The notes under the pieces: generated by a model | Seen by the model: the letters and a program-made list of their open reading frames with translations, nothing else | Databases searched by the model: none | Told to the model about the DNA's origin: nothing | NCBI GenBank assembly: GCA_029288835.1 | Contig: JARIGN010000004.1 | Location: 22,313-86,312, forward strand | Length of the DNA: 64,000 bases | Source: Candidatus Kaiserbacteria bacterium | GTDB lineage: Bacteria > Patescibacteriota > Minisyncoccia > Phycocordibacterales > Phycocordibacteraceae | Direction of reading: 5' to 3' | Position numbers and translations under genes: made by a program | Shown here: positions 1 to 64,000 of the stretch, in pieces | Position numbering within the stretch: position 1 is the first letter of the stretch | How the letters are laid out: every line of letters begins with the position of its first letter

Positions 1-1
1 T

Positions 2-2752
2 GTAGGTTCTTTTGAAAATAGAAGTGCACTAAATACCGTTGCACCCGCACCCATCTCTTCGCCGGAAGAAGAGCTTGCCTATTTACGCGCGCAAGTCGAA
101 GCAAAAGAAGCAGAGCTTCGCGAACTAAAGCAGGAGCAGCCGCAGGCACTCGTAGCGCATGAGCGCCTTTTGCATCATCGCGAAGAGGGTCATGCCGTCA
201 TGGCGCCTGAGTATAGGATTTCTCCCACTGAGGCGCAGGAGCTCGCACTCGAGCTCGATCCAGAGCAGGACGACGAGACCATGGAAGAACTGCGGAATAT
301 CATGGAAGAAAAGGGTATTCGCAATGCCTATGCCGTGCTCGACCACCTCAATAGCCCGCACCTTGAGGACGACTTCCACCGTTTTCTCGTGCAGTACATC
401 CTGGCAGGCATGCAGCCAAACGGGATGCGCGACAGCCAGCCCGAGTGGAAGTCACTTCACTTTACACTCTATGAAATAGCTTTGCCTGAAAAGGAACAAA
501 CTGAAGAGGGGAAGCAAAAGGTGCTTAAGGAGCTCATCTCCTCCATGGAGCAGTTTTATGCGAGCATGCTTTCCGTTGCGGAAGCCTATGCGGGCGAGCC
601 GCCATACTTTTCACTCGAGCTCGCAGTGCCTGTGGACCGTTCAGCACTCTTTTTCTATGCTGCCGTGCCAAATGGCCGTCGCGATCTTTTTGAAAAATCA
701 ATCCTTTCCATTTTTCCACACGCGCACCTCACGCCTCAGCCTAATGACTACAATGCCTTTGTGCCAGAAGGCTTTTCTATAGGAACCACGGCGAAGCTTG
801 CACATAAGCAGATGCTGCCGCTGAAGGACTATACGGAGTTTGACTATGATCCCTTAAATTCCATTCTCAACGCGTTTGCAAAAATCGGTGCAGAAGATGA
901 AGGCGCAGCGCTGCAGATAATATTTCAGCCAAAGGGTGACCGCTACATTCGCCACTATAGAAAAGTGCTTGAAGCACTGCGTCGCGGGGAAGATACGTAT
1001 AAGGCGCTCAATACTCCAGAATCCTTTGCGGGAGAACTCGTAAAAGAGACCGGAGCGATTTTCGTAAAGCCAAAAGAGCTTGACCGTTCCCATGCCGACC
1101 AAACGGTCATCGAGCTCGTCGAAAAGAAAATGGCGTCGCCTATTATTGCGACGAACATTCGCATGGTGGTGTCTTCGCGCAGTGAAGTGCGTGCTACGCA
1201 AATCCTCAATGACCTGGAATCTTCCTTCAACCAGTTTGAAAATACACGAGGGAATAGGCTGCAGTTTAAGCGTTTTCATAAGCGCCAGGCAAAAGACCTT
1301 TTCCATGACTTCACGTACCGTCTTTTTGCCCCCAGCGCTGAAATGCCGCTAAACCTTCGCGAGCTCACGACCATCTACCACTTCCCACCGAAGGGTATCG
1401 AATCATCACCAAACCTCAAGCAGGGCAGATACACCACTGCGGCTGCGCCGCTAGATCTTCCTCGCGAGGGTCTTTATATCGGCTCCAACTTCTTCCGTGG
1501 GACGGAAACGCATGTGACCCTTGCGCCGCAGGACCGTCTTCGTCACCTATATGTAATAGGACAGACCGGTACGGGTAAGTCGGTATTCTTGAAGAATCTC
1601 TGTATTCAGGACATTCAAGCGGGTGAAGGCACGTGCTTTATTGATCCCCACGGCAACGATATCATCGATATTCTTGCCGCCGTGCCGCCGGAGCGCTATG
1701 AAGACGTGATTTATTTTGACCCTGCGTATCTCGACCGCCCGTTCGGGCTCAACCTCCTTGAGTATGACCAGCGCATGCCTGAGCAAAAGACGTTTATTGT
1801 GAATGAAATCCTTGCTATCTTCCGCAGGCTCTATGGCGACGTGCCGGAAAGTATGGGCCCGATGTTTGAACAGTACTTCCGAAACTCAACGCTTCTCGTC
1901 ATGGAAGATCCGGCGAGCGGCTCGACACTGCTCGATATTGCGCGCGTACTTTCGAACAAAGCCTTCCGCGATATGAAACTTTCTCGCTGCTTTAACCCGG
2001 TCGTGAGCCAGTTCTGGAATGAGATCGCAACGCAAGCAGGTGGGGAGGCGTCGCTTGAAAATATCGTGCCGTATATCACCAACAAGTTTGACGACTTCTC
2101 CGCGAACGATTTCATGCGCCCTATCGTCGGCCAGCAAAACTCTTCCTTTAACTTCCGCGAGGTAATGGATAACAAAAAAATCTTGCTGGTGAATCTTTCG
2201 AAGGGAAGGCTCGGCGAGCGTAATGCAAACCTCATTGGTTTGATTTTGGTAGGGAAGATCTTTATGGCTGCACTTTCTCGTGCCGACTCCGTCGGCACGA
2301 ATTTCCCGCCGTTCTATCTGTACATCGACGAGTTCCAAAACATCACCACCGACTCCATTCCTGCCATTCTTTCAGAAGCCCGTAAATACAAGCTATCTTT
2401 GACGGTGGCGCACCAGTTCCTGGCACAGATCGACGAGAAGATTCGTGATGCGGTGTTTGGAAACGTCGGCTCCATGAGCGTGTTCCGTGTGGGGCAGGAA
2501 GATGGAGAATTCTTTGCAAAGCAGTTTGCCCCAACTATCAACGCGCTCGATTTCGTCAATATCGAAAACTATAATGCGTACATAAAAATGCTCGCGGGTG
2601 GTGTGCCACAAAAGCCATTCAATATTAAGACGCCGGCGCCAATTCAGGGTAACCCGAACCAGGTCGACGACCTCCGCGAGCTTTCCTACCTAACCTATGG
2701 CCGCGACCGCCTCACGGTGGAGACCGCTATCCGCAACCGGTACCTATCCTAA
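2..2752 (+). CDS. Type IV secretion/conjugation coupling-protein-like P-loop ATPase (TraD/VirD4/TraG family); frame open to window edge, so probably 5'-partial (first in-frame starts TTG 170, ATG 200)
   Basis: No stop codon in this frame from nt 2 to TAA at 2750. Walker A is YVIGQTGTGKS and Walker B is FYLYIDEFQN. The C-terminal ARKYKLSLTVAHQFLAQ...GNVGSMSVFRVGQEDGEFFAKQF matches the TraG/TraD C-terminal signature. The N-terminal ~400 aa is a soluble coiled-coil-rich domain with no visible TM helix. Confidence 0.6.
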   Translation, partial: VGSFENRSALNTVAPAPISSPEEELAYLRAQVEAKEAELRELKQEQPQALVAHERLLHHREEGHAVMAPEYRISPTEAQELALELDPEQDDETMEELRNIMEEKGIRNAYAVLDHLNSPHLEDDFHRFLVQYILAGMQPNGMRDSQPEWKSLHFTLYEIALPEKEQTEEGKQKVLKELISSMEQFYASMLSVAEAYAGEPPYFSLELAVPVDRSALFFYAAVPNGRRDLFEKSILSIFPHAHLTPQPNDYNAFVPEGFSIGTTAKLAHKQMLPLKDYTEFDYDPLNSILNAFAKIGAEDEGAALQIIFQPKGDRYIRHYRKVLEALRRGEDTYKALNTPESFAGELVKETGAIFVKPKELDRSHADQTVIELVEKKMASPIIATNIRMVVSSRSEVRATQILNDLESSFNQFENTRGNRLQFKRFHKRQAKDLFHDFTYRLFAPSAEMPLNLRELTTIYHFPPKGIESSPNLKQGRYTTAAAPLDLPREGLYIGSNFFRGTETHVTLAPQDRLRHLYVIGQTGTGKSVFLKNLCIQDIQAGEGTCFIDPHGNDIIDILAAVPPERYEDVIYFDPAYLDRPFGLNLLEYDQRMPEQKTFIVNEILAIFRRLYGDVPESMGPMFEQYFRNSTLLVMEDPASGSTLLDIARVLSNKAFRDMKLSRCFNPVVSQFWNEIATQAGGEASLENIVPYITNKFDDFSANDFMRPIVGQQNSSFNFREVMDNKKILLVNLSKGRLGERNANLIGLILVGKIFMAALSRADSVGTNFPPFYLYIDEFQNITTDSIPAILSEARKYKLSLTVAHQFLAQIDEKIRDAVFGNVGSMSVFRVGQEDGEFFAKQFAPTINALDFVNIENYNAYIKMLAGGVPQKPFNIKTPAPIQGNPNQVDDLRELSYLTYGRDRLTVETAIRNRYLS

Positions 2753-2779
2753 CGTGACAGCTCAGCTTATACTTTAGAT

Positions 2780-5419
2780 ATGCCAACAGGTGAAAAACTA
2801 CCAAAAATTACAGCTAATGAAAAAGGCGTAACTGTTTCCGGTCACAAAGAGGGTGTGACTGTAAATAATAATTACAAAACTGAGATTCATATCCACGGAT
2901 CAGCTCCTGAATCTCATCCGACCACAACTGTAACTGAGCCGCAAAGAATTGTTTTTTTCTCAACGCAGCGAAAAAGATTAGAAAAGATAGAAAAGCACCG
3001 CGCAAGAATGCAGGAAGCAGTTAAGGCGCTGCGAGAAAAAGAAGGAAAACAAGATAACAAAGAGTCTCCCAACGTCGAGTCCCCTAAAGCTGAAACTGCC
3101 GGCGCTGCAGCTACTCAGACTCCTAATGCAGCACCTAAAACAGAAAGTGCTCCAGAGAAGACCACTGAAAAGCTAAAGCCGCTTCGCGACAAAGGAATAG
3201 AAGAGGTAATGGAGAAGATGAAGGCTCGAAATGTGGCTGAAGCTTCTGCCTCAACGCCAAAGCCAGCAGCAGAGAAAAAACCGGATGCCTTTACTCCTGA
3301 TGAAAATAGGCTACTTAGGCTCGCCCTTGCTTCGAGAGGACCAGAAGCAATGAGGGAACTTCAAAAGCAGCTGCAATTGGATAAAGGGGAAAAGATTGAT
3401 GGAAAGTTAGGAAAAAGAACAAACCAAGAGCGCAGAGCGAAAGCAATGGAGCAGGCTGAAAAAATGCTTACTGCGGAAGGAGCATACTTTGTAGCACTCA
3501 AAGAATTTCACAGAACAAAAGGCTTCCATAGTGTCATTGGCGACAAATTTAACCCAGACGGTAGAATGCTTCCGCCAAATGTGCAGGCTTTAAAAGATGC
3601 ATGGATTGCTTCTCGCTCCTCATATGCGGAGTTTATGCGTAACAGTGCCGAAGATAGCCATCGAAAAAGGCATGAGAGGTATACCGGAAAGACTGCAGAG
3701 CTCCTCACCGACCGTGTAATGGAGCGGTACCAACGGCGCTTCATGGTTAAGGAAGTGGTCTTAGGTGCAGAAAAGGCAGAGCAAAGGGCACGTCTTGAGG
3801 GGCTTTCAACGCGTGACAAAAAAGGAATTGAAAAGTTTTTTGATAAGTACCAAAAGGGAATTAGTAAAGGCCTTCGGATATTTGGTACAGGTGCGATGAT
3901 AACGATGGGCATGGCTGCGGGAATTAGCGGATCTCCAATCGTTGGAATTGGAGCACTTCTATTCGGGGGCGCATCTGCTTTTAGTCTCTATAAAGCAGCA
4001 AAGGCAAAAGATGGTTCGGAAGAAAAGAAAAAATGGGAAAGAAGAGCACAGCTCACTAGCTTTGCAGGTATATTTGGCTGGGTTGGAGACAAGCTCATTC
4101 GCGGTGGTCATTCTTTAAACAAAACAGTTGATAAAGCTCATCAAACTCTTGAAAAGAGAGAGGGTCTCGGCGACCTTACCAGCGTGCAAAACATGAAGAA
4201 TATTGCCCATGAAAGGAAGCGAGCAACACAGGCAGAGGAAGTGGTTGAAGCAGATGCACGCATGGGAAGACTCGCAGGGTCGCTAATAGGAGGTGCGGCA
4301 GTAGGGGGTGCTCTGCATGGCCACCTTGGTCTTGGAGGAGGCTTTGAGCACCATAAGACAGTAAGTGAACTTTCTATTGGAGAGCACGCTGGGGGTCACA
4401 CCATTTATGACGGAGAAAGGCTTCTCGGACATTTTGCGAATAAGCTTCACAACCATCACTTCCCGGGAGGACATGTCCCAAAGTCAGTGCAAGCTTTTGA
4501 AAAGCTCCTTCACGTGAAAGGGCACAAAGGTTTTGCATGGAGCGCGGGGGAAAATAGAGCTTCAAAACTCCTGGGGTTTGAGGGTCCTAATGGAAGCGTT
4601 GTGATGCAGCCACACGACAGTCTAAAGCTCCTTGATAATGGAGACATTATTCTCCATAGGCCGGGACATCCGGAAATGGATACCCTTATTATGGATTCAC
4701 AAGGAAATCCTCACCAGATAGATACCTTTGTATGGCACCAGGCGCCCGTAGGGCATCATGCGCCTGGTTCTCCTACTCACGAAATGCATGAAGGCCATGA
4801 TATGAGTGCTGCCGCTTCAAATGACACCTCCCATGACCATGATGATGTTGCATTAAATAATGAGCAGCACCAAAAAGACCTTGCTGAAGACGCTGCGCGC
4901 CACTACACTCAGCCACCGACATCAACTCACATACCAGTACAGTCTACTGTTTCCCAACCAGAAAATGCGGCAAGCACCCAACAAGCATACGAAAACTTCA
5001 AACATAATTTCGCTGAACTAAAAGCCGAGCACCAAGCTGAGCGCGCTGCAGAGCATACTGCTCCACCGCATAGTGAAGTAATGTCTGCCGTTGCGGCACA
5101 TCAGCCTCCTCATGCACCTGACCTAGGCCCTATTGTGCAGCCACCACCGCATATTATTCAAGGGTCGGAGCATGCCGTAGCTACTGATAATGGGCATATT
5201 GAAGCAGAGTCTGCTGCTACTTTTCACGCGGAGCCTGGATCAGTGGCAGCATGGAATCAGGCGCGCGTGGCACCTGCAGGAACAGAAGTCCCGTATATAA
5301 GTCATGTTGATCCTAGTGGACCCCACTGGAATTCATGGGTTTCGGACGGAAAGGGACAAGTCCATGAAATATTGGGAGTTGACTCAGCTAATGGGAAACA
5401 CCTCCCTCCAGCAGCGTAG
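2780..5419 (+). CDS. Large hypothetical membrane protein (879 aa): Lys/Glu-rich N-terminal region, central TM helices, His-rich C-terminal region
   Basis: Long ORF. Hydrophobic stretch GLRIFGTGAMITMGMAAGISGSPIVGIGALLFGGASAFSLY. Repeated His clusters (HGHLGLGGGFEHH, HNHHFPGGH, HEMHEGHDM, SHDHDD). No recognisable catalytic motif. Lower GC than the core genes. Confidence 0.55.
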   Translation: MPTGEKLPKITANEKGVTVSGHKEGVTVNNNYKTEIHIHGSAPESHPTTTVTEPQRIVFFSTQRKRLEKIEKHRARMQEAVKALREKEGKQDNKESPNVESPKAETAGAAATQTPNAAPKTESAPEKTTEKLKPLRDKGIEEVMEKMKARNVAEASASTPKPAAEKKPDAFTPDENRLLRLALASRGPEAMRELQKQLQLDKGEKIDGKLGKRTNQERRAKAMEQAEKMLTAEGAYFVALKEFHRTKGFHSVIGDKFNPDGRMLPPNVQALKDAWIASRSSYAEFMRNSAEDSHRKRHERYTGKTAELLTDRVMERYQRRFMVKEVVLGAEKAEQRARLEGLSTRDKKGIEKFFDKYQKGISKGLRIFGTGAMITMGMAAGISGSPIVGIGALLFGGASAFSLYKAAKAKDGSEEKKKWERRAQLTSFAGIFGWVGDKLIRGGHSLNKTVDKAHQTLEKREGLGDLTSVQNMKNIAHERKRATQAEEVVEADARMGRLAGSLIGGAAVGGALHGHLGLGGGFEHHKTVSELSIGEHAGGHTIYDGERLLGHFANKLHNHHFPGGHVPKSVQAFEKLLHVKGHKGFAWSAGENRASKLLGFEGPNGSVVMQPHDSLKLLDNGDIILHRPGHPEMDTLIMDSQGNPHQIDTFVWHQAPVGHHAPGSPTHEMHEGHDMSAAASNDTSHDHDDVALNNEQHQKDLAEDAARHYTQPPTSTHIPVQSTVSQPENAASTQQAYENFKHNFAELKAEHQAERAAEHTAPPHSEVMSAVAAHQPPHAPDLGPIVQPPPHIIQGSEHAVATDNGHIEAESAATFHAEPGSVAAWNQARVAPAGTEVPYISHVDPSGPHWNSWVSDGKGQVHEILGVDSANGKHLPPAA

Positions 5420-5442
5420 TGTTATTACATAATTACATTTCT

Positions 5443-5733
5443 ATGACCTCTTTTGATGAAATTAAAGAAGCCCTCGACTTCGATACTATGACAAAAGCAG
5501 AGCAAGATGATTTATTGCTTGAATTGAATGAACTTATCTTTAAAGGGACTATGATTCGAGTTCTAGAGGTTATGGATGAAAAGGATAAGGAAGGCTTTCA
5601 TGATCTTATTGATCAGAATGCAAGCAGCGAAGAATTGTCACGTTATATCCAATCACACGTCTCAAATATTGACTTTTTTGTTGCAGAGACTGTGCAGGAT
5701 TTGACGCAGGATATACAAGCAGTGCTAAAATAG
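5443..5733 (+). CDS. Small acidic hypothetical protein (~97 aa; alternative GTG start 5419)
   Basis: ORF directly after the 879-aa protein. AT-rich. No known motif. Confidence 0.4.
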   Translation: MTSFDEIKEALDFDTMTKAEQDDLLLELNELIFKGTMIRVLEVMDEKDKEGFHDLIDQNASSEELSRYIQSHVSNIDFFVAETVQDLTQDIQAVLK

Positions 5734-5737
5734 AGAC

Positions 5738-6310
5738 ATGAATCAAAACACCAACGTAACCGGCACAGGAATTGCAGTGGCTGTAGCTGTAATTATCGCC
5801 ATTGCACTTATTTTTTTTGGGCCACGAATATTTACCTTATTTTCCAGTGCGCCTTCATTAGGCAGCGTCGCATCAAGTACTGCTTCAACGTCGGAAGCAA
5901 CAGAACAACCTAATCCACAACCAACTATGAATCCAAACACTGCAGACCTATCGGGAGTACCAGCAAACCCAACACAGCTTATGACTAAAGACATCACGAT
6001 TGGTACGGGTGCAGAAGCGAAAGCAGGAGATACCGTAACGGTTAATTACGTAGGTATGCTCACAAATGGAACTGTGTTCGATGCTTCGGCAAATCATGGT
6101 ACTTCTGGTTTTACTTTTCCTCTCGGGGCAGGTCAGGTCATCAAAGGTTGGGATGAAGGGGTCCAGGGCATGAAAGTCGGTGGAAAGCGTGAGCTTGTTA
6201 TTCCCGCCTCTCTCGGGTATGGAAGCCAAGCAGTTGGTCCTATTCCTGCTAACTCAACGCTTGTGTTTGAAGTAGAACTCTTAAACGTACAGGCAAGTAC
6301 ACAGCAATAG
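5738..6310 (+). CDS. FKBP-type peptidyl-prolyl cis-trans isomerase with N-terminal membrane anchor
   Basis: N-terminal TM helix plus Ser/Thr-rich linker. FKBP domain GDTVTVNYVGMLTNGTVFDAS...GAGQVIKGWDEGVQGMKVGGKRELVIPASLGYG. Confidence 0.8.
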   Translation: MNQNTNVTGTGIAVAVAVIIAIALIFFGPRIFTLFSSAPSLGSVASSTASTSEATEQPNPQPTMNPNTADLSGVPANPTQLMTKDITIGTGAEAKAGDTVTVNYVGMLTNGTVFDASANHGTSGFTFPLGAGQVIKGWDEGVQGMKVGGKRELVIPASLGYGSQAVGPIPANSTLVFEVELLNVQASTQQ

Positions 6311-6339
6311 AAAATTTATTTCTGTAAGTATATAGAAAA

Positions 6340-6370
6340 AGGGCGCGACAGCAGTCTGCTATCGCGCCCT
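6340..6370. terminator. Bidirectional intrinsic terminator hairpin between convergent genes
   Basis: Stem agggcgcga / tcgcgccct, 9 bp. Confidence 0.45.
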
Positions 6371-6392
6371 TATGCGACCGAATTGGTCGAGT

Positions 6393-6965
6393 TTAGGAAC
6401 GTGTGTGGCGCACGTTGCCCTGGATGTTGTTCCGGATCGGTTCCGGTTCAACAAAGAGGTCGTCGTGTAGGCCTGGATGAAGCTTCTTGTAGTAGTTCAG
6501 AAAGTCTCGAGCACAGCCTGCGACGGGGGAAACTTGGCCTTGGCTGTAAATGATAGCGCTGTTGGGAACAGAGTCGATCGCACCCACGACGGCTCCCACG
6601 CCCCAGTACTTCTTGGCCAGCGCCTTACCGACTCCAAGCATCTTCGCCTGGGTGCCTATCGAAAGTGCTCCAGCTCCTGCTGAAACGGCCCCATTTGCGA
6701 GGATGGTTTCAGGAAATCCAGACCCTTGGTTGTTTTGCTGGTGCTGACACTTGATTGCCTGCACTTCGCAGAGACGTCCTTCATCGGGCGTAAGCACGGG
6801 ACCGAGAGTAATACCCTCGGTGTACTTGAAACACCCGATTTTCGTCACAGCCCCTTCGTCGGAGTGAGAGATTCCGGCAAAAGGTCCGGGACCTGGAGTG
6901 GAGCATGCAGACAGTTGAGCGCCAGCAAGCAGGAGCCCACAGGCGGCAATTATCTTGAGATTCAT
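6393..6965 (-). CDS. Hypothetical lipoprotein with glycine-zipper-like segment
   Basis: Signal peptide with lipobox LSAC. Gly-rich GAVSAGAGALSIG...GVGKALAKKYWGVGAVVGAI. Confidence 0.55.
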   Translation of the reverse strand: MNLKIIAACGLLLAGAQLSACSTPGPGPFAGISHSDEGAVTKIGCFKYTEGITLGPVLTPDEGRLCEVQAIKCQHQQNNQGSGFPETILANGAVSAGAGALSIGTQAKMLGVGKALAKKYWGVGAVVGAIDSVPNSAIIYSQGQVSPVAGCARDFLNYYKKLHPGLHDDLFVEPEPIRNNIQGNVRHTRS

Positions 6966-7083
6966 TACACTACACTCCTAAGTGGCAATGCCACGGTGAA
7001 ATTTGTAGGTACTAATGCACCCTAGGTACCATATAACATATAAATAGCGCAAATGTCAAGATTTTACAGACGTATTGAAGAGC

Positions 7084-7112
7084 TTGACAATATAGGAATT
7101 ATAGATTATAGT
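7084..7112 (+). promoter_or_regulatory. Consensus sigma70-like promoter (TTGACA-17 nt-TATAGT) for the gene at 7162
   Basis: Exact TTGACA at 7084-7089. 17-nt spacer. TATAGT at 7107-7112. Lies in the divergent intergenic region. Confidence 0.5.
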
Positions 7113-7161
7113 GTTTCAAGATCAAACGCTCTAACCAGAGCTACATCGAGGGACTACCACC

Positions 7162-7485
7162 ATGATGAACGTTCTCAAGATCACGCTTTTCGGAGCAGCC
7201 GCGCTGTCGCTCGTCGCATGCAATTCGCATGGGTACGATCAAACAGACACATATACCCAGACTGTCCACCATCACGGGGACTGCTGGGGAGGGGAGTGCA
7301 GTCGGCTGCGCGCCAGCGAGGCGCAACCTTCGGAATTCCAGGATCCCACAATCCAGAATTCGAACGACGTCTCCGTGTATGTTGACGGGGATGGCGGCTC
7401 CAGTCGTCCTCATCGCCGTCACGTGCGTGTCGCCCACGCGAACTCGTCCTCTCATCAGAAGGTTTGTAAGCCCGACGATGACTGA
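7162..7485 (+). CDS. Small His/Cys-rich hypothetical lipoprotein (107 aa)
   Basis: Signal peptide with lipobox LVAC. HHHGDCWGGECS and PHRRHVRVAH motifs. Slightly higher GC than neighbours. Confidence 0.5.
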   Translation: MMNVLKITLFGAAALSLVACNSHGYDQTDTYTQTVHHHGDCWGGECSRLRASEAQPSEFQDPTIQNSNDVSVYVDGDGGSSRPHRRHVRVAHANSSSHQKVCKPDDD

Positions 7486-7573
7486 CGATGACGTGGCCTC
7501 GACCAGCCCACCCAATTCTTCACAGATGCGGGTGGGCTTTCACTTTATATACTTTTACGATATCAATAAGTAG

Positions 7574-8929
7574 ATGAGCAATAGCATTTCTCGCAACTCA
7601 ATACAATTTTCAATTACCGCAAAAGGCCCCGCTTCAAATAATGGTAATGACTTGCGTTTTGCACGTGCAGGCACGCTCACCACACCCCACGGAACAATCC
7701 AAACACCCGCATTCGTCCCGGTAGGTACAAAGGCTGCCATAAAAGGAATCTTGCCTGAGCAGCTAGCTTCGCTTGGGGCTCAGGTCGTGCTTGCAAACAC
7801 CTACCACCTATACCTGCAGCCAGGAGAAAAAACGGTGCAGCAGGGAGGTGGTCTCGCGCAATTCATGGGGTGGGAAAATCCTGCAGACAAAGACGACTCC
7901 AATGGTAGTGAAAGCATCTATGGACCCACCATGACCGACTCCGGAGGCTTCCAAGTGTTTTCGCTTGGTGCGGCCTTTGGCCGCACCATTACCAAGATCG
8001 CAAAAGGTGATGAAGCTGCCCGCACAGAGGAAGAGCAACAAGATGCGGCCCGCAAGCAAGCTGAAGCATCGCGCATGGCCGTGTACGACGAAGACGTCGC
8101 TTCCCAGCATGGCCAGCTCGCCATTATTGATGACGAAGGCGTCACCTTCACCTCGCATCTTGACGGCTCGCTGCACCGCTTCACGCCTGAGCGTTCTATT
8201 GAAATACAGCATGCCCTAGGAGCCGATATGTTTTTTGCCTTTGACGAATGCACCTCGCCGACAGAACCGTATGAATACCAGCGTGAAGCCATGGAGCGCA
8301 CCCACCGCTGGGCGCTCCGCTCGCTAAAGGCGCATCGGCAGAACCTTGAGGCAAACAGAAAGCAAGCAATCTTCGGTATCGTACAAGGTGGCCGCTATGA
8401 AGACCTGCGCAGTGAAAGTGCGAAAGAAATTGCCTCGATGGATTTTGATGGCTTCGGCATTGGTGGCTCATTCAGCAAGGAAGATATGGAGGGCGCGCTC
8501 CAGGCTGCTATTAAGGAGCTTCCGGAAGAAAAACCACGGCACTTCCTTGGGATCGGCGAGCCTGGAGACATTCTTACGGGTATTGCTGAAGGCATCGATC
8601 TCTTTGACTGCGTCGCGCCAACCCGCCTGGGCAGACATGGCACCATATACACTAGCGGCGGTCCTATTAATCTAACCAATGAAAAATACCGCTCTGAATT
8701 CATTCCGCTTGATCCGGAACTTTCTTCACCAGTGCCGGGCACAGAAGCCTTCACTCGCGCGTACGTCGCACATCTTTTGCATTCAAAAGAAATGCTTGGG
8801 CAGATAATTGCTTCAATGCATAACGTGGGCTTTATTATCAAGCTCGTCGACGGTGCGCGCGAAGCGTTGCAGGAGGGTCGCTTTGAAGCATATCGTGAAG
8901 AGTTTCTGCGAAAGTACTACGGGCGATAG
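7574..8929 (+). CDS. tgt: Queuine tRNA-ribosyltransferase (tRNA-guanine transglycosylase) with a ~55-aa insertion and no Zn-binding cysteines
   Basis: AFVPVGTKAAIKG, LANTYHLYLQPG, TMTDSGGFQV, FAFDEC, GIGEPGD and DCVAPTRLGRHG motifs are collinear with bacterial Tgt. The CxCxxC zinc-site region reads SSPVPGTEAF. Confidence 0.85.
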   Translation: MSNSISRNSIQFSITAKGPASNNGNDLRFARAGTLTTPHGTIQTPAFVPVGTKAAIKGILPEQLASLGAQVVLANTYHLYLQPGEKTVQQGGGLAQFMGWENPADKDDSNGSESIYGPTMTDSGGFQVFSLGAAFGRTITKIAKGDEAARTEEEQQDAARKQAEASRMAVYDEDVASQHGQLAIIDDEGVTFTSHLDGSLHRFTPERSIEIQHALGADMFFAFDECTSPTEPYEYQREAMERTHRWALRSLKAHRQNLEANRKQAIFGIVQGGRYEDLRSESAKEIASMDFDGFGIGGSFSKEDMEGALQAAIKELPEEKPRHFLGIGEPGDILTGIAEGIDLFDCVAPTRLGRHGTIYTSGGPINLTNEKYRSEFIPLDPELSSPVPGTEAFTRAYVAHLLHSKEMLGQIIASMHNVGFIIKLVDGAREALQEGRFEAYREEFLRKYYGR

Positions 8930-8971
8930 AAGTGTCAGTGCCGCATTAGTTTTGCACCCTAATAAGAAAAA

Positions 8972-9001
8972 GGAGTAGCACGCGTCGACGCGTGCTACTC
9001 C
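8972..9001. terminator. Perfect 30-nt palindrome (ggagtagcacgcg tcga cgcgtgctactcc), bidirectional terminator between tgt and the convergent gene
   Basis: 13-bp perfect stem seen directly in the sequence. Confidence 0.5.
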
Positions 9002-9018
9002 GAAAGAACAGTGGATCG

Positions 9019-9408
9019 TTACGATTCCTTTATTTTCTTAAGCTCTTCGAGCTGTTTTGCGCACGCCTTATCAAGCGCGGCGAGTTCTTCAGGACCGTAG
9101 TCCTCGACTGCATAGGCCAAGTGGTCAATGCCATTACGCATTATGATGACATGCACGGAAACATGGTCAGGAATACCGGTGGGCTCAATAGAGAAAATAC
9201 AAAAGGTCGTTTCGGCGCGCGTAAGGATAGAAAGAGGGCTTTCAACAATATGAGAAAAACGGAGCGACCCTTTTGCGCTGTCTTCTCCATAGCGCTTCCG
9301 TATATACTTCCCAAGCTCAAGGATGGCAGGATATGCTTCCAGTACTCGAGCAGTTTCCGCGGTTTCGAACTCACGGTCTGTCATAACACACTCCCCAAAA
9401 GGACACAC
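9019..9408 (-). CDS. Hypothetical protein (129 aa; alternative start at MTDREFE)
   Basis: ORF convergent with tgt. No motif recognised. Confidence 0.4.
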   Translation of the reverse strand: MCPFGECVMTDREFETAETARVLEAYPAILELGKYIRKRYGEDSAKGSLRFSHIVESPLSILTRAETTFCIFSIEPTGIPDHVSVHVIIMRNGIDHLAYAVEDYGPEELAALDKACAKQLEELKKIKES

Positions 9409-9517
9409 GAAACTATGCTATAGGGCCGAGAATTAAATTTTGGTGAATCCCCCTATGGATAAACTCGGAGTAGCAGCAAAGGCTGTCTCTTTTTGTATTC
9501 TCCTATAAAATAGGGCA

Positions 9518-11623
9518 ATGGCAGGTTTCAAGATCCATACGCCGTTCCCTCCAGCAGGGGACCAGCCAAAAGCAATCGAGCAGCTCTCGAAGGGCGTTCG
9601 CGATGGCTTGCGGTACCAAACGCTGCTGGGCGCAACGGGCACGGGAAAGACCTACAGCATTGCAAACGTCATTAATGAGATTCAAAAGCCGACGCTCGTG
9701 ATGGCGCATAACAAGACTCTTGCGGCACAGCTTGCCCAAGAGTATTCAGAATTCTTTCCGGAGAATGCCGTGCACTATTTTGTTTCATACTACGACTACT
9801 ACCAGCCGGAAGCGTACATCGCACACTCCGACACCTACATTGAAAAAGAAGCACAGATTAATGCGGAAATAGACCGCCTGCGCCACGCTGCCACGCAGGC
9901 ACTTCTGACGCGCCAGGACGTCATCATCGTGGCTTCGGTCTCTGCTATCTATGGTCTTGGTTCTCCGGCAAATTATGAAAAAGTGCATATAAAAATTGCG
10001 AAGGGTGCAGAGGAGAATCGCGCCGCGCTCATCCGCAAGCTCGTGGGTATTTATTTCGAGCGCACCACTGCAGACCTCATGCCGGGGCATATTCGCGCGG
10101 TGGGAAATGTGGTGGAGTTTATGCCCGTGAACGAGCGTGCTATCTACCGCGTCTCTTTTACGGAAGGGGAAGCGGGTACGGTTGTTTCAGCTATCGAGCA
10201 GCTCGATCCTATTTCTCGTGCCAAAATCTCGGACCATGACTCAGTATTTGTGTTCCCGGCAAAGCACTTCGTCTCCGATGAAGCTGAGCGAACTCGTGCG
10301 CTCGCCGATATTCAGCTCGAGCTTGAAGAACGCCTTGCGCAGCTTAAGCGCGAAGAAAAGCTTCTCGAGGCAGAGCGCCTCAAGCGTCGCACGCAGCACG
10401 ACATTGCCATGATTCGCGAGATTGGCTACACCAACGGTATTGAAAACTATTCGCGTCATTTTGACGGCCGTGCACCGGGTGAGGCACCCTATACCTTGCT
10501 TTCGTATTTTCCGCACAAAAAAGATGGCACGCCCGACTTCCTCACGGTGCTCGATGAGTCCCATGTAACGGTCTCGCAAATCGGCGGCATGTATGCGGGT
10601 GACCGCTCACGCAAGGACACGCTCATAGAGTTTGGGTTCCGCCTACCTTCAGCCCGAGACAACCGCCCCCTTAAGTTTGAGGAGTTTGAGCAGCGCGTAG
10701 GCCAGCTTATCTTTACGAGTGCTACGCCTGGCGCCTATGAGAAAGAAAAAAGTGTGCCGCCGGAAGGAAAGGTGGTGGAGCAGATCATTCGCCCAACCGG
10801 TCTTATTGACCCAGAGCTTATCCTTAAGCCTATTGTCGGAAGTGAAGCTTCCGTTGATGATAAAGGAAAGGAAGTACCCGCATACCCAGGGCAAATCGCA
10901 GACTTTATCGAGGAGGCCGCTACCGTCATCAAGCGTGGCGGCCGTGCACTCGCCACCACCCTCACCAAGCAAATGGCTGAGGACCTCGCCACCTTTTTGC
11001 GCGAGCGCGGCATTAAGGCGGAATATCTCCACAGCGACGTGAAGACCATTGATCGCATCACTATTCTCACGGAGTTCCGTAAAGGCACGTTTGATATTTT
11101 GGTTGGAGTGAACCTTCTACGTGAAGGTCTTGACCTTCCGGAAGTGGAGCTCGTGGGAATCCTCGATGCAGACAAGGAAGGCTTCCTACGATCGGAAACA
11201 TCACTTATCCAGACTATTGGCCGCGCTGCACGAAACATTCTCGGGCGCGTCATCCTCTATGCTGATGTCATGACTGGCTCGATGGAGCGTGCTATCAACG
11301 AAACAAATCGTCGTCGTGCCATCCAACTTGCCTATAACAAGGAGCACAACATCACGCCTATGACGATCAAGAAGGAAATTCGCGACATTTCCGAGTCAAT
11401 GCGCAGCGAGCATGATAAGACCATTGATTCGCTTCTCACCCTTGACCAAAAGATGTATGAGGAAGACCCTGAGGCATTTATTGCGGATAAGCGTCGCCAG
11501 ATGGAGGAAGCGGTGGAGCTGCTTGATTTTGAGACGGCGGCGCTTATCCGCGATGAAATCCTTAAGCTCGAAGGAAAAGAAATCCCCGCGAAGTCAAAAA
11601 GCCGCCGTGGACGCAAACGCTAG
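9518..11623 (+). CDS. uvrB: Excinuclease ABC subunit B
   Basis: LLGATGTGKT Walker A. Helicase motifs. C-terminal UVR domain DFETAALIRDEILKLEG. Confidence 0.95.
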   Translation: MAGFKIHTPFPPAGDQPKAIEQLSKGVRDGLRYQTLLGATGTGKTYSIANVINEIQKPTLVMAHNKTLAAQLAQEYSEFFPENAVHYFVSYYDYYQPEAYIAHSDTYIEKEAQINAEIDRLRHAATQALLTRQDVIIVASVSAIYGLGSPANYEKVHIKIAKGAEENRAALIRKLVGIYFERTTADLMPGHIRAVGNVVEFMPVNERAIYRVSFTEGEAGTVVSAIEQLDPISRAKISDHDSVFVFPAKHFVSDEAERTRALADIQLELEERLAQLKREEKLLEAERLKRRTQHDIAMIREIGYTNGIENYSRHFDGRAPGEAPYTLLSYFPHKKDGTPDFLTVLDESHVTVSQIGGMYAGDRSRKDTLIEFGFRLPSARDNRPLKFEEFEQRVGQLIFTSATPGAYEKEKSVPPEGKVVEQIIRPTGLIDPELILKPIVGSEASVDDKGKEVPAYPGQIADFIEEAATVIKRGGRALATTLTKQMAEDLATFLRERGIKAEYLHSDVKTIDRITILTEFRKGTFDILVGVNLLREGLDLPEVELVGILDADKEGFLRSETSLIQTIGRAARNILGRVILYADVMTGSMERAINETNRRRAIQLAYNKEHNITPMTIKKEIRDISESMRSEHDKTIDSLLTLDQKMYEEDPEAFIADKRRQMEEAVELLDFETAALIRDEILKLEGKEIPAKSKSRRGRKR

Positions 11624-11641
11624 GGAGTATACTACATACTA

Positions 11642-12754
11642 ATGAGCCTCGGACTGATTCTCGCCGTTCTTATGCTCGTCATACTGGCGGGCTCTGCTGG
11701 CCTTTTGTATTACACCTCCGTCTTTATTCAGTCCCATCTTGCTCTCTTCATTCCTGATACGAGCAGTGCAGAATATGCGGCTATCCACCAACTTTTCATC
11801 CAACAAATTGCCCTCGTAGGCATAGGAGAGATACTTATTGTCCTTCTTGCCTTTATTTTGATTGGGTCACTTGTCGTGAGCCCACTCCGTCAGCTCGCGA
11901 AAGCTATTGCCAATTTTACTGAAGACTTTACCGTTGCACTCCCGCCGTTCTCGGGTATGGTGCCGAGCGAAGTACATTCTATTGCTGCCGCATTCCAAAC
12001 TTTCTCTGCACGCGTATCTGAAGCGCATCAAAAAGATCAAGAGATATCTCGCGTAAAATCAGACTTTATTTCAACCGTGGCGCACCAGCTCCGCACACCC
12101 CTCACGGGAATTCGCTGGGCACTTGAAGCCCTCGAAAAGGAGCCAATCACTCCTGAGCAGCTTCAGATTGTGGAAAGCGCGGTAACCAAAAGCCACGATT
12201 TAGTCGCGATTGTGGGGACCTTGCTTGATATCTCAAGCATCGAGTCAGGTAAGTTTAAATATGCATTTGTCCAATTTGACCTAAGCGAGCTCGTATCCGA
12301 GGTAGCAAAAGATTTGGAACCTATGGCCCAGAAAGCAGGTATCACTTTTTATTATGCAAAAGAAGAGGCACCGCTTCCCCTCGTGTATGGAGACCGAGAC
12401 AGGCTGAAGTGGGTGCTCAATAACCTCGTTGAGAATGCTATCCGATATACGCCGTCACCGGGAAGTGTGCATATAAGCACAGACGCAACAGCGTTACGCG
12501 TAAATGTGCGTGTGCGTGACACGGGTATAGGGATCCAGGAAGAAGACAAGGGTAATATTTTTGAACGTTTTTATCGGGGAGAAAATGCTCGCGCAAAGGA
12601 AAACCAGGGAAATGGCTTGGGGCTTTATATTGCGCGCACAATAGCTAAAGACCATGGGGGAGATCTTAATTTCATGGCAAATGAAGAAGGACCTGGCACA
12701 ACCTTTGTCCTTTCGCTTCCTGTGGCTAGTGAAGTTGCAGGGCAGGGAATGTAG
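11642..12754 (+). CDS. Sensor histidine kinase (2 TM, HisKA + HATPase_c)
   Basis: H-box SDFISTVAHQLRTPLTGI. N/G boxes NLVENAIRYT and DTGIGI. Confidence 0.8.
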   Translation: MSLGLILAVLMLVILAGSAGLLYYTSVFIQSHLALFIPDTSSAEYAAIHQLFIQQIALVGIGEILIVLLAFILIGSLVVSPLRQLAKAIANFTEDFTVALPPFSGMVPSEVHSIAAAFQTFSARVSEAHQKDQEISRVKSDFISTVAHQLRTPLTGIRWALEALEKEPITPEQLQIVESAVTKSHDLVAIVGTLLDISSIESGKFKYAFVQFDLSELVSEVAKDLEPMAQKAGITFYYAKEEAPLPLVYGDRDRLKWVLNNLVENAIRYTPSPGSVHISTDATALRVNVRVRDTGIGIQEEDKGNIFERFYRGENARAKENQGNGLGLYIARTIAKDHGGDLNFMANEEGPGTTFVLSLPVASEVAGQGM

Positions 12755-12766
12755 TATACTTGAGCT

Positions 12767-13204
12767 ATGAACAACGACTTTATCCTGATTGTGGAAGACG
12801 ACCCTGTGTTGCGGAATTTGCTCGGTAGAACCCTCGGAACTACGTATCCCGTCTTTTATGCATCAGATGGCCAGGAAGCTCTTGATTTCTTTGAACAGCA
12901 TAAGCCTTCACTCGTGCTTCTTGATCTTATGCTTCCTACCGTAGACGGGTTTGCCGTGCTCCAAAACATTCGCAGCCGTACTGATGAAACAAAAAATGTT
13001 CCGGTCATTATTGTCTCCAACCTTGGCCAGGAGAAAGATAAGGAGCGTGCAATTTCCCTTGGAGCAAACGAGTATCTTGTAAAGGCTGAAGTATCAATCG
13101 AAGACATCATTGCAAAGATGCAGGAAAAGCTAAAGGCACATGCGGGCGTCGCATCAGCACCTGAAGCAGACATAACACCTACTGCAGAGCCTGAAGCTTC
13201 ATAA
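12767..13204 (+). CDS. Response regulator, receiver domain only (CheY-like)
   Basis: ILIVEDD...LLDLMLPTVDGF...KA receiver motifs. No output domain. Confidence 0.8.
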   Translation: MNNDFILIVEDDPVLRNLLGRTLGTTYPVFYASDGQEALDFFEQHKPSLVLLDLMLPTVDGFAVLQNIRSRTDETKNVPVIIVSNLGQEKDKERAISLGANEYLVKAEVSIEDIIAKMQEKLKAHAGVASAPEADITPTAEPEAS

Positions 13205-13297
13205 GAATGAAGTGGCAGCCTATGCTGCTTACTGATATACTACTTTAGTACCTGTCCCGCCACGGACAGGCATTCCGCTATCTAAGACCATCGAGTC

Positions 13298-16069
13298 ATG
13301 GCTAAAGAAAAAGAATCTGCAAAAAATAAGCATGAGCAGCACCAAGGCGCGAGTTGGATCGGCGTTAAGGGGGCACGTACCCATAATTTAAAAAACATTA
13401 GCGTCGACATTCCGCGCGGCGTTATGACCGTGCTCACCGGCCTTTCTGGCTCAGGAAAGTCCTCGCTCGCGTTTGACACTATTTTCGCTGAAGGACAGCG
13501 CCGCTATGTGGAGTCTCTTTCTGCCTATGCCCGCCAGTTCTTGAACCAGATGCAGAAGCCTGACGTGGACGAGATTACCGGGCTTTCCCCTGCTATTTCC
13601 ATAGACCAAAAAAGCCGCTCCAATAACCCGCGCTCGACCGTAGCGACCGTCACTGAAATATACGACTACCTGCGCGTGCTCTATGCCCGTGCTGGCCAGC
13701 CATACTGCGTGAACCATGACGTGCCAATTTCCAAGCTTTCAAAGGAAGAAATGATCAATATTATTTGGAGAAAAGTCTCTGAAAAGACTGGAGAAGCAAA
13801 CGCGAAGGATGTGGCTGCCAAAGAGCAGGCAGAAGCGTCAGGTACCAAGACTAAAGTGATGGGCGTGGAGTTTGACCGTAGTACCGTGACTATTCTGGCT
13901 CCCGTTGTGGTCGGCCGTAAAGGCGAATACTATCAGCTCCTCTACGACCTCCTCGGGAAAGGCTTTGAAAAGGTTATGGTAGACGGGAAGACGCAGTCAT
14001 TGCGCGAGAAAATCGTGCTCGATAGAAACAAGCGGCACGATATTGATGCCGTGGTAGATACTATTTTTGTTACGGAATTTGTGCGCAGCCCAGACGCAGC
14101 GCGGGAGCGCCTTTCTGAAGCGCTCGAGCTCGCACTCAAGGAAAGCGACGGCCTTGTGAAGATCATCCATGCCGATGGTTCACCAGAAACACTATCTGCA
14201 AAGTTTATTTGTCCCGAAGACGGCATGTCCTTCCCCGAGGTGGAGCCGCGCCTTTTCTCCTTCAATAGCCCGTACGGCGCCTGCCCAAGCTGTAACGGCC
14301 TCGGAACAAAGTCTTTCTTTTCTGATGAGCCATGCCCGGTGTGTCATGGGCTTCGCCTCCGTGAAGAAGCGCTTCGTGTGTATTTGAAGGGCAAAAGCTC
14401 TGGGAAAGTGGCAAAGAAAGTGGCGAAAAGCGATAAGAAAGACGAGGACAAAAACTATGACCATAATGGTCTTGGAAAAAATATTGTGGATTTCACCGGG
14501 CTTTCTATTAAAGAAGCGAAAGAATTTATAAACGAGCTCGACCTCAGCGATTTCCGCATGGAAATCGCTGCACCGATGATTCGCGAAATCGAAAGCCGCC
14601 TCGATTTCATGCTTAATGTCGGCCTCGACTATCTGAGCCTTAACCGCTCGGCAGCAACGCTCTCAGGAGGAGAGTCACAACGCATCCGCCTTGCGTCACA
14701 GCTTGGCACCGGGCTTGTGGGTGCGCTCTATGTGCTCGACGAGCCAACTATCGGCCTCCACCAGCGTGACAATGATCGCCTCATCCAAACGCTCCTTACA
14801 CTCAAGGAGCTTGGGAACACGATTCTCGTTGTCGAACACGATGAAGACACCATCTATTCTTCAGACTATATAGTGGATATTGGACCAGGTGCAGGCGTAC
14901 ATGGAGGAAGTGTGGTCGCGAGTGGATGGCTTGATGACTTGCTCACCGCGCCAAAAAATGAAAGTGGCTCCGTGACCCTTTCGTACCTGCGTGGTGAAAA
15001 AGAAATTCCGATTCCTGAGGAGCGTCGCACAGGTGAAAAGGGCAGCATCAAGATCCGCGGAGCAACACTGCACAACCTGCACAACCAAAACATTGACGTG
15101 CCGCTTGGAAAGCTCGTGTGTATCACGGGTGTGTCAGGCTCTGGAAAGTCTACCTTCCTGTATGACATCCTGCACAAAAACGTAGCAGCACGCATGAGCA
15201 AGCGTGAGTCGGAGGTAGTGAATTGTGCCTCTATGACCGGCACCGAGTACATTGGCCGTGTCATCCTTATGGACCAGTCTGCTATCGGTCGTACCCCGCG
15301 CTCAAACCCTGCCACGTACACCGGTGCCTTCACGCACATTCGAGACCTGCTCGCTGCCACCAGTGAAGCTCGTGCGCGTGGCTGGAAGCCTGGACGCTTC
15401 TCCTTCAATGTGCCCGGCGGACGCTGCGAAGCGTGCCAAGGAAACGGCGTTATAGCGGTGGAGATGCATTTCCTCCCGACCGTCTACGTAACTTGCGACG
15501 TCTGTAACGGTACGCGCTTCATGAAAGAAACGCTTGAGGCAACGTATCGCGGAAAAAATATCTATGAAATTCTTCAAATGACCATTGAAGAAGCAGAGGT
15601 ATTCTTTAAGGAAATTCCTGCCATCAATGAGCGTCTCGAGACACTAAACGCAACCGGTCTCCAGTACCTCACTCTCGGCCAAAGTGCGACGACTCTTTCT
15701 GGAGGTGAAGCGCAGCGCGTAAAGATCGCTTCTGAGCTGTATCGTCCCACCACGATGAAGACGCTGTACCTTCTCGACGAGCCAACCGTCGGTCTTCACT
15801 ACGAAGATGTGCGAAAGCTCATTGAGATCTTGCAAGAGCTCGTCCGCCGTGGGAATACGGTGGTGGTGATCGAGCACAACCTTGATGTGATTAAGTGCGC
15901 GGACTATCTCATCGACTTTGGTCCTGAAGGCGGCGTGCACGGCGGAAAAGTTATTGCAAAAGGAACTCCCGAAGAGGTTGCAGAAACGGAGGGCTCCTTT
16001 ACCGGCGAGTATCTCTCAAAAGTATTTAAGAAAGCAAAACAGTCGAAGCAGTCAAAAGCGAAAAAGTAG
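13298..16069 (+). CDS. uvrA: Excinuclease ABC subunit A
   Basis: Two ABC ATPase modules (GLSGSGKSS and GVSGSGKST; LSGGE signature twice). Zn fingers CPSCNGLG...CPVCHG and CEACQGNG...CDVCNG. Confidence 0.95.
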
Positions 16070-16108
16070 GGCGAAAGGCAGTAGCGAGTGTAGAGTAATG
16101 CCTAAAAG

Positions 16109-16136
16109 AAAACAGCTCCGTCTCCGAAGCTGTTTT
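16109..16136 (+). terminator. Hairpin downstream of uvrA (aaaacagct...agctgtttt)
   Basis: ~10-bp stem. The T-run is partly inside the stem. Confidence 0.4.
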
Positions 16137-16158
16137 CCCGTCATCGCATTGGGTTTAC

Positions 16159-16280
16159 CATGACCACCCTGAGTACCTTTATGATACTCCCGGTAAAATT
16201 CATGTCAACTAGCCAAAGTATAACTACTGGCGCTGGCGTGAGGCACGACCCCCAATGACTTACTTCTCAGGGTGGTCATG
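16159..16280. repeat. Perfect 15-bp inverted repeat (catgaccaccctgag / ctcagggtggtcatg) flanking a 92-nt spacer in the uvrA-uvrC intergenic region
   Basis: Seen directly at 16159-16173 and 16266-16280. No ORF lies between them. Confidence 0.6.
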
Positions 16281-16425
16281 CGGTCATTCCGCCGCCAGCA
16301 GTACAAGCCTATCAAGTAGCGATGAGATAAAAGTAAAAAATATATCAAATAACGCTGAGTTTTTGACAAAATCATATTAGTAATGAGTATTCAACTTCGT
16401 ATTATAATAAAATATAGCTTTATTC

Positions 16426-17796
16426 ATGCAGAAAACTGATTTAGCAAAATTTGATTTGCCTGACTGCCCGGGCGTGTACCTTTTCACCCATGGCAAAGGT
16501 AAAAGTAAGAAAGTCCTGTATGTAGGGAAGGCTACTTCCTTGCGTGACCGTGTGCGTTCGTACTTTGATGATGACCTTATAGCCACGCGTGGCCCACGCC
16601 TTGTGGATATGGTGACGCGCGCCGATGGCATTATGCATGAGACGACACCGACAGTACTTGAAGCGCTTGTACGTGAAGCTGCGCTCATCCGCTACTACAA
16701 CCCACCGGCGAATTCCATGGGCAAGGATGATAAGTCATTTCTGTATGCCGTTATCACTGATGAGCAGATACCGCGGATTCTCGCTATTCGTGGCACGGAG
16801 ATAGACTTCGAGAAAAAGCTGACGACAAGCGCATACGTCCAATCTGCCTCAAGCAAAGTACTTAAACTCAAAGCTATCTATGGGCCGTTTCCTTCCGGAT
16901 ACCAGCTGCGCGAAGGTCTTCGCCTTATTCGCCGCATCTTTCCGTTTTATGACACCAACAGGTCCATTGAGGAGATTGCGACCGGTCGCAATAAGCATGT
17001 GCAGGCAAATGTGGAGTTCAAGCGCCAGATAGGATTGTATCCGCGGAATATGGATCGCAAAGAATATCTACGATCTATTCGTAATGTTGGCCTCTTTCTT
17101 TCCGGGCGCATCAAAACACTTCGCACCACTCTCACTGCTGAAATGAAGCAAGCTGCTAAAGAGGAGCGCTTCGAAGATGCAGGGGAGATTCGTCGGCAGC
17201 TTTTTGCCCTCGACCATATTCAGGACGTGTCGCTCATTAAGGAAGACTGGAACAAAGGAAAGGAAGCGCCACGAATTGAAGCCTATGACACCGCGCACCT
17301 CGCCGGCAGCAATGCTATTGGCGTGATGACCGTGGTGGAGAATGGCATGCCACTCAAGAAGGAATACCGCACTTTCCGTATTCGCGGGTATATGCAGAAA
17401 GAACCTAAAAAAAAGGTTGATGCAACCAAGGCAGGCGAGTCCGCTAAGAAAACAGGCAAGGAGGTGAAGAGGATGAACGACGACATTGCTTCCCTTAAGG
17501 AAATCCTTTCCCGTAGGCTTGGGCATCCAGAGTGGCCAATGCCACGTGCCATCATTGTAGATGGTGGCAAGACGCACAAGAAGGCCGCTGAGACGGTGCT
17601 TGCTGAGCTTGGGATCGGTATACCAGTCGTGGCCGTGGTGAAGGATGAAAAGCATCGGCCGCGGGAAGTGATCGGCTCGCTTCGTGCGGGAATCAGTGAT
17701 GCTGATGCCGTCCTTGCAAATTCCGAAGCCCACCGCTTTTCCATAACCCTTCATCGTAAGGCACGTTCACGCTCTATGCGGTCTTCAGTCACATAA
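16426..17796 (+). CDS. uvrC: Excinuclease ABC subunit C, short form lacking the C-terminal (HhH)2 domain
   Basis: GIY-YIG (GVYLFTHGKGKSKKVLYVGKATSLRDRVRSYF). UVR motif. RNase-H-like endonuclease region EAYDTAHLAGSNAIGVMTVV. Only 456 aa. Confidence 0.85.
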   Translation: MQKTDLAKFDLPDCPGVYLFTHGKGKSKKVLYVGKATSLRDRVRSYFDDDLIATRGPRLVDMVTRADGIMHETTPTVLEALVREAALIRYYNPPANSMGKDDKSFLYAVITDEQIPRILAIRGTEIDFEKKLTTSAYVQSASSKVLKLKAIYGPFPSGYQLREGLRLIRRIFPFYDTNRSIEEIATGRNKHVQANVEFKRQIGLYPRNMDRKEYLRSIRNVGLFLSGRIKTLRTTLTAEMKQAAKEERFEDAGEIRRQLFALDHIQDVSLIKEDWNKGKEAPRIEAYDTAHLAGSNAIGVMTVVENGMPLKKEYRTFRIRGYMQKEPKKKVDATKAGESAKKTGKEVKRMNDDIASLKEILSRRLGHPEWPMPRAIIVDGGKTHKKAAETVLAELGIGIPVVAVVKDEKHRPREVIGSLRAGISDADAVLANSEAHRFSITLHRKARSRSMRSSVT

Positions 17797-17814
17797 GTCT
17801 GGTATACTTGAAGC

Positions 17815-18819
17815 ATGTACGGCACCGTTGTCGGCGTTCTTCGAGGAGGTACTTCAGGCGAGCATGATATCTCGCTTAAGAGCGGGCATGCTGTGGTGGC
17901 AAATCTTCCGCGCGATAAGTACACGGTTAAGGATATCTATATAGACAAGGAAGGGAGTTGGCATGAGCGCGGCAAGCCTTCTACTCCTGCGGATATTTTG
18001 CGCTCGGTTGATGTGGTCCTCAGCACGCTCCATGGCGCCTATGGTGAAAGCGGCGAGCTCCAGCGCATGCTTGAGCAGTTTTCCGTGCCGTATGTCGGTG
18101 CTGACCCACTCAATTCCTATTTTGCGCTTCACAAAGTCCTCTCAAAGGAGAAAGCACGGGAGGTTGGCATCAAAACGCCCAAGTATATGTGGGTGCAGAT
18201 GGGTTCCGATGTAGGGAAGATTTCCTATGACATTATTCGTAACCTGCAGCAGCCGGTCGTGTTAAAGCCCGTCACCGGCGGCTCATCGCTTGGCATTAGT
18301 ATGGCGGGCGGTTATGCGCAGGTACACACCGCTCTTGCAAAGCTTTTGGAAGAAAGTGATGTGCTCGTTGAGGAACGAGTATGGGGTACTGAAGCGACGG
18401 TCGGTGTTGTGGAGAATTTTCGGGACGAAAAGCTTTATGCGCTACCTCCTATAGAAATTATTCCACCGCAAGGCGATTTCTTTTCGTATGAGGCGAAATA
18501 TACCGGCAAAAGCATTGAGCGTGTGCCCGGATATTTTTCTAAAGAAATACAGGAAGAGCTGGTGCACGCAGCCCGACGCATGCATGAAGCGCTTGGGCAG
18601 CGGCATTATTCTCGCTCAGACTTTATTGTGACCAAAAAGGGCATTTATTTCCTCGAGCTTAATAGCGCCGTAGCATGCGGTCTCACCAAGGAATCACTTT
18701 TCCCGAAAGCGCTTGCGTCGGTCGGCGTGCAGTTTCCTGATTTTCTTTCGCACATCATTGACCGCGCGATGATAAAAAGCAAGCCGCTTTTTAGCCATAG
18801 TGAATGGCAGATTGCGTAA
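17815..18819 (+). CDS. ddl: D-alanine--D-alanine ligase
   Basis: ATP-grasp motifs. VLSTLHGAYGESGELQRMLE. FLELNSAVACGLTKESL. Confidence 0.85.
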   Translation: MYGTVVGVLRGGTSGEHDISLKSGHAVVANLPRDKYTVKDIYIDKEGSWHERGKPSTPADILRSVDVVLSTLHGAYGESGELQRMLEQFSVPYVGADPLNSYFALHKVLSKEKAREVGIKTPKYMWVQMGSDVGKISYDIIRNLQQPVVLKPVTGGSSLGISMAGGYAQVHTALAKLLEESDVLVEERVWGTEATVGVVENFRDEKLYALPPIEIIPPQGDFFSYEAKYTGKSIERVPGYFSKEIQEELVHAARRMHEALGQRHYSRSDFIVTKKGIYFLELNSAVACGLTKESLFPKALASVGVQFPDFLSHIIDRAMIKSKPLFSHSEWQIA

Positions 18820-18823
18820 GTAT

Positions 18824-19162
18824 ATGTCTGAACTACTTTCAAAAAAGTGCATTCCATGTGAAGGCGGCACATTGCCACTTTCGCCTGAGCAGGCTGCAGA
18901 GTTGCACACACAAATTCCCGACTGGCAAATTGCTGAAGAGGGAGGCATGCCGAAGAAAATTACGAGAAGCTGGAAATTTGCGGACTTTGCGGAGGCTCTC
19001 GCTTTTGCAAATAAAGTAGGAGCCTTAGCCGAAGAAGAAGGCCACCATCCAGATTTGCTCGTGTCCTGGGGCAAGGTTGGCGTGGAGCTCTCAACACATT
19101 CAATAGGAGGCCTTTCTGAAAACGACTTTATTATAGCCGCAAAAATAGACGCACTTTCGTAG
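18824..19162 (+). CDS. Pterin-4a-carbinolamine dehydratase (PCD/DCoH family)
   Basis: EEGHHPDL...WGKV...STHSIGGLSENDFIIAAKID motif set. Confidence 0.75.
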   Translation: MSELLSKKCIPCEGGTLPLSPEQAAELHTQIPDWQIAEEGGMPKKITRSWKFADFAEALAFANKVGALAEEEGHHPDLLVSWGKVGVELSTHSIGGLSENDFIIAAKIDALS

Positions 19163-19267
19163 CTGGCAAGTTTCGGGACCACAGGGCAGATCTACCGGTG
19201 AGGTGTAGACAATTTTTCCCTTGCCATGCTATAGTTTTTTGACCATCAGCGGCAACGCCGATACGAT

Positions 19268-19340
19268 GGGCCGTTAGCTCAGTTGGTAGAGCATCTCATT
19301 TGCAATGAGAGGGTCGCAGGTTCGAATCCTGTACGGTCCA
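19268..19340 (+). tRNA. tRNA-Cys (anticodon GCA), no encoded CCA
   Basis: Folded by hand: 7-bp acceptor GGGCCGT/ACGGTCC; D-arm GCTCAGTTGGTAGAGC; anticodon stem CTCAT/ATGAG with loop TTGCAAT; T-arm GCAGGTTCGAATCCTGT. Confidence 0.85.
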
Positions 19341-19347
19341 CAAAAGT

Positions 19348-19376
19348 TTGACAAATTTATAAATAAGTATTAATTT
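19348..19376 (+). promoter_or_regulatory. Promoter-like TTGACA-17 nt-TAATTT immediately downstream of tRNA-Cys
   Basis: TTGACA at 19348-19353. An AGGAG RBS precedes the ATG at 19398. Confidence 0.4.
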
Positions 19377-19397
19377 ATCTTCGGCTGAACACAGGAG

Positions 19398-19829
19398 TTG
19401 CCGCCAATGCTTTACCCAGACCGCCTGGGTAACTCTAGGCGAAAGGCTCGACCCAGTTATGCCGAAAGGCGTGAGTGGGGAAGGGAGGCAGAGGAGCGTT
19501 TTTTTCGAATCTGCGCAGAAAGCTTGCGCACGGACAAGCTTCCCGAGTGGGTAGAAAGTGTACGTGAAGCCACTGTCGAGGAAGACCATCAAGGCATTGA
19601 TGCGTGGCTTCTCACTAGTGATCCTTTTTATATTCCTATTAATGTAAAGCGTTCGATTCAATCCGGCCGCGCTAGTAGGCGGCGGCAGTGGAACACTCGC
19701 TCACTTCGAGACCGGCGAAAAGACATAGTGGAAGTAGTAGCCTCTCCACATGCCTCTGATGAAGCGATTCTGGGCCAAATAATAAGAAAAATAGAGAAAT
19801 GGCGCCGTACCTACGGGTACATCCGCTAA
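19398..19829 (+). CDS. Hypothetical protein (143 aa), Arg-rich
   Basis: ORF with good RBS. No known motif. Confidence 0.5.
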   Translation: MPPMLYPDRLGNSRRKARPSYAERREWGREAEERFFRICAESLRTDKLPEWVESVREATVEEDHQGIDAWLLTSDPFYIPINVKRSIQSGRASRRRQWNTRSLRDRRKDIVEVVASPHASDEAILGQIIRKIEKWRRTYGYIR

Positions 19830-19907
19830 AATAACCGCCCAGGCGGTTATTTTTATAAACTTGACAATTATGAATTTAAATGCTATTTTTTCTATAGACA
19901 TCCTCAT

Positions 19908-20558
19908 GTGGGGGAATTGAACCGGCCGAGGAGGGCCACTATGACAAACATGATTCAAAGTGAGACTTCCCCGATCCCAGCCACGCTGGAAACTGCGGAA
20001 GTCATCATGGTGAAGTACCAGGTCTCGAACCCAAACCGGATTCCGGAAATCTTTGAGCACGTTGAACGTCCGCCCGACTTGACGGTGGATATCGAGCAGC
20101 AGAAGCTAGCTCGCTCCCAGGGAATCCCATACGATATCTTCAAGAAGGGTCGCGTACGCCGGGGTCGGGTCGACACGGGCGAGAACACGCTCAAGGAGAA
20201 CGGCCTGTTTGATACGGGACGTCTCATCGATGGGTTGCTGGCGAGCAATCGCTTCCGTCTCGTCGACGCCGTCACCTATGAACGGCCCCTCGAGCCGAAT
20301 GAGGATCAACGTCCTCAATCCCGCAAGTTGATCATGGTCCTCGTATTCTCCTCGAGAGCTGAAGATCAACCGATCTACGTGGCCAAAGACCTCGCCTATG
20401 CCGCTGCGCTCAAGATGCTCGGCAACATGGTCTGGAAGTTCTGCTCGGTCTGGGCGAACCGCGACCACACTATAACGGTGAACCTGTCACTCCTCGACCC
20501 CGATCGGAAAAGGAGAAAAAGCATTCAGATCAAGGACGGTCAGATCGTCGCCACCTAA
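19908..20558 (+). CDS. Hypothetical protein (216 aa; GTG start, alternative ATG 19941), strongly GC3-rich codon usage
   Basis: ORF followed by a terminator. Codon composition unlike neighbours. Confidence 0.5.
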   Translation: MGELNRPRRATMTNMIQSETSPIPATLETAEVIMVKYQVSNPNRIPEIFEHVERPPDLTVDIEQQKLARSQGIPYDIFKKGRVRRGRVDTGENTLKENGLFDTGRLIDGLLASNRFRLVDAVTYERPLEPNEDQRPQSRKLIMVLVFSSRAEDQPIYVAKDLAYAAALKMLGNMVWKFCSVWANRDHTITVNLSLLDPDRKRRKSIQIKDGQIVAT

Positions 20559-20586
20559 CGTCGACGCTAATTAGCCCTCCTCACTT

Positions 20587-20618
20587 CAAGCCGAGCCCGC
20601 AAGGACTCGGCTTTTTCT
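20587..20618 (+). terminator. Intrinsic terminator (gccgag...ctcggc + TTTTT)
   Basis: 6-8-bp GC stem followed by tttttcttt. Confidence 0.6.
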
Positions 20619-20624
20619 TTATTT

Positions 20625-22049
20625 TTAATCGCCCACTTGGAAAAGATACTTTTCGTTCTTTGAGTGAATGACTTCACCAAACCTGTCAAGCAAGTGTCCA
20701 ATTGCGTGCTCTGACAATACTTTTTTGGAATCAACAAACGTGTTTGATATAAAATCTGGAGGTAAGCCACTAGCAAGAGTAAACATGTGTGAAAGCATTG
20801 TGGTAGCATATTGTCCTTTTCCTAAATCAAATTCAAATATAATTCCTTCCGGTACAATCTCTGCTTTTTTAAAATCTACGTGAGATCGTGTTGGTGTGGA
20901 ACGGTTTTTTATTATTATTTGCGGGAAAGGACGAAGGTTCTCAAACTGTGAAGGACTGAATCCTATTGGATCAAGTATAGAACTATAAATTTGTTGGTCA
21001 GCTCGTAAAGGACTAAGAAAAAATGGTAACGCTTTTGGAACAGGTTTATTATTCAAAATAAGTTCAGATATTTTTGCATTAAAGAAAAGGGAGGATAAAG
21101 CATATAGCCAAAAAGTAATTTGTTCTGGAAGTGTTTGGAGCGCTCCACGATAATCGCCGGGATGATTCTTAAGATGCTGTACCACCCGCAGTTCATTTTC
21201 AAAGATAAGGGGAAAACGTAAGAGATCTTCATATACTACATTCCAATTCGGGATGTTCTTTTGAAGCGATTTTCTTATATCTTTAAAAAATGGTATCTCT
21301 CTAGGTCCTTGGTACGTGAGAAAATCCAACACTGCTTCTTCATAATTGCCGCGTAATATTGAAAGTGCCCACTGATAATTCCGTAATCGCGCAACACCAA
21401 ATCTTTGTAAGTAAAAAAAATTATAAAATCCATTTTCCTTAACTTCTTGTAATTTGTTTGCAAATTGGGCGAATGATTCTGGATTAAAAAAATCTTGCCG
21501 AGTTCGTACTAAAATAGTAAATTTGTTACCTTCAAGATAACCTCTCTGCATGCTTCCTTTGCCAAGCTCCCACTCTGCAAGAAAATAATAAGGAGAAGAA
21601 ATATTTTTTAAAGCTTCAGGTGAAGCATGTCGTATGGAAATTTTCTGTGCAGTAAGCGCACTCTTATCCTTGAGCCCAGCAAAGCTAATATCTTCAGTTC
21701 GAATTCTAAGCTGCTTCGCTAAATCTTCTGCAGCTTCAAAGGTAGAAAGATTACATTTAACAAGAGTTGCATAATACGTTCCGGCGCTATGCGTAGGTGC
21801 CTTCTCTTCTGTTGCGAACACGCTCTTAACAGTTCCATTAATCTTTTCTTCTACAATGAAGTCTTCAGGCCAGAATTTTATATATCCATGAGGAAATTCC
21901 TCCTTACCTGGAATTTGAATTCCTAATTCCAGTAGAGTTTTGGCATCATCAATATAGGTTTGTTCTTTAAATAGCTCAGGATTTTTTAAATATTCTTTTT
22001 CTAATTCCTGAAACTCTGCTTTTTTTATTTCGAGCCGATCAGTATTCAT
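20625..22049 (-). CDS. truD: tRNA pseudouridine synthase TruD/Pus7 family, long form (474 aa)
   Basis: PEDFIVEE, catalytic FAGLKDKSALTAQ (GxKD) and NFFYLQRFG motifs match TruD. The gene is markedly AT-rich relative to its flanks. Confidence 0.8.
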   Translation of the reverse strand: MNTDRLEIKKAEFQELEKEYLKNPELFKEQTYIDDAKTLLELGIQIPGKEEFPHGYIKFWPEDFIVEEKINGTVKSVFATEEKAPTHSAGTYYATLVKCNLSTFEAAEDLAKQLRIRTEDISFAGLKDKSALTAQKISIRHASPEALKNISSPYYFLAEWELGKGSMQRGYLEGNKFTILVRTRQDFFNPESFAQFANKLQEVKENGFYNFFYLQRFGVARLRNYQWALSILRGNYEEAVLDFLTYQGPREIPFFKDIRKSLQKNIPNWNVVYEDLLRFPLIFENELRVVQHLKNHPGDYRGALQTLPEQITFWLYALSSLFFNAKISELILNNKPVPKALPFFLSPLRADQQIYSSILDPIGFSPSQFENLRPFPQIIIKNRSTPTRSHVDFKKAEIVPEGIIFEFDLGKGQYATTMLSHMFTLASGLPPDFISNTFVDSKKVLSEHAIGHLLDRFGEVIHSKNEKYLFQVGD

Positions 22050-22051
22050 AA

Positions 22052-23128
22052 CTATTTACCCTTTCCGTAATACTTTTTCAAGAGCGCAACATGCTCTGGG
22101 TACGTCGCGGCACAGTGGAAGTTTCCGTGTGAGTCATGGAAATAGTAGAGGCAGGAGGTCTGCACGGGGTTTAAGGCAGCGAGTACCGCGGCAACAGACG
22201 GGTTTGCAATTGGTCCAGGCGGAAGACCCGCGTGCTCGTACGTGTTATAGGCTGAAGAAATATATTTGTCCTTTGGCTGCGCGACAGGCCACCAGTTTCC
22301 CGCAATACTGCCGCTCTTTGTCGCCTTTGCATACTGGAGCGTCGCGTCTATTTGCAGGTTCATATTGTTAAAAAGACGATTCCAGATGATGCCGGAAATG
22401 ATACGCATGTCATCTGGTCCTGCTGCTTCACGCTCAAGGAGGGAAGCGATCGTGAGTGCTTCAGAAAGCGGCACTTGTTCTTGGGTGGTGGTGCTGTAGT
22501 GCGAAAGGATGTCCTTGCTAAACGAAGCTGAGACAATTGCAGCAGCTTCACTCGGTGTGGTTTCGCTTGAGACGGCATAGGTTCCCGGTTCAAAAATACC
22601 TTCTGAAATTTCTGTGCTCGTTCCTTCTGTCTGAGCAGTGTTTGCGGAAACATCGTTTATGAACTCTGTACGCTGCTTTGCATTCCACCCGAGCGCAGAG
22701 CCAAACACCGTCGCAACCTGCTCTTTTCGGTACCCCGGAAGAATGGTGACAAGCCTGCCGTCTGCAGAAGCAAGCGACTGGTATAAGGAAGTGTTATTAA
22801 GAAGTGAGGCAAACCATCCAAGCAGTTCAGAAAAGTTTCCAACCGAGGCCGTCAGCGAAGAAGTGTGTTCAGTAAAATAAGCATTTGCTTCTGCATTTTC
22901 AACTATCTGCTTTTTGGAAGGGATTACCGACACAGGGAAGGGTGCAGGAGTAGTAGGCTTTAGTACCACAGGAGCGCTTTGTTCATTGTGCGCGGTCAAA
23001 AGAAAAACCTGCGGCACGATGAACGCAACCGTTGCGAAAATGACCAGTATGAGAGCGGTAACCACGAGCGGCTTACGGCCTTTTGAAGACACTTTAGTAG
23101 CCATACGAATACCTAAACTGTAACGCAA
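22052..23128 (-). CDS. mltG: Endolytic murein transglycosylase MltG (YceG family)
   Basis: N-terminal TM. C-terminal GLPPGPIANPSVAAVLAALNP...LYYF signature. Confidence 0.8.
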   Translation of the reverse strand: MRYSLGIRMATKVSSKGRKPLVVTALILVIFATVAFIVPQVFLLTAHNEQSAPVVLKPTTPAPFPVSVIPSKKQIVENAEANAYFTEHTSSLTASVGNFSELLGWFASLLNNTSLYQSLASADGRLVTILPGYRKEQVATVFGSALGWNAKQRTEFINDVSANTAQTEGTSTEISEGIFEPGTYAVSSETTPSEAAAIVSASFSKDILSHYSTTTQEQVPLSEALTIASLLEREAAGPDDMRIISGIIWNRLFNNMNLQIDATLQYAKATKSGSIAGNWWPVAQPKDKYISSAYNTYEHAGLPPGPIANPSVAAVLAALNPVQTSCLYYFHDSHGNFHCAATYPEHVALLKKYYGKGK

Positions 23129-23171
23129 AAATGCTGATTTTACTATGGCAGAGCAATGCTACAATGAAGAT

Positions 23172-23585
23172 ATGAAAAAATTTCTCACCCCTTTTCTTAT
23201 TGCTCTTATTGCCATGCTTTGTCTCGACGTGCTGTGGATAGGATTCATCGCGGCTTCTTTTTATAAGGTTGAAATGGGCGCGTACTATTCCTCGACACCA
23301 CTGCTGTGGCCTGCAGCTATTTTTTACGTGCTCTATGTGTGCGGCTTGGTGCACTTTGTTATTCAGCCAGCGCTTCGTTCAGGCTCAGTATCAACGGCTG
23401 CGGCTAAAGGTGCATTCTTTGCAGCAGTAGCGTTTGGTACCTATGACCTCACGGCGCTTTCCGTCATTCCACATTGGCCCGTCATCCTAAGTGCGGTTGA
23501 TATGGCATGGGGAACCTTCGAAGGCATGCTCGTGTGCGCCATAACCTATCTCATCACAAAATCCGTTACGCACTCTCCGCGCTAG
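23172..23585 (+). CDS. Small integral membrane protein (DUF2177-like)
   Basis: Four predicted TM helices. Family assignment from memory only. Confidence 0.45.
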   Translation: MKKFLTPFLIALIAMLCLDVLWIGFIAASFYKVEMGAYYSSTPLLWPAAIFYVLYVCGLVHFVIQPALRSGSVSTAAAKGAFFAAVAFGTYDLTALSVIPHWPVILSAVDMAWGTFEGMLVCAITYLITKSVTHSPR

Positions 23586-23618
23586 ACCTTGTGTCCGCTT
23601 GTGTGGTAGCTTCAGAAT

Positions 23619-24107
23619 ATGGTTAAGATTCCGCGCAAGCCAACGGTTATAGAAAGCACCGTCACCTGGATCGGTTCAGTACCGTCCATTATTTTTCATA
23701 CCTGCGTCTTTCTTTTGTTCACTCTCCTCACGCTCTCAAACATTTTCCCCAGCAACACCGTACTCCTCGTCTGGAATACGATGGTTTCCCTCGAGGCCAT
23801 CTATCTCGCGCTTTTCATTCAGTACACGGTGAACCGCAACACGCGCAGTCTCGAAGAGGTGGAGGAAGACATTGATGAGATTCAGGAAGACGTGGACGAG
23901 CTCCAGGAAGATGTCGAAGATCTCGGCGAAGACCTTGGCGAGATTCAGGAGGATATTGAGGAAATGTCTGAAGATATTGAAGAAATGTCCGAGGAAGACA
24001 AGGAAGAGGAGCGTCAGGAGGGGGTTCGTGCAGCAAATATTGAAAAGCTTACGGAAGACATCCGTCGTGTGCTTCAGGACCTCGAGACCATTAAAAAGCA
24101 AAAGTAA
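23619..24107 (+). CDS. Membrane protein (DUF1003-like) with acidic tandem-repeat coiled-coil tail
   Basis: Two TM helices, then EEDIDEIQEDVDELQEDVEDLGEDLGEIQEDIEEMSEDIEEMSEE. Confidence 0.5.
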   Translation: MVKIPRKPTVIESTVTWIGSVPSIIFHTCVFLLFTLLTLSNIFPSNTVLLVWNTMVSLEAIYLALFIQYTVNRNTRSLEEVEEDIDEIQEDVDELQEDVEDLGEDLGEIQEDIEEMSEDIEEMSEEDKEEERQEGVRAANIEKLTEDIRRVLQDLETIKKQK

Positions 24108-24125
24108 AAAGAAATCCCTCACTCC

Positions 24126-24815
24126 TTACTTAGGAGCGAGGGTTTGCCGATATGCAGCAATGTCTTGGGAAACTGAGCTGCTTAGTGCAAAAAGGGTAAC
24201 GACACCCCATCCCCAAACGAACATAGTCCTTTTCAAAGTAGTGGAACCCGAAAGAGGAAGTTTTTCACTGATTTCATCTAAGTGTTCATTGCGAACTCTA
24301 CCGCCGCCGATGAATAAGCAGGGAATCACTGCAGCACCACACTCCCGGATTCTGCGAATTGATTGCTTGATCAGCCAGCGCTGTTCAGAGGGACGAAACT
24401 CGTTACAACAGATGAGCACCGTGTCATCGGGGCTCGGGAGCAACTCAGGATCATACTCAAGGGTAGTGTCGCAGGCGACTACTCGACAGGTTGTTTCCCG
24501 TCCAGGAATTTTTTCAAGCTCTTCGCATACTTTTACTGCGAATGCTTGTGGCATACCTTTGATACAGGTAACTGCCGTAATGTCCTGCAGGTTATAGCCA
24601 AGATTGTACTGCTCAGCATCGCTGCAGAGACGTTGCACCAAATTGTTGGCCTTTATCGCAAGTATGTTAGGATCTGGATCAAAAAAACGAGCTAGACGCC
24701 TTGTTAGAAAGATCTCGTAATCAGACAAAGGTAATACCCCCCTGGCTTGTTGCGCACCCCATAGTGCGATTTCCAAAGAAAACGGTATCAGACTATATGC
24801 ACTTTGTGAATTCAC
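24126..24815 (-). CDS. Hypothetical protein with C-terminal TM anchor (229 aa)
   Basis: ORF divergent from the atp operon. No motif recognised. Confidence 0.4.
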   Translation of the reverse strand: MNSQSAYSLIPFSLEIALWGAQQARGVLPLSDYEIFLTRRLARFFDPDPNILAIKANNLVQRLCSDAEQYNLGYNLQDITAVTCIKGMPQAFAVKVCEELEKIPGRETTCRVVACDTTLEYDPELLPSPDDTVLICCNEFRPSEQRWLIKQSIRRIRECGAAVIPCLFIGGGRVRNEHLDEISEKLPLSGSTTLKRTMFVWGWGVVTLFALSSSVSQDIAAYRQTLAPK

Positions 24816-24840
24816 ATAAGTTTTGCTAAACTAAACCGTA

Positions 24841-25885
<1,045 letters not shown>

Positions 25886-25902
25886 GGATCACCTAGGCAC
25901 GT

Positions 25903-26358
25903 ATGCAAGCACTCTTCGACGCATTTGGTCTCAACCTTCCACTTCTGCTCGCGCAGATAGTGAATTTTGGCATCGTGCTTGTTGCGCTTACCTATTTCCT
26001 CTATAAGCCGATCAACAAGGTGCTCACCGAGCGCCAGCAAAAGATCGCACAGGGAGTAGAAGACGCAGAGCGCGCGGCTAAAAAGCTTGCGACCGCAGAC
26101 AGTGTCGCGGCTTCAAAGGTCCACGAGGCTGAAGAAGAAGCAGAAGGCATCGTTGTGTCTGCGCGTGAAGAGGCCACCAGCCAGAAGAGTCGCATTGTGA
26201 AGGAGGCTGAAGCGCGTGCCGCACAAGTTGCGGCAGATGCTGAAGCACGTGCCAAAGAAACTGCAGCAAAAGCCCTTCGCGACAGCGAAAAAGAGGTAGC
26301 GCGTCTTGCCGTACTTGCCGCAGAAAAAATCCTTCGCCATCCTGAAAAAGCAGCATGA
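25903..26358 (+). CDS. atpF: F0F1 ATP synthase subunit b
   Basis: N-terminal TM plus long charged helix. Operon position. Confidence 0.8.
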   Translation: MQALFDAFGLNLPLLLAQIVNFGIVLVALTYFLYKPINKVLTERQQKIAQGVEDAERAAKKLATADSVAASKVHEAEEEAEGIVVSAREEATSQKSRIVKEAEARAAQVAADAEARAKETAAKALRDSEKEVARLAVLAAEKILRHPEKAA

Positions 26359-26747
26359 CCCTTGCCCGCGACTACGCCCAGGCGCTTGTAAACGCTGCAC
26401 ATACCGCTGAAAAGGAAAGCACGAAAGCTGAGCCTAAGAAGCTTGTCGCGCAGCTCGTGAAGCACCTCGAAACTACCGGCCGCATGAAGCTTTTGCCGCA
26501 TATCGTGCGCGAGCTCGGCCGCCTAGAAGCCCAAGAAAAAAAACTTGCGCCACAGGTAGAGGTCGCGCACCAAAAAGATGCGGCGCACGCTCTCGCAGCG
26601 GCAGCAAAGCACGGCATTCATGCAAACGAAGCGCGTGTAAACCACACCCTTGTGCAGGGATGGCGCGCCAGCAGCAAAGGCACTTTGCTCGATGCTTCCG
26701 CAAAACGGCAGCTCGTCGAGCTTTATAAGAAAGTACTCACGCACTAG
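26355..26747 (+). CDS. atpH: F0F1 ATP synthase subunit delta, shortened (130 aa)
   Basis: ATGA overlap with atpF. ARDYAQALVNAA start and LDASAKRQLVEL end resemble OSCP/delta termini. Middle is missing. Confidence 0.7.
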   Translation: MTLARDYAQALVNAAHTAEKESTKAEPKKLVAQLVKHLETTGRMKLLPHIVRELGRLEAQEKKLAPQVEVAHQKDAAHALAAAAKHGIHANEARVNHTLVQGWRASSKGTLLDASAKRQLVELYKKVLTH

Positions 26748-26784
26748 TTTTAGTTTTCTTTATTAATTTATCAATCGCCACGGT

Positions 26785-28332
26785 ATGGAAAGCATTATTA
26801 AAAGAATCGAAGAAGAAATCTCTGCACTCACGCCAAACGTGCAGGAAGAGGAGACGGGTATCGTGCGCACTGCCGGTGACGGCATTGCCGAAATCGATGG
26901 CCTCCAAAATGCCATCATGACGGAAATGGTGCTTTTCGACCCGAGCTTTGACGGCTCCCTCGAAGACGCTATCAAGGATGCCGACCCGATCTATGGGCTC
27001 GTCTTGAACCTCGAAGAGGACGGCGTGCGTGCCGTGATTCTTGGCGATGCGTCGCGCGTGTATGAAGGCATGCGTGTGCGCCGCTTGGGACGACTGCTTT
27101 CCATTCCTGTAGGTGACGCGCTTGTCGGGCGTGTGGTGAACGCGCTTGGTGAGCCGGTTGATGGCAAAGGTCCTATCGCTGGCACTAAGCTCATGCCAAT
27201 CGAGCACGAAGCATACGGCGTGATGGATCGCTCTCCGGTAAATGTGCCGCTCCATACCGGCATTAAGGCTATTGATGCGATGATTCCGATTGGTCGTGGC
27301 CAGCGCGAGCTCATCATCGGTGACCGCGGTGTCGGAAAGACCACTATTGCCATCGATACTATTTTGAACCAGAAATCAGAGCCTGAAGCGACTCGTCCTA
27401 TTTGTATCTATGTCGCTATCGGCCAGAAGGAATCAAAGACCGCAAAGATTGTCGCAAGCCTTGAGGAATCAGGTGCAATGGCATACACCATCGTGGTGAC
27501 GGCTCCGGCATCAAGCCCTGCTGCTTTTCAGTTTTTGGCACCGTTTGCCGGTGCTACCATTGGCGAGCACTTCATGGAGCAAGGGAAGGATGCACTCGTT
27601 ATCTATGATGACCTTTCCAAGCAGGCAGTGGCATACCGCCAGATGGCTTTGCTCCTTCGCCGTCCACCAGGCCGCGAAGCATATCCTGGAGACGTGTTTT
27701 ATTTGCACTCCCGCCTTCTCGAGCGCGCGGCAAAGCTCTCAAAAGAAAAGGGAGGTGGCTCTTTGACCGCGCTTCCAATCATTGAAACCCAGGAAGGTGA
27801 CATCTCGGCGTACATTCCGACAAACGTCATTTCCATCACCGACGGTCAGATCTTCTTGCTCGCTGATCTCTTCAACAAAGGCCAGCGGCCTGCTATTGAC
27901 GTCGGAAACTCCGTGTCTCGCGTGGGTTCTTCGGCACAGACTAAGGCTATGAAAAAAGTGTCCGGAAAGATCAAGCTTGAGCTTGCGCAGTTCCGTGAAC
28001 TCGAAGCCTTCATGCAGTTCTCTTCAGACCTTGATGCAGAGACCAAGAAGCGCATTGATTCCGGCCAGCGCATGACGCAGGTGTTGAACCAGAGCGAAGG
28101 CCATCCGCTTCCGTTTGAAATGGAAGCTGCGGTTATCTTTGCCGCGGTTAATGGATACCTTGATAGTTTTGATCCTTCCCAGACCAGCTCCGCAGAGCAG
28201 CGCCTCCAGGACTTCCTCATGCGAGAAGCGAAGGATGTGCTTGCACAGATTAAGGAGACCAAGAATATCGACGGCGACGTAGAAGCTTCGCTTCGCGCTG
28301 CACTTGATAAGTTCGCAGAACGCGTCGCGTAA
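26785..28332 (+). CDS. atpA: F0F1 ATP synthase subunit alpha
   Basis: GDRGVGKT Walker A. Strong collinearity with alpha subunits. Confidence 0.95.
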
Positions 28333-28339
28333 CGACTTC

Positions 28340-29248
28340 ATGGCACTCAAAGACATCAAAGCAAAAATACAGGCAACCAAACGCATGCACACGGTGACGC
28401 GTGCGATGGAAGCCTTGTCTGCGGTGAAGATGCGCAAGACACAGCAGTCTGCGTTTGAGGGCAGGCCGTATGCACGCGCAGCGCTATCCATCCTTGCGCG
28501 TCTTTCGGGAAGTCAGGATGTGCAAAGCCATCCACTTACCCAAACGCGTGAAGTAAAGAAAACGGCAGTGGTAGTCATCACAAGCGACAAAGGCCTTGCT
28601 GGAGCGCTTAATAGCGGCGTAATAAAGGCAGCAGTGCGCGCCGTAGAAGGGCGAGACCGTGACTCGCTTGTGCTCTTTACCTATGGACGCAAGGGTGAAG
28701 AATTCTTCTCTCGCCGCGGCTACACCATTGCAAAGTCATTTGAGAACAAGCGTGACGACGTGCCACTTTCCGTCATGCAAGAACTTTCCGCAGAACTTTC
28801 TCGTGGCTTCCTGGCAGGCGAGTATGACGAAGTGCTCGCGGTATACACCAATTTTCGCTCCACCTTCGAGCAGCTTCCTACCGTGCGCAAACTTCTCCCG
28901 CTTTCTATCGAAAGCGTTTCAGAGCTGGTGGAGGATATTCGCCCAGCGAAAGGGAAGTGGAGCAATGAGCCAATTCTCACTTCGCCGCAGTCCTATGAGG
29001 TCGAGCCATCGGCAGAGGAAGTGCTTGGGCTTTTGATCCCGCGTCTCGTCGCTATTTCGCTTTACTACATGCTTCTTGAGGCAAAGGCTTCTGAACACTC
29101 AGCGCGCATGGTCGCCATGAAGAACGCTTCAGACAAGTCAAAAGAGGTGACCCGCAACCTCACCCGCGCCTACAACAAGGCGCGCCAGGCTGCCATTACC
29201 CGAGAAGTGTCAGAGATCGTGAGTGGCCGCGAGGCTCTCGCCACATAA
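28340..29248 (+). CDS. atpG: F0F1 ATP synthase subunit gamma
   Basis: MALKDIKAKIQATKRMHTVTRAME start. C-terminal ARQAAITREVSEIVSG. Confidence 0.85.
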   Translation: MALKDIKAKIQATKRMHTVTRAMEALSAVKMRKTQQSAFEGRPYARAALSILARLSGSQDVQSHPLTQTREVKKTAVVVITSDKGLAGALNSGVIKAAVRAVEGRDRDSLVLFTYGRKGEEFFSRRGYTIAKSFENKRDDVPLSVMQELSAELSRGFLAGEYDEVLAVYTNFRSTFEQLPTVRKLLPLSIESVSELVEDIRPAKGKWSNEPILTSPQSYEVEPSAEEVLGLLIPRLVAISLYYMLLEAKASEHSARMVAMKNASDKSKEVTRNLTRAYNKARQAAITREVSEIVSGREALAT

Positions 29249-29251
29249 GCT

Positions 29252-31014
<1,763 letters not shown>

Positions 31015-31019
31015 CCATT

Positions 31020-31268
31020 ATGGCAAAGACTTTTCACCTCACAATCGCCCAAGTCGGCCAAAATATCTTTGATGGGGAAGCGCTTTCCGTGACGCTTCCG
31101 GGCGCTGCCGGTGCCTTTACCGTGCTTGCGAACCACGAAGCCTTCGTAACGCCGCTCAAAGCAGGTGATGCAAAGATTGTCACGGCAGAAAACGAGCATA
31201 AGACGGTGACGCTTTCCGAAGCGGGCATTGCAGAAGTTTCCCAAAACCAGGCAACGGTGATTCTCTAA
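31020..31268 (+). CDS. atpC: F0F1 ATP synthase subunit epsilon, N-terminal beta-sandwich only (82 aa)
   Basis: Operon position. LTIAQVGQNIFDGEA start typical of epsilon. Lacks the C-terminal helical hairpin. Confidence 0.75.
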   Translation: MAKTFHLTIAQVGQNIFDGEALSVTLPGAAGAFTVLANHEAFVTPLKAGDAKIVTAENEHKTVTLSEAGIAEVSQNQATVIL

Positions 31269-31302
31269 AAGAAAAGGCCGCCCGGAGGCGACCAAAAGTC
31301 TG

Positions 31303-31542
31303 TTATTCAAACACAGATGGCAGTTTTGTTGCTTTGATGAAATCCCAGATAATTTCCCGAAATTCAGTACAGCCTGCTAAAAATGAGTCTTTTGGTGACA
31401 CTTTCACCGCTTTTTTAGTGAGTAAGACCGTTACGTCTTCGTTTAATCCGTATACTGATGCCTTGAAACTACAGTGTGAGACTTTTGTGGAAAGAAGCTT
31501 GGCAAGCTTCTTTCGCGCTTGCTCAACATACTTCTTTTCCAT
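31303..31542 (-). CDS. Small hypothetical protein (~79 aa from the ATG with GAGGGA RBS; longer GTG-start version to 31572)
   Basis: ORF only. Overlaps an alternative TTG start of the downstream + gene. Confidence 0.3.
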   Translation of the reverse strand: MEKKYVEQARKKLAKLLSTKVSHCSFKASVYGLNEDVTVLLTKKAVKVSPKDSFLAGCTEFREIIWDFIKATKLPSVFE

Positions 31543-31626
31543 ACGTCCCTCTCGAAGAACAGCAAGCGACACTATACGCGAGCTGAACTAATTATTCAAC
31601 TCTGCATTTGCTATACTGTTTCTATC

Positions 31627-32793
31627 ATGGCTCTTTTCGCGCCGAAAAAAACTCGGACGTCCTTCGCACTTTTTGACTGTAACTCGACCTCTGTAGGAGG
31701 TGCACTTGCGCATATCGAAGGCGGCAACCTTCCGCTGATCTACTACACCGTGCGTCAGCCAATAGAGACGCGCGAGCATGAGACCTCAAGTGAAGCCATG
31801 CTCCGTACGCTTGCGTCAGTAGCCGAAGCACTCAGCACCAAGGGCGGCCCGACTCTTCGAAGCGAGACAGGTAGTGGGCATATTGACCGAGTGCTTGTGT
31901 GTATTGGGACGCCATGGCAAAAGACTTCCATCAGGATAGAAGCACTTTCAGAGCAAAAGCCATTTCTTTTTACGCAAGCGCTTGTGTCAGACATATTAAA
32001 GAAAGACACGTCTATTCCGGAAGGCTTTACCAAATCCCGCGAGAGCATCATTGGCACGCTTTTAAATGGCTACGAGACCTCCCAGCCCTATGGAAAGAAG
32101 GTAAATCGCGCGGAAATCGTGGTGCTTTCCTCCTATGTGCAAAATGATATTGCCGAGAAAATAGAGAAGGTGGTGCGCAAGACATACCATACCCACGCGC
32201 TCACCGTCACCGCTTTCGCTTCGGTTGCATACACCGCACTCCACGAGCTCTATCCTCATGAAAAAGACTTCCTCGTGCTTGAAGTGTCAGGAGAAGCTAC
32301 GGACATTGCCTTCGTGAAGCGCGGCTTTTTGGTAGACATTACTTCGCTCTCGCATGGCCTCAATGACTTGCTGCGCAGTGCAAAGACTATCGGCAAAAAA
32401 GTAACCCAGGAAGTGTCGGCGGGAGATTCGGCAACAGAGCCTACTCCTTCCTCGGGCTCCACGATGATCTTGCCGAAGCGAAATGAGGTGTTTAGTACTC
32501 ATGTTGAAGAAATCGAGAAGGAATGGCTGCAAAATATTGTGCAGGCCCTTAAAGAGGCGTCTGACCGCCATGCACTTCCGCATACGCTTTTCTTGCTTGC
32601 AGACCCTGAGGTACGCGAGTACTTGAGCCGGCTTCTCGACTCAAACAGTATGCGCTCGCTTTGGTTCTCTCAGGATCCATTGCGCATCCTGCAGGTCATT
32701 CCATCTCATTTTGCCCAGGTCGTGAAAGTGCGCGGGGAAGCAGATGGGGACGTGTACCTTGAACTCCTTGCTCTCTACAGCAGAACGCTCTAG
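31627..32793 (+). CDS. Actin-like ATPase family protein (FtsA/PilM-like)
   Basis: FALFDCNSTSVGGALAHIEG resembles the FtsA phosphate-1 motif. VLEVSGEATDIAFVKRGFL resembles phosphate-2 (DIGGGTTDIAV). ATG at 31627 preferred over TTG at 31519. Confidence 0.5.
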   Translation: MALFAPKKTRTSFALFDCNSTSVGGALAHIEGGNLPLIYYTVRQPIETREHETSSEAMLRTLASVAEALSTKGGPTLRSETGSGHIDRVLVCIGTPWQKTSIRIEALSEQKPFLFTQALVSDILKKDTSIPEGFTKSRESIIGTLLNGYETSQPYGKKVNRAEIVVLSSYVQNDIAEKIEKVVRKTYHTHALTVTAFASVAYTALHELYPHEKDFLVLEVSGEATDIAFVKRGFLVDITSLSHGLNDLLRSAKTIGKKVTQEVSAGDSATEPTPSSGSTMILPKRNEVFSTHVEEIEKEWLQNIVQALKEASDRHALPHTLFLLADPEVREYLSRLLDSNSMRSLWFSQDPLRILQVIPSHFAQVVKVRGEADGDVYLELLALYSRTL

Positions 32794-32859
32794 GGCTAAA
32801 GCCTTCTTTTATACCCACCACCGGTTTTACATCTACACAACGTTATATATACTAAAGCA

Positions 32860-34320
32860 ATGCCACGAACATTTGATGATATCATCCCACCGTCTCGCAG
32901 ACGCCGCATGGAAGAGGAGTCACAGCAAGGACAGCAGCAGATACCCGTTGAGCCCGAGCCGTATCAGCCAGCTCCTGGTCCTGTAGAAGCACCAGCAGAC
33001 GAATACGGAGAGCCAATGCCTGAGCAAGAAGCAGCAGAACCCACGAATACCACGCCACTGCCGCCAGCCTCGCATCACCACCACACTTCAAATCCATTTC
33101 CTAACACTTCCTACGCCCCAAGCTCCCGACCTAGCCAAGATTACCAGCAAGCTATGCCTCCTGCTCATCCACCACGCATCAAAATTAAGGTTGGCCGAAG
33201 TTTTCCATATGGTACGGCTTTGATTGTTCTCGTCATTATTGCCGTATGTGCCGGCGTACTCTACGCAAATGCGGGTGCTGAGGTAAAAGTGGTTCCTACC
33301 ACCCAAACCGGCTCCGTTAGCGGAGACTTTACCGCAACGCAGGGGAGCGGAAGCCTTCCATTCACCGTAGTGACATTTACTAAGACTGACAGCATGACCG
33401 TTCCTGCCGAGAGCACGACCAACGCAAGCACGAGCGCGCAGGGCACCATTGTTATCTCAAACGCCCAAACAAAGCCTCAGCAGCTCATCACCAACACGCG
33501 CTTCCAAACTGATAGCGGCCTCGTGTACCGCATCCATAGTGCTGTCACCATTCCGGCAGCTACCGCAAGCGGCCCCGGGAAAGTAACGGCTACCGTCTAT
33601 GCAGACCAGCCAGGACAAAGCTTTAACATTGGCCCTAGTAGCTTCACGCTTCCTGGCCTTAAAGGTGACCCTGCCTACACACTCGTCACTGCACAGTCTA
33701 CGGGCCCAATAGCAGGAGGATATTCGGGAGTTCGTCCATCAGTCAGTATGTCTACTGATCTTTCAACCCAGGCAAGCCTTCAGACAAAGCTCGCAAGCGA
33801 GCTCCAGGCAGGCGTTGGTACCAAGCTACCGCAGGGCTATGTCATCATTCCGGGCGGCAGTACCACAAATTACGAAGCGCTTCCTGATACGGCTTCAAGC
33901 ACTTCGGTAGTTGTGAGCGAGCAGGGTACCGTAAATGCTATTGCATTCCCATCCTCTGCGCTTGCTCAGGCAATTGCCTATAAGATTGCAGGTACCTATT
34001 CTGGCCAGCCGGTACAGCTTTTAAGTCCTTCTACCCTCAGCCTTACCCCAGACGCTACCAGCACCAATCTTTCATCAGCGACAAGCTACTCTTTCTCGCT
34101 TTCGGGCAATGCCACGATCATTTGGCAGGTTGACCAGTCTAAGATCGCAGGTGCCGTAGCAGGAAAGACCCGTGACTCAGCACAAAGCATTTTGGCCGGT
34201 TTTCCTGAGGTTCAGAGCGCTGTCTTGACGCTTCGCCCATTCTGGGACAGTACATTCCCTCAGGATCCAAGCCATATTCACGTGATCGTGCAGCAGCCAA
34301 GCGCTACAGGAGCGAAGTAA
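32860..34320 (+). CDS. Hypothetical bitopic membrane protein: Pro-rich cytoplasmic N-terminus, one TM, Thr/Ser-rich extracytoplasmic domain (486 aa)
   Basis: TM helix ALIVLVIIAVCAGVLYA. Low-complexity composition. Directly follows the FtsA/PilM-like gene. Confidence 0.55.
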   Translation: MPRTFDDIIPPSRRRRMEEESQQGQQQIPVEPEPYQPAPGPVEAPADEYGEPMPEQEAAEPTNTTPLPPASHHHHTSNPFPNTSYAPSSRPSQDYQQAMPPAHPPRIKIKVGRSFPYGTALIVLVIIAVCAGVLYANAGAEVKVVPTTQTGSVSGDFTATQGSGSLPFTVVTFTKTDSMTVPAESTTNASTSAQGTIVISNAQTKPQQLITNTRFQTDSGLVYRIHSAVTIPAATASGPGKVTATVYADQPGQSFNIGPSSFTLPGLKGDPAYTLVTAQSTGPIAGGYSGVRPSVSMSTDLSTQASLQTKLASELQAGVGTKLPQGYVIIPGGSTTNYEALPDTASSTSVVVSEQGTVNAIAFPSSALAQAIAYKIAGTYSGQPVQLLSPSTLSLTPDATSTNLSSATSYSFSLSGNATIIWQVDQSKIAGAVAGKTRDSAQSILAGFPEVQSAVLTLRPFWDSTFPQDPSHIHVIVQQPSATGAK

Positions 34321-34375
34321 GCCAAAGACTAGTTGACGACAAATGGCTTACTTGCTACTATAAGAATCGCTACAC

Positions 34376-34588
34376 ATGGCAGAAACACAGACGGAGCCGG
34401 TAATCGGCAGAGTGGAAGAAGTCCTTCCGAATAGCCTCTTTAGAGTGCGTCTTCCGTCTGATGAGCTCGTGCTTGCGTACCTCGCCGGTAAGATGCGATT
34501 GCATCGCATTCGTGTGTTGGTGGGTGACCAGGTAGAGCTCGTTCTCGATCCATACGGCGGCAGGGCACGAGTCGTCAAAAGACTCTAG
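34376..34588 (+). CDS. infA: Translation initiation factor IF-1
   Basis: S1-like. VIGRVEEVLPNSLFRVRLPSDELVLAYLAGKMR. Confidence 0.9.
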   Translation: MAETQTEPVIGRVEEVLPNSLFRVRLPSDELVLAYLAGKMRLHRIRVLVGDQVELVLDPYGGRARVVKRL

Positions 34589-34627
34589 TCAGCAAAATTT
34601 TGCAAACTTATTAATTTATTGATTACG

Positions 34628-34744
34628 ATGAAAGTACGCGCTTCAATCAAAAAGCAGCAACCAGGAGACATTCTCGTCCGCCGCCGCGGCCGTCTTTATC
34701 GTATTAATAAGATTAACCCGCGCCGCAAGGCTCGCCAGGGCTAA
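34628..34744 (+). CDS. rpmJ: Ribosomal protein L36, zinc-independent (C-minus) form (38 aa)
   Basis: Hand-translated [44 protein letters not shown]...RQG framing is present but the Cys/His ligands are absent. Too short for the ORF track. Confidence 0.7.
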
Positions 34745-34765
34745 CATTTCCGTAATCTATTCACT

Positions 34766-35146
34766 ATGCGTATCGCCGGAGTAACTCTTCCTGATGACAA
34801 GCAGCTTGCCTACTCGCTGCCTATTATCGTTGGTATTGGACCATCACGTGCTCGCGAAATCTTGAAGCAGGCAAAGGTCGCTCCAACCAAGAAGGGGTCT
34901 GAGCTTACCGCTGATGAAGAGCAGACTATCCGCACCCTCGCTGAAAGCTTCACTATCGAAGGTGAGCTTCGTCGCGAGGTAGGGCAGAACATTAAGCGCC
35001 TTAAGGACATTCGTGCAGCACGCGGCATTCGCCATGAGCGCCGCCTTCCGGTTCGCAATGGTCGCACCAAGACCAACTCTCGCACGGTTCGTGGAAACAC
35101 CCGTAAGACTATGGGTTCAGGTCGCCGCACGCTTGAGAAGACATAA
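34766..35146 (+). CDS. rpsM: Ribosomal protein S13
   Basis: MRIAGVTLPDDKQLAYSLPIIVGIG. Confidence 0.95.
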   Translation: MRIAGVTLPDDKQLAYSLPIIVGIGPSRAREILKQAKVAPTKKGSELTADEEQTIRTLAESFTIEGELRREVGQNIKRLKDIRAARGIRHERRLPVRNGRTKTNSRTVRGNTRKTMGSGRRTLEKT

Positions 35147-35176
35147 AAGAGCTGCTTTTAATTTACTAAATCAACC

Positions 35177-35611
35177 ATGGGTAAGAAACGAATTATTAAG
35201 AAGTCAGGAAAGGGAATGGACCAGGGACGCAAGGAGCGAGCCCTTAACAAAGCCGTCAAAAAGCGTCTTGAGCGCGGCATTCTTCATGTCGAGGCTACCT
35301 TCAACAACACAAAAGCAGTCCTTACCGACGAAAAGGGCAACGCTATCATGGCTTCATCTGCAGGAGCACTCGGCTTCTCTGGCGCTCGAAAGTCTACTCC
35401 CTACGCAGCAGCAAAGGTTGGTGAACTTCTTGGTGATCGCGCACTCGTGATTGGCCTTAAGGAAGCAAGCGTCGTTATCCGTGGGGTTGGTGCAGGCCGT
35501 GAGTCAGTCCTTCGCGCATTCTCTGGAAAGGGTATTGGTATTAACGCTATCAAGGACGCTACACCAGTGCCGCACAACGGCCCTCGTGCAAAGAAGCCAC
35601 GTCGCGTATAG
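35177..35611 (+). CDS. rpsK: Ribosomal protein S11
   Basis: ILHVEATFNNTKAVLTDEKGNAI...GARKSTPYAA. Confidence 0.95.
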   Translation: MGKKRIIKKSGKGMDQGRKERALNKAVKKRLERGILHVEATFNNTKAVLTDEKGNAIMASSAGALGFSGARKSTPYAAAKVGELLGDRALVIGLKEASVVIRGVGAGRESVLRAFSGKGIGINAIKDATPVPHNGPRAKKPRRV

Positions 35612-35638
35612 CTCTAGCAGAATAATTATCAAATATTT

Positions 35639-36247
35639 ATGAAAGTAGGACCAAAATACAAGATCGCAAAACGCCTCGGCCCGTCAGTCTTTGAAAAGAC
35701 GCAGACGCAGAAGTTTGCTATTGCCCAGGAGCGCGCTGCAAAGAACAAGAAGCGTGGCCGTGGCCCAACCGAGTACGGAAAGCAGCTACTCGAGAAGCAA
35801 AAGGTGCGTATGACCTACGGCCTTTCTGAAAAGCAGTTCAGCAACTACATCCAGGAAGCAATGAAGACTCACGGCGTGCCTCCAACCGAAACGCTTCACC
35901 GCCTCCTTGAGCTTCGCCTTGATAACGTGGTCTATCGCATGGGTCTTGCACCGACACGCCGCGCAGCTCGCCAGATGGTCTCCCATGGTCATGTGACAGT
36001 TAACGGCGTGAAGACAACGATCCCATCTCGCCGCGTCCATCTTGGCGATGCTATATCCGTGCGCGACGGCAGCAAGAGCCGTGGGCCGTTTGAAAACCTC
36101 AGCGAAAAGCTTTCCGAGCACCGCGCTCCATCCTGGCTTACCTTCGACGCGAAGGCGATGCAGGGAGGCGTGCAGCAGATGCCAACGTTTGAAGCAACCG
36201 ACACGGCAGGAGACTTGGCATCGGTGATCTCTTTCTACTCTCGTTAG
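35639..36247 (+). CDS. rpsD: Ribosomal protein S4
   Basis: GPKYKIAKRLG start. S4 domain RLDNVVYRMGLAPTRRAARQMVSHGHV. Confidence 0.95.
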   Translation: MKVGPKYKIAKRLGPSVFEKTQTQKFAIAQERAAKNKKRGRGPTEYGKQLLEKQKVRMTYGLSEKQFSNYIQEAMKTHGVPPTETLHRLLELRLDNVVYRMGLAPTRRAARQMVSHGHVTVNGVKTTIPSRRVHLGDAISVRDGSKSRGPFENLSEKLSEHRAPSWLTFDAKAMQGGVQQMPTFEATDTAGDLASVISFYSR

Positions 36248-36328
36248 ACCGTAGAAAGAAGATTAGCAGCTCGCTCGTTTTGTTTTTGTTTAATACATTA
36301 TTCACTTTGGTTAACTAAAGATTGCGTT

Positions 36329-37300
36329 ATGGAATACCACATCACCCTACCCTCAAAGCCTCGTGTTGTCTCAGAAGAAGGCATGCTTGGCATTTACGAA
36401 ATTGACTCGCTCTATCCTGGCTATGGCCAGACCCTGGGCAACAGTCTTCGCCGCATTATTTTCTCATCGCTTCCAGGCGCTGCTATTACGTCCGTAAGGA
36501 TTGACGACGTGCAGCACGAGTTTGCAACCGTCGACGGCATTCGTGAATCAGTCATGGAAATTCTTCTTAACCTTAAGCGCGTACACTTCACGCTTCATGG
36601 TGATGAGCCACAGACTATCCGCCTTTCTATTAAAGGTCCAAAGCAGGTAACGGCTGCGGATTTCCAGACCCCAAGCCAGGTGGAGATTGCAAATCCAGAG
36701 CAGCACATCGCTGACATTTCTGGCAAGATTAATTTTGAGCTCGAAGCTACCATTGAGCGCGGCCTCGGCTACGTGCCTCGCGAAGTGCTTAACAAGGAGA
36801 AAGCAGAGATCGGTACGATCGCACTTGATGCGGCATTCACCCCTATTCGCCGTGCAAACTACGAAGTAGAAGACATGCGCGTGGGCGATCGCACCGACTA
36901 CAACCGCCTTCGCATCATCATTGAAACCAATGGCACCATTAGCCCTCGTGAAGCCCTTGAGCGCTCTATCGAGATCATGATTCACCAGCTCAAGTCTATT
37001 GTTGGCTTCCAGGAGGAAGCTGAGCTTCCTACAGCACATGCTTCGACAGCTTCAGCACATCACGAAGAAGCTGCGATGAGCGCAGAGGACGAAAGCAAGG
37101 ACACTTCCAAGATGAAGATCGATGACCTCAACCTTTCTACCCGCACCACTACCGCGCTTTCAGAAGCAGGTATCCGGACGGTAGCAGGCCTCGCCCGCAA
37201 GACGGCAGCAAGCCTTAAGGAGCTTGATGGGGTAGGAGACAAGGCTATCACCGAGATCTCTGAAGCCCTTGCAAGCCTTGGCCTATCCCTCAAGGATTAG
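36329..37300 (+). CDS. rpoA: DNA-directed RNA polymerase subunit alpha
   Basis: N-terminal dimerisation domain GQTLGNSLRRIIFSSLPGAAIT. C-terminal domain IDDLNLSTRTTTALSEAGIRTV. Confidence 0.95.
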   Translation: MEYHITLPSKPRVVSEEGMLGIYEIDSLYPGYGQTLGNSLRRIIFSSLPGAAITSVRIDDVQHEFATVDGIRESVMEILLNLKRVHFTLHGDEPQTIRLSIKGPKQVTAADFQTPSQVEIANPEQHIADISGKINFELEATIERGLGYVPREVLNKEKAEIGTIALDAAFTPIRRANYEVEDMRVGDRTDYNRLRIIIETNGTISPREALERSIEIMIHQLKSIVGFQEEAELPTAHASTASAHHEEAAMSAEDESKDTSKMKIDDLNLSTRTTTALSEAGIRTVAGLARKTAASLKELDGVGDKAITEISEALASLGLSLKD

Positions 37301-37370
37301 TAAAAAGGGCCATTATTTGACTAGGGAAGTGAAAAAAGGTAAGGTATAGCGACAAGATTTTAGATTAGGT

Positions 37371-37730
37371 ATGCGACATCACCACAAAGGACGATCATTC
37401 GGACGACCAAAGAGTCAGCGCGACGCGCTGCTTCGTTCGCTTGCCCGCTCACTCTTCCTTCACGAGACTATCTCTACAACTGACGCGAAAGCTCGTGAGC
37501 TTCGCCCGTTTGTCGAGAAAATTATCTCCCATGGCCGTGTTGATACTGTCGCAAACCGTCGCCTCGTCTCTTCTCGTATGGGCAATGATGAGGAAGTCGT
37601 AAAGAAGATCTTCACGAGCATTGGTCCTCGCTATGCTACCCGCCCAGGTGGGTACACCCGCATCGTGAAGCGCCCTATCTCAAACACCGCAAGCGATGGT
37701 CGCGAAAACGCCTACATTGCGCTCGTATAG
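37371..37730 (+). CDS. rplQ: Ribosomal protein L17
   Basis: MRHHHKGRSFGRPKSQRDALLRSLARSL. Confidence 0.9.
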   Translation: MRHHHKGRSFGRPKSQRDALLRSLARSLFLHETISTTDAKARELRPFVEKIISHGRVDTVANRRLVSSRMGNDEEVVKKIFTSIGPRYATRPGGYTRIVKRPISNTASDGRENAYIALV

Positions 37731-37746
37731 CATCCCTAGAATATTT

Positions 37747-38151
37747 ATGGCAAACACTATCGCACAAAAAGTATCCAAGCAGCGCACGCTCCAAAACGTG
37801 GAAGTAATTCGCTACACTATTGACGCTTCCGGCCGTAGCCTTGGTCGCGTCGCAAGTGAAGCTGCTTCAGCACTTCTTGGAAAGAAGTCTGCACACTATG
37901 TGCAGAACCTCGTACTTCCGGTAGAGGTTACCGTTACGAATGCTGACAAGCTCTCGCTTTCAGAGCGCCGCATCGCCGGAAAGATTTACCAGCGCTACAC
38001 CGGCTATCCAGGCGGCCTTAAGGAAACCAACATGGCTTCCATGATCGAAAAGAAAGGGAAGACCGAAGTGCTCCGCATCGCTATTGATGGCATGCTTCCG
38101 CGCAACAAGCTCCGCAAGGATCGCATGAAGCGTTTGACGATAACTGCATAG
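37747..38151 (+). CDS. rplM: Ribosomal protein L13
   Basis: IDASGRSLGRVASEAASALLGK...YQRYTGYPGG. Confidence 0.9.
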   Translation: MANTIAQKVSKQRTLQNVEVIRYTIDASGRSLGRVASEAASALLGKKSAHYVQNLVLPVEVTVTNADKLSLSERRIAGKIYQRYTGYPGGLKETNMASMIEKKGKTEVLRIAIDGMLPRNKLRKDRMKRLTITA

Positions 38152-38176
38152 TTAGCGCCACTTATTCAAATTATTT

Positions 38177-38581
38177 ATGCCTGAGAAAACACAAACCTAC
38201 ACCACTGCCGTTGGACGCCGCAAGACTGCGAGCGCTCGCGTAAAGCTCACTCCTGCAAGCAAGATGAGCATTACCGTGAATGGAAAGCCAGCAGAGCAGT
38301 ACTTCAACACGAAGGAGCGCCTTTCTATTACTGCTGACACCTTCCGCCTTGATGACGTGACCGGCACCTACGAAGTCACCGCAAAGGTTATGGGGGGAGG
38401 CATTTCTGCACAGGCAGAAGCACTTCGCCATGCTATCGCTCGTGCCCTCGTAAAGGAGAATGCAGGCCTTCGCGCACCGCTTAAGAGCGCAGGATACCTT
38501 AAGCGCGATCCTCGAGCAGTCGAGCGCAAGAAGCCAGGTCTCCGCAAAGCTCGCAAGCGCCCACAGTGGAGTAAGCGTTAG
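38177..38581 (+). CDS. rpsI: Ribosomal protein S9
   Basis: C-terminal GLRKARKRPQWSKR. Confidence 0.95.
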   Translation: MPEKTQTYTTAVGRRKTASARVKLTPASKMSITVNGKPAEQYFNTKERLSITADTFRLDDVTGTYEVTAKVMGGGISAQAEALRHAIARALVKENAGLRAPLKSAGYLKRDPRAVERKKPGLRKARKRPQWSKR

Positions 38582-38616
38582 TTTCGAAGCAAGAGCGTTT
38601 TATAAAGTTTAGCGAA

Positions 38617-38650
38617 TTGCCACATTTCCAAAGTGTGGTATTTTGCTTTT
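38617..38650 (+). terminator. Hairpin + T-run downstream of rpsI
   Basis: gccacat...gtgtggt stem followed by attttgctttt. Confidence 0.4.
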
Positions 38651-38701
38651 AGATTGTTAGCATGCTAAACGCATGCCCCTCAAAGAAGCAGGAGCTACAA
38701 A

Positions 38702-39856
38702 GTGGCGAATGAAAAGACTAACTCGTGCAATCTGGCTCAAATCTTTCCTCAAGGAGACGCTCTACTTGAGAATTGGCCAGAAAAGGATGTGACGAAGGAT
38801 ATGGTAGTGAGGGGAGTACTAAATATCATTCTTAGAAATGGCATTTCCCACTCCACAACCATAGAAAATAATATGCTGGCGGTTCCCGTTACGTTATTTT
38901 CACTCCCTGAAATAGCCAAGGATGTATTCGATTTTTACTTTAAAAAGACACCACCCTCCGGCCTGAAGGAAAATCCTCGTCTTCCCAAGAGAGAGTTTAT
39001 CTTTCCGGGCATTCTTACTGATCTTAAGAGTGGCGGTCAGTTTGAGTGGTGTGAGTTCGCCATTGAGTCCCTCATGCGATTACTACCCGGAGCGCTTGAG
39101 GACCTGAAGAACGGTATCCAGCCTTATGACTATGAAGCGTGGGTGTTGGGGTATCCCACAAATGAGTATGGCAAAGTAACTAATGACTACGCATGCACTT
39201 CACCTTATGCGCAGGTACAGTATCTGTCTGAGCTGTACCTGAGCCTTGTACAGAAAGAAATGGATGACATACCAAAGCGGGGTGCAGTACTTCGTCTCAC
39301 AGGAGTGTCCTTAGGAGCGAGCTTAGCGGCAATCGTTTCTTCTGGTTTTAACTCCAAGAGAAATAAAGTACAAGTAATACTGTATTCACCCGTTGCAATG
39401 GTTGGCATACGTCGCACTGGGCCATTAGCGTTCCCGCTCACTATTTGCGGATTGATTGCGGAGCACGCATATCACGGACTCACAAATTCAGGCACAAGAA
39501 AGCTCCGAGGAGAAATGCGCCATTTCCTCAAAAGGCTTTCCGTCATTTTATCCCATCGCATGAAAGTGCGAGATACGGGTGAAGATGCGAAATACAAGCA
39601 CAAGGCTCTCAAAAGCCTGCACAAGGCTGCTACCGCAGGCATTTGGCCTCGTGTGGGAGTTCGTGCGCGGATAGTATTGGGAAAGCATGATTTGCTAGCG
39701 CGAAGCATGTTGCGCAAGGTTAAGCGCTTTGTTCTTGACGTACCTGGGTATCAAGGAAGAACGATAGAGATGGGGCACCAACCGCCATTCTATCGTGCGA
39801 GAATGTGGCAGCACTTCGCTCGCGTGGTGAGGGTACTTGATCGTCCAGCGGAATAA
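38702..39856 (+). CDS. Alpha/beta-hydrolase-like protein (GxSxG, lipase/esterase-like), GTG start
   Basis: GVSLG nucleophile-elbow motif in LRLTGVSLGASLAAIV. 384-aa ORF. Confidence 0.45.
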   Translation: MANEKTNSCNLAQIFPQGDALLENWPEKDVTKDMVVRGVLNIILRNGISHSTTIENNMLAVPVTLFSLPEIAKDVFDFYFKKTPPSGLKENPRLPKREFIFPGILTDLKSGGQFEWCEFAIESLMRLLPGALEDLKNGIQPYDYEAWVLGYPTNEYGKVTNDYACTSPYAQVQYLSELYLSLVQKEMDDIPKRGAVLRLTGVSLGASLAAIVSSGFNSKRNKVQVILYSPVAMVGIRRTGPLAFPLTICGLIAEHAYHGLTNSGTRKLRGEMRHFLKRLSVILSHRMKVRDTGEDAKYKHKALKSLHKAATAGIWPRVGVRARIVLGKHDLLARSMLRKVKRFVLDVPGYQGRTIEMGHQPPFYRARMWQHFARVVRVLDRPAE

Positions 39857-39861
39857 CTACG

Positions 39862-39893
39862 TATGGCCGGACACATTGTCCGGCCATTTCTTT
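39862..39893 (+). terminator. Intrinsic terminator: 11-bp perfect stem (atggccggaca cat tgtccggccat) + TTTCTTT
   Basis: Seen directly in the sequence. Confidence 0.6.
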
Positions 39894-39910
39894 AGAAATA
39901 AACTTGAAAA

Positions 39911-40825
39911 ATGGCTCTTAAACGATATAGTTTCCACATGTATCAGGTACTACTTTTCTATAAATACGTGGATGTTGCTGAGCCGGAAGCGTTGGCGCAA
40001 GCACTCCGTGCAAAAGCCCAGGAACTCTCGCTTCTTGGTCGTGTTTTGGTAGCGACAGAAGGCATTAATGGCACGCTTGAAGGAAAGACCGAGGACACGG
40101 AGCAGTTTGCGAAGTGGTTTCTGTCGAAAGAATGTGCCAATGGCATTTTTTCAGATGTAAGTGTAAAGCGCAGCGAAGGAACGGGAGACGCTTTTCCGAA
40201 GCTTTCGGTAAAAGTGCGTGAGGAAATCGTCGGCACGAAGTTTTCAAAGGAGGATGCGTGCCCGCAGGTCCGCACCGCTCCGCGTATTTCTGCCGAAGAG
40301 CTTCGTAACTGGTTTGAAAATAACGAAGACTTCACCATCATCGACATGCGTAATGACTATGAATACGCTTCTGGGCATTTCAAAGGTTCTATTGATCCAG
40401 GCCTGCAGGCCTCTCGCGACCTTCCGGAAAAGCTTCCTGAGCTCGAAGCAAAGGGTTTGAAGAAAAAGAAAGTGCTCACCGTATGCACGGGTGGCATTCG
40501 CTGCGAGAAGATGTCAGCATATCTCATGAATAATGGCTTTGAAGACGTGTACCAGCTCGAGGACGGCATCCATGGTTATATGCAAAAGTATCCTGGAAAG
40601 GATTTTGTTGGAGCACTGTATACCTTTGATAAGCGAAAGACAATGGATTTTGGAGGTGAAAGGGAAGTGGTTGGCACCTGTTATTTGTGCGAGGCAAAGA
40701 CTGAAGAATACGTAAACTGCGCTAATGACCTCTGTCACCGGCATTTCCTCGTTTGCGCAGAATGCCAAACAGGACCAAAGACCTATTGCTCCGAGCTTTG
40801 CCAATATACGAAGGCATCGGTATAG
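39911..40825 (+). CDS. trhO: tRNA uridine(34) hydroxylase TrhO (YceA, rhodanese-domain; alternative start 39938)
   Basis: LLFYKYV...GRVLVATEGINGT and CTGGIRCEKMSAYLMNNGFEDVYQLEDGI are collinear with E. coli YceA. C-terminal Cys cluster. Confidence 0.8.
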   Translation: MALKRYSFHMYQVLLFYKYVDVAEPEALAQALRAKAQELSLLGRVLVATEGINGTLEGKTEDTEQFAKWFLSKECANGIFSDVSVKRSEGTGDAFPKLSVKVREEIVGTKFSKEDACPQVRTAPRISAEELRNWFENNEDFTIIDMRNDYEYASGHFKGSIDPGLQASRDLPEKLPELEAKGLKKKKVLTVCTGGIRCEKMSAYLMNNGFEDVYQLEDGIHGYMQKYPGKDFVGALYTFDKRKTMDFGGEREVVGTCYLCEAKTEEYVNCANDLCHRHFLVCAECQTGPKTYCSELCQYTKASV

Positions 40826-40847
40826 TATTTCCACTAACTACTCACCT

Positions 40848-41411
40848 ATGGACGATGAAATGCAAGACATGGATGTATCAATAGAAGCCGACGGTTCTGA
40901 AGAACTTGGCGGAAGCGAGGACGAGCTTGAAGCTGAAGAATCACGCGCGGAATCAAAGCTCGCGAAACTACGTAAAGAGCTTGAGCAAGCACGCAAAGAA
41001 AAGCAGGAAAACCTTGATGGATGGCAGCGCGCAAAGGCAGACTACGTAAACGCCCTCAAGCGCTTTGAGGAAGAAAAAAAAGCTGCGTTAGAAATGGGCG
41101 CACTTAAGGCGGCAAAAGCGTTTCTTCCGGCAATTGATTCATTTGAGCGAGCAAAACAAAGCAGCGAACTCCCTGAAGGTTTTGCAGGCATCGTGAAGCA
41201 GCTTGAGGATGCGGTGGGGAAGCTTGGACTTGAGCAGTTTGGTAAAGTAGGAGACCAGTTTGACCCAATGCTTCATGAGGCACTGGGGCAGGATCCTGTC
41301 ATTTCAGCAAAAGAGGACGATAAAGTCACTGCGGTTTTAGAGACTGGATGGAAGACAGGAGAGCAGGTTGTTCGGCCCGCGAAGGTGCGCGTCTCGCACT
41401 TTGAAGGATAG
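40848..41411 (+). CDS. grpE: Nucleotide exchange factor GrpE
   Basis: Coiled-coil N-terminus. Operon position upstream of dnaK. Confidence 0.8.
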   Translation: MDDEMQDMDVSIEADGSEELGGSEDELEAEESRAESKLAKLRKELEQARKEKQENLDGWQRAKADYVNALKRFEEEKKAALEMGALKAAKAFLPAIDSFERAKQSSELPEGFAGIVKQLEDAVGKLGLEQFGKVGDQFDPMLHEALGQDPVISAKEDDKVTAVLETGWKTGEQVVRPAKVRVSHFEG

Positions 41412-41533
41412 AGATCGCTGATTTGAACTTATAAATCAGCAGGTGTAAAATGGGAGTATGAGCGTGCAATAGCACGCAGGCATAGCAGCACGGCATATTG
41501 CTGCATTTATTAATTTCATAAGCATATTTCACT

Positions 41534-43492
41534 ATGGCAAAGATTCTTGGTATTGACCTGGGAACGACGAACTCCGCAATGGCCATAATGGAAGGCGGAG
41601 AGCCGCGCGTTCTTGAAAACTCTGAGGGTGCACGCACCACCCCGTCTATTGTCGCGATCGCAAAGAATGGCGAGCGGCTCGTAGGTACGCTTGCAAAGCG
41701 TCAGGCAGTGACAAATCCAAAAAATACTATTTACGGTATTAAGCGCTTTATGGGCCATCGTTTTGATGATGCGGCAATTCAAGCAGACCGTGGCGTTGTC
41801 CCCTATGAACTAAAAGCAGGCCCAGACGGTGGCGTACAGGTACACCTCGGCGAGAAGGACTATCGTCCTGAGGAAATCTCTGCAATGATCCTCAGCAAGC
41901 TTAAGGCAGATGCTGAAGCAAAGCTTGGCGAGAAGATCACTGAGGCGGTCATTACCGTGCCCGCATACTTTGACGACGCGCAGCGAAACGCCACAAAAGC
42001 AGCAGGGCAGGTAGCGGGGCTCGACGTGAAGCGCATCATTAACGAGCCAACTGCGGCAGCGCTTGCCTATGGCTTCAACAAAAAGAAAGACGAGAAGATC
42101 GCGGTCTATGACTTCGGCGGCGGTACGTTCGACGTGTCCATTCTCGAAGTCGGTGATGACGTGGTTGAAGTGAAGTCAACCGACGGTGACTCCCACATGG
42201 GTGGCCGCGACATTGACCAGAAGATCGTGCGCTATATTGCCGATGAATTTAAGAAGCAGAGCGGTCTCGATATCACCAAAGACCCGCTTGCGCTCCAGCG
42301 CCTCGATGAAGCTGCGGAAAAAGCAAAGCACGAGCTTTCAAACTCTGCCCAGACCGAGATCAATATTCCGTTTATCACGGTTGGCTCAGACGGCACCCCG
42401 CAGCACCTTCTCCTTAACCTCTCCCGCGCTACCCTTGAAAGCCTTGCTGATGAATACATCACCCGCTCTATAGATATCACCAAGCGAGCAATTGAGGCTG
42501 CTGGCCTTAAGCCTTCAGACATTAACGAAATCGTGATGGTAGGTGGCCAAACTCGCATGCCAAAGATCCAAGAGGAAGTGAAGAAGCTTTTCGGCAAGGA
42601 ACCAAACCTTTCCGTGAATCCTGACGAAGTGGTGGCTGTGGGTGCTGCTATCCAGGCAGGTATTCTGCAGGGTGACGTGAAGGACATTCTCCTTGTGGAC
42701 GTGATTCCGCTTTCTCTTTCAATCGAAACCGCAGGGGGCGTCGCAACCAAGCTCATCGAGCGAAACACCGCAATCCCGACCTCTCGCTCCCAAACCTTCT
42801 CTACGTATGCCGACAACCAGACCAGCGTTGAGATCCATGTGATCCAGGGAGAACGCGCCATGGCTTCTGACAACAAGAGCCTTGGAAAGTTCCAGCTCGA
42901 GGGCATTCCTCCGGCTCCACGCGGCATGCCACAGATCGAGGTGACTTTTGATCTCGACACGAACGGTATCCTCACGGTAAAGGCAAAAGAAAAGACTACC
43001 GGCAAGGAGCAGTCGATCCGCATCGAAGGCTCAACGGGTCTTTCAAGCGCCGATATCGAAAAAATGAAGCAGGATGCAGAAATGCACGCAGCAGAAGATG
43101 AGAAGCGCAAGGAGCTTGCCGAAGCAAAGAATCTTGCTGAGCAGATGGTATACACCGCAGAAAAGGCAGTAAAGGAAAATGGGGACAAGGTAGATGCAGC
43201 GGTTGTGACGGATGTAAATGAAAAGATTGCAGCACTTAAGACTGCACGAGAAGGCGAGAGCGTTGACGCCATTAAGAGCGCAAGCGAAGCACTTTCTTCA
43301 GCACTCTCAAAGATTGGAGAAGCAATGATGCAGCAGCAAAATACTGCAGGGGCAGAAGGTGCCACTGGGGCAACAGAGGGATCAGAAGCAGCAAATGACT
43401 CTGGAGCAGGAAGTGCTTCGAGCGGAGCAGAAGGGCAGGGCGATTCCTCAGCAGCCACCGACGCTGACTTCACGGAAAATCCAGGGAGCTAA
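41534..43492 (+). CDS. dnaK: Molecular chaperone DnaK (Hsp70)
   Basis: [17 protein letters not shown] and [11 protein letters not shown] motifs. Confidence 0.97.
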
Positions 43493-43576
43493 GGGTAGTC
43501 TCTTCGCAACTTCAGGCATACAGCTCGCTACAACACGGGCTTGACATTACGTCCATGAAGGTGTAATACTAAACCT

Positions 43577-44077
43577 ATGACTATCAATACCGTATCCCGT
43601 CTCGGAAGCGTTCTCGCCGCATTGGTGCTTGTGTTTGCAGGGATTTCCCATGCAACGCCAGCCTTTGCGTACTATGGCGCTCTTGAGGGTACCCAGCCAC
43701 TCAGTGCCGTTTGTAACGGTCGCTATGACCCAACCTGCCTTATGAAGGAAACGGCATACGCTCAGCAGCTCAATGCTCCGTATACGAGTTGGCATAATTA
43801 CCAGTATCAAGCTCCAGCACTTCCTCATACCTACGGCGTGCCGTATGTGGCTCCTACCTACGTAGCTCCGACGTACTACAACTACACGAGCTACCCATAC
43901 AGCTATAGTTACAACTACCAGTATCAGTACGTAATGCCAGCAACTTCATACTATGCTGCACCCACCTACTACACGCCTACCGCATACAGCTATGACGACT
44001 ACAATAGCTACGACTCTTATGATAGCTATGACAATTACGAAAGCTGTGGTTCCTATTCCTACAATTGCGGCTACTAA
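43577..44077 (+). CDS. Secreted Tyr-rich low-complexity protein (166 aa, ~25% Tyr) inserted between dnaK and dnaJ
   Basis: Signal peptide (cleavage near AFA-YY). Repeats PTYVAPTYY, YSYSYNYQYQY and SYDSYDSYDNY. Confidence 0.55.
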   Translation: MTINTVSRLGSVLAALVLVFAGISHATPAFAYYGALEGTQPLSAVCNGRYDPTCLMKETAYAQQLNAPYTSWHNYQYQAPALPHTYGVPYVAPTYVAPTYYNYTSYPYSYSYNYQYQYVMPATSYYAAPTYYTPTAYSYDDYNSYDSYDSYDNYESCGSYSYNCGY

Positions 44078-44110
44078 TTCAGTAGTGCACTCGTAAAAGT
44101 GAACGAAAAG

Positions 44111-44140
44111 TCTCGGTTGCTACCGAGACTTTTTCGTTTT
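44111..44140 (+). terminator. Hairpin (tctcgg...ccgaga) + T-run between the Tyr-rich gene and dnaJ
   Basis: Seen directly in the sequence. Confidence 0.45.
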
Positions 44141-44155
44141 ATACTGGGTTTACGT

Positions 44156-45259
44156 ATGGCAAACTCCAAGAATTACTACGAAATACTCGGTATCGACAAG
44201 AAGGCAGACAAGGATGAGGTGAAGAAAGCATTCCGAAAACTCGCCCAGAAGTACCACCCTGACAAAGGCGGCAGCGAGGACAAATTTAAGGAAATAACTG
44301 AGGCATATAGCGTGCTTTCTGATGACAAGAAGCGCCGCGAATACGACTCGTACGGCCAGACCTTTCCGGGTGGCGCCGCACCAGGCGCCGGAGGATTTGG
44401 GGGGAATATGGGAGGATTTGATTTCTCGAATTTTCAAGGGTTTCAGCAAGGAATGGGTGGTATTGAGTTTGATATTTCTGACCTCTTTTCTGGGATGGCT
44501 GGTGACATATTTGGCGGGGGAGGAGGACGAGTAAAGCGTGGGCGCGATATTTCAATGGACGTTGAGATCTCCTTCAAGGAGTCTATTCTCGGGGTGCAGC
44601 GTTCTGTCCTTATAACCAAAGTGAGCCAATGTGAAGTTTGCGAGGGCAGCGGAGCAAAGCCAAAGACCGAAATGGAGACCTGCAAGACCTGTAACGGTGC
44701 GGGACGCATCCATGAGACACGCGACTCCATCCTTGGGGCGTTCACGAGCGTACGTACTTGCCCAAATTGTGAAGGCAGCGGCAAGGTACCAAAGGAGAAG
44801 TGTACAAACTGCGGCGGTCGCGGCGTAGTTCGCAAAGAAGAGGAGATTAAGCTCACTATTCCTGCAGGCATGGACAATGGCGAAATGATCCGCATGCCGG
44901 GGCATGGCGAAGCGGTTAAAGGTGGCCGGGCAGGAGACCTGTACATAAAAGTGCATGTAAAGCCACATGCCGTATTTCATAAAGAAGGGGCAAACCTCAT
45001 CATGAATCTGCCAATAAAGCTCACCGACGCACTGCTCGGCACCACCGTTTCTGTTACCACCATCGACGATAAAGTCCTCGACGTGAAAGTGCCTCCCATG
45101 CAGCAAACAGAAGAGACGCTCCGCGTTCGCGGAAAGGGAGTGAAGTTTTCAGAAGGTGGCTCCGGTGACCTGCTCATTCGCGTCACGGCAAGCCTTCCAC
45201 GAAAGCTTTCCAGCAAGGCTAAAAAGGCGATTGAAGACCTAAAGAGCGAGGGTCTTTAA
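44156..45259 (+). CDS. dnaJ: Molecular chaperone DnaJ
   Basis: J-domain YYEILGIDKKADKDEVKKAFRKLAQKYHPD. G/F region. Four CxxCxGxG zinc motifs. Confidence 0.95.
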   Translation: MANSKNYYEILGIDKKADKDEVKKAFRKLAQKYHPDKGGSEDKFKEITEAYSVLSDDKKRREYDSYGQTFPGGAAPGAGGFGGNMGGFDFSNFQGFQQGMGGIEFDISDLFSGMAGDIFGGGGGRVKRGRDISMDVEISFKESILGVQRSVLITKVSQCEVCEGSGAKPKTEMETCKTCNGAGRIHETRDSILGAFTSVRTCPNCEGSGKVPKEKCTNCGGRGVVRKEEEIKLTIPAGMDNGEMIRMPGHGEAVKGGRAGDLYIKVHVKPHAVFHKEGANLIMNLPIKLTDALLGTTVSVTTIDDKVLDVKVPPMQQTEETLRVRGKGVKFSEGGSGDLLIRVTASLPRKLSSKAKKAIEDLKSEGL

Positions 45260-45284
45260 TTCCTTCGCCATTTCGCCTATATAG

Positions 45285-45824
45285 GTGCGCTATACTGTAT
45301 CCATGGATCAGCTAGCGCTGCAGGTATCAAACATCGCCACTAATAGCGCGCTCCACGCCTGGGCACTTCTCGATAATTTCCTCATACTCGTCCTGCTGAC
45401 GGTCATTATGATCGGCTTTTCTTATTATGGAGGCCGTGGGGGCATCATTTCCGTGCAGCTCGCGTTCTATGTCGGGTATGGGATTTACATGATTTTCCCC
45501 TTTACGAATTACTTCATCGGCTTCGGGGGAGCACCGCTTGAAAAGGCAGTCATCAGCTCAATCCTCTTTATTATTGCTTCCTTTGTGCCGTTTCTTTTTA
45601 TAAACAAAATGCTCAGCGGGGGATTTGGCATTTTAAGCTTTGTGCCGCGCTTTGTGCTTTCGCTTGCCACCGCCTGCTTCTTGATAGCACTCGCGTACCA
45701 CGTCTTTTACGTGACCCATATCTACACCTTCCCAGAACCAATGAATTCTCTCTTCTCGCCTGACCAGTACTTCTTCTGGTGGTTTATCGCACCGCTCGCT
45801 GCACTTTTCTTCCTTGTGCACTAA
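45285..45824 (+). CDS. Hypothetical polytopic membrane protein (179 aa)
   Basis: Five or six hydrophobic helices. No motif recognised. Confidence 0.5.
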   Translation: MRYTVSMDQLALQVSNIATNSALHAWALLDNFLILVLLTVIMIGFSYYGGRGGIISVQLAFYVGYGIYMIFPFTNYFIGFGGAPLEKAVISSILFIIASFVPFLFINKMLSGGFGILSFVPRFVLSLATACFLIALAYHVFYVTHIYTFPEPMNSLFSPDQYFFWWFIAPLAALFFLVH

Positions 45825-45889
45825 TAGTTTCAAGATACCACCTAACGACCTAGGGTAATAGAACACAACATTTGTGCTATACTAGCAAT

Positions 45890-47785
45890 ATGCGTTCGAT
45901 AGCGGCTACAAAAACCGCGCGCCAGAAAAAAGAAAGGCGTGCGGGTTCCCATACTATTTTTACGGTCTACAGCAAGGAGCTGGGGAAGTTTCCGCTACTT
46001 TTTCTGGGCACCCTCTGTGGCACCATTTTTATTCAGACTGCTGACCTCATTTCGCCGCTTTACCTAAAGCGCTTTTTTAACACGCTCATTCTTTCGCACA
46101 CAAGCCCCACCGTCGTGCACGGACTTTTTATAACGCTCGCCATCATCGCATTTTTTGAAGTAGTGAATTGGGTTGGCTTCCGCGTGCAGGCATTTAGCAT
46201 AATGTACCTCGAGTCGAAAGCCATGAGCGACCTGTACGCAAATTCCTTTGAGTACCTCATGCAGCATTCCTACAACTTCTTCAGCTCGCAGTTTTCAGGA
46301 ACGCTCACGCGCCGCATCAGCAAATTTGCAAACGCATTTGAAACACTTCTCGACAGCATCATGCTGCAGTTCCTTCCGACGACTATTTTTGTGGCTGGAG
46401 CAATAATAATTTTGTTTATTAATAACCATACGCTTGGGTTGCTTCTTGGAGGATGGGCAATACTTTTCGTTGCGTTCCAAGTATATGTGGGAAAGCTACG
46501 CCAACCGCTCCGCGTTGAGCGTGCGGAAGAAGATAGCCGCATGACCGGAAACTTGGCGGATGCTATTTCCAACCAAAGCACTATCTGGCTTTTTTCTGCT
46601 AACGCCTTTGAATTTGCGCGCTTCCGAGAAGCAATCCGCAAGTGGAAAAAGGCCACCATGCGCGCATGGAACGCTGACGAATGGATTTGGGCATCTTTGG
46701 GACTTCTCATGGGCGGCATTTACGTGGGCATGCTCTATGCCGCAGTCTACTACTGGCAGCGCGGCCAGCTCACCATAGGAGATTTCGTGCTTATCCAAGC
46801 CTATCTTCTCACCACTTTCCAGCAGCTCGTGGGCATTAACCGAAACCTGCGTCGCTTCTATGACGGTCTCGCTGACGCAGCAGAAATGGTTCAGATATTT
46901 AATTTGCCGCATGAGATTCAGGATGATGCTGACGCAAAAGCGCTTGAAGTGACGAAAGCAGAGATTGAATTCAAGAATGTGGGATTTTATTTCAACCCGG
47001 AGCACACCATTTTCGAGCACTTTAATCTACACATCTCGGGTACTGAAAAAGTCGCGCTTGTCGGCCCTTCCGGAGCAGGAAAGTCTACCATTACCCGCCT
47101 TATCCTTCGCTTCTATGACGCGAAAAGTGGCGAGATTCTTATAGACAACCAAAATATTACGCAGGTAACCCAAGAAAGCCTTCGCGGTGCTATTTCGTTT
47201 GTGCCGCAGGAGCCAATCCTTTTCCATCGCTCGCTTATGGAAAATATTCGCTATGGTCGCCGTGACGCCACCGATGAGGAAGTTATTGAAGCTGCCAAAA
47301 AAGCGCATGCACACGAATTCATTAGTCATTTTCCTGATGGATACGAGACATTTGTGGGGGAGCGTGGCGTAAAGCTTTCTGGGGGTGAGCGCCAGCGCGT
47401 GGCTATTGCACGTGCCATCCTTAAGAATTCTCCTATTCTCGTACTAGACGAAGCCACCTCAAGCCTTGACTCTGAGTCGGAAGCACTCATCCAGGAAGCG
47501 CTCGATGTGCTTATGGAAGGGAAGACGGTCATCACCATTGCACACCGCCTTTCAACCATTATGAAAATGGACAGGATTGTGGTGGTAGACGGCGGAAAAA
47601 TTGTTGCAGAGGGAACCCACGATAAGCTTTTGGAAGATGAACAGGGCCTCTACCACAAGCTATGGAGCATCCAGGCAGGCGGCTTTTTACAAGATGAAAT
47701 AGAAGAGGGCGAAGAGATCCTTACGGAAGCTGGAACTTCAAAAACTGTGGATGAGGACCTTGAAACTCAGCTATATATCGTATAA
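45890..47785 (+). CDS. ABC transporter, fused permease/ATPase (MsbA/type-I exporter-like)
   Basis: Six-TM domain. GPSGAGKST Walker A, LSGGERQRVAIARA signature, ILVLDEATS Walker B. Confidence 0.9.
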   Translation: MRSIAATKTARQKKERRAGSHTIFTVYSKELGKFPLLFLGTLCGTIFIQTADLISPLYLKRFFNTLILSHTSPTVVHGLFITLAIIAFFEVVNWVGFRVQAFSIMYLESKAMSDLYANSFEYLMQHSYNFFSSQFSGTLTRRISKFANAFETLLDSIMLQFLPTTIFVAGAIIILFINNHTLGLLLGGWAILFVAFQVYVGKLRQPLRVERAEEDSRMTGNLADAISNQSTIWLFSANAFEFARFREAIRKWKKATMRAWNADEWIWASLGLLMGGIYVGMLYAAVYYWQRGQLTIGDFVLIQAYLLTTFQQLVGINRNLRRFYDGLADAAEMVQIFNLPHEIQDDADAKALEVTKAEIEFKNVGFYFNPEHTIFEHFNLHISGTEKVALVGPSGAGKSTITRLILRFYDAKSGEILIDNQNITQVTQESLRGAISFVPQEPILFHRSLMENIRYGRRDATDEEVIEAAKKAHAHEFISHFPDGYETFVGERGVKLSGGERQRVAIARAILKNSPILVLDEATSSLDSESEALIQEALDVLMEGKTVITIAHRLSTIMKMDRIVVVDGGKIVAEGTHDKLLEDEQGLYHKLWSIQAGGFLQDEIEEGEEILTEAGTSKTVDEDLETQLYIV

Positions 47786-47792
47786 TCAAAAA

Positions 47793-48179
47793 ATGCATTT
47801 TGGTGAACACATAACAATTGATGGATACGGAGGCGACCCTGAGCTGCTCGATAACGGCGAGTTGGTGAAAAGTTGTTTTCCAGAGCTTTGCACGCTGCTC
47901 GGCATGCATCCTCTTATTGAACCCCAGGTTATTTCCGCACCCGACAACCAGATAAAAGACCCAGGTGGCTGGAGCTGCTTTGTGATCATTGCGGAAAGCC
48001 ACATTGCAATGCACACCTTCCCAAAGCGTGGTTTTATCAGTGCCGATGTTTACACGTGCCAGAATGGCCTCGAGACGGAAAAAATAAAGCAGTACTTCAT
48101 CGAAAAGTTTAAACTCCAGGAAATTGAAACAAACCTGGTGATGCGGGGCACAAAGTATCCAGAGCATAATATAATTTAG
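47793..48179 (+). CDS. speH: S-adenosylmethionine decarboxylase proenzyme, small (SpeH-type, pyruvoyl)
   Basis: IIAESHIAMHTFPKRGF with ES-H self-cleavage motif. ~128 aa. Confidence 0.75.
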   Translation: MHFGEHITIDGYGGDPELLDNGELVKSCFPELCTLLGMHPLIEPQVISAPDNQIKDPGGWSCFVIIAESHIAMHTFPKRGFISADVYTCQNGLETEKIKQYFIEKFKLQEIETNLVMRGTKYPEHNII

Positions 48180-48198
48180 TGACAAAGTATATTTATTA

Positions 48199-49278
48199 TT
48201 GTATACTAATATTGTGATTAAAATTACTGACTTACCTGAATACGCCGCGCACGAGGCTGTGCTCCGCATTGAAGATAAAGAAACGGGATTACGGGGATTT
48301 ATCGCGATACACAATACCAATCGTGGACCGGCGGTAGGGGGAACGCGCTTTTGGTACTACAAGAATGAAGAAGAAGCACTGAAGGATGCGCTCCGTCTTT
48401 CGCGGGCGATGACCTATAAATGCGCTGCAACGGATCTTCCTTACGGAGGAGGCAAGGCAGTACTCATGGCACCCAAAGACCAAGCAGCGAGCCATACATT
48501 TAAAAATGAAAAATACCTACAGTCCTATGCACGGAGGTTGGAACTTCTTGATGGGCATTTTTTTACTGGTGAGGATGTTGGCATGGATGAAAAAGATATC
48601 GGGGTTTTAGCCCGCAACTCCAGCAGCATTATAGGCAGACCTACCATTGGTGGCCTGCCTTCTCCCTATGCGGCAAGTAGCGTGTTTGAGTCTATGCGTG
48701 CAGCGCTAACGCATGCTTATGGCTCAGATTCTTTTGTAGGGCGCACCGTAGCTATAAAAGGGCTAGGAAATGTGGGTCTTGAACTGGCTCAGATGCTTAC
48801 CAAAGAGGGAGCAGAGATTATTGGCGCTGACGTGAACCCAGAAAAGGTTGCTGCGGCCCAGCGTTTACTTCTAAACTGCAAAATAGTACCCTCACACCTT
48901 ATCCATAAGCAAAAAGTAGATATTTATTCTCCTTGTGCATTAGGAGGGGACCTTACTGCTACCGTTATTGCTAGCCTGCAGTGTAGTATTGTGTGCGGTT
49001 CTGCAAATAACCAGCTTGCTACTCCAAAGGACGCCTCCCGTCTTTTTGCGCGCGGTATACTGTATGTACCCGACTATGTCGCGAACGCCGGTGGGCTCAT
49101 TACGGTAGTAGACGAGCTGCAATCAGGCGGATATGACAAAAAGCGGGTTGAGCGAAACATTATGCAAATCAGGGAAACCGTTCTCCACATCCTTTCTGAA
49201 TCAAAAAAGAAAAAAGTATCCGAAAGTATCATTGCTGATGCACTTGCGGAAAGACGCTTTCTTACGACTCACCAATAA
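48199..49278 (+). CDS. Glu/Leu/Phe/Val dehydrogenase family (leucine/phenylalanine dehydrogenase-like); TTG start, alternative GTG 48214
   Basis: GGTRFWYY...LSRAMTYKCAATDLPYGGGKAV catalytic Lys region. GLGNVG Rossmann. Confidence 0.8.
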   Translation: MYTNIVIKITDLPEYAAHEAVLRIEDKETGLRGFIAIHNTNRGPAVGGTRFWYYKNEEEALKDALRLSRAMTYKCAATDLPYGGGKAVLMAPKDQAASHTFKNEKYLQSYARRLELLDGHFFTGEDVGMDEKDIGVLARNSSSIIGRPTIGGLPSPYAASSVFESMRAALTHAYGSDSFVGRTVAIKGLGNVGLELAQMLTKEGAEIIGADVNPEKVAAAQRLLLNCKIVPSHLIHKQKVDIYSPCALGGDLTATVIASLQCSIVCGSANNQLATPKDASRLFARGILYVPDYVANAGGLITVVDELQSGGYDKKRVERNIMQIRETVLHILSESKKKKVSESIIADALAERRFLTTHQ

Positions 49279-49280
49279 CT

Positions 49281-50819
49281 ATGCCGAAGGCGAAGCATCC
49301 AGGAATACGGGCTCGAATTCCCGCGAACAAGGCGGTTGTACTCGCACGTTCTGCTTCAGCTAGTTATTGGGAACATGTACGCAAGAAAAATGCACTCGAC
49401 CTTTTTAAGAAAGCTGCCAAAGAAGTACCAGCCTATAAGAAATTTCTTGAAGAGCACGGCATACAAGCTTCAACCGTTAAGACGTGGGAGGATTTTACGA
49501 AGATACCCGCTACCAGCAAGGCGAACTATTTGCGCGTAAACCCACCCGAGTCAATTGTATGGAAGGGAAATCTTGCTCGGCCCTCTGTCTATTCGGCAAC
49601 TTCGGGATCTACTGGTACGCCTTTTTACTTTCAACGCTCTCAAAATTTAGAAGAGGAATATTCTGCACTCATTGAGCTTTTTTTCCTTTCGAACGGAACC
49701 GTGCCAAGTCCTGAATGCCCGACCCTCGTCATTATTGGCTTCGGGATGGGAGTGTGGATCGGCGGTATGTTAACATTCCGTGCCTATGAGATAGCCAGTC
49801 ACCGAGGCTATCCTGTTTCCATTCTTCCTGCGGGAGTAAATAAGAATGAAATATTGCACGCATTCAGAAACCTCGCGCCACACTATAAACAGACCATTCT
49901 TATCGGCTATCCTCCTTTTATTAAAGACATTTTGGACGAAGCTGCCCTGGAAGGCATTGATCTCAAGTCTTTACACTTGCGTCTCCAGTTTGCTGCCGAA
50001 TCATTTACGGAACAGTTTAGGGAATATGTGGGTACGAAAGCTGGAATACAGAATATCGTTCGTGACACGTTCAATGTGTATGGCACCTCCGATATTGGAG
50101 CCATGGCCTTTGAGACCCCGGTCTCCATCCTTGTGCGACGGCTTGCCTTGCAGAACCCCGAGCTCTATACCGCACTCTTTGGTTCATTACACAAGATGCC
50201 TACGGTGGCGCAATACAATCCTGCATACATGACCTTTGAGCAGTCAGAAGAAGGAGAAGTGCTTTTAACGGGGAACAGTGCCGTGCCGCTCATTCGGTAT
50301 GCGGTAGGGGACCATGGAGGAGTTCGTTCTTATGAAGAGGTTAACAGTCTCTGCAATTCCTTTGGCATTGACCTTGAGGAAGAATGCAAAAAGCACGAGG
50401 TTCCACTTTATAAGTTTCCTTTTGTCTATGTGTATGAGCGAGCAGACCTGGCCACCACCCTCTATGGCTTACAGATATTTCCACAGTACATAAAGGATGT
50501 GCTCCTCAGCGACTTTGCCCAGGAGAAACTCACGGGTAAATTCCAGCTTGCCACAAAATATGACGCAGAACAAAACCAGTTTTTAGAAATTAATGTTGAA
50601 TTGAAGAAAGGAGTTGACGCCGCTGATGCCGAATTCATTCAAGAGATTGAACACCATATTTACACAGCACTTTTGGAGAAAAGTTCGGAATTTCGAGAAC
50701 TCTCGACGTTTGTACACAATCGTAAACTTTTTGTCCTCGTATTTCACGAGGCAGGAAACGCAGAATTCTTTCCTCAAGGAATCAAGCAAAAATGGGTGCA
50801 GAAGACAGCCGTTAAATGA
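49281..50819 (+). CDS. Adenylate-forming enzyme, PaaK/coenzyme-F390-synthetase-like
   Basis: YSATSGSTGTPFYF matches the PaaK P-loop-like motif. NVYGTSDIG matches the YGxTE-like A5 motif. C-terminal GDHGG. Confidence 0.7.
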   Translation: MPKAKHPGIRARIPANKAVVLARSASASYWEHVRKKNALDLFKKAAKEVPAYKKFLEEHGIQASTVKTWEDFTKIPATSKANYLRVNPPESIVWKGNLARPSVYSATSGSTGTPFYFQRSQNLEEEYSALIELFFLSNGTVPSPECPTLVIIGFGMGVWIGGMLTFRAYEIASHRGYPVSILPAGVNKNEILHAFRNLAPHYKQTILIGYPPFIKDILDEAALEGIDLKSLHLRLQFAAESFTEQFREYVGTKAGIQNIVRDTFNVYGTSDIGAMAFETPVSILVRRLALQNPELYTALFGSLHKMPTVAQYNPAYMTFEQSEEGEVLLTGNSAVPLIRYAVGDHGGVRSYEEVNSLCNSFGIDLEEECKKHEVPLYKFPFVYVYERADLATTLYGLQIFPQYIKDVLLSDFAQEKLTGKFQLATKYDAEQNQFLEINVELKKGVDAADAEFIQEIEHHIYTALLEKSSEFRELSTFVHNRKLFVLVFHEAGNAEFFPQGIKQKWVQKTAVK

Positions 50820-50831
50820 TAGAATAGGGCT

Positions 50832-51971
50832 ATGAATACTTTCCCAAAACCAGTACTGAAAGAAGCGATTGATACACCTGAAAACCTTTTTTCTTCTTAT
50901 GAAATTAGTCGCTCACTAGACCTGTATGACGAGCTCCTAGAGGAGTTATTCTTGATTCGTAATCCGCAGTATAAATTTAACCCAAACTATACGACAGAAT
51001 TCCAGCAGTGGAAGGCTGCGTTGGAGACTGCGCAACCTGCGCTCGCGCACGGCATGTGGGCGTATTTCCCTTGGTCTAAAATAGCGGTACGGGTACTGCC
51101 TGATGCGGAACACCTTGAGCTTAGGACGGCACGAAATAAAAACCTCATTACCAAAGAGGAACAAGAAAAGTTTTATAACTCTCGCATTGCGGTTGCTGGC
51201 CTTTCCGTAGGAAGCCATGGCGCACTCACGCTCGCACTCATGGGTGGCGCTCGCACCCTTTTCCTTGCCGATCCCGACACTATTTCAGGGTCAAACCTAA
51301 ACCGCATCCGCTATGACTATACAACAATTGGCAGGAAGAAAGCGGAAGTAGCTGCTGAATATATCTACCAACTAAACCCCTATGCTGAGGTGCATCTTTT
51401 TTCAGAGGGAGTAAGTGCAGAAAATATTGATACATTTCTGGGCGGAGATGAAAAGGTGCAGCTTCTGGTGGAAGAGCTTGATAACCTTGAGATGAAGGTT
51501 CGGCTTCGCCTTGCGGCAAAAGAAAAAGGGATTCCAGTAATTATGGCCACCGATAATGGCGACGGTATTATTATGGACATAGAACGCTACGACCTTAACC
51601 CTAACACTGAGCTCTTTAATGGTGCCCTCGGTCACTTGACGATGGAAGAGTTTTCACAGTTTACCCCGAGCGACCTTCCCAAGCTTGCAACAAAGGTGGC
51701 GGGAGTAGAAGTAGTGGTGCCTCGCATGCTCTTGTCCCTTAAAGAAGTAGGAAAGACTTTGTATTCATGGCCACAGCTTGGTGACGCTGCAACTCTTTCA
51801 GGAGTAGCTATTGCGTATATTGCGCGCAAAATCATTCTTGGAGAACCAGTCCGCGATGGCAAGCACGAGATTAACCTTGATGCGATCTTTGATGCACACT
51901 ATGACTCTGCAGAAGCAGTTGCTGAACGGGAACAGGTTCGTTCAGCTTTTAAGCAGGCACTAGGACTATAG
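50832..51971 (+). CDS. E1-like (ThiF/MoeB/MccB family) adenylyltransferase with ~110-aa N-terminal extension
   Basis: RIAVAGLSVGSHGALTLALMGGARTLFLADPDTISGSNLNRIRY matches the E1 Rossmann and SNLNR motif. No CxxC pairs. Confidence 0.7.
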   Translation: MNTFPKPVLKEAIDTPENLFSSYEISRSLDLYDELLEELFLIRNPQYKFNPNYTTEFQQWKAALETAQPALAHGMWAYFPWSKIAVRVLPDAEHLELRTARNKNLITKEEQEKFYNSRIAVAGLSVGSHGALTLALMGGARTLFLADPDTISGSNLNRIRYDYTTIGRKKAEVAAEYIYQLNPYAEVHLFSEGVSAENIDTFLGGDEKVQLLVEELDNLEMKVRLRLAAKEKGIPVIMATDNGDGIIMDIERYDLNPNTELFNGALGHLTMEEFSQFTPSDLPKLATKVAGVEVVVPRMLLSLKEVGKTLYSWPQLGDAATLSGVAIAYIARKIILGEPVRDGKHEINLDAIFDAHYDSAEAVAEREQVRSAFKQALGL

Positions 51972-51977
51972 GCACCT

Positions 51978-53057
51978 ATGCAGGAAAAGATACGAGCAAT
52001 TGTCGAGAAGGCAGTATGGGCGCCTTCGGGAGACAATTCACAACCATGGGAATTTTCGTTCGTGGATGAATCAACGCTCCAGGTGCATCTCATTCCCCAC
52101 AAGGATAATAAAATACTTAATTATAAGTTGAGTGGCACGTATGTTGCTCATGGCGCATTGATTGAAAACATAGTACTTCTGGCGGGGAAAGAAGGCCTTA
52201 CTGCTTCCGTCATGCTTTTACCCGTTTCTGATGATCCATTGATTACCGCGCAGATTACTTTTAAGGAAAGTGCTTCATCCTCTAACCTTCCAGATCCGCT
52301 TGCTGAGGCAATCCCTGCACGACATACCAACAGGAAGCAGTATGAGCCAAAGCAGCTTTCTGAAGAGGCTCGAGCAAGTATCACTAAGGCTGCTGCAGCT
52401 GCTTCAGATGAAATCACTTTTCATGTACTAGAAGACAAGAAACGTATAAAAAAAGCAGCCTATGCAGAATCCCTGATACAAAAGATTGCTCTTGAGACTC
52501 CCACTCTGCATTCAATTTTCTTTTCTAATATCTTATGGAAGGAAAAGGATAATACCGGAGAGAAACAGGGTCTCTCTCTAAAAAGTATGGAACTTCCTCC
52601 ACCAGTAGAAAAACTTTTTCCGTTGCTTTCCCACTGGCCAGTCACGAAAGCATTTAACAAAATTGGGTTTTCTGCTATGGCCTCAAAAACAAATGGCGAC
52701 CTTTTTGCCTCATCACCCGCCATAGGGCTTGTTTGCGTACGGAAAGAGGAGCCTGTGCAGTACCTTGAAGCGGGCAGGGTATTTGAGCGTGTGTGGCTAG
52801 CGGCGACCGCACAAGGCGTTTCCTTTCAACCCATTAGTGGCTTACTTTTTGTAGCACGAAGGCTTGCTGCAGGGGAGACTGACGCATTAGACTCAAAGCA
52901 TTTTGATGAAATTTCACTAGCGGCGAATGACATTGCCCAAGCTTTCTCTTTGACTAATGGAGAGATACCGCTGATGATGTGTAGGATGGGATACAGCGCC
53001 GCAGCTACGAGCCGATCAAAGAGAGCTGCTCCCGTTTTCCGCACTAGCCATGCTTAG
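51978..53057 (+). CDS. Nitroreductase-superfamily protein, apparently two tandem half-domains (SagB/McbC-type dehydrogenase-like)
   Basis: WAPSGDNSQPWEF matches the nitroreductase FMN-site motif. RHTNRKQY Arg motif. 359 aa. Confidence 0.65.
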   Translation: MQEKIRAIVEKAVWAPSGDNSQPWEFSFVDESTLQVHLIPHKDNKILNYKLSGTYVAHGALIENIVLLAGKEGLTASVMLLPVSDDPLITAQITFKESASSSNLPDPLAEAIPARHTNRKQYEPKQLSEEARASITKAAAAASDEITFHVLEDKKRIKKAAYAESLIQKIALETPTLHSIFFSNILWKEKDNTGEKQGLSLKSMELPPPVEKLFPLLSHWPVTKAFNKIGFSAMASKTNGDLFASSPAIGLVCVRKEEPVQYLEAGRVFERVWLAATAQGVSFQPISGLLFVARRLAAGETDALDSKHFDEISLAANDIAQAFSLTNGEIPLMMCRMGYSAAATSRSKRAAPVFRTSHA

Positions 53058-54687
53058 CACCTTACTTTATTTTCATAATATTGACCTTTTCGTTGTTGGG
53101 ATTACGGTCGCAGGTATCGCCGTCCTAGGCTTTACTGCCTATTTTAGTAACACAAAAAATGCTACGAATGTCTCTTTTTGGCTCTTCACCCTTTCTGCTG
53201 CACTTTGGAGCATTGTAAACTACCTTTTCTACCATATTGCAAACCCCTACCTTGCTTTTTGGATTATTCGCACTGTTATTTTCCTAGCAACGTGGTTTGT
53301 ATTTTTCCTTTTTCAATTTCTTCTCGTGTTTCCTGCAGAAAAGTATATTTTTCCAAAAAAATACCTTTATGGACTTCTACCTCTCACATGTTTCATATCA
53401 TTAATGACGCTTACACCGCTAGTCTTTAATAGTATCGGATCACTCAGCAATACGGGTGCCATCGAAACAATAAATAATGGACCTGGAATATTCTTTTTTG
53501 CCCTTTTTGTCACGTTCTTAATTTTTGGAGGATTGTGGATTTTCATTAAGAAAATGCGCTTAGCGCCTAAAAGTGAAAAGGGACAGTACCGATCAATTTT
53601 GTGGGGGCTTTTTGTTACGTTTTTGTTAATTATAAGCTTCAATCTCGTCTTACCCGCGTTTTACAACAATGCTTCCTTTATTTCCCTTGGTGCACTCTTC
53701 ATACTTCCAACAGTAGTTGCCGCTGGGTATGAAATTGCTAAATATCATTTATTCAGGGTAAAAGTCTTTGCGACGTCTCTCCTTATCTTTTTGCTTTCCA
53801 TTTCTATTCTCCTCGAAGTGCTTTCTTCAGCGACTCTTTTCCAGATCATATTCAGAAGCATGGAGTTTGTCCTGGTCCTTGCCATAGGTATTTTGCTCAT
53901 CCGAAGCGTGCTTCGTGAAGTAGAGCAGCGTGAGCATATACAGGAGCTTGCTAACCAGCTTGAGTTCGCGAACAACCAGCAAGTGGCGCTCATCCATTTC
54001 ATTACGCACCAAGTTAAAGGCTTTCTTACCAAATCCCGTAATGTGTTCTCGATGGCACTCGAAGGGGAGTTCGGTCCCATTCCTGATACCTTTAAGCCGA
54101 TACTCCAGATGGGGCTTGAATCGGACACGAAAGGCGTGAATACCGTCCAGGAAATACTGAATGCATCCAATATTAAAAGCGGCAAAATTACCTACTCAAT
54201 GCAGCTGTTTGATCTCGCCGCACTGCTTTCAGAAATTATTACAACCCTTAAGCCGAATGCCGATGCAAAAAAGCTTTCACTCAAGGTGACGCTTTCTGAA
54301 AATCCTTGCGAGATCCAGGGAGATCGCATGCAGCTTGAAAATGCCTTTAAGAATATTATTGATAATGCTATTAAGTATACCCCTGCGGGTGAGGTTGCCA
54401 TTTCCTTAACCAAGGAAGGGTCACTCGTACGCATTATTGAGCAAGATACAGGCGTCGGTATCACGCCAGAAGATATGGGCAAGCTCTTCACCGAGGGTGG
54501 CCATGGCAAGGAATCTGTAAAGGTAAATGTCGACAGTACCGGCTTTGGCCTCTATATTGTGAAAAATATTATCACTGCCCATAACGGAGAGATTTGGGCA
54601 GAATCCGAAGGGGCGGGGAAGGGATCCAAATTCACTATTGAGCTCCCTATCATGCAGCCCAATACTCCTACAGCAGTAAGCGCCTAG
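53050..54687 (+). CDS. Sensor histidine kinase with ~8 N-terminal TM helices
   Basis: Multi-TM N-terminal half. H-box QVALIHFITHQVKG. N box NIIDNAIKYT, G boxes DTGVGI and GFGLYIVK. Very AT-rich. Confidence 0.8.
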   Translation: MLSTLLYFHNIDLFVVGITVAGIAVLGFTAYFSNTKNATNVSFWLFTLSAALWSIVNYLFYHIANPYLAFWIIRTVIFLATWFVFFLFQFLLVFPAEKYIFPKKYLYGLLPLTCFISLMTLTPLVFNSIGSLSNTGAIETINNGPGIFFFALFVTFLIFGGLWIFIKKMRLAPKSEKGQYRSILWGLFVTFLLIISFNLVLPAFYNNASFISLGALFILPTVVAAGYEIAKYHLFRVKVFATSLLIFLLSISILLEVLSSATLFQIIFRSMEFVLVLAIGILLIRSVLREVEQREHIQELANQLEFANNQQVALIHFITHQVKGFLTKSRNVFSMALEGEFGPIPDTFKPILQMGLESDTKGVNTVQEILNASNIKSGKITYSMQLFDLAALLSEIITTLKPNADAKKLSLKVTLSENPCEIQGDRMQLENAFKNIIDNAIKYTPAGEVAISLTKEGSLVRIIEQDTGVGITPEDMGKLFTEGGHGKESVKVNVDSTGFGLYIVKNIITAHNGEIWAESEGAGKGSKFTIELPIMQPNTPTAVSA

Positions 54688-54705
54688 TTCTGCTATACTC
54701 GACCT

Positions 54706-55965
54706 ATGGAAACAGCCGGAAACCTCCAAAAAGACTTGCTTGCACGCGGCCTTATCGAGCACCACTCCGCCGAGCTAGAGACTATCTTTGCGCAAAAGCG
54801 CACGGTGTACCTCGGGGTGGATCCCTCTGCAGACTCGATGCAGGCAGGGAATTTGGTCGTGATTCTTTTAATGAAGCGTCTTGCAGACGCAGGGCATAAG
54901 GTGATCTTCCTCGTGGGTGGAGGCACCGGCATGATCGGAGACCCGCGCGAAAGCGGCGAGCGCACCCTTGCGGATGCGAAGGTAATCGAGAAAAACAAGA
55001 AAGCCCTTAAGGCACAGTTCCAGCAGATCCTCGGCACGCGCATTCAGCTTGTGGACAACGCAGACTGGCTTTTGAAGGCGAAGCTTGTCGATTTTTTGCG
55101 TGACATTGGAAAGCACTTTACGGTGAACGAGCTCGTGAAGCGCGATATCATCCGCCGCAGGCTTGAAACCCCTGACGAAAGCATTTCATACACCGAGTTT
55201 GCCTACTCACTTTTGCAAGGCTTTGATTTTCTTGTGCTGAACCAAAAGTATGGCTGCAATATGCAAGTGGGTGCGAGTGACCAATGGACAAACATTCTTT
55301 CAGGCGTCGAGCTTATCCGCCGCAAGCTTGGCAAGGAAGCGTTTGCGCTCACCTGCCCGCTCGTAACGGACGCAAATGGCAAGAAGTTTGGCAAGTCAGA
55401 AGGGAATGCAGTGTGGCTGAGCGCACAGAAGACTTCGCCCTATGCCTTCTATCAGTTTTGGCTTAACCAGCCAGATGAGAAAGTGGAGCAGTACCTGAAG
55501 TTTTACACCTTTATGAGTGTGCGCGAGATAGAAGCGCTCGTGGAGCTGCATCGCCGTAACCCAGGCCGACGTGAAGCACAAAAGATGCTTGCGCTGCACG
55601 TAACGGAAATCGTGCATGGAAAGCAGGCTGCGGAAAACGCGCAAGCAGTTTCGGAAGTGCTCTTTGGTGGAAAGCCGCTTGCGGAACTCACCACAAAAGA
55701 GCTTATGCTTTTGGATCAAAACTCCACAACCCATGGAATTAAAAGCTCTGAAATAGAAGCCGGGTATCTTGTCTCAGACGCCCTCGTTGCAAGCGGCCTT
55801 GCCAACTCCAAATCTGATGCCCGAAGGCTTATAGAAGGGAAGGGAGTGTATCTAAATGACGAAAGGGTGGAGTCAGTTTCAGATCAGCTAACTCCATCAT
55901 CCTTTATTCAGAACCATGCAAAGCTAGCGAAAGGGTCACAAATAGTAATTCTTTTCATGAAATAA
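54706..55965 (+). CDS. tyrS: Tyrosine--tRNA ligase
   Basis: YLGVDPSADSMQAGN HIGH-like region. KFGKS (KMSKS). C-terminal S4 domain. Confidence 0.95.
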   Translation: METAGNLQKDLLARGLIEHHSAELETIFAQKRTVYLGVDPSADSMQAGNLVVILLMKRLADAGHKVIFLVGGGTGMIGDPRESGERTLADAKVIEKNKKALKAQFQQILGTRIQLVDNADWLLKAKLVDFLRDIGKHFTVNELVKRDIIRRRLETPDESISYTEFAYSLLQGFDFLVLNQKYGCNMQVGASDQWTNILSGVELIRRKLGKEAFALTCPLVTDANGKKFGKSEGNAVWLSAQKTSPYAFYQFWLNQPDEKVEQYLKFYTFMSVREIEALVELHRRNPGRREAQKMLALHVTEIVHGKQAAENAQAVSEVLFGGKPLAELTTKELMLLDQNSTTHGIKSSEIEAGYLVSDALVASGLANSKSDARRLIEGKGVYLNDERVESVSDQLTPSSFIQNHAKLAKGSQIVILFMK

Positions 55966-56006
55966 GCAGAAGTGAGGCGCAAAGCTATTTGTGATAAGGT
56001 TACTAG

Positions 56007-56651
56007 ATGGCGTCAATACCTGATACACAACATTCGTATGCTATACAAATGTATGAGTCAGGTAACAGTGCTCAAGAAGTGGCAAATTACTATACCGTAA
56101 GCGTGGGAGCTGTCTTTTATATATTGAAGAAATATAAAATACCAAGGAGAAGTACGAGGGATTCGAATGCTATCAAGTATGATCGGGCAGCACCTTCGTT
56201 TATTCTCAAAGAAAACCTTACTCAGGATCAAAAAGAGTTAAAAACTATTGGAGTGATGCTGTATTGGGCTGAAGGGTATAAGATTGGAAAAAATACTATA
56301 GATTTCGCTAACTCAGACCCGTCAATGGTCGTTTTGTTCTGTAAATTTTTACGTCAGATATGTGGAATTACTGAATCTAAAATTCGTTGTTCTTTGTACT
56401 GTTATGACACCCAAGATTTAGCAGTACTTCATTCTTATTGGAGTTCGCTTCTTAGTGTTCCTCTAGCGCAGTTTACAAAACCCTTTATTAAAAAGGCTGA
56501 TGAAGACAGCAAAAGAGGGCCAAGAATGGTGCATGGCCTTGTGCATGTTCGATATTGTGATAAAAAGTTATTACGGCAGGTACTTAATTGGATTGCTGAA
56601 TATCAAATCGAAAGCGTCGGTGGCGGAGTGGTCAATCGCATTGGACTGTAA
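56007..56651 (+). CDS. HTH + LAGLIDADG-like (homing-endonuclease-like) protein; 3' end overlaps tRNA-Tyr by 38 nt
   Basis: N-terminal HTH (YAIQMYESGNSAQEVANYYTVSVGAVFYILKKYKIP). LYWAEGYKIGKNTIDFANSDPSMVVLFCKFL resembles the LAGLIDADG-type motif block. AT-rich gene. Confidence 0.45.
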   Translation: MASIPDTQHSYAIQMYESGNSAQEVANYYTVSVGAVFYILKKYKIPRRSTRDSNAIKYDRAAPSFILKENLTQDQKELKTIGVMLYWAEGYKIGKNTIDFANSDPSMVVLFCKFLRQICGITESKIRCSLYCYDTQDLAVLHSYWSSLLSVPLAQFTKPFIKKADEDSKRGPRMVHGLVHVRYCDKKLLRQVLNWIAEYQIESVGGGVVNRIGL

Positions 56652-56700
56652 ATCCAACGACTTAATGTCTACGAAGGTTCGAATCCTTCCCGGCGCACCA
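56614..56700 (+). tRNA. tRNA-Tyr (anticodon GTA), long variable arm, CCA encoded
   Basis: Hand fold: acceptor GCGTCGG/CCGGCGC with two G-U pairs; D-arm GCG-GAGTGGTCAAT-CGC; anticodon stem TTGGA/TCCAA with loop CTGTAAA; variable arm CGACTTAATGTCTAC; T-arm GAAGGTTCGAATCCTTC; terminal ACCA. Confidence 0.75.
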
Positions 56701-56705
56701 AAAAG

Positions 56706-56727
56706 AAAACGGCCTTCTGGCCGTTTT
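56706..56727. terminator. Terminator hairpin aaaacggcc ttct ggccgtttt after tRNA-Tyr (bidirectional)
   Basis: Perfect 9-bp stem with A-run/T-run flanks. Confidence 0.6.
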
Positions 56728-56732
56728 AGTAG

Positions 56733-57335
56733 TTATGGATGCCTCGTTGAATAGTATATTTCGGGAACACCATAGGTTCTCATCAGCCACCCGAAAGTAA
56801 AGTGCTGTGATACCTTCGTTGACTTGTTTACACTGATCACTACAGTGTGTTCCGTTAGCACGCGTGGCTTCTTAGGATCCGAAAACTCGCGGATTAGATC
56901 GCGCCCTTCAGTCCTGCAGTAGCCACAGCACTTAAGGGTCTGGTTATACTCATGGTCAGGATCACTTTTCAACCACTCCGGCGCGTAATCGTCGATCTGC
57001 TTATCTGCATAGACGACGATCATGAGCAGCTCATACCCGTACTTTCTACACTCAGTAAAGTGATAGTTTTCACCACAGCGCCGAGGCCCCTCTTCTCCCG
57101 GAAAGGGCTTGAGGTTAGCCTGGTACAGGATTTTATACGCCCACTCGCAGGTATGAATTTCCTTGTAACGAACGAGCGCAGCAACACCAACGTGAAAGTG
57201 ACGATGACTTACGCCATATTCCCAAGCGTGCTCAGCGTATTCAAGTAAAATGAGCTTGATCTGCTCAAACGATTTAATTTTGATGAACACCCCTTCCGGG
57301 GTCTCAACCATTCGCTCCTTTCCAGGAGGACGCAT
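56733..57335 (-). CDS. Cys/His-rich hypothetical protein (200 aa), possible zinc-binding nuclease-like
   Basis: AAGGAG RBS before the ATG. Motifs HTCEW, CGENYHFTEC and CCGYC. No family recognised. Confidence 0.45.
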   Translation of the reverse strand: MRPPGKERMVETPEGVFIKIKSFEQIKLILLEYAEHAWEYGVSHRHFHVGVAALVRYKEIHTCEWAYKILYQANLKPFPGEEGPRRCGENYHFTECRKYGYELLMIVVYADKQIDDYAPEWLKSDPDHEYNQTLKCCGYCRTEGRDLIREFSDPKKPRVLTEHTVVISVNKSTKVSQHFTFGWLMRTYGVPEIYYSTRHP

Positions 57336-57428
57336 GGCAAACTCCTTTCAGTTGCGGATAAATACTATACAATAAGCGTAATTTATATCAAGACGCTTGC
57401 TCTAATAACGGTATGCTATCGTATTTAC

Positions 57429-58412
57429 ATGTCTAGCCCATCCACAAAACCAGTGATGCTTTCGGGCATTAAGCCGACCGGTGAAATTCATCTCGGGAAT
57501 TATTTTGGGGCGATGCGTCAACTCGTCGAGCTCGCGAAGTCAGGGAAGTACCAGTCATTCATCATGGTGGCTGACTATCACGCGCTCAATTTCATCCAGA
57601 ATGCAAAAGAAATGCGCGAGCTGTCCCTCGACCTAGCCGCTGCATATATGGCGGTGGGTCTCACGCCGCAAAGCGGAAGCGGGGAAGACCGCGTCGTACT
57701 TTTCAAACAGTCAGACGTGCCTGCGCACACCGAGCTCACCTGGATCTTCGATACCCTCACCACCATGCCCTACCTCATGCGCGCACATGCCTTTAAGGAC
57801 GCTGAGGCAAAGAACCATGAGATAAGCGTGGGGACCTTTAACTACCCAATGCTCATGTCAGCAGACATTCTTTTGTATGACACCCAGCTCGTGCCGGTGG
57901 GGCAGGACCAGAAGCAGCATATAGAATATGCTCGTGATACTGCGGAAAAGTTTAACCGTGTCTTTGGCCAGGAAGTATTTACGCTTCCAAAAGAGCACAT
58001 CATGGAAGAGGTTGCTATCGTACCAGGCATCGATGGCCAGAAAATGAGCAAAAGCTATGGCAACACGATTCCGCTTTTTGCTTCACGCGAAGTCATTACC
58101 GAGCGCGTCATGAGTATAGTGACTGATTCCTCAGGAGAGCGCCCTGAAAATGTGTATGCAATTCACAAGCTTATTAAATCGGAAGCCGAGCTTGCGCCAA
58201 TCTATGAGGAGCACCGAGGAAAGTATAAAGCGCTCAAAGAGGCGCTTGTTGAAGATCTCGATGCGTTCATCGCGCCGCTTCGCACTACATACATCGAGCT
58301 TAAGGATAGTCCTGAAAAGATAACGGCAGCACTCGAGCGCGGTGCAGAGCAGGCGAGGGAAGTGACCAGTAAGAAGATGGCGGAGGTTAAAAAAGCCATT
58401 GGAGTAGCATAA
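57429..58412 (+). CDS. trpS: Tryptophan--tRNA ligase
   Basis: SGIKPTGEIHLGNYFGA (HIGH). KMSKS present. Confidence 0.95.
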   Translation: MSSPSTKPVMLSGIKPTGEIHLGNYFGAMRQLVELAKSGKYQSFIMVADYHALNFIQNAKEMRELSLDLAAAYMAVGLTPQSGSGEDRVVLFKQSDVPAHTELTWIFDTLTTMPYLMRAHAFKDAEAKNHEISVGTFNYPMLMSADILLYDTQLVPVGQDQKQHIEYARDTAEKFNRVFGQEVFTLPKEHIMEEVAIVPGIDGQKMSKSYGNTIPLFASREVITERVMSIVTDSSGERPENVYAIHKLIKSEAELAPIYEEHRGKYKALKEALVEDLDAFIAPLRTTYIELKDSPEKITAALERGAEQAREVTSKKMAEVKKAIGVA

Positions 58413-58449
58413 AAATAAAATAATTGTATAGTGCATACAGAAAGGAAAT

Positions 58450-58704
58450 ATGGAAATGCCGAAAAAACCACGACCTGCTGCAGTAGAAGCAGCACGGTAT
58501 CGAGAAGATACTGCTGCCCTAAGTGCGATGGGCAAGAAGGGTGCTGAAGCAGCAAACCGTGTAAAGGCTGGTAAGAAGTCTTTAGCGGAAGTTGAAGCCG
58601 CGCTTCGCGCTGAACGAGACGCTGCTGATCGGCGCGCCATGGACGAACAGGCAAACTACCATATTTTGGATCCAGACGGCAACCCTCCGTTAGGACAAGA
58701 GTGA
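58450..58704 (+). CDS. Small Ala/Lys/Arg-rich hypothetical protein (84 aa)
   Basis: GGAAA RBS. No motif recognised. Confidence 0.4.
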   Translation: MEMPKKPRPAAVEAARYREDTAALSAMGKKGAEAANRVKAGKKSLAEVEAALRAERDAADRRAMDEQANYHILDPDGNPPLGQE

Positions 58705-58711
58705 ACTATAG

Positions 58712-58752
58712 CGCCCCGATGCTTTATACAAGCATCGGGGCGTGTTATTTTA
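58712..58752 (+). terminator. Intrinsic terminator: 13-bp stem cgccccgatgctt...aagcatcggggcg + T-rich tail
   Basis: Seen directly in the sequence. Confidence 0.65.
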
Positions 58753-58759
58753 TATACAT

Positions 58760-60208
58760 ATGACATCTCGTACTGAGGGGGAACGATCTCGTGTTTTGAT
58801 AGGGGAGCTCGCACAGCATGCCGGAGAAACGGTCTCTATTGCTGGCTGGGTGGACGTGCGCCGTGATCAGGGAAAGCTTATCTTCTTTGATTTTCGTGAC
58901 CGCACCGGCATAGTCCAAGGAGTCGTGCTTCCGGCAAGGACAGAAGACGAGGCGCAAATAGCGCTTATGGAAACCGCAAAGGAAGTGCGGAATGAATACG
59001 TCGTGCAGGTAGAAGGGATCGTAAACAAGCGACCTGAAAAGAATGTGCAGGCTGACAAGCAGAATGGAGATATTGAGCTTGAGATAAAAAACATCGAGGT
59101 ACTAAACCCTGCCGAGACGCTTCCGTTTGACATTAGCACGGACACGAGCGGCATCGATGAGAGCGTGCGCCTCAAGTACCGCTACCTCGACTTGCGCTCT
59201 GAGCGTCTCCAGAAAAATATGCGCATGCGCAGTGAGTTCATCCAGAAGTGTCGTGAGTTTCTTTTTTCAAATGACTTCACGGAAATTGAAACGCCGCTCT
59301 TCACCGAATCAACTCCTGAAGGTTCTCGAGACTTTGTCGTGCCATCGCGTCTTAACCCAGGAAAGTTTTATGCACTTCCGCAGTCTCCACAGCAGTATAA
59401 GCAGCTCCTTATGACCGCTGGATTTGAGCGTTATTTCCAAACGGCGCGTGCCCTTCGCGACGAAGACCTTCGCGGTGATCGCGGCTTTGAGCACACGCAG
59501 ATAGACTTAGAAATGTCATTCGTGCAGATGGAAGAGGTGATGGAAATGGTGGAAGCGATGATCACCAAAACCGTCGAGAGCATGGGACTTACGATTAAAG
59601 AAAAACCCTTTCCGCGCATCTCATACAAGGATGCTATGGAAAAGTATGGCGCGGACAAGTTCGACCTTCGCACCGAAGAAGAAAAGGCACAAGGCATTCT
59701 CGCCTATGCATGGGTCGTTAATTTTCCTTTCTTTGAAAAGACCGATGAAGGCGGTTGGACCTTTACCCACAACCCGTTCTCGATGCCTATCCCCGAGCAC
59801 GTCGAGTGGCTGATGAAGGGCGAGCATATTGAAGATATCCTCACTACGCAGTATGACCTTGTGTGTAACGGGTATGAGTCAGGCGGCGGAAGCATCCGCG
59901 CGCACCGTCCAGAGATTTTGGAAGCCACGTATAAAGTGATGGGCTATACCGAAGAGCAGACCCAGGCAAGTGTCGGCCACATGCTTGAAGCGTTTAAATA
60001 TGGCACTCCGCCGCACGGCGGTATCGCGCTAGGCGTCGAGCGAAACCTCATGAACCTCACCGGCGAGTCATACCTGCGTGAAGTGCAGGCATTCCCGATG
60101 ACGCGCGGTGGGCAAACGGCCGTGATGAATGCGCCGAAGCCTCTTGCAGAGAAACAGCTAAAGGAGCTTGGCATTGAGATTGTTAAGAAGCCCGAAGGTC
60201 AGCAATAA
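58760..60208 (+). CDS. aspS: Aspartate--tRNA ligase, short (archaeal/eukaryal-type, no GAD insertion; possibly non-discriminating)
   Basis: OB-fold N-terminus. Class II motifs FFDFRDRTG, QSPQQYKQLL and GGGSIR...ER. Confidence 0.9.
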   Translation: MTSRTEGERSRVLIGELAQHAGETVSIAGWVDVRRDQGKLIFFDFRDRTGIVQGVVLPARTEDEAQIALMETAKEVRNEYVVQVEGIVNKRPEKNVQADKQNGDIELEIKNIEVLNPAETLPFDISTDTSGIDESVRLKYRYLDLRSERLQKNMRMRSEFIQKCREFLFSNDFTEIETPLFTESTPEGSRDFVVPSRLNPGKFYALPQSPQQYKQLLMTAGFERYFQTARALRDEDLRGDRGFEHTQIDLEMSFVQMEEVMEMVEAMITKTVESMGLTIKEKPFPRISYKDAMEKYGADKFDLRTEEEKAQGILAYAWVVNFPFFEKTDEGGWTFTHNPFSMPIPEHVEWLMKGEHIEDILTTQYDLVCNGYESGGGSIRAHRPEILEATYKVMGYTEEQTQASVGHMLEAFKYGTPPHGGIALGVERNLMNLTGESYLREVQAFPMTRGGQTAVMNAPKPLAEKQLKELGIEIVKKPEGQQ

Positions 60209-60240
60209 AAAATAAAATAAACGACATAGCCACTCATCCT

Positions 60241-61710
60241 ATGAAATTCACCCTCTCCCCAAAATCACTTGCAGAAGCACCGAAGGAATTTGTACGGGTA
60301 CGTATCACGGAAGATGACAAAGGTACAAAAAGACTTGTTTGCGAGCAGAAAGAGGGAGCTGAGGTGACTTATCTGGAGATAGGCGTGGGGACATACAAAG
60401 AGCTCACCCAGCGCAAGTTTATTATCGCAAGCCGTGCCGTCATTAACGCAGCAAAGCAGCAAAAGGCGCGAAAGATTGCATTGTCGCTCGACGACATGCT
60501 TATGCTCGCAGAAAAGTTTGATGTCACAAAAGAAGAGCTGCTTTCTCTCGCAGTCCAAAACATGGAGATGGCAGGATTTGAGTTTACGCAGTTTAAAACA
60601 AAGCCAAAGGAAGGGTGGCCTACCGTTGAGGAAGTGCTCTTATGCGGGCCAAAGTCTGCTGCAGGAAATCCCGCGGCAACTAAATCACTGCAAGCATCAC
60701 TAAAGCGTGGGCAGCTCATTGGACAGGAAGTGAACGCCTGCCGCGCGCTTGCGAACACCCCTGGCGGCGACATGAACCCGCGCAAGCTCGCGAAAGCTGC
60801 GAAGGATGCGGTAGCGGGCCTTAAGACTGTCACGGTACAGACTCTCGGTGAAGCCGAACTCAAAAAGCTCGGTATGGGTGCGCTTCTGGGAGTGGGAAAC
60901 GGTTCTTCTGAAGAGACGACCTTCACCATCATGCAATACAAGGGCGCACCAAATGCAAAGGGAGAGGCAGCGAAGCCGATCGTTCTCGCGGGGAAGGGAA
61001 TTACCTTTGATAGCGGCGGCTTGAATCTTAAACCTTCTGCACATATCTATGAAATGCATATGGATATGTCGGGCGCCGCCTCGGTCATCCATGCAGTCGC
61101 ACTCGCCGCAAAACTTGGCGTGAAGAAAAATGTGATCGGCCTCATTCCAGCAGCAGAAAACATGCCCGGCAATAACGCGACGCGCCCCGGTGACGTGCTT
61201 CACTCACTTTCTGGTAAAACTATCGAGGTACAAAACACCGATGCTGAAGGACGTCTCATTCTCGCGGACGCGCTCACCTACGCGAAGCGATTCAACCCAG
61301 GCGTCGTGCTCGATGTCGCAACCCTCACCGGCGCAGCCCTCGTCGCACTCGGTCTCTATGCCTCTGCAGTGCTCACCAAGGATGACGAGCTCGCGCAGCA
61401 GCTCGAGAAGCTTGGAGAAAAGAGCGGTGACTATGTATGGCCGCTGCCGCTTTGGGATGAGTACGAGTTTCTTGTAAAGAGTGATTTTGCCGACGTAACC
61501 AACTCCAGCAACGCGCCAGGCGGCCGTTATGGCGGCACCATCGAAGGCGGCATGTTCCTCTGGCAGTTTGCGAAAGAGCTTGGCTGCCCTTGGGCGCACC
61601 TCGACATCGCGCCGCGCATGACCTCTGCACCAGGTGATGAATTGGCCAAAGGTGCTGCCGGTGAACCTGTCCGTCTTTTGCTCGCCTTTATCGAAGCATG
61701 GAAGAACTAG
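60241..61710 (+). CDS. pepA: Leucyl aminopeptidase (M17)
   Basis: NTDAEGRL signature. GKGITFDSGG. Confidence 0.9.
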   Translation: MKFTLSPKSLAEAPKEFVRVRITEDDKGTKRLVCEQKEGAEVTYLEIGVGTYKELTQRKFIIASRAVINAAKQQKARKIALSLDDMLMLAEKFDVTKEELLSLAVQNMEMAGFEFTQFKTKPKEGWPTVEEVLLCGPKSAAGNPAATKSLQASLKRGQLIGQEVNACRALANTPGGDMNPRKLAKAAKDAVAGLKTVTVQTLGEAELKKLGMGALLGVGNGSSEETTFTIMQYKGAPNAKGEAAKPIVLAGKGITFDSGGLNLKPSAHIYEMHMDMSGAASVIHAVALAAKLGVKKNVIGLIPAAENMPGNNATRPGDVLHSLSGKTIEVQNTDAEGRLILADALTYAKRFNPGVVLDVATLTGAALVALGLYASAVLTKDDELAQQLEKLGEKSGDYVWPLPLWDEYEFLVKSDFADVTNSSNAPGGRYGGTIEGGMFLWQFAKELGCPWAHLDIAPRMTSAPGDELAKGAAGEPVRLLLAFIEAWKN

Positions 61711-62462
61711 ACCACAACGAAAGTACAGGTTCCGGTTCTACCATTTCACCAGCGTTCACCATTCGCACGCCGTCTTTTGAAGGTCCGTTCGGTCTCGTGC
61801 TTGACCTCATCGAAAAGCGAAAGCTATCCGTGAGCGAGCTCTCACTTGCTCAAGTGACGGACGACTACATTCAGTATGTGCGTGGCCATGAAGCCTTTCC
61901 GATGGAAGATGCTGCGGAGTTTATTGGTGTTGCAGCAACACTTCTTTTAATAAAATCAAAGTCCCTTATTCCGGAGCTCGAGCTTTCACCGGAAGAAGAG
62001 GAGGATGTCGACTCCCTTAAGGACCGTCTTAAAAAATATGAAGCAGCACGTGACGCAGCCCGGGAGCTTGGCAGAGTATTTGGCCTTACGCCGATGGTGC
62101 CGGCAGGGGAGCGAGCACCTGAAGCATTCTTCGCACCAAGCCGTGACCTTTCCCTCGCTGCGCTTGAAACTGCGCTCCAAAATGTGCTTGCTTCCATTCA
62201 AAAAGAAGAAAAACTTCCCGAAGCACGTGTGAAGCCACTCATTACCCTTGAAGAAATGATGGATCGCCTTACGGACCGGGTCCAAAAAGCACTCACCATG
62301 TCCTTTAAAGATTTCGCGGGAGAAAAAAGTGAAAAGGTTGAAGTGATCGTCTCGTTCCTCGCGCTCCTTGAGCTCGTGAAGCAGGGGATTGTCGAAGCGG
62401 AGCAGCTCGGTTCCGACATCAAGATAACGAATAACGCGTCGAGCGTTCCAAGCTACGGCTAG
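61698..62462 (+). CDS. scpA: Segregation and condensation protein A
   Basis: FEGPFGLVLDLIEKRKLSVSELSLAQVTDDY kleisin N-terminus. Confidence 0.8.
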   Translation: MEELDHNESTGSGSTISPAFTIRTPSFEGPFGLVLDLIEKRKLSVSELSLAQVTDDYIQYVRGHEAFPMEDAAEFIGVAATLLLIKSKSLIPELELSPEEEEDVDSLKDRLKKYEAARDAARELGRVFGLTPMVPAGERAPEAFFAPSRDLSLAALETALQNVLASIQKEEKLPEARVKPLITLEEMMDRLTDRVQKALTMSFKDFAGEKSEKVEVIVSFLALLELVKQGIVEAEQLGSDIKITNNASSVPSYG

Positions 62463-62524
62463 GTCCCCAGTCAGCCACATGATAGCGCATTAATCCATAC
62501 TTCATCGTTGTCGGCATATAGTGC

Positions 62525-62746
62525 GTGCACTTAGAAACTAAAGAAACGCCTATGTTGAAACAATGGATCACCGCACTTATAGGGCTTGCCGTTCTTTCGG
62601 TTCCGTTCATGGGCATGAGCCAGGAAGTCATGATGTGGACGCTTATTGTCTCAGGTATTTTGATAACTGGTCTCAGCCTCCTCACGGCATACGAAATGAC
62701 TGGTACTGAAACTGAGGTGCGCACCTATCGAGAAATCCACGTCTAA
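62525..62746 (+). CDS. Small 2-TM hypothetical protein between scpA and scpB
   Basis: Hydrophobic ORF. Alternative start at 62552. Confidence 0.4.
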   Translation: MHLETKETPMLKQWITALIGLAVLSVPFMGMSQEVMMWTLIVSGILITGLSLLTAYEMTGTETEVRTYREIHV

Positions 62747-62781
62747 GTCTAAGCAACAGAGCAGCATGGTACTATGGTGCT

Positions 62782-63324
62782 ATGCTGTCGCATTCTGCTG
62801 CCCTCGAGGCACTCCTTTTCGCAGCCGGTGAGCCGCTTTCAAAACAGCGGCTCGCGAGCATACTTGAGCTGTCTGCGGATGAGCTTCGCGCTGCCGCTCT
62901 CGAGCTGCATACCAGCCTCCAAAACAGAGGGCTTGCGCTTATAGAGGTAGGGACCGACCTCGAAATCCGCACGAGCCCAGAAGCCTCTTCGGTCATTAAG
63001 AAATATAGGGAAGGGGAGCTTTCCCGAGACCTCGGTAAGGCCAGCCTTGAGACCTTGGCTATTATCCTGTATAAGAATGGGGCGACCCGCAGTGAGATTG
63101 AGTGGATCCGCGGGGTAAATTCTGCTGCCGCACTGCGCTCTCTTACCCTTCGCGGACTCGTCGAGCGCACGGAGCACGAAAGTGACCGCCGCCGTATTAT
63201 GTACCTCCCGACGACCGAAGCGCTCGCGCACCTCGGCGTCTCGCACCTCAGCGAGCTACCGCACTATGATGAGTTAGTCTCGGCCCTTAAGGATGCTGAG
63301 GAAGCTAAACCTGTTACTGAATAA
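62782..63324 (+). CDS. scpB: Segregation and condensation protein B
   Basis: Winged-helix pair. ALLFAAGEPLS...LETLAIILYKNGATRSEIEWIRG. Confidence 0.85.
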   Translation: MLSHSAALEALLFAAGEPLSKQRLASILELSADELRAAALELHTSLQNRGLALIEVGTDLEIRTSPEASSVIKKYREGELSRDLGKASLETLAIILYKNGATRSEIEWIRGVNSAAALRSLTLRGLVERTEHESDRRRIMYLPTTEALAHLGVSHLSELPHYDELVSALKDAEEAKPVTE

Positions 63325-63327
63325 TCC

Positions 63328-64000
63328 ATGCCAAAGAATCGTCATCCGCACCACACGCAGCAGCGAAAAGGAAACAGTCGCACACGGCTGTATATTGGTG
63401 TGGGCGTGGCATTCATAGCAGTCGTACTTTTTGGTGCCGCAGCCTACGTGGCAGCCCAGGAAAACGAGCAGGAAGCGGCACTCGCTAACGCACAGCCACC
63501 GCTCAACACCGCCACAACCACTCCTACAGGACCTGATGCATACGCCACTCTTTCTCTCCAGGCACAAGACGCGATAGTCTATGACCTTACTAATGGCCAG
63601 GTCCTGTATGCTAAGAACGCATACCAAACCCACCCGCTCGCTTCTATCACCAAGCTCCTCACGCTCTATGCCGCAGCAAACACTCTTTCCCCGGCAGCAA
63701 CCATCACCATGTCACCAGACTCTGTGGCTGCAGTTAATGACACTGCAGACACTGGCTTTTCCGCAGGCGAAACATTTTCTTTTGAGGATCTCGCGCGCTT
63801 GACCCTTGCTGCCTCATCAAATAGTGGTGCTGAAGCGATCGCTGAAGCTGCCGCTACGGCGCAGCAAAAAAGTAATGCGACCTTGCTTGCTAATGCTGCT
63901 TCAGCCATTGGTCTCACCCAAACGAGCGCAACGAATGCAACTGGCCTTGATATAAATTCACAAGTGTCGGGAGGCTATGGATCGGCACACGATGTAGCAG
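63328..64000 (+). CDS. D-alanyl-D-alanine carboxypeptidase (PBP5/S11 family), 3'-partial at window edge
   Basis: TM anchor. SxxK motif in LASITKLLT. Confidence 0.75.
   Translation, partial: MPKNRHPHHTQQRKGNSRTRLYIGVGVAFIAVVLFGAAAYVAAQENEQEAALANAQPPLNTATTTPTGPDAYATLSLQAQDAIVYDLTNGQVLYAKNAYQTHPLASITKLLTLYAAANTLSPAATITMSPDSVAAVNDTADTGFSAGETFSFEDLARLTLAASSNSGAEAIAEAAATAQQKSNATLLANAASAIGLTQTSATNATGLDINSQVSGGYGSAHDVA

What the first reader, a model, noticed from the sequence alone, without database searches (positions are those of the whole stretch)
43577..44077. Secreted tyrosine-rich low-complexity protein encoded between dnaK and dnaJ
A 166-aa ORF with a clear signal peptide interrupts grpE-dnaK-dnaJ. 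Roughly a quarter of its residues are Tyr, in short repeats (PTYVAPTYY, YSYSYNYQYQY, SYDSYDSYDNY), and it has a terminal CGSYSYNCGY. A terminator hairpin separates it from dnaJ.

Tyr-rich secreted repeats suggest an adhesive or cross-linkable surface or matrix protein. Its placement in the heat-shock operon is odd and could tie its expression to stress.
Basis: seen in the sequence. Interest (0 to 1): 0.5.

Follow-up and report, generated by a model that had tools for sequence, protein, structure and literature searches.

The report
Secreted tyrosine-rich protein between dnaK and dnaJ
The ORF is a real, conserved gene for a small secreted protein that is about one quarter tyrosine; it belongs to an unnamed family found in one clade of ultra-small Patescibacteria, always between the chaperone genes dnaK and dnaJ, and its function (probably a sticky or self-assembling surface material) is untested.

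Summary
Window 43577-44077 (+) encodes 166 aa with a Sec-type signal peptide. It has 34 Tyr (20.5% overall, 25% of the mature part), against 2.9% for other long ORFs in the window. It lies between dnaK and dnaJ and is followed by a strong hairpin terminator.

It is a gene, not a chance ORF. An exhaustive profile search found about 25 related proteins of 101-211 aa, none named and none with a Pfam, NCBIfam or PDB match. They share four parts:
- a signal peptide with an invariant A-x-A site;
- a conserved disulfide-type loop, VC-x-[GS]-R-[YF]-D-P-N-C-[ILM]-x-K-E (pN/pS 0.26);
- a fast-evolving Tyr/Asn/Ser/Gln tail with Y-x-Y periodicity;
- usually a C-terminal Tyr.

All 12 members with DNA context sit between dnaK and dnaJ. 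Carriers form one clade in a DnaJ tree, and sister lineages hold unrelated genes in the same slot.

The gene has its own conserved promoter, TTGACA-17-(TG)TAnnnn, ending 6-8 nt before the ATG, so the mRNA is probably leaderless. No terminator separates it from dnaK, so read-through is possible.

Most likely function (inferred): a secreted, largely disordered, self-associating or adhesive surface protein. Coupling to heat shock is not shown.

The parts
43541..43570 (+). Own sigma-70-type promoter: TTGACA (43541-43546), a 17-18 nt spacer ending in TG, and a -10 element (TAATAC/AATACT) ending 6-7 nt before the ATG. This implies a leaderless or nearly leaderless mRNA.
   Evidence: Consensus scan, 10 of 12 matches with TG. 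The same TTGACA-17-(TG)TAnnnn arrangement, 6-8 nt before an ATG, is seen in L081, L083, L084, L085, L086, L087, L090 and L091. L001 has a weaker version and L088 none clearly.
43577..44077 (+). Coding sequence of the 166-aa Tyr-rich secreted protein (stop codon included).
   Evidence: About 25 homologues found. Reading frame kept across 28 members of 101-211 aa.
43577..43669 (+). Signal peptide, residues 1-31, with predicted cleavage AFA|YY.
   Evidence: n/h/c architecture read from the sequence. A29 and A31 are invariant and P28 nearly invariant in the 27-sequence alignment. There is no lipobox Cys and no twin-arginine motif.
43709..43750 (+). Conserved loop module VCNGRYDPTCLMKE (V45-E58). 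C46 and C54 are invariant and presumably form a disulfide-closed 9-residue ring. A short predicted helix follows.
   Evidence: Invariant columns C46/C54 and nearly invariant D51. C-x7-C in 26 of 28 members and C-x6-C in 2. pS 0.885 against pN 0.226 over 36 pairs. The motif occurs once per locus. AF2 places a helix at 54-65 with low confidence.
43751..44074 (+). Tyr-rich low-complexity tail (residues 59-166), ending in a C-terminal Tyr.
   Evidence: Family tail composition: Y 28.7, N 15.1, S 12.9, Q 9.1, P 7.3, T 6.1, G 5.1 %. Y-x-Y spacing is seen 290 times against 150.5 +/- 10.3 in shuffles. 22 of 28 members end in Tyr, P = 6.5e-8. AF2 pLDDT is mostly below 50 with no secondary structure.
43988..44045 (+). 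DNA tandem repeat, 18-nt unit in 3.2 copies, encoding SYDSYD...
   Evidence: Tandem Repeats Finder score 60, 72% matches.
44045..44074 (+). C-terminal second cysteine pair, CGSYSYNCGY (subfamily feature).
   Evidence: The same kind of terminal C-x4-7-C-x(1-4) pair is present in 6 of 28 members: window, P0007, P0009, P0012, P0014 and P0020.
44098..44146 (+). Intrinsic terminator (hairpin 44105-44134 plus T run). It overlaps the promoter-like site of dnaJ (44117-44145).
   Evidence: Fold energy -22.8 kcal/mol, z = -6.55. Equivalent hairpins follow the homologues in L001, L083, L084, L085, L086, L087, L088, L090 and L091.
41534..43492 (+). dnaK, the upstream neighbour. No terminator lies between it and the Tyr-rich gene.
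   Evidence: PF00012, E = 2.7e-246. The spacer 43493-43576 is unstructured, z = -0.43.
44156..45259 (+). dnaJ, the downstream neighbour, with its own promoter-like site TTGCTA-17-TATACT ending 10 nt before the ATG.
   Evidence: DnaJ, DnaJ_CXXCXGXG and DnaJ_C domains. Promoter-like site.

Best explanation
Window 43577-44077 is a functional gene for a small Sec-secreted protein. It belongs to an unnamed family restricted to one clade of Paceibacteria-type Patescibacteria.

Architecture:
- a cleavable signal peptide;
- a roughly 30-residue conserved head containing a C-x7-C (probably disulfide) loop and a short helix;
- a rapidly evolving, nearly uncharged Tyr/Asn/Ser/Gln/Pro tail with alternating Y-x-Y patterns and a C-terminal Tyr.

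The gene entered the dnaK-dnaJ spacer once, in the ancestor of the clade, and has been inherited vertically there. It is a largely self-contained transcription unit: a strong conserved sigma-70-type promoter placed so that transcription starts at or next to the AUG, and its own intrinsic terminator.

Inferred mechanism, not shown: after export and signal-peptide removal, the conserved head folds and docks or orients the protein. The Tyr-rich tail stays disordered or forms beta-rich self-associating assemblies (Tyr ladders, pi-stacking, hydrogen bonds, possibly oxidative dityrosine links). This would give the cell a sticky or cohesive coat for attachment to host cells or surfaces, or for envelope reinforcement.

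Shown here: the gene is real, the family exists, the secretion-signal features are present, the loop is under purifying selection, the synteny is strict, and the promoter and terminator are conserved. Inferred: secretion itself, the disulfide, self-assembly or adhesion, and the leaderless start.
For: - Family: the exhaustive HMMER search gave 26 hits at E <= 1e-3 and 19 at E <= 1e-10. All but one spurious repeat protein (P0017) are 101-211 aa with the same architecture.
- Constraint: invariant A-x-A, C46 and C54. Loop codons show pS 0.885 against pN 0.226.
- Synteny and history: 12 of 12 members with DNA context lie after dnaK and before dnaJ. Carriers are monophyletic in a DnaJ tree.
- Transcription signals: the promoter TTGACA-17-(TG)TAnnnn sits 6-8 nt before an ATG in 10 of 11 loci, although synonymous sites are saturated. 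Terminators follow the gene.
- Tail: 84% Y/N/S/Q/P/T/G, very few charged or aliphatic residues, and Y-x-Y spacing 13 sd above shuffles. A terminal Tyr is conserved, P = 6.5e-8. AF2 predicts no fold for the tail.
- Outlier status: extreme Tyr content within the window.
- From established knowledge, not tested here: Tyr/Ser/Asn/Gln-rich uncharged sequences are the typical 'sticker' composition of prion-like and adhesive proteins, and alternating polar/aromatic patterns favour beta strands.
Against: - No experimental or expression data exist for any member.
- No homology to any characterised adhesin, amyloid or matrix protein.
- 7% Pro in the tail disfavours a regular amyloid.
- The AF2 models are uninformative because the alignments are shallow (3 and 11 sequences), so 'disordered' is weakly supported.
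- No peroxidase, laccase, sortase or other partner was found next to the gene in any locus.
- The perfect linkage to dnaK and dnaJ is not explained by an adhesion role. It is attributed here to vertical inheritance.
- The signal peptide was judged by rule and conservation, not by a trained predictor.
Confidence: 0.55

Rival explanations
1. Chaperone-coupled client. The gene is kept between dnaK and dnaJ because its extremely aggregation-prone precursor needs DnaK/DnaJ to stay export-competent, or because it is co-induced by stress through read-through from the dnaK promoter. The position would then be functional rather than historical.
For: - Strict synteny in 12 of 12 loci, with no loss in the whole clade.
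- No terminator between dnaK and the ORF.
- Precedent: E. coli DnaK keeps the amyloid subunits CsgA and CsgB translocation-competent by binding their signal peptides (PMC6123696).
Against: - The gene has its own conserved strong promoter and terminator.
- Each gene of the cluster has its own promoter-like site, and no CIRCE element is present.
- The same slot holds unrelated genes in the sister clade, so it behaves as a permissive insertion site.
- Gene order over the whole region (rpoA-rplQ-rplM-rpsI-trhO-grpE-dnaK-...-dnaJ-TM-ABC) is conserved anyway. Linkage therefore needs no special explanation.
Confidence: 0.2
2. Secreted bioactive peptide, bacteriocin-like or signalling. The conserved disulfide loop would be the active part, and the Tyr-rich tail a carrier or pro-region removed after export.
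For: - Only the head module is conserved in sequence.
- The mature N-terminus [YD]YGA...VC...C loosely recalls the YGNGVxCxxxxC box of class IIa bacteriocins (from memory; a lead only).
- An ABC exporter gene lies two genes downstream.
Against: - The loop is C-x7-C, not C-x4-C.
- The proteins are acidic to neutral and 100-210 aa, not small cationic peptides.
- No immunity gene, C39 peptidase or modification enzyme lies beside the gene in any of the loci whose neighbours could be read.
- The TM-ABC pair also follows dnaJ in non-carriers.
- Tail composition, Y-x-Y periodicity and the terminal Tyr are themselves conserved, which argues that the tail is functional.
Confidence: 0.08
3. Signal-anchored membrane protein. 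The N-terminal hydrophobic segment is not cleaved, and the Tyr-rich part is displayed as a tethered brush on the outer face of the membrane.
For: There is a single N-terminal hydrophobic helix and no other anchor (no LPXTG, no lipobox), so how the protein is retained on the cell is otherwise unexplained.
Against: A-x-A is invariant and a Pro lies at -4, exactly where signal peptidase I needs them. The h-region is only about 15 residues.
Confidence: 0.12
4. Chance ORF or annotation artefact in an enlarged dnaK-dnaJ spacer.
For: Low-complexity sequence, no database annotation, and no close homologue by word-based search with the protein alone.
Against: - About 25 homologues keep the frame despite many indels.
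- Purifying selection on the loop.
- Conserved promoter, ATG and terminator.
Confidence: 0.02

Closest known systems
Curli subunit CsgA and other bacterial functional amyloids
   Same: A small Sec-exported protein, rich in Gln/Asn/Ser/Gly/Tyr, poor in charged and aliphatic residues, that self-assembles outside the cell into an adhesive matrix. Its precursor is a known DnaK client (PMC6123696).
   Different: There is no sequence relationship: no Curlin repeat or any other Pfam hit. CsgA has five regular 19-23-residue repeats and depends on csgB and csgEFG, and none of these is present. Tyr reaches 25-30% here. The conserved Cys loop has no counterpart. The host is a presumably monoderm Patescibacterium.
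Prion-like low-complexity domains (for example FUS LC with [G/S]Y[G/S] repeats, or the Sup35 N domain)
   Same: The composition is almost the same alphabet (Y, S, Q, N, G, P, T), with Tyr as a regularly spaced 'sticker'. No stable fold is predicted. The comparison rests on general knowledge.
   Different: Those domains are intracellular and eukaryotic, have no signal peptide and are parts of larger proteins. No prion-domain predictor (PLAAC) could be run here.
Tyr-rich wall proteins cross-linked through dityrosine (coccidian oocyst-wall GAM56/GAM82 and Toxoplasma Tyr-rich proteins; Bacillus spore-coat CotC/CotU)
   Same: Small proteins with extreme Tyr content that build protective layers. The apicomplexan ones carry signal peptides (papers listed: PMC7366593, PMC3616887, PMC10128015). 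YD-type repeats resemble CotC (from memory).
   Different: No homology. Those systems need peroxidases or oxidases, and none is seen near this gene. CotC/CotU are Lys-rich, basic and assembled without a signal peptide.
Thermus thermophilus DafA (small DnaK-DnaJ assembly factor encoded in the dnaK operon)
   Same: A small lineage-specific gene embedded in the Hsp70 gene cluster (from general knowledge).
   Different: DafA is cytosolic, has no signal peptide or Tyr bias, and lies after dnaJ. No similarity.
Class IIa (pediocin-like) bacteriocins
   Same: A secreted peptide whose mature N-terminus has a Y-G...V-C...C disulfide loop.
   Different: The loop is C-x7-C rather than C-x4-C. This protein is 135 aa and acidic rather than about 40 aa and cationic. 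There is no immunity or dedicated export gene beside it.

Membership tests
New unnamed family (Paceibacteria dnaK-dnaJ Tyr-rich secreted proteins) | Signal peptide with A-x-A, followed within 10-40 residues by VC-x-x-[RP]-x-D-x-x-C (C-x6-7-C). | tested here: met
   The window protein has AFA|YY and VCNGRYDPTC. 28 of 28 members have C-x6-7-C and an A/S-x-A site.
New unnamed family (Paceibacteria dnaK-dnaJ Tyr-rich secreted proteins) | Tail with more than 20% Tyr, Y-x-Y periodicity and a terminal aromatic residue. | tested here: met
   25% Tyr in the mature protein and a C-terminal Tyr. The Y-x-Y excess is clear for the family (z about 13) but marginal for this protein alone (10 against 6.3, P = 0.075).
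New unnamed family (Paceibacteria dnaK-dnaJ Tyr-rich secreted proteins) | Location between dnaK and dnaJ. | tested here: met
   Window layout. 12 of 12 relatives with DNA context.
Sec / signal peptidase I secreted proteins | Positively charged n-region, 10-15-residue hydrophobic h-region, and small residues at -3 and -1. | tested here: met
   R8, LGSVLAALVLVFAGI and A-F-A, with the -3 and -1 alanines invariant in the family. This was judged by rule and conservation. SignalP was not available.
Bacterial lipoproteins | Lipobox L-x-x-C with Cys at +1. | tested here: not met
   There is no Cys before residue 46.
Sortase-anchored (LPXTG) surface proteins | C-terminal LPXTG motif, then a hydrophobic stretch and a basic tail. 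| tested here: not met
   The C-terminus is ...ESCGSYSYNCGY, with no hydrophobic tail.
Curli / CsgA (Pfam Curlin_rpt) | Curlin repeat units detectable by the Pfam model. | tested here: not met
   No Pfam family at E <= 0.01 for the window protein, and none at E <= 1 for three relatives.
Prion-like / amyloid-forming low-complexity domain | Q/N/S/G/Y-dominated composition with few charged or aliphatic residues, and demonstrated cross-beta or condensate formation. | tested here: inconclusive
   The composition fits: tail Y+N+S+Q+G is 71%, ILVMF about 6%, and K+R+D+E about 5%. PLAAC or an aggregation predictor could not be run, 7% Pro argues against a regular amyloid, and there are no biophysical data.
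RiPP or bacteriocin precursor | An adjacent modification, immunity or dedicated export gene, and a leader peptide rather than a Sec signal. | tested here: not met
   The neighbours are dnaK and dnaJ wherever they could be read. The gene has a Sec-type signal.
Heat-shock (HrcA/CIRCE) regulon member co-transcribed with dnaK | A CIRCE operator, or a shared transcript with dnaK under heat induction. | tested here: inconclusive
   No CIRCE within 3 mismatches anywhere in the window, and the gene has its own promoter. However, no terminator lies between dnaK and the ORF. Expression data are not available.

The most novel reading that the evidence does not exclude
The family may be an extracellular prion-like or amyloid-type coat or adhesin of ultra-small episymbiotic bacteria, whose gene is kept inside the Hsp70 cluster for a functional reason. 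DnaK and DnaJ would act as its dedicated export chaperones, holding the extremely aggregation-prone precursor soluble until Sec translocation in organisms that lack other export chaperones. dnaK read-through would raise its production under stress. This would be a hard-wired chaperone-client gene pair and a new class of bacterial functional aggregate.
Probability: 0.12. Interest if true: 0.75.

Novelty: new variant of a known kind. Interest (0 to 1): 0.45.

Why it matters
Patescibacteria (CPR) are abundant and mostly uncultured, and they live attached to other microbes. Apart from type IV pili, little is known about what their surfaces are made of or how they stick.

This gene defines a conserved, lineage-specific secreted protein with one of the most extreme tyrosine contents seen in a bacterial protein. 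Its architecture is simple: a disulfide-loop head and a Tyr/Asn/Ser/Gln tail. It could be synthesised and tested directly for adhesion, self-assembly or dityrosine cross-linking.

Its unbroken linkage to dnaK and dnaJ gives a concrete test of whether Hsp70 systems are dedicated to exporting aggregation-prone surface proteins. If the protein turns out to be an ordinary accessory surface protein, the finding still adds a family definition for about 25 'hypothetical proteins'. It also documents the dnaK-dnaJ spacer as an insertion hot spot in this lineage.

Tried and rejected
- The single-sequence word-indexed search found only the protein itself. Exact-sequence contig look-ups of the window protein failed. 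Homologues appeared only after the syntenic ORF in L001 was spotted by eye and used in a profile.
- tblastn of the protein against 80 dnaK loci at 1e-5 gave nothing, because of low complexity and divergence. A six-frame motif scan for C.G..DP.C worked instead.
With 7 sequences it matched 10 stretches, none confirmed by tblastn. A degenerate DNA pattern for the loop found 0 matches. Both metagenome scans are therefore spent with no result.
- The third word-indexed search, with the full alignment, was swamped by low-complexity candidates and returned only 10 members.
- AlphaFold2 was run twice, with 3- and 11-sequence alignments. Mean pLDDT was 38 and 47, so no usable model and no fold search.
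- Pfam, NCBIfam and PDB-sequence searches found no family. The weak DUF4179 hit on L001 (E = 0.0018, below cut-off) covers the signal peptide only.
- P0017 (1822 aa) in the HMMER list is a spurious match of a eukaryote-like 'TPAHEDY' repeat to the signal-peptide end.
- Homology between this family and the secreted Cys-containing proteins in the same slot of the sister clade was tested and rejected (hhalign probability 0.3%).
- The Rfam hit BSnc120 at 44076-44152 (31 bits against a gathering score of 114) only reflects the terminator hairpin.
- Literature searches for tyrosine-rich proteins in Patescibacteria returned nothing. Other searches gave only analogies.
Full report
**1.

Window 43577-44077 (+) is an ORF of 166 codons that begins at the first ATG after an in-frame stop. 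It encodes MTINTVSRLGSVLAALVLVFAGISHATPAFA|YYGALEGTQPLSAVCNGRYDPTCLMKE... and ends ...SYDSYDSYDNYESCGSYSYNCGY.

It contains 34 Tyr, which is 20.5% of all residues and 25.2% of the 135 residues left after the predicted cleavage. Other ORFs of at least 150 aa in the window average 2.9% Tyr (sd 2.6%), and the next richest ORF of 60 aa or more has 9.7%. GC content and GC3 match those of dnaK and dnaJ.

Pfam identifies the neighbours as GrpE, Hsp70/DnaK and DnaJ. It folds at -22.8 kcal/mol, z = -6.55 against shuffles. Only the SYDSYD stretch is a tandem repeat at the DNA level.

**2. It is a gene with relatives**

The organism is a Patescibacterium of the Paceibacteria/Kaiserbacteria type. The best DnaK matches among 185,579 species genomes are Patescibacteria MAGs, at up to 85% identity. 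The window's own dnaK, dnaJ and Tyr-rich proteins are singletons at 90% identity.

A search with the protein alone found only itself. In the closest genome (L001), however, the dnaK-dnaJ gap holds a 169-aa ORF with 21% Tyr. It has the same signal-peptide end (ATPAFA) and the same motif, VCNGRYDPNC (pairwise E = 3e-8).

A two-sequence profile then recovered P0004 and P0005. A three-sequence profile searched exhaustively against 1.84 billion representative proteins gave 26 hits at E <= 1e-3, of which 19 were at E <= 1e-10. One hit, P0017, is a spurious repeat protein. The rest are 101-211 aa and share one architecture. Where sources name them at all, they call them 'hypothetical protein', for example from Candidatus Pacebacteria. 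No Pfam, NCBIfam or PDB sequence matches any member.

**3. Anatomy of the family** (27-28 sequences)

- **Signal peptide.** It has a basic residue, about 15 hydrophobic residues, and an invariant A-x-A preceded by a nearly invariant Pro.
- **Linker.** A short stretch, often [YD]YGA-x-P.
- **Cys loop.** V-C-x-[GS]-R-[YF]-D-P-N-C-[ILM]-x-K-E-x-N-Y. Both Cys are invariant and the Asp nearly so. The spacing is C-x7-C in 26 of 28 members and C-x6-C in 2.
- **Tail.** Its length varies. Pooled composition is Y 28.7, N 15.1, S 12.9, Q 9.1, P 7.3, T 6.1 and G 5.1 %, with roughly 5% charged and 6% aliphatic or Phe residues.
  - Consecutive Tyr are spaced i+2 far more often than in shuffles: 290 against 150.5 +/- 10.3.
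  - In the window protein alone this excess is marginal: 10 against 6.3, P = 0.075.
- **Near the C-terminus.** A Y[QSN]Y[QSN]Y block is present in 23 of 28 members. The last residue is Tyr in 22 of 28 (P = 6.5e-8 given tail composition) and Phe or Trp in two more.

Across nine loci the 14 loop codons have pS = 0.885 (saturated) and pN = 0.226, which indicates purifying selection on the protein. Two AlphaFold2 runs gave mean pLDDT of 38 and 47. They show the signal helix, a low-confidence helix at residues 54-65, and nothing in the tail. This is compatible with disorder but is weak evidence, because the alignments are shallow.

**4. Genomic behaviour**

Every member whose DNA could be examined lies directly after dnaK and, where the contig continues, directly before dnaJ. 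The loci are the window, L001, L081/L082, L083, L084, L085, L086, L087, L088/L089, L090, L091 and L092. L081 has two further small genes in the same gap, a 127-aa secreted protein and an AHSA1/SRPBCC protein.

In a neighbour-joining tree of DnaJ, the carriers form a single clade, with DnaJ 77-89% identical to the window's. The sister clade (L003-L010, 66-72% identical) has gaps of 400-830 nt filled with unrelated small genes, often secreted or membrane proteins. L002 sits outside that clade in the tree and has a 2.1-kb gap holding an unrelated 618-aa ORF. More distant Paceibacteria mostly have dnaK and dnaJ 10-200 nt apart.

A profile-profile comparison finds no relationship between the Tyr-rich family and the Cys-containing secreted proteins found in the slot in L004, L006, L010 and L027 (probability 0.3%).

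The simplest history is therefore this. The dnaK-dnaJ spacer is a permissive insertion site in this lineage. The Tyr-rich gene arrived or arose there once and has been kept by all sampled descendants. Meanwhile its sequence diverged to 29-51% identity, while its neighbours stayed near 85%.

**5. Expression signals**

Directly upstream of the ORF lies TTGACA-17/18-(TG)TAATACT (43541-43570), ending 6-7 nt before the ATG. This arrangement, often as GGGCTTGACA with a TG-extended -10 and an ATG 6-8 nt downstream, recurs in 10 of 11 loci even though synonymous sites are saturated. Ten of the 11 start codons are ATG. That geometry predicts a leaderless or nearly leaderless mRNA. This is an inference, because no transcript data are available.

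The style is not unique to this gene. Similar sites precede trhO (39938), the ORFs at 32860 and 48214, and, with a weaker -35, dnaJ. grpE, dnaK, the Tyr-rich gene and dnaJ each have a promoter-like site. The dnaK promoter, TTGAAC-17-GTGTAAAAT, is strongly conserved.

Strong hairpin terminators follow the Tyr-rich gene in most loci. By contrast, the 84-nt dnaK-ORF spacer is unstructured (z = -0.43), so dnaK transcripts could run into the gene and stop at its terminator. No CIRCE operator exists in the window, and Rfam finds nothing meaningful.

**6. What it most likely does**

Shown:
- the gene is real and constrained;
- it carries secretion-signal features;
- it has a conserved two-Cys head and a compositionally conserved Tyr-rich tail;
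- it has autonomous transcription signals.

Inferred:
- the protein is exported by Sec and cleaved after A31;
- C46 and C54 form a disulfide that stabilises a small head, which docks or orients the protein;
- the uncharged Tyr/Asn/Ser/Gln tail acts as a multivalent 'sticker' sequence. The Y-x-Y alternation would put Tyr on one face of a beta strand.

Such a tail would self-associate or bind surfaces, giving an adhesive or cohesive extracellular layer. Oxidative dityrosine cross-linking is possible, but no oxidase is seen nearby. I put about 0.55 on this overall reading. The structural and genomic statements are far more certain than the functional one.

**7. Rivals**

| Rival | Main support | Main objection | Confidence |
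|---|---|---|---|
| Functional coupling to the chaperones (export client or stress co-induction) | Perfect synteny; possible read-through; DnaK holds the CsgA precursor export-competent (PMC6123696) | Own promoter and terminator; promiscuity of the slot | 0.2 |
| Uncleaved signal anchor | Retention on the cell is otherwise unexplained | Invariant A-x-A site | 0.12 |
| Bioactive loop peptide | Only the head is conserved in sequence | No partner genes; the tail features are themselves conserved | 0.08 |
| Chance ORF | Low complexity, no annotation | Excluded by the comparative data | 0.02 |

**8. Comparison with known systems**

The protein works most like secreted functional amyloid or matrix proteins such as curli CsgA, like prion-like Tyr/Ser/Gln low-complexity domains, and like Tyr-rich wall proteins that become dityrosine cross-linked (coccidian oocyst wall, Bacillus CotC/CotU). 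It is not a member of any of these families. There is no homology, the architecture differs, and the partner genes are absent.

It is best filed as a new, unnamed family and a new variant of the known kind 'secreted low-complexity surface or matrix protein'. Two features are unexplained:
- the almost universal C-terminal Tyr;
- the unbroken residence inside the Hsp70 gene cluster.

**9. Verdict**

The adhesive or matrix idea is plausible but untested. The heat-shock tie is not supported by the gene's own promoter and terminator, although read-through from dnaK is not excluded.

Interest is moderate at 0.45. This is a clean, testable new family in a poorly understood phylum, but it has no demonstrated function and does not bear directly on a long-standing open question.

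Noticed in passing
L002-L010, L016, L027, L043, L048, L081 (dnaK-dnaJ gaps); window 43493-44155: The dnaK-dnaJ spacer is a variable insertion hot spot in this Paceibacteria lineage. Gaps of 400-2100 nt hold unrelated genes. L004, L006, L010 and L027 carry small secreted Cys-containing proteins sharing a C[VIL]GGFV motif. L002 carries a 618-aa ORF, L016 and L027 carry roughly 318-aa Cys-rich proteins, and L081 carries a 127-aa secreted protein plus an AHSA1/SRPBCC protein. More distant relatives mostly have dnaK and dnaJ 10-200 nt apart.
   Followed up: partly
window 41423-41533: dnaK has a strongly conserved promoter, TTGAAC-17-GTGTAAAAT, with an inverted repeat TGATTT...AAATCA straddling the -35 element. 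Its roughly 80-nt leader has two hairpins (GCGTGCaataGCACGC and GCAGCAcggcatatTGCTGC). The promoter is conserved in 7 relatives, but the leader sequence is not. No CIRCE element occurs anywhere in the window. How the heat-shock genes are regulated here is open.
   Followed up: partly
window 32860, 39938, 44156, 48214: Other genes also have a -35/-10 pair ending 6-10 nt before the start codon, with no room for a Shine-Dalgarno sequence. Leaderless mRNAs may therefore be common in this genome.
   Followed up: partly
window 38702-39856: A 384-aa ORF with no Pfam match sits between rpsI and the trhO-like rhodanese gene. In L081/L082 rpsI and trhO are adjacent, so this is another lineage-specific insertion.
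   Followed up: no
window 49281-53057: This is a cluster of three genes: a 512-aa protein with no Pfam match, a ThiF/E1-like protein (PF00899) and a nitroreductase-family protein (PF00881, with a TM1586-type N-terminus). The pairing recalls the cyclodehydratase/dehydrogenase sets that modify peptides (TOMM-like), but no YcaO protein or precursor was identified. A nitroreductase also follows the ABC transporter in L083.
   Followed up: no
window 170-5419: An 860-aa protein has weak TraG-D_C, HerA/DUF87 and AAA hits, which suggests a coupling-protein-like ATPase. An 879-aa protein with no Pfam match follows it. Together they may be part of a DNA-transfer or secretion apparatus.
   Followed up: no
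window 40725-41411: The longest grpE ORF overlaps the end of trhO by about 100 nt. Relatives mostly align from residue 25-50 onward (about 46 in the closest ones), and a promoter-like site lies at 40798-40826. The real start is therefore probably the ATG at 40848 (MDDEMQ...).
   Followed up: partly
window 45285-45824 and 45872-47785: A 179-aa multi-pass membrane protein with no Pfam match, followed by an ABC exporter, comes after dnaJ in carriers and in many non-carriers alike. Identity of the membrane protein to relatives is 22-85%. This is a conserved dnaJ-TM-ABC module of unknown meaning.
   Followed up: no
family alignment A3; window 44072-44074: 22 of 28 family members end in Tyr and two more end in Phe or Trp (P = 6.5e-8). 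A terminal aromatic residue is the hallmark of outer-membrane beta-barrel sorting signals in diderms. Its meaning in a presumed monoderm is unexplained.
   Followed up: partly
L083 (ENA ERZ25039529 contig_86279): dnaK, grpE, trhO and the TM gene are each split into two ORFs in this contig. These are probably frameshift errors of a long-read assembly rather than pseudogenes. The Tyr-rich gene is intact there.
   Followed up: no

What the first reader, a model, noticed from the sequence alone, without database searches (positions are those of the whole stretch)
47786..54690. Low-GC six-gene operon: SpeH-like decarboxylase, Leu/Phe dehydrogenase, PaaK-like adenylating enzyme, extended E1-like enzyme, tandem nitroreductase, multi-TM histidine kinase
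The six ORFs run head-to-tail on the + strand with gaps of 2-20 nt or short overlaps (53050 vs 53057), so they are probably one transcript. The block is visibly AT-richer than the flanking ABC exporter and tyrS (roughly 38-46% versus about 55% GC by eye). Foreign composition plus tight packing suggests a horizontally acquired functional module.

The enzyme set is unusual: a pyruvoyl-type decarboxylase, an amino-acid dehydrogenase that makes 2-oxo acids, an acyl/aryl-adenylate-forming ligase, an E1-like adenylyltransferase and an FMN-dehydrogenase-fold protein. It matches no standard pathway I can name. It resembles scaffolds that adenylate and then oxidise or cyclise a peptide or small carboxylate (MccB-like or TOMM-like chemistry). 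An MsbA-type exporter lies directly upstream and a membrane sensor kinase directly downstream.

I consider this the best candidate for an undescribed modification or biosynthesis system in the window.
Basis: partly seen in the sequence, partly recalled or inferred. Interest (0 to 1): 0.8.

Follow-up and report, generated by a model that had tools for sequence, protein, structure and literature searches.

The report
Oxazolone-type synthase plus sensor kinase module
This candidate-phyla-radiation (Patescibacteria) genome carries a widely conserved five-gene set: four enzymes related to the recently discovered bacterial oxazolone synthetases, joined to a membrane sensor kinase that co-evolves with two of them, which makes it a plausible but unproven small-molecule signalling system in bacteria thought to make almost nothing.

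Summary
The tightly packed operon is real. The GC dip is real but small: 45.5% against 50.2%, not 38-46% against 55%.

The unit is five genes, not six:
- a Leu/Phe-type amino-acid dehydrogenase
- a PaaK-fold adenylating ligase
- a ThiF-like enzyme
- an Acg-type tandem nitroreductase (FDO)
- a multi-pass histidine kinase

This order recurs across Patescibacteria (at least 582 species genomes). Of 40 loci with full flanks, 40 have ThiF, 36 have FDO and 36 have the kinase. A HisC-like aminotransferase sometimes replaces the dehydrogenase.

The SpeH-like decarboxylase, the ABC exporter and tyrS belong to the chromosomal backbone. They are also present in relatives that lack the module.

ThiF plus FDO is a split homologue of the Rv1355c/TrzS-OxzB-TyzBC oxazolone synthetases, and is fused in one relative. 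The hallmark N-acyl-amino-acid synthase is absent, and the PaaK-like ligase probably replaces it. This is not MccB/TOMM chemistry.

The kinase's sensor domain tracks ThiF/FDO more closely than it tracks its own kinase core. It is almost always found next to them (41 of 43 loci).

Best reading: CoA-independent synthesis of an oxazolone or dehydro-amino-acid signal, with a cognate sensor. This is a new variant of a known kind. The chemistry and the sensing are inferred, not shown.

The parts
48199..49278 (+). NAD(P)-dependent Leu/Phe/Trp-type amino-acid dehydrogenase (amino acid <-> 2-oxo acid). Its slot is filled in other genomes by a HisC-like aminotransferase.
   Evidence: PF02812 and PF00208 hits. 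Best solved relatives are LeuDH 6acf (265 bits) and TrpDH 5b37 (237 bits). Catalytic Lys74 and Lys86 are invariant. Pocket residues Gly124 (40/40) and Leu300 (36/40) are conserved. A dehydrogenase or aminotransferase is present upstream of the ligase in 31 of 40 loci with full flanks. The aminotransferase best matches hisC, 225 bits. A possible alternative start is the GTG at 48214.
49281..50819 (+). PaaK-fold (ANL superfamily) adenylate-forming ligase, strongly diverged from true phenylacetate-CoA ligases. Proposed to make the N-acyl amino acid.
   Evidence: Only 55 bits to the PaaK model, whose cut-off is 646. AF2 model has pLDDT 83.5. Foldseek best matches are PaaK1/2 and BT_0428, then AjiA1, the PaaK-family AMP-ligase entry 6siw, and ClxA. 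The family has at least 1483 proteins and at least 582 species genomes, essentially all Patescibacteria.
50832..51971 (+). ThiF/E1-like adenylating enzyme, equivalent to the N-terminal half of Rv1355c/TrzS-type oxazolone synthetases. Proposed ATP-dependent cyclase.
   Evidence: NF005901 (Rv1355c family) profile positions 39-353, 288 bits; the next-best model scores 90 bits. It is 38% identical to residues 62-337 of a fused Rv1355c-family protein. Invariant residues are R101, N102, G123, G127, D147, N155, N157, R158, K170, D217 and K222. The protein contains no cysteine at all. Present in 40 of 40 loci with full flanks. Fused to the nitroreductase in L091.
51978..53057 (+). Acg-type tandem-repeat FMN nitroreductase (FDO), equivalent to the C-terminal half of Rv1355c/TrzS. 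Proposed C-alpha/C-beta desaturase.
   Evidence: NF005901 profile positions 374-712, 181 bits; Acg-family model, 140 bits. It is 24% identical over its full length to residues 374-702 of the fused protein, and 32% identical to the C-terminal half of the CPR fusion P0242. AF2 model has pLDDT 93.4. The best PDB match is 2YMV (Acg homologue), E 1.9e-15 and TM 0.69/0.75; the next match has E 1e-6. The APSxxNxQPW motif, R115 and R119 are conserved.
53050..54687 (+). Multi-pass membrane sensor histidine kinase. The sensor spans about residues 1-285 (53050-53900, 8-9 hydrophobic segments). It is followed by an H-box at His320 and a HATPase domain.
   Evidence: PF16927 HisKA_7TM and PF02518 hits. Hydropathy profile and H-box. 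The start overlaps the nitroreductase stop by 8 nt. Present in 36 of 40 loci with full flanks. In the reverse search seeded with the sensor domain, 41 of 43 loci have FDO upstream, 39 have ThiF plus FDO and 37 have the ligase. Sensor-domain divergence tracks ThiF and FDO (Mantel 0.45 and 0.49) more than its own kinase core (0.25).
47793..48179 (+). Class 1b pyruvoyl AdoMetDC-like (SpeH-like) decarboxylase. An adjacent and probably co-transcribed neighbour, judged NOT to belong to the module.
   Evidence: PF02675, 89 bits; TIGR03330, 73.5 bits against a cut-off of 75.65. The ES|H self-cleavage site and the DVYTC motif are kept. Homologues across Parcubacteria are 60-89% identical. The gene is present at the same backbone position in module-free relatives L088-L090. 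It is absent from the syntenic module locus L009 and from nearly all other module loci.

Best explanation
The finding is a five-gene module conserved across Patescibacteria. It joins a variant oxazolone-synthetase pathway to a dedicated membrane sensor kinase.

Proposed mechanism:
1. The dehydrogenase (or, in other genomes, a HisC-like aminotransferase) converts a hydrophobic or aromatic amino acid into its 2-oxo acid. Direction and substrate are inferred.
2. The PaaK-fold ligase adenylates a carboxylic acid, probably that 2-oxo or aryl acid. It transfers the acyl group directly to the amino group of an amino acid, making an N-acyl amino acid without acyl-CoA. It would thereby replace the GNAT-type N-acyl-amino-acid synthase of every characterised oxazolone cluster. 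This step is inferred.
3. The ThiF-like enzyme adenylates the carboxylate of the N-acyl amino acid, and the amide oxygen closes the ring to a 5(4H)-oxazolone. The Acg-type flavoenzyme then desaturates C-alpha/C-beta. Homology to TrzS, OxzB and TyzBC is shown here; the activity is inferred.
4. The product is an oxazolone or its hydrolysed N-acyl dehydro-amino acid. It is sensed by the 8-9-helix sensor domain of the kinase translated immediately downstream, which signals through single-domain response regulators encoded next to the module in many genomes. This would give an autoinducer-like circuit. This step is inferred from linkage and co-variation only.

The SpeH-like decarboxylase, the MsbA-like exporter and tyrS are chromosomal backbone genes.
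For: Conservation:
- Of 40 genome loci with full flanks, seeded by the ligase, ThiF is present in 40, FDO in 36, the kinase in 36, all three in 34, and a dehydrogenase or aminotransferase in 31.
- In the reverse test, 43 metagenome loci seeded by the kinase sensor domain gave FDO upstream in 41, ThiF plus FDO in 39, the ligase in 37 and none of these in 2.

Homology to oxazolone synthetases:
- The ThiF and FDO proteins cover the Rv1355c-family profile colinearly: positions 39-353 (288 bits) and 374-712 (181 bits).
- They are 38% and 24% identical to a fused actinobacterial Rv1355c-family protein.
- In another CPR genome the two are fused into a 738-aa protein inside the same module.
- The FDO model's best PDB hit by nine orders of magnitude is Acg homologue 2YMV. 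The TrzS authors report the same nearest structure for TrzS (PMC12856293).
- The closest solved ThiF relative is TcdA, itself an oxazolone-forming dehydratase (PMC12596934).
- The ThiF adenylation residues are invariant, including the Asp of the ExD motif, which aligns with the CDSLD Asp of the fused Rv1355c-family protein and which I take, without having aligned the M. smegmatis sequence, to be the equivalent of TrzS Asp217. The protein has no cysteine.

The ligase:
- It has the PaaK fold. The next-ranked structural relatives after PaaK1/2 and BT_0428 are AjiA1 (6wuq), the PaaK-family AMP-ligase entry 6siw (which I recall as NatL2) and ClxA (9s45), all PaaK-family adenylating enzymes. That these couple aryl acids without CoA in benzoxazole pathways is recalled knowledge, not checked here.

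Sensor coupling:
- The nitroreductase stop and the kinase start overlap by 8 nt.
- Mantel correlations of pairwise identity over 48 loci: ThiF-FDO 0.70, sensor-ThiF 0.45, sensor-FDO 0.49, sensor against its own kinase core 0.25, sensor against the ligase 0.10 (not significant).
- The syntenic relative L090 lacks the enzymes. Its kinase core is 65% identical to the window's, but its membrane domain gives no hit when searched alone.
Against: - No enzyme activity, product or ligand has been tested. The substrate of the ligase and its acceptor (amine or CoA) are unknown.
- The N-acyl-amino-acid synthase that defines every characterised oxazolone cluster is absent.
- Each half scores below the NF005901 equivalog cut-off of 476 bits.
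- The characterised FDO step needs O2, whereas many Patescibacteria live in anoxic groundwater.
- No response regulator lies next to the module in this window, and only a minority of loci have one adjacent.
- Co-variation of the sensor with ThiF/FDO could come from co-transfer of neighbouring DNA rather than from ligand-receptor matching.
- Mantel values are affected by alignment quality in membrane segments.
- The dehydrogenase pocket signature (Gly124/Leu300 as PheDH-like) rests on recalled literature that I could not verify here.
Confidence: 0.55

Rival explanations
1. Regulated uptake, salvage or detoxification pathway. The kinase senses an external (for example host-derived) aromatic acid or amino acid. 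The enzymes activate and transform that compound for the cell's own use. The product is not a signal.
For: Two-component kinases commonly regulate adjacent catabolic or stress operons. PaaK relatives are classically catabolic CoA ligases. A dehydrogenase or aminotransferase is typical of amino-acid catabolism. Acg-type flavoenzymes belong to stress regulons in mycobacteria (PMC10404671). Patescibacteria depend on scavenged metabolites.
Against: The ThiF/FDO pair has no known catabolic role, and its only characterised relatives build oxazolones. There is no oxidative decarboxylase or thiolase, and no further catabolic gene is conserved nearby. The ligase is only 17-18% identical to PaaK and scores 55 bits against a cut-off of 646. 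The co-variation of the sensor with ThiF/FDO specifically, and not with the ligase, is not predicted by simple substrate induction.
Confidence: 0.2
2. One reading: a peptide-modifying (RiPP) system of the MccB or TOMM type. The E1-like enzyme adenylates a ribosomal peptide's C-terminus or backbone, and the flavoenzyme oxidises the resulting ring.
For: E1-like enzymes and nitroreductase-fold dehydrogenases co-occur in TOMM/McbBCD systems. PaaA (pantocin) appears among weak PDB hits of the ThiF protein at 26.8 bits. An ABC exporter lies next door.
Against: There is no hit to SagB-type dehydrogenase (TIGR03605) or cyclodehydratase (TIGR03882) models at E<=0.01, and no YcaO. Among 83 loci no conserved free-standing ORF of 50 aa or more exists; every recurrent small ORF is an antisense shadow of the ligase or ThiF gene. 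Gaps within the operon are 2-19 nt. The best matches are to the small-molecule enzyme family Rv1355c/TrzS (288 and 181 bits) and to Acg. The exporter is a backbone gene in the module-free relative L090.
Confidence: 0.06
3. A ubiquitin-like or sulfur-carrier activating system (ThiF/MoeB type), with the other genes being unrelated neighbours.
For: PF00899 hit and weak hits to ThiF and MoeB models at 45-68 bits. A rhodanese-domain gene lies about 10 kb upstream, at 39911-40825.
Against: The ThiF-like protein has no cysteine at all, so it can form no persulfide or thioester and has no zinc CxxC motifs. No ThiS, MoaD or other Ubl-sized conserved ORF is present. The rhodanese gene is UPF0176-type and is not linked in other loci. 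The Rv1355c-family score is three to four times higher than any ThiF or MoeB score. The fixed five-gene order across hundreds of genomes contradicts the idea of unrelated neighbours.
Confidence: 0.03

Closest known systems
TrzAS (Rv1356c/Rv1355c) N-acyl tryptazolone pathway of Mycobacterium tuberculosis, M. smegmatis and Rhodococcus (PMC12856293)
   Same: A ThiF-like ATP-dependent cyclase plus an Acg-type FMN desaturase. The window's two proteins align colinearly with the two halves of the family profile and with a fused family member. The Asp of the ExD motif in the ThiF-like protein, which aligns with the CDSLD Asp of a fused Rv1355c-family member, and FMN-site arginines in the FDO are conserved. 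The nearest solved structure for the flavoenzyme is the same, 2YMV.
   Different: The proteins are split here rather than fused, although a CPR relative has them fused. There is no TrzA-type N-acyltransferase. A PaaK-fold ligase and an amino-acid dehydrogenase or aminotransferase are present instead, and a dedicated sensor kinase is attached. Identity is only 38% and 24%, and the phylum is different.
OxzAB (Pseudoalteromonas rubra tyrazolone synthetase; de Rond et al., bioRxiv 10.1101/2020.06.11.147165) and TyzACB (M. tuberculosis; PMC10404671)
   Same: The same two-enzyme logic of cyclise then desaturate. TyzB and TyzC are separate adjacent proteins, like the window's pair. The organisation is operon-like, with overlapping or near-overlapping genes.
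   Different: Both depend on an acyl-CoA-using N-acyl-amino-acid synthase (OxzA or TyzA), described as the hallmark enzyme also in Planctomycetota clusters (PMC12479983). That enzyme is missing here. No sensor kinase is part of those clusters.
PaaK-family coupling ligases of benzoxazole pathways (AjiA1 6wuq, PaaK-family AMP-ligase entry 6siw, which I recall as NatL2, ClxA 9s45)
   Same: They rank next after PaaK1/2 and BT_0428 among the fold matches of the ligase model. From recalled knowledge, they adenylate an aryl acid and transfer it directly to a nucleophile on a second small molecule without CoA. That is the role proposed here.
   Different: Sequence identity is only 15-18%. The window protein is about 80 residues longer. 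Its partners are ThiF and FDO, not an amidohydrolase. The substrate is unknown.
Synthase-receptor quorum-sensing loci with multi-pass kinases (cqsA/cqsS, luxM/luxN, agrBDCA). A functional analogy only.
   Same: Signal-synthesis genes lie directly next to a polytopic membrane histidine kinase. As in agr specificity groups (recalled knowledge), the synthesis genes and the sensor half of the kinase vary together while the kinase core follows a different history.
   Different: There is no sequence relationship. The chemistry is different. No ligand, secretion or density dependence has been shown.

Membership tests
ThiF-FDO oxazolone synthetase systems (OxzAB / TyzACB / TrzAS) | ThiF-like adenylating cyclase with a conserved ATP/Mg-binding Asp and arginine finger | tested here: met
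   NF005901 N-terminal half, 288 bits. 38% identity to a fused family member, including the WAYxPW, SNLNR and ExD motifs. D147, N155, N157, R158, K170 and D217 are invariant in 70 CPR homologues.
ThiF-FDO oxazolone synthetase systems (OxzAB / TyzACB / TrzAS) | Acg-type tandem nitroreductase (FDO) fused to or directly adjacent to the ThiF gene | tested here: met
   A 6-nt gap separates the two genes in the window. NF005901 C-terminal half, 181 bits; Acg family, 140 bits. Foldseek best hit is 2YMV, E 1.9e-15. The two are fused in L091/P0242. FDO is adjacent in 36 of 40 loci.
ThiF-FDO oxazolone synthetase systems (OxzAB / TyzACB / TrzAS) | Adjacent acyl-CoA-dependent N-acyl-amino-acid synthase (OxzA/TyzA/TrzA/NasY), the hallmark enzyme | tested here: not met
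   No acyltransferase family hit in any ORF from 43.5 to 57.3 kb. No recurrent extra gene family in 83 loci apart from the ligase, ThiF, FDO, the kinase, the dehydrogenase or aminotransferase, and response regulators.
ThiF-FDO oxazolone synthetase systems (OxzAB / TyzACB / TrzAS) | The product is an N-acyl 4-arylidene-oxazol-5-one formed in an ATP- and O2-dependent way | not testable with these tools
   Needs heterologous expression or in vitro assay with LC-MS.
NCBIfam NF005901 'Rv1355c family protein' (equivalog) | Whole-protein score at or above 476 bits | tested here: inconclusive
   The model describes a fused 722-position protein. The split halves score 287.6 and 181.5 bits, each below the cut-off and 469 in simple sum.
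Phenylacetate-CoA ligase PaaK (TIGR02155) / coenzyme F390 synthetase (TIGR03335) | Score above the curated cut-off (646 / 459 bits) | tested here: not met
   54.6 and 37.7 bits. The fold is PaaK-like, but identity is 17-18% and the C-terminal domain barely matches.
TOMM / McbBCD-type azole synthetase | SagB/McbC-type dehydrogenase, YcaO or cyclodehydratase domain, and a precursor peptide gene | tested here: not met
   No TIGR03605, TIGR03882 or YcaO hit at E<=0.01. No conserved free-standing small ORF.
ThiF/MoeB sulfur-carrier or Ubl-activating E1 | Catalytic or zinc-binding cysteines and a ThiS/MoaD/Ubl partner gene | tested here: not met
   The 379-aa protein has zero cysteines. No Ubl-sized conserved ORF is present. 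ThiF and MoeB models score 45-68 bits against cut-offs of 152-449.
Class 1b S-adenosylmethionine decarboxylase (SpeH, TIGR03330), for the first gene only | Pyruvoyl-forming ES|H cleavage site, catalytic Cys, and a score at or above 75.65 bits | tested here: inconclusive
   The ESH and DVYTC motifs align with T. maritima and A. aeolicus AdoMetDC. PF02675 scores 88.9 bits, above its cut-off. TIGR03330 scores 73.5 bits, just below its cut-off. Substrate not testable.
Anti-phage defence systems (PADLOC) | A significant match to a defence-system protein model | tested here: not met
   Only generic E1-domain hits of 35 bits or less and HATPase hits.

The most novel reading that the evidence does not exclude
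Patescibacteria (CPR) possess a phylum-wide, self-contained chemical signalling system. An ATP-only, CoA-independent pathway builds an oxazolone or dehydro-amino-acid autoinducer from two scavenged amino acids: dehydrogenase or aminotransferase, then PaaK-like amide ligase, then ThiF cyclase, then FDO desaturase. A cognate 8-9-helix sensor kinase detects the product. Signal 'specificity types' arise because ThiF, FDO and the sensor domain are exchanged or co-evolve as a unit, independently of the kinase core, in the manner of agr groups. At the same chromosomal site, other lineages carry a different enzyme cassette (LPG_synthase_C-type) with a different sensor domain on a similar kinase core.
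Probability: 0.25. Interest if true: 0.85.

Novelty: new variant of a known kind. Interest (0 to 1): 0.65.

Why it matters
- **Biosynthesis in CPR bacteria.** These ultra-small, mostly episymbiotic bacteria have very little biosynthetic capacity and no established small-molecule signalling. A biosynthetic module conserved in hundreds of species and wired to its own sensor would be one of their few dedicated secondary-metabolic traits. It would also be an experimentally tractable entry to how they sense kin or hosts.
- **Oxazolone chemistry.** It would extend the oxazolone-synthetase family, so far described only with acyl-CoA-dependent N-acyltransferases in Pseudomonadota, Actinomycetota and Planctomycetota. 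The extension is an acyl-CoA-independent route that fits organisms lacking fatty-acid and CoA metabolism.
- **Physiological role.** The role of oxazolones is an open question raised by the TrzAS authors. A hard-wired receptor next to the synthase would make the signalling hypothesis directly testable.

Tried and rejected
- **Exact look-ups.** Look-ups of the window's own ThiF and ligase proteins found no recorded contig, so the context came from homologues.
- **Literature.** Searches for Patescibacteria plus oxazolone, CPR plus quorum sensing plus histidine kinase plus PaaK, and ThiF plus nitroreductase plus phenylacetate-CoA ligase found no description of this module. The library lacks most subscription papers, so absence is not proof.
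- **PheDH signature.** A search for the PheDH Gly124/Leu307 literature found nothing. That point stays as recalled knowledge.
- **Sensor alignment.** The broad 24-sequence sensor-domain alignment was too diverse to seed a metagenome scan. A narrower 10-sequence alignment worked. The reverse test therefore covers only sensor domains at least about 34% identical to the window's.
- **Promoters and terminators.** Promoter-like sites are not enriched over shuffles (21 against 17 +/- 4). The one in the AdoMetDC-dehydrogenase gap (48179-48207) is only suggestive. There is no convincing + strand terminator inside the operon.
- **Defence system.** The PADLOC scan was negative.
- **Recent horizontal transfer from outside the phylum.** Rejected, because the module's GC follows host GC from 29% to 60%.
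- **The decarboxylase as a tailoring step.** Rejected as a conserved part of the module. A lineage-specific role cannot be excluded.
- **The ABC exporter as the product's exporter.** Ambiguous. It is adjacent in 7 of 40 loci but is also a backbone gene in module-free L090.

Full report
**Observation**

The region 47.8-54.7 kb holds six + strand ORFs packed head to tail:
- AdoMetDC-like, 47793-48179
- Glu/Leu/Phe/Val-family dehydrogenase, 48199-49278
- PaaK-like ligase, 49281-50819
- ThiF-like enzyme, 50832-51971
- tandem nitroreductase, 51978-53057
- histidine kinase, 53050-54687

The gaps are 19, 2, 12 and 6 nt, followed by an 8-nt overlap.

The compositional claim holds only in weakened form. 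The block is 45.5% GC against 50.2% for the rest of the window, which places it in the lowest 1.4% of same-size windows. GC3 is 40-46% against 53-58% in the neighbouring genes. Only the membrane part of the kinase falls below 40%.

**Organism and spread**

The closest homologues of the ligase (59-65% identity) come from Kaiserbacteria, Paceibacterota and other Patescibacteria (CPR). More than 1,400 related proteins were scored. A scan of one genome per species returned at least 582 genomes that encode a relative, essentially all labelled Patescibacteria.

**What travels together**

I ran tblastn with the window's proteins against 85 fetched loci, and separately clustered all ORFs by all-against-all comparison. 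Both show one recurrent order. Zero to three single-domain response regulators come first. Then comes a dehydrogenase or a HisC-like aminotransferase, followed by the PaaK-like ligase, ThiF, the nitroreductase and the multi-pass kinase.

Among the 40 loci with complete flanks:

| Gene | Loci with it |
|---|---|
| ThiF | 40 |
| Nitroreductase | 36 |
| Kinase | 36 |
| All three | 34 |
| Dehydrogenase or aminotransferase | 31 |

A minority have the order nitroreductase-ThiF, with a more divergent nitroreductase.

Every recurrent small ORF is an antisense shadow inside the ligase or ThiF gene. No free-standing conserved ORF of 50 aa or more exists, and the gaps inside the operon leave no room for one.

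**What does not belong**

The AdoMetDC-like gene keeps the ES|H self-processing site and the catalytic Cys motif. It is far more conserved across Parcubacteria (60-89% identity) than the module proteins are (typically 30-50% identical to the window's).

In three relatives it sits on the same chromosomal backbone:
- dnaK - dnaJ - (ABC exporter) - ... - AdoMetDC - [other genes] - kinase - tyrS

None of the four enzymes is present there. Conversely, locus L009 is syntenic with the window (ABC - dehydrogenase - ligase - ThiF - nitroreductase - kinase - tyrS) but has no AdoMetDC gene.

The decarboxylase, the MsbA-like exporter and tyrS are therefore backbone genes.

A sigma-70-like match lies exactly in the AdoMetDC-dehydrogenase gap (48179-48207). 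This fits a separate promoter, but such matches are not enriched over shuffles.

**Identity of the core enzymes**

*ThiF-like and nitroreductase proteins.*
- They match, colinearly, the N-terminal (profile 39-353, 288 bits) and C-terminal (374-712, 181 bits) halves of NCBIfam NF005901, 'Rv1355c family protein'. These scores are well above those for any ThiF, MoeB or E1 model (90 bits or less) or for the generic Acg model (140 bits).
- Against a fused 708-aa family member from a Mycolicibacterium plasmid they are 38% identical (residues 62-337) and 24% identical (residues 374-702).
- A search of 1.8 billion cluster representatives found about 924 relatives at E<=1e-30, a mix of about 360-aa and about 740-aa proteins.
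- One of these, a 738-aa fusion 52% and 32% identical to the window's two proteins, sits in a CPR genome inside the same module, between the ligase and the kinase.

*The flavoenzyme.* Its AF2 model (pLDDT 93.4) matches the Acg homologue 2YMV at E 1.9e-15 (TM 0.69/0.75). The next nitroreductase scores E 1e-6.

*The ThiF-like protein.* It keeps the adenylation residues invariant across 70 homologues. It has no cysteine at all. Its closest solved relative is TcdA, which itself forms an oxazolone on tRNA.

**The known chemistry**

Rv1355c is TrzS. With the N-acyltransferase TrzA it makes N-acyl tryptazolones. The ThiF domain performs an ATP-dependent cyclisation of the N-acyl amino acid, and the flavin domain then performs an O2-dependent desaturation. 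2YMV is its nearest solved structure (PMC12856293).

OxzAB of Pseudoalteromonas and TyzACB of M. tuberculosis do the same with tyrosine (bioRxiv 10.1101/2020.06.11.147165; PMC10404671; review PMC12596934). Planctomycetal and other clusters share the trio, with the N-acyl-amino-acid synthase called the hallmark enzyme (PMC12479983).

**What is different here**

No N-acyl-amino-acid synthase or other acyltransferase is present in the window or conserved in the related loci. Two other enzymes are fixed partners instead.

*The ligase.*
- It has the PaaK fold (model pLDDT 83.5; Foldseek E 1e-21 to PaaK1/2).
- It is only 17-18% identical to PaaK and scores 55 bits against PaaK's cut-off of 646.
- Its next structural neighbours are AjiA1, the PaaK-family AMP-ligase entry 6siw (which I recall as NatL2) and ClxA. 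From recalled knowledge, these are PaaK-family enzymes that couple an adenylated aryl acid directly to a second small molecule without CoA.

*The upstream enzyme.*
- It is a Leu/Phe/Trp-type dehydrogenase. LeuDH scores 265 bits and TrpDH 237 bits, and the catalytic lysines are invariant.
- It has an invariant Gly where LeuDH has Ala (40 of 40) and a Leu where LeuDH has Val (36 of 40). I recall this as the phenylalanine-dehydrogenase signature but could not verify it here.
- In other genomes a HisC-like aminotransferase fills the slot.
- Both enzymes interconvert an amino acid and its 2-oxo acid.

*Inference.* The simplest reading, which is an inference, has three steps:
1. A 2-oxo or aryl acid is made from one amino acid.
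2. The ligase adenylates it and joins it to the amino group of a second amino acid.
3. The resulting N-acyl amino acid is cyclised and desaturated.

Such an ATP-only route suits organisms that generally lack fatty-acid and acyl-CoA metabolism. That last point is established knowledge about CPR genomes and was not tested here.

**The kinase**

The protein has 8-9 hydrophobic segments in residues 1-285, an H-box at His320 and a HATPase domain. Three observations tie its sensor half to the enzymes.

1. *Translational overlap.* Its start overlaps the nitroreductase stop.

2. *Reverse test.* I seeded a metagenome scan with the sensor domain alone and kept the 43 loci with at least 5 kb of upstream sequence. 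The nitroreductase was upstream in 41, ThiF plus nitroreductase in 39, the ligase in 37, and none of them in 2.

3. *Co-variation.* Mantel correlations of all pairwise identities over 48 loci:

| Pair | Correlation |
|---|---|
| ThiF - nitroreductase | 0.70 |
| Sensor - ThiF | 0.45 |
| Sensor - nitroreductase | 0.49 |
| Sensor - its own kinase core | 0.25 |
| Sensor - ligase | 0.10 (not significant) |
| Ligase - kinase core | 0.36 |

A concrete case shows the same pattern in identities to the window's proteins.

| Protein | Syntenic L009 | L001/L006/L008/L028 |
|---|---|---|
| Dehydrogenase | 67% | - |
| Kinase core | 68% | 45-51% |
| tyrS | 70% | - |
| ThiF | 43% | 59-68% |
| Nitroreductase | 34% | 44-47% |
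| Sensor | 40% | 51-53% |

In module-free L090 the kinase next to tyrS has a core 65% identical to the window's. Its membrane domain gives no hit when searched alone. The slot upstream holds an LPG_synthase_C-type gene.

ThiF, the nitroreductase and the sensor domain therefore behave as one evolutionary unit. The ligase and the kinase core seem to follow the genome. This pattern is expected if the sensor recognises the pathway's product. It could also reflect co-transfer of neighbouring DNA.

**Horizontal transfer**

The module's GC follows the host from 29% to 60% and is on average only 2.5 points lower. There is thus no sign of recent import from outside the phylum. Presence or absence at a conserved site, together with the mosaic identities, points to cassette gain, loss or recombination within Patescibacteria.

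**Rivals**

- *RiPP system.* No precursor gene, no YcaO or SagB signatures, and the best matches are to a small-molecule enzyme.
- *Sulfur-carrier or Ubl activation.* No cysteine in the ThiF-like protein and no carrier gene.
- *Anti-phage defence.* The PADLOC scan gave only generic domain hits.
- *Kinase-regulated salvage or detoxification pathway.* This remains a serious alternative. Nothing shown here proves that the product is a signal.

**Verdict**

The composition claim and the gene count need correction.

The core chemistry belongs to a family described between 2021 and 2025. The gene combination is what appears undescribed: a PaaK-like ligase and an amino-acid dehydrogenase or aminotransferase in place of the acyltransferase, plus a co-evolving multi-pass sensor kinase, conserved across hundreds of CPR species. 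I found no description of it in the searchable literature.

I class it as a new variant of a known kind, of above-average interest. All functional steps beyond homology are inferred.

Noticed in passing
L088 5408-6307; L090 5384-6930 (same backbone site as window 48199-53057): In module-free relatives, the slot between the AdoMetDC-like gene and the kinase-tyrS pair holds a PF09924 LPG_synthase_C-type gene (aminoacyl-tRNA-dependent transferase fold). In L090 there is also a 202-aa unknown. The adjacent kinase has a similar core (65% identical in L090) but an unrelated membrane sensor. This suggests interchangeable 'enzyme cassette plus sensor domain' units at one chromosomal site.
   Followed up: partly
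window 56007-56651 (+): A 214-aa ORF just after tyrS has the lowest GC in the neighbourhood (38.4%; GC3 32.6%) and no Pfam or NCBIfam hit. Its composition is more atypical than that of any gene in the flagged block.
   Followed up: no
window 45285-45824 (+) and 43577-44077 (+): Two ORFs of 179 and 166 aa without any family hit are interleaved with dnaK, dnaJ and the ABC exporter. Unknown ORFs of similar size occupy comparable positions in L089 and L090, so they may be conserved CPR-specific partners of the chaperone operon.
   Followed up: no
window 48179-48207: A promoter-like match (GTGACA-17-TATACT, 10/12) fills the AdoMetDC-dehydrogenase gap and overlaps the TTG start called for the dehydrogenase at 48199. 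A GTG at 48214 would give a near-leaderless transcript.
   Followed up: partly
L091 7001-9217 (CPR MAG GCA_002773695.1): ThiF and the nitroreductase are fused into one 738-aa protein within the same module. Single-domain response-regulator genes lie on the opposite strand on both sides. This is a Rosetta-stone link and shows that fusion arose, or was retained, inside the CPR lineage too.
   Followed up: yes
L011 11817-16649; L047, L056, L067, L071, L074, L085: Some module loci carry two or three tandem kinase genes, or a kinase split into two ORFs, downstream of the enzymes. This suggests duplication or decay of the sensor.
   Followed up: no
window 11642-12754 (+): A second, shorter histidine kinase (370 aa) lies elsewhere in the window. 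Its kinase domain is 32% identical to that of the module kinase. No response regulator was detected anywhere in the 64-kb window with the CPR receiver query.
   Followed up: partly
L059, L066, L069 (record titles): Module-bearing MAGs are labelled 'Gammaproteobacteria' or 'Chlamydiae' in their record titles, although the genes are typical of Patescibacteria. These are probably mis-binned or mislabelled assemblies.
   Followed up: no

What the first reader, a model, noticed from the sequence alone, without database searches (positions are those of the whole stretch)
50832..53057. E1-like enzyme with N-terminal extension paired with a double nitroreductase-fold protein, with no YcaO, sulfur-carrier or precursor gene nearby
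The E1-like ORF has the ThiF/MoeB Rossmann and SNLNR motifs. It lacks the CxxC zinc pairs typical of MoeB/ThiF. It carries about 110 extra N-terminal residues, comparable in size and position to the peptide-clamp (RRE-like) domain of MccB and of TOMM cyclodehydratase partners.

The next gene starts 7 nt later and has a nitroreductase FMN-site motif (APSGDNSQPW) in a 359-aa two-lobed protein. This resembles SagB/McbC-type azoline dehydrogenases.

In known systems this pair works with a YcaO or a MoaD/ThiS-like carrier plus a small substrate peptide. I could not find any of these on either strand within this window. Either the partners are encoded elsewhere, the substrate is the product of the upstream PaaK-like enzyme, or this is a different chemistry.
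Basis: inference. Interest (0 to 1): 0.7.

Follow-up and report, generated by a model that had tools for sequence, protein, structure and literature searches.

The report
Split oxazolone-synthetase-like operon in Patescibacteria
The E1-like enzyme and the double nitroreductase are the two halves of a recently characterised "oxazolone synthetase" (a ring-closing enzyme plus a flavin desaturase that act on small acylated amino acids, not on peptides or sulfur carriers), here in an apparently undescribed version conserved across ultra-small Patescibacteria, with a PaaK-like ligase in the acyltransferase's place and a membrane sensor kinase in the same gene row.

Summary
ORFs at 50832-51971 (379 aa, ThiF/E1-like, about 100 extra N-terminal residues, no cysteine) and 51978-53057 (359 aa, two-lobed nitroreductase fold) lie 6 nt apart. 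No YcaO, ThiS/MoaD or precursor gene was detected in 64 kb.

The TOMM/MccB/sulfur-carrier reading is not supported. The two proteins match the two halves of NCBIfam "Rv1355c family protein" (E 1.8e-85 and 2.3e-53). Rv1355c is TrzS, a ThiF-cyclase/flavin-oxidase fusion that converts N-acyl-tryptophan into an oxazolone. TyzB/TyzC and OxzB are its relatives. These enzymes need no carrier protein or YcaO.

What appears new is the context. In 81 Patescibacteria loci the pair, split or fused, sits in a conserved row:
- a Leu/Phe/Trp-type amino-acid dehydrogenase or a HisC-like aminotransferase,
- a PaaK-like adenylating enzyme,
- the E1,
- the flavin oxidase,
- a 7TM histidine kinase.

No OxzA-type N-acyltransferase was found. 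Natural fusions (PaaK-like+E1; dehydrogenase+PaaK-like+E1) tie the steps together.

Best reading: a probably CoA-independent route to an oxazolone-type metabolite. It is a new variant of a known kind. The substrate and the role of the kinase are unknown.

The parts
50832..51971 (+). ThiF/E1-like ATP-dependent cyclase (379 aa), equivalent to the N-terminal half of Rv1355c/TrzS. Residues 1-100 form a family-specific alpha/beta domain and residues ~101-379 form the adenylation core. It has no cysteine.
   Evidence: NCBIfam NF005901 'Rv1355c family protein' E 1.8e-85; residues 29-367 match profile positions 39-353 of 722. Pfam ThiF covers 102-240. AF2 model pLDDT 92.4. D217 (in LDNLE) aligns with the catalytic Asp217 of TrzS from M. 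smegmatis and is conserved at the >=97% threshold across 78 homologs. More than 1200 close homologs, all named ones from Patescibacteria.
50832..51131 (+). N-terminal domain of the E1 (about 100 aa: strand-helix-strand-helix-helix-hairpin-helix). It is conserved across the family but has no recognisable fold relative.
51978..53057 (+). Flavin-dependent oxidase of the nitroreductase superfamily (359 aa, two lobes in one chain), equivalent to the C-terminal half of Rv1355c/TrzS. Presumed C-alpha/C-beta desaturase.
   Evidence: NF005901 E 2.3e-53; residues 2-350 match profile positions 374-712. Acg family E 1.1e-40. Family profile vs PDB: Acg 2YMV E 4.1e-19. Residues conserved in >=93% of 74 homologs include APSGxNxQPW (15-24), R115, N118, R119, R336 and G338. 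Q284 corresponds to TrzS Q651; A171 stands where TrzS has R540.
49281..50819 (+). PaaK-like (ANL superfamily) adenylate-forming enzyme, 512 aa. It is the proposed supplier of the N-acylated amino-acid substrate and occupies the place that the OxzA/TyzA/TrzA acyltransferase gene has in known systems.
   Evidence: Distant match to phenylacetate-CoA ligases: PDB 2Y4O E 6.6e-10; NCBIfam PaaK 54.6 bits against a cut-off of 646. Invariant ANL motifs T107-S-G-S-T-G-x-P114, Y267-G, D271, G343-D344, R387-x-D389 and K502. Present in 67 of 68 related loci with upstream DNA and directly upstream of the E1 gene in 56. Natural fusions: PaaK-like+E1 (P0191) and aaDH+PaaK-like+E1 (P0161, an intact ORF in two NCBI assemblies).
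48199..49278 (+). Leu/Phe/Trp-type amino-acid dehydrogenase (359 aa). It is a frequent first gene of the module and is replaced in other genomes by a HisC-like aminotransferase.
   Evidence: Pfam ELFV_dehydrog_N and ELFV_dehydrog. NCBIfam ScyB-like E 4.5e-88, below the cut-off. PDB: LeuDH E 8e-78, TrpDH 2.4e-69, PheDH about 4e-54, GluDH only 1e-19. Directly upstream of the PaaK-like gene in 19 of 52 loci; an aminotransferase (Pfam Aminotran_1_2 E 7e-44, hisC-like) holds that place in 14 of 52. Fused to PaaK-like+E1 in P0161.
53050..54687 (+). Seven-transmembrane sensor histidine kinase (545 aa). Its start overlaps the end of the oxidase gene by 8 nt. It is the most persistent non-enzymatic partner of the module.
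   Evidence: Pfam HisKA_7TM (residues 20-237) and HATPase_c (424-534). Conserved H320, N435, N439, D466-x-G468-x-G470, G498 and G500. Found on the same strand within 4.5 kb downstream of the E1 gene in 57 of 61 loci, and kept even where the gene order is shuffled (L077, L084, L085, L089).
45872..47785 (+). MsbA/HlyB-type ABC exporter (permease + ATPase, 637 aa). Possible accessory exporter; membership in the module is uncertain.
   Evidence: Pfam ABC_membrane and ABC_tran. An ortholog (49-53% identity, 92% coverage) lies directly after the kinase gene in L011, L015, L029, L055, L056 and L059. In the window it lies upstream instead.

Best explanation
The two ORFs are a split oxazolone-synthetase-type enzyme pair.

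Proposed chemistry of the pair, inferred from the characterised homologs TrzS, TyzB/TyzC and OxzB:
- The E1-like protein adenylates the alpha-carboxylate of a free N-acylated amino acid with ATP. The amide oxygen then closes a 5(4H)-oxazolone ring.
- The flavin (FMN) oxidase desaturates the C-alpha/C-beta bond to give a conjugated 4-ylidene-oxazolone.
- No carrier protein, YcaO or precursor peptide is involved.

Shown here:
- Full-length homology of both ORFs to the Rv1355c family.
- Conservation of the ATP-site aspartate and of nitroreductase-superfamily motifs (APSGxNxQPW, RxxNR) that I take to be flavin-binding.
- Interchange of split and fused forms in the same operon slot.
- A Patescibacteria-wide gene row: [amino-acid dehydrogenase or aminotransferase] - PaaK-like adenylating enzyme - E1 - oxidase - 7TM histidine kinase.

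Inferred about the supply of substrate:
- These loci show no OxzA/TyzA/TrzA N-acyltransferase, and the PaaK-like gene is present in nearly all of them and in some relatives fused to the E1. The PaaK-like enzyme therefore most likely supplies the substrate.
- The simplest route is direct, CoA-independent ligation of an adenylated carboxylic acid to an amino acid.
- That acid may be the 2-oxo acid made from a hydrophobic or aromatic amino acid by the dehydrogenase or aminotransferase.

The co-operonic kinase probably senses the product or regulates its synthesis. This last step is the most speculative.

My confidence by step: about 0.75 that the pair carries out cyclisation plus desaturation on a small acyl-amino-acid-like substrate; about 0.5 that the PaaK-like enzyme makes that substrate; about 0.2 that the kinase senses the product.
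For: 1. Homology. NCBIfam NF005901 (Rv1355c family) hits the E1 at E 1.8e-85 (profile 39-353) and the nitroreductase at E 2.3e-53 (profile 374-712). The concatenated pair aligns over its full length with PGAP-annotated Rv1355c family proteins of Mycolicibacterium and Rhodococcus, sharing GLSVG, LADxD...SNLNR, EExD, ER(F/Y)D, WPQ, APSGxNxQPW and RxTNR.

2. Function of the family. Rv1355c = TrzS performs ATP-dependent cyclisation and then O2-dependent desaturation of N-acyl-Trp (PMC12856293). TyzB/TyzC are a split pair with the same chemistry (PMC10404671). OxzB is the founding member (bioRxiv 10.1101/2020.06.11.147165; review PMC12596934).

3. Catalytic residues. TrzS D217 (context VEEC[D]SLDA, from the published primers) aligns with E1 D217, conserved at the >=97% threshold in 78 sequences. 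TrzS Q651 aligns with Q284, which is Q or H in 68 of 74 sequences.

4. Split and fused forms are interchangeable. Fused 731-738 aa forms (51-52% identical) sit between the PaaK-like and kinase genes in L048, L061 and L075.

5. Context statistics over 81 loci. PaaK-like is present in 67 of 68 loci, NTR is adjacent or fused in 73 of 79, and the kinase is present in 57 of 61. The gene set survives rearrangements (L020, L077, L084-L086, L089).

6. Rosetta-stone fusions. P0191 is PaaK-like+E1. P0161 is aaDH+PaaK-like+E1, an intact ORF in GCA_018812905.1 and GCA_018822385.1.

7. Non-orthologous displacement at the first position: a LeuDH/TrpDH-type dehydrogenase in some genomes and a HisC-like aminotransferase in others.

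8. The PaaK-like family keeps all ANL adenylation motifs.
Against: - No biochemical data exist for any Patescibacteria member, and the substrate is unknown.
- Each half scores below the NCBIfam full-length cut-off (287.6 + 181.5 = 469 bits against 476).
- TrzS R540, which is needed for normal flavin content and desaturation, is Ala171 here and is never Arg in 74 homologs. The oxidase pocket therefore differs.
- The oxidase evolves much faster than the E1 (median identity to the window protein 34% against 54%).
- Known family members use O2 as the electron acceptor, whereas many Patescibacteria are thought to live anaerobically (my own knowledge).
- PaaK homologs characterised so far make CoA thioesters, not amides. 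An unlinked acyltransferase elsewhere in the genome cannot be excluded, because only 64 kb were searched.
- In a few loci (L005/L023, L030) neither the oxidase nor the kinase follows the E1 gene.
Confidence: 0.65

Rival explanations
1. Same enzyme families but a different small-molecule chemistry. For example, the PaaK-like enzyme is an ordinary acyl-CoA ligase. The E1 could activate a carboxylate for a different ring closure or for intermolecular amide or ester formation. The flavoprotein could work as a reductase or as a dehydrogenase on another scaffold. The module could also be catabolic or a detoxification route.
For: R540 of TrzS is not conserved (A171). The oxidase is only 25-33% identical to fused and actinobacterial relatives. 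No N-acyltransferase is present. Accessory genes vary between genomes: an alpha/beta hydrolase in L089 and an unknown 313-aa protein between oxidase and kinase in 9 loci. [quoted passage not shown]
Against: The homology to the Rv1355c family covers the full length of both proteins. The E1-specific motifs beyond the Rossmann fold (ER[FY]D, WPQ, and the N-domain motif GxW.Y.PW) are shared with actinobacterial members. The obligatory pairing or fusion of E1 with the oxidase matches all three characterised systems.
Confidence: 0.2
2. Modification of a macromolecule: a TcdA-like dehydratase acting on a tRNA nucleoside (ct6A-type oxazolone or hydantoin) or on another housekeeping substrate, with the oxidase as a partner.
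For: TcdA chains are the best PDB sequence matches of the E1 (E 2e-8 to 2e-7), and TcdA also forms an oxazolone (PMC12596934). The genes sit among aminoacyl-tRNA synthetase, tRNA and ribosomal genes. Sequence conservation is very high for a 'secondary' pathway. JGI names some homologs 'tRNA threonylcarbamoyladenosine dehydratase'.
Against: The NCBIfam TcdA model scores 39 bits against a cut-off of 304, while the Rv1355c family scores 288 bits. TcdA has no flavoprotein or ANL partner. The amino-acid dehydrogenase/aminotransferase and the PaaK-like fusions point to small-molecule carboxylates.
Confidence: 0.07
3. One reading: a RiPP/TOMM-like system in which the E1's N-terminal domain clamps a precursor peptide and the nitroreductase is an azoline dehydrogenase, with YcaO and the precursor encoded elsewhere.
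For: MccB and PaaA are detectable structural relatives of the E1 core. The N-terminal extension is similar in size and position to theirs.
Confidence: 0.03
4. An ordinary sulfur-transfer E1 (MoeB/ThiF/MoeZ-like) whose carrier protein lies outside the window.
For: Generic ThiF-family motifs are present, and many homologs are annotated 'ThiF family adenylyltransferase' or 'molybdopterin/thiamine biosynthesis adenylyltransferase'. A rhodanese-domain gene lies at 39911-40825.
Against: The protein has no cysteine at all, and no Cys is conserved in the family. The ThiF and MoeB equivalog models score far below their cut-offs. No ThiS/MoaD or genuine GG-ending ORF was found. The rhodanese gene is of the UPF0176 type and lies 10 kb away; I take that type to be the tRNA hydroxylase TrhO, from memory. 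None of the 81 loci shows a conserved carrier gene.
Confidence: 0.02

Closest known systems
TrzS (Rv1355c, formerly 'MoeY') of Mycobacterium tuberculosis / M. smegmatis, working with the acyltransferase TrzA (N-acyl tryptazolone pathway; PMC12856293)
   Same: It has a ThiF-like cyclase plus a nitroreductase-superfamily flavin oxidase in the same order. It gives the best NCBIfam match for both ORFs. The ATP-site Asp217 and Gln651 equivalents are shared, as are the ER(F/Y)D, WPQ and N-domain motifs.
   Different: Here the enzyme is split into two genes. The R540 equivalent is Ala. The N-terminal domain is about 20 residues longer. There is no TrzA-type acyl-CoA:amino-acid N-acyltransferase; a PaaK-like adenylating enzyme, with an amino-acid dehydrogenase or aminotransferase, takes its place. 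A 7TM histidine kinase is co-operonic. The host is Patescibacteria, not Actinomycetota.
TyzB (Rv2338c, ThiF-like) + TyzC (Rv2337c, flavin-dependent oxidase) + TyzA (Rv2336) of M. tuberculosis (N-acyl tyrazolone pathway; PMC10404671)
   Same: The architecture is split: separate, adjacent genes encode the cyclase and the single-chain, lid-bearing nitroreductase-fold oxidase.
   Different: TyzB is 318 aa, so it has a shorter N-terminus. Its N-acyltransferase TyzA is adjacent. By sequence the present pair is closer to the Rv1355c family model than to any other NCBIfam model. No direct comparison with TyzB/TyzC sequences could be made here.
OxzB + OxzA of Pseudoalteromonas rubra, the founding oxazolone synthetase (bioRxiv 10.1101/2020.06.11.147165; review PMC12596934)
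   Same: It uses the ThiF-nitroreductase domain pair on a free N-acyl aromatic amino acid, and no carrier or precursor peptide is needed.
   Different: OxzB is a fusion found in Proteobacteria, and most oxzB genes are accompanied by the N-acyltransferase oxzA. That partner is absent here.
Acg (MSMEG/Rv2032) family FMN-binding oxidoreductases, structure 2YMV
   Same: Acg is the closest solved structure to the second ORF (profile E 4.1e-19 over residues 8-290), with the same single-chain double nitroreductase fold.
   Different: Acg proteins stand alone, have no E1 partner, and have no assigned reaction.
MccB / PaaA (RiPP E1-like enzymes with an N-terminal RRE 'peptide clamp')
   Same: They share the ThiF adenylation core (Foldseek E about 1e-10 to 1e-11) and have an N-terminal extension of similar length.
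   Different: The extension here has a different, unassigned fold. The systems also differ in lacking a peptide substrate gene, and the partner enzymes are different.
PaaK phenylacetate-CoA ligases (for the upstream gene)
   Same: The ANL fold and the adenylation motifs are shared.
   Different: The score is only 54.6 bits against an equivalog cut-off of 646. The protein is about 70 residues longer, and no Pfam family reaches its threshold. The proposed direct amide formation is untested.

Membership tests
Oxazolone synthetases (OxzB / TyzB+TyzC / TrzS = NCBIfam 'Rv1355c family') | A ThiF-like domain and a nitroreductase-superfamily flavin oxidase, fused or encoded by adjacent genes, in that order | tested here: met
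   The genes are 6 nt apart. They are adjacent or fused in 73 of 79 related loci. Fused 731-738 aa homologs at 51-52% identity occupy the same operon slot.
Oxazolone synthetases (OxzB / TyzB+TyzC / TrzS = NCBIfam 'Rv1355c family') | Sequence match to the curated family model NF005901 over its whole length and above its cut-off (476 bits) | tested here: inconclusive
   The E1 covers profile positions 39-353 (287.6 bits, E 1.8e-85) and the oxidase covers 374-712 (181.5 bits, E 2.3e-53). The sum of 469 bits is just under the cut-off, which was set for the fused protein.
Oxazolone synthetases (OxzB / TyzB+TyzC / TrzS = NCBIfam 'Rv1355c family') | ATP-site aspartate (TrzS M. smegmatis D217, essential for cyclisation) | tested here: met
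   The primer-derived context VEEC[D]SLDA aligns with E1 EEL[D217]NLE. The residue is conserved at the >=97% threshold across 78 sequences.
Oxazolone synthetases (OxzB / TyzB+TyzC / TrzS = NCBIfam 'Rv1355c family') | Oxidase residues near the flavin that were tested in TrzS: Q651 and R540 | tested here: inconclusive
   The Q651 equivalent is Q284 (Q in 42 and H in 26 of 74 sequences). The R540 equivalent is A171 (Ala in 42 of 74, never Arg). The general flavin motifs APSGxNxQPW, R115 and R119 are conserved in at least 93% of sequences.
Oxazolone synthetases (OxzB / TyzB+TyzC / TrzS = NCBIfam 'Rv1355c family') | A neighbouring N-acyl amino acid synthase (OxzA/TyzA/TrzA, GNAT/AHL-synthase-like) that supplies the substrate | tested here: not met
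   No acyltransferase family appeared among 38 window ORFs scanned. In related loci the upstream slot holds a PaaK-like gene in 67 of 68 cases. The rest of the genome could not be searched.
Oxazolone synthetases (OxzB / TyzB+TyzC / TrzS = NCBIfam 'Rv1355c family') | Product is an N-acyl 4-ylidene-oxazol-5-one, made with ATP and O2 | not testable with these tools
   This needs reconstitution and LC-MS.
RiPP E1-like enzymes (MccB, PaaA, TOMM 'ocin-ThiF' partners) | N-terminal RRE / peptide-clamp (winged-helix) domain | tested here: not met
RiPP E1-like enzymes (MccB, PaaA, TOMM 'ocin-ThiF' partners) | A precursor peptide gene and (for TOMM) a YcaO cyclodehydratase in the cluster | tested here: not met
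   Neither was found in the window, and neither appears among the annotated gene clusters that recur across the 81 loci.
SagB/McbC-type azoline dehydrogenases | Membership of the SagB subgroup of the nitroreductase superfamily | tested here: not met
   The NCBIfam hits are only Rv1355c, PRK14851, the Acg family and PRK14852. The PDB profile search returns Acg and generic nitroreductases but no McbC/SagB chain at E <= 10.
MoeB/ThiF/MoeZ sulfur-carrier-activating E1 enzymes | Zinc-binding CxxC pairs and/or a catalytic Cys, and a ThiS/MoaD-type partner ending in GG | tested here: not met
   The protein has zero cysteines. The ThiF and MoeB models score 40-68 bits against cut-offs of 152-449. No carrier ORF was found.
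TcdA (tRNA ct6A dehydratase) | Match to the TcdA equivalog model | tested here: not met
   NF011696 scores 39.2 bits against a cut-off of 304.
PaaK phenylacetate-CoA ligase (upstream gene 49281-50819) | Equivalog-level match; ANL adenylation motifs | tested here: inconclusive
   TIGR02155 scores 54.6 bits against a cut-off of 646.3, so the protein is not a PaaK ortholog. The ANL motifs are invariant in the family, so it is an adenylate-forming enzyme. The acceptor (CoA or an amine) cannot be determined here.

The most novel reading that the evidence does not exclude
Patescibacteria carry a lineage-wide, CoA-independent pathway that builds an electrophilic oxazolone (azlactone) entirely from amino acids. 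The proposed steps are: amino acid to 2-oxo acid by a dehydrogenase or aminotransferase; adenylation and direct N-acylation of a second amino acid by a PaaK-like amide ligase; ring closure by the ThiF-like cyclase; and flavin-dependent desaturation. The product would act as a diffusible signal that is sensed by the co-operonic 7TM histidine kinase and exported by the associated ABC transporter. That would make it an autoinducer-like or host-interaction signalling system in ultra-small episymbiotic bacteria.
Probability: 0.15. Interest if true: 0.85.

Novelty: new variant of a known kind. Interest (0 to 1): 0.6.

Why it matters
Oxazolone synthetases were discovered in 2021 and linked to Mycobacterium tuberculosis lipids in 2023-2025. 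Their physiological role is still open, and the described systems all start from an acyl-CoA-dependent N-acyltransferase.

Patescibacteria have tiny genomes, are generally thought to lack fatty-acid and most cofactor biosynthesis (my own knowledge), and are hardly known for small-molecule pathways. A four-to-six-gene module retained across several candidate lineages named in the records (Kaiser-, Wolfe-, Lipton-, Lloyd-, Magasanik-, Doudna- and Roizmanbacteria) therefore probably serves something important. The E1 is 45-70% identical among these homologs.

If the inference holds, three things follow:
- It gives a new entry route into oxazolone biosynthesis, with an ANL ligase in place of a GNAT-type acyltransferase.
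- It offers a tractable set of soluble enzymes for testing.
- The invariant link to a 7TM sensor kinase provides a concrete handle on the long-standing question of what oxazolones are for, and on how these episymbionts sense or signal.

It also corrects the widespread database annotations of these genes ('ThiF/MoeB adenylyltransferase', 'tRNA threonylcarbamoyladenosine dehydratase', 'phenylacetate-CoA ligase').

Tried and rejected

2. Sulfur-carrier E1. Rejected on zero cysteines, sub-threshold ThiF/MoeB scores and no GG-ending carrier ORF.

3. SagB/McbC-type dehydrogenase. Rejected by NCBIfam and by the PDB profile search.

4. AdoMetDC-like gene (47751-48179) as part of the pathway. It is not conserved next to the module in any of the 86 other loci held at that point; only L021 has a distant copy, on the opposite strand and 6 kb away. 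I treat it as a local insertion.

5. Response regulator in the window. tblastn with CheY found none. Stand-alone receiver genes occur in 15 related loci and lie directly upstream of the PaaK-like gene in 4 of the 52 loci counted, so the link is only partial.

6. Promoter and terminator scan of 43.4-58.6 kb. Counts were close to the shuffled expectation and no clear operon boundaries emerged.

7. AlphaFold-database fold search. The library was unavailable, so the structural match to the AFDB models of TrzS, TyzB and OxzB could not be checked.

8. Exact look-up of the window's own E1 protein. It is an NCBI contig of 95.5 kb.

9. Literature. In the held library no listed paper combined 'oxazolone' with a Patescibacteria/CPR term (top 10 of 642 papers matching any two of the four terms), and none holds ThiF, nitroreductase and phenylacetate-CoA ligase together. 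The three oxazolone papers do not mention these phyla or a ligase or kinase partner in their main text.

Full report
**1. What is in the sequence**

The finding's coordinates hold two tightly spaced + strand ORFs.
- 50832-51971 (379 aa) has a Pfam ThiF domain only at residues 102-240. It carries GLSVGSH from residue 123, SNLNR from 154 and LDNLE from 216, and it has no cysteine.
- 51978-53057 (359 aa) starts with the nitroreductase signature APSGDNSQPW. It matches Pfam Nitroreductase in two stretches.

They belong to an uninterrupted row of + strand genes:

| Coordinates | Gene |
|---|---|
| 45872-47785 | ABC exporter |
| 47751-48179 | AdoMetDC-like |
| 48199-49278 | Leu/Phe/Trp-type amino-acid dehydrogenase |
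| 49281-50819 | PaaK-like enzyme |
| 50832-51971 | E1-like |
| 51978-53057 | nitroreductase fold |
| 53050-54687 | 7TM histidine kinase (overlaps the previous gene by 8 nt) |
| 54706-55965 | TyrRS |

The rest of the window is housekeeping: UvrABC, Ddl, ATP synthase, DnaK/DnaJ, aminoacyl-tRNA synthetases, and ORFs at 34.8-38.6 kb that I take to be ribosomal proteins by synteny with L003. No YcaO, ThiS/MoaD or acyltransferase family was found. The only two small ORFs ending in GG are antisense shadows inside real genes.

**2. What the pair is**

NCBIfam places both proteins on one model, NF005901 'Rv1355c family protein' (722 positions). The E1 covers positions 39-353 (E 1.8e-85) and the nitroreductase covers 374-712 (E 2.3e-53). 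The second protein also matches the Acg family of FMN oxidoreductases.

[quoted passage not shown] It performs ATP-dependent cyclisation and then O2-dependent desaturation of N-acyl-tryptophan to an N-acyl tryptazolone (PMC12856293). Related systems:
- TyzB + TyzC, a split pair that makes tyrazolones (PMC10404671).
- OxzB of Pseudoalteromonas rubra, the founding oxazolone synthetase (bioRxiv 10.1101/2020.06.11.147165; review PMC12596934).

All of these act on free N-acyl amino acids supplied by a neighbouring N-acyltransferase (OxzA/TyzA/TrzA). None needs a carrier protein, a YcaO or a precursor peptide. This removes the puzzle that motivated the finding.

**3. Direct comparison with family members**

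tblastn against plasmids recovered PGAP-annotated 'Rv1355c family protein' genes in Mycolicibacterium and Rhodococcus. The concatenated window pair aligns with them end to end. Shared features go well beyond the Rossmann fold:
- E1 half: GxW.Y.PW and LRxxRN+N.IT..EQ in the N-terminal domain, then GLSVG, LADxD..SNLNR, EExD, ER(F/Y)D and WPQ.
- Oxidase half: APSGxNxQPW, RxTNR and a C-terminal R.G.

The mutagenesis primers in the supplement of PMC12856293 give the local context of the three residues tested in M. smegmatis TrzS.

| TrzS residue | Context | Equivalent here | Conservation |
|---|---|---|---|
| D217 | VEEC[D]SLDA | E1 D217 | >=97% of 78 homologs |
| Q651 | GVSV[Q]PVSP | oxidase Q284 | Q in 42, H in 26 of 74 |
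| R540 | TDRI[R]YLTP | oxidase A171 | never Arg |

The cyclase active site is therefore conserved. The oxidase keeps the general flavin motifs but has a different pocket.

A family profile of the oxidase finds Acg (2YMV) at E 4e-19 and no McbC/SagB chain. This is the same nearest structure that the TrzS authors report.

**4. The N-terminal extension**

The extension is real and structured. In a full-length AF2 model (mean pLDDT 92.4) residues 8-98 form strand-helix-strand-helix-helix-hairpin-helix at pLDDT 94-98.

It is a property of the whole family:
- NCBIfam and the 1.84-billion-representative search align relatives, split and fused alike, from about residue 20-30 onward.
- The actinobacterial proteins share its hairpin motif, although they lack about 20 residues.

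It is not an RRE or peptide clamp:
- A profile of the domain finds nothing relevant in PDB sequences.
- Foldseek superposes only the core (about 260-280 columns) on MccB and PaaA. Target-normalised TM-scores are 0.46-0.59, against 0.72-0.81 for ThiF and MoeB.

Its role is unknown. Substrate binding or docking of the partner enzymes are possibilities.

**5. Distribution and context, the part that appears new**

The E1 has more than 1200 close homologs (45-70% identity). Every source name given is a Patescibacteria lineage.

A scan of one genome per species returned 103 encoding stretches, of which 80 loci were kept. Nearly all are titled as Patescibacteria lineages or left unclassified; a few MAGs carry other phylum labels, which I take to be mis-binned. 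Named lineages include Kaiser-, Wolfe-, Lipton-, Lloyd-, Magasanik- and Doudnabacteria.

Clustering of all ORFs from these loci, plus tblastn with the window proteins, gave the following counts for 81 loci including the window:
- PaaK-like gene present in 67 of 68 loci with enough upstream DNA, and directly upstream in 56.
- Oxidase directly downstream of, or fused to, the E1 in 73 of 79.
- 7TM kinase downstream on the same strand in 57 of 61.
- Gene directly before the PaaK-like gene (52 loci): the Leu/Trp-type dehydrogenase in 19, a HisC-like class I/II aminotransferase in 14 (Pfam E 7e-44), a stand-alone receiver domain in 4, and something else in 15.

Further observations on the module:
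- The gene set persists when the order is shuffled: E1-oxidase-PaaK in L077, L084 and L086; oxidase-PaaK-E1-kinase in L085.
- Fused E1-oxidase proteins of 731-738 aa occupy the same slot in L048, L061 and L075.
- Two fusions link the upstream steps physically. P0191 (863 aa) is PaaK-like+E1. P0161 (1242 aa) is dehydrogenase+PaaK-like+E1.
- P0161 is an intact ORF in two NCBI assemblies. There it is flanked by the oxidase on one side and by an alpha/beta hydrolase and the 7TM kinase on the other.
- The ABC exporter that lies upstream in the window follows the kinase in six other loci.
- The AdoMetDC-like gene is not conserved with the module.

**6. Mechanism proposed**

Shown: homology, conserved catalytic residues, conserved co-location and gene fusions.

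Inferred from the characterised homologs: the E1 adenylates the alpha-carboxylate of an N-acylated amino acid and the amide oxygen closes the oxazolone ring. The flavoprotein then introduces the C-alpha/C-beta double bond.

Inferred from context: the PaaK-like enzyme stands in for the missing N-acyltransferase.
- It keeps all ANL adenylation motifs: TSGSTGxP, YG..D, GD, RxD and a C-terminal Lys502.
- It is far from true PaaK (54.6 bits against a cut-off of 646).
- Direct amide formation by ANL enzymes has precedents that I recall from memory (for example coronafacate ligase and McbA). It would suit organisms that are thought to lack fatty-acid and CoA metabolism.

The same slot is filled either by an amino-acid dehydrogenase of the hydrophobic/aromatic branch (LeuDH 8e-78, TrpDH 2e-69, PheDH about 4e-54) or by a HisC-type aminotransferase. 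This indicates that the first step interconverts an amino acid and its 2-oxo acid. The 2-oxo acid may be the acyl donor, or the enzyme may make the amino-acid acceptor. This cannot be decided here.

The kinase has intact H, N and G boxes. It may sense the product or control the operon. That is a hypothesis only.

**7. Weak points**

- No member of this clade has been studied, and the substrate is unknown.
- R540 is absent and the oxidase is divergent.
- The O2 dependence of known members sits uneasily with the supposed anaerobic lifestyle of many Patescibacteria.
- An unlinked acyltransferase cannot be excluded from 64 kb of sequence.
- A few loci lack the oxidase and the kinase next to the E1 (L005/L023, L030).
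- The AlphaFold-database comparison could not be run.

**8. Verdict**

The pair is a split member, or a very close relative, of the known oxazolone-synthetase family.

The Patescibacteria-wide operon has a PaaK-like ligase, an amino-acid dehydrogenase or aminotransferase, and a 7TM kinase, and it lacks an OxzA-type acyltransferase. I did not find it described in the searched literature. I rate it a new variant of a known kind, of moderate to good interest.

Noticed in passing
window 47751-48179 (+): A small AdoMetDC-type, presumably pyruvoyl-dependent decarboxylase (142 aa; Pfam AdoMet_dc E 3.5e-25; NCBIfam 73.5 bits, just under the 75.65 cut-off) is wedged between the ABC exporter (35-nt overlap) and the amino-acid dehydrogenase. 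It is not found next to the module in any other locus, so it is probably a local insertion. Whether it decarboxylates a pathway intermediate in this genome is open.
   Followed up: partly
L003/L004/L008, about 8205-8351 in L003 coordinates: An 80-aa ORF matches only about 14% of the amino-acid dehydrogenase (48% identity) at exactly the place where the full gene sits in other genomes. It looks like a decayed remnant, which would suggest the dehydrogenase is ancestral to the module and dispensable in some lineages.
   Followed up: partly
L001/L002/L018 (between the E1 and oxidase genes, e.g. L001 11112-12923): A GmrSD-type (DUF262/DUF1524) restriction-like gene is inserted between the E1 and oxidase genes, splitting the otherwise adjacent pair.
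   Followed up: no
L016 10190-11146 and eight other loci (L025, L026, L034, L042, L049, L052, L055, L059), between the oxidase and kinase genes: A conserved gene of about 313 aa with no Pfam or NCBIfam family is inserted between the oxidase and the kinase. A GGG-containing motif hints at a methyltransferase-like fold, but nothing was confirmed. It is a possible tailoring enzyme.
   Followed up: partly
L089 9732-10607 (GCA_018812905.1) and L090: In the genomes with the triple fusion, an alpha/beta-fold hydrolase sits between the fusion gene and the kinase. It could open the oxazolone ring, but this is speculation.
   Followed up: no
window 43577-44077 (+): A 166-aa ORF has an apparent signal-peptide-like N-terminus and an extremely Tyr/Ser/Pro/Asn-rich low-complexity body (…YYNYTSYPYSYSYNYQYQY…). 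It has no Pfam family.
   Followed up: no
window 54706-55965, 56007-56651 and 56614-56700: TyrRS is followed by an unannotated 214-aa ORF whose 3' end overlaps a tRNA-Tyr(GTA) gene (ARAGORN). The synthetase and its cognate tRNA are therefore near neighbours. On the opposite strand, 56733-57335 encodes a 200-aa protein with several cysteines and no family.
   Followed up: no
window 11642-12754 (+): A second, soluble-looking histidine kinase (HisKA + HATPase_c, 370 aa) lies between uvrB and uvrA. No response regulator was detected anywhere in the window with a CheY tblastn probe.
   Followed up: no
window 170-5419 (+): Two very large ORFs (860 and 879 aa) show at most a weak TraG-D_C hit. They may form a coupling-protein or secretion-related pair.
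   Followed up: no
L017, L021, L022, L039, L051, L067: One to three tandem stand-alone receiver-domain genes (about 130 aa, Pfam Response_reg E 7e-22 for the example L014:1798-2187) lie upstream of the PaaK-like gene on the same strand in the gene-order listing. The biosynthetic genes are then bracketed by receiver and kinase genes. In L049, L071 and L076 a receiver gene is divergently oriented upstream of the dehydrogenase.
   Followed up: partly
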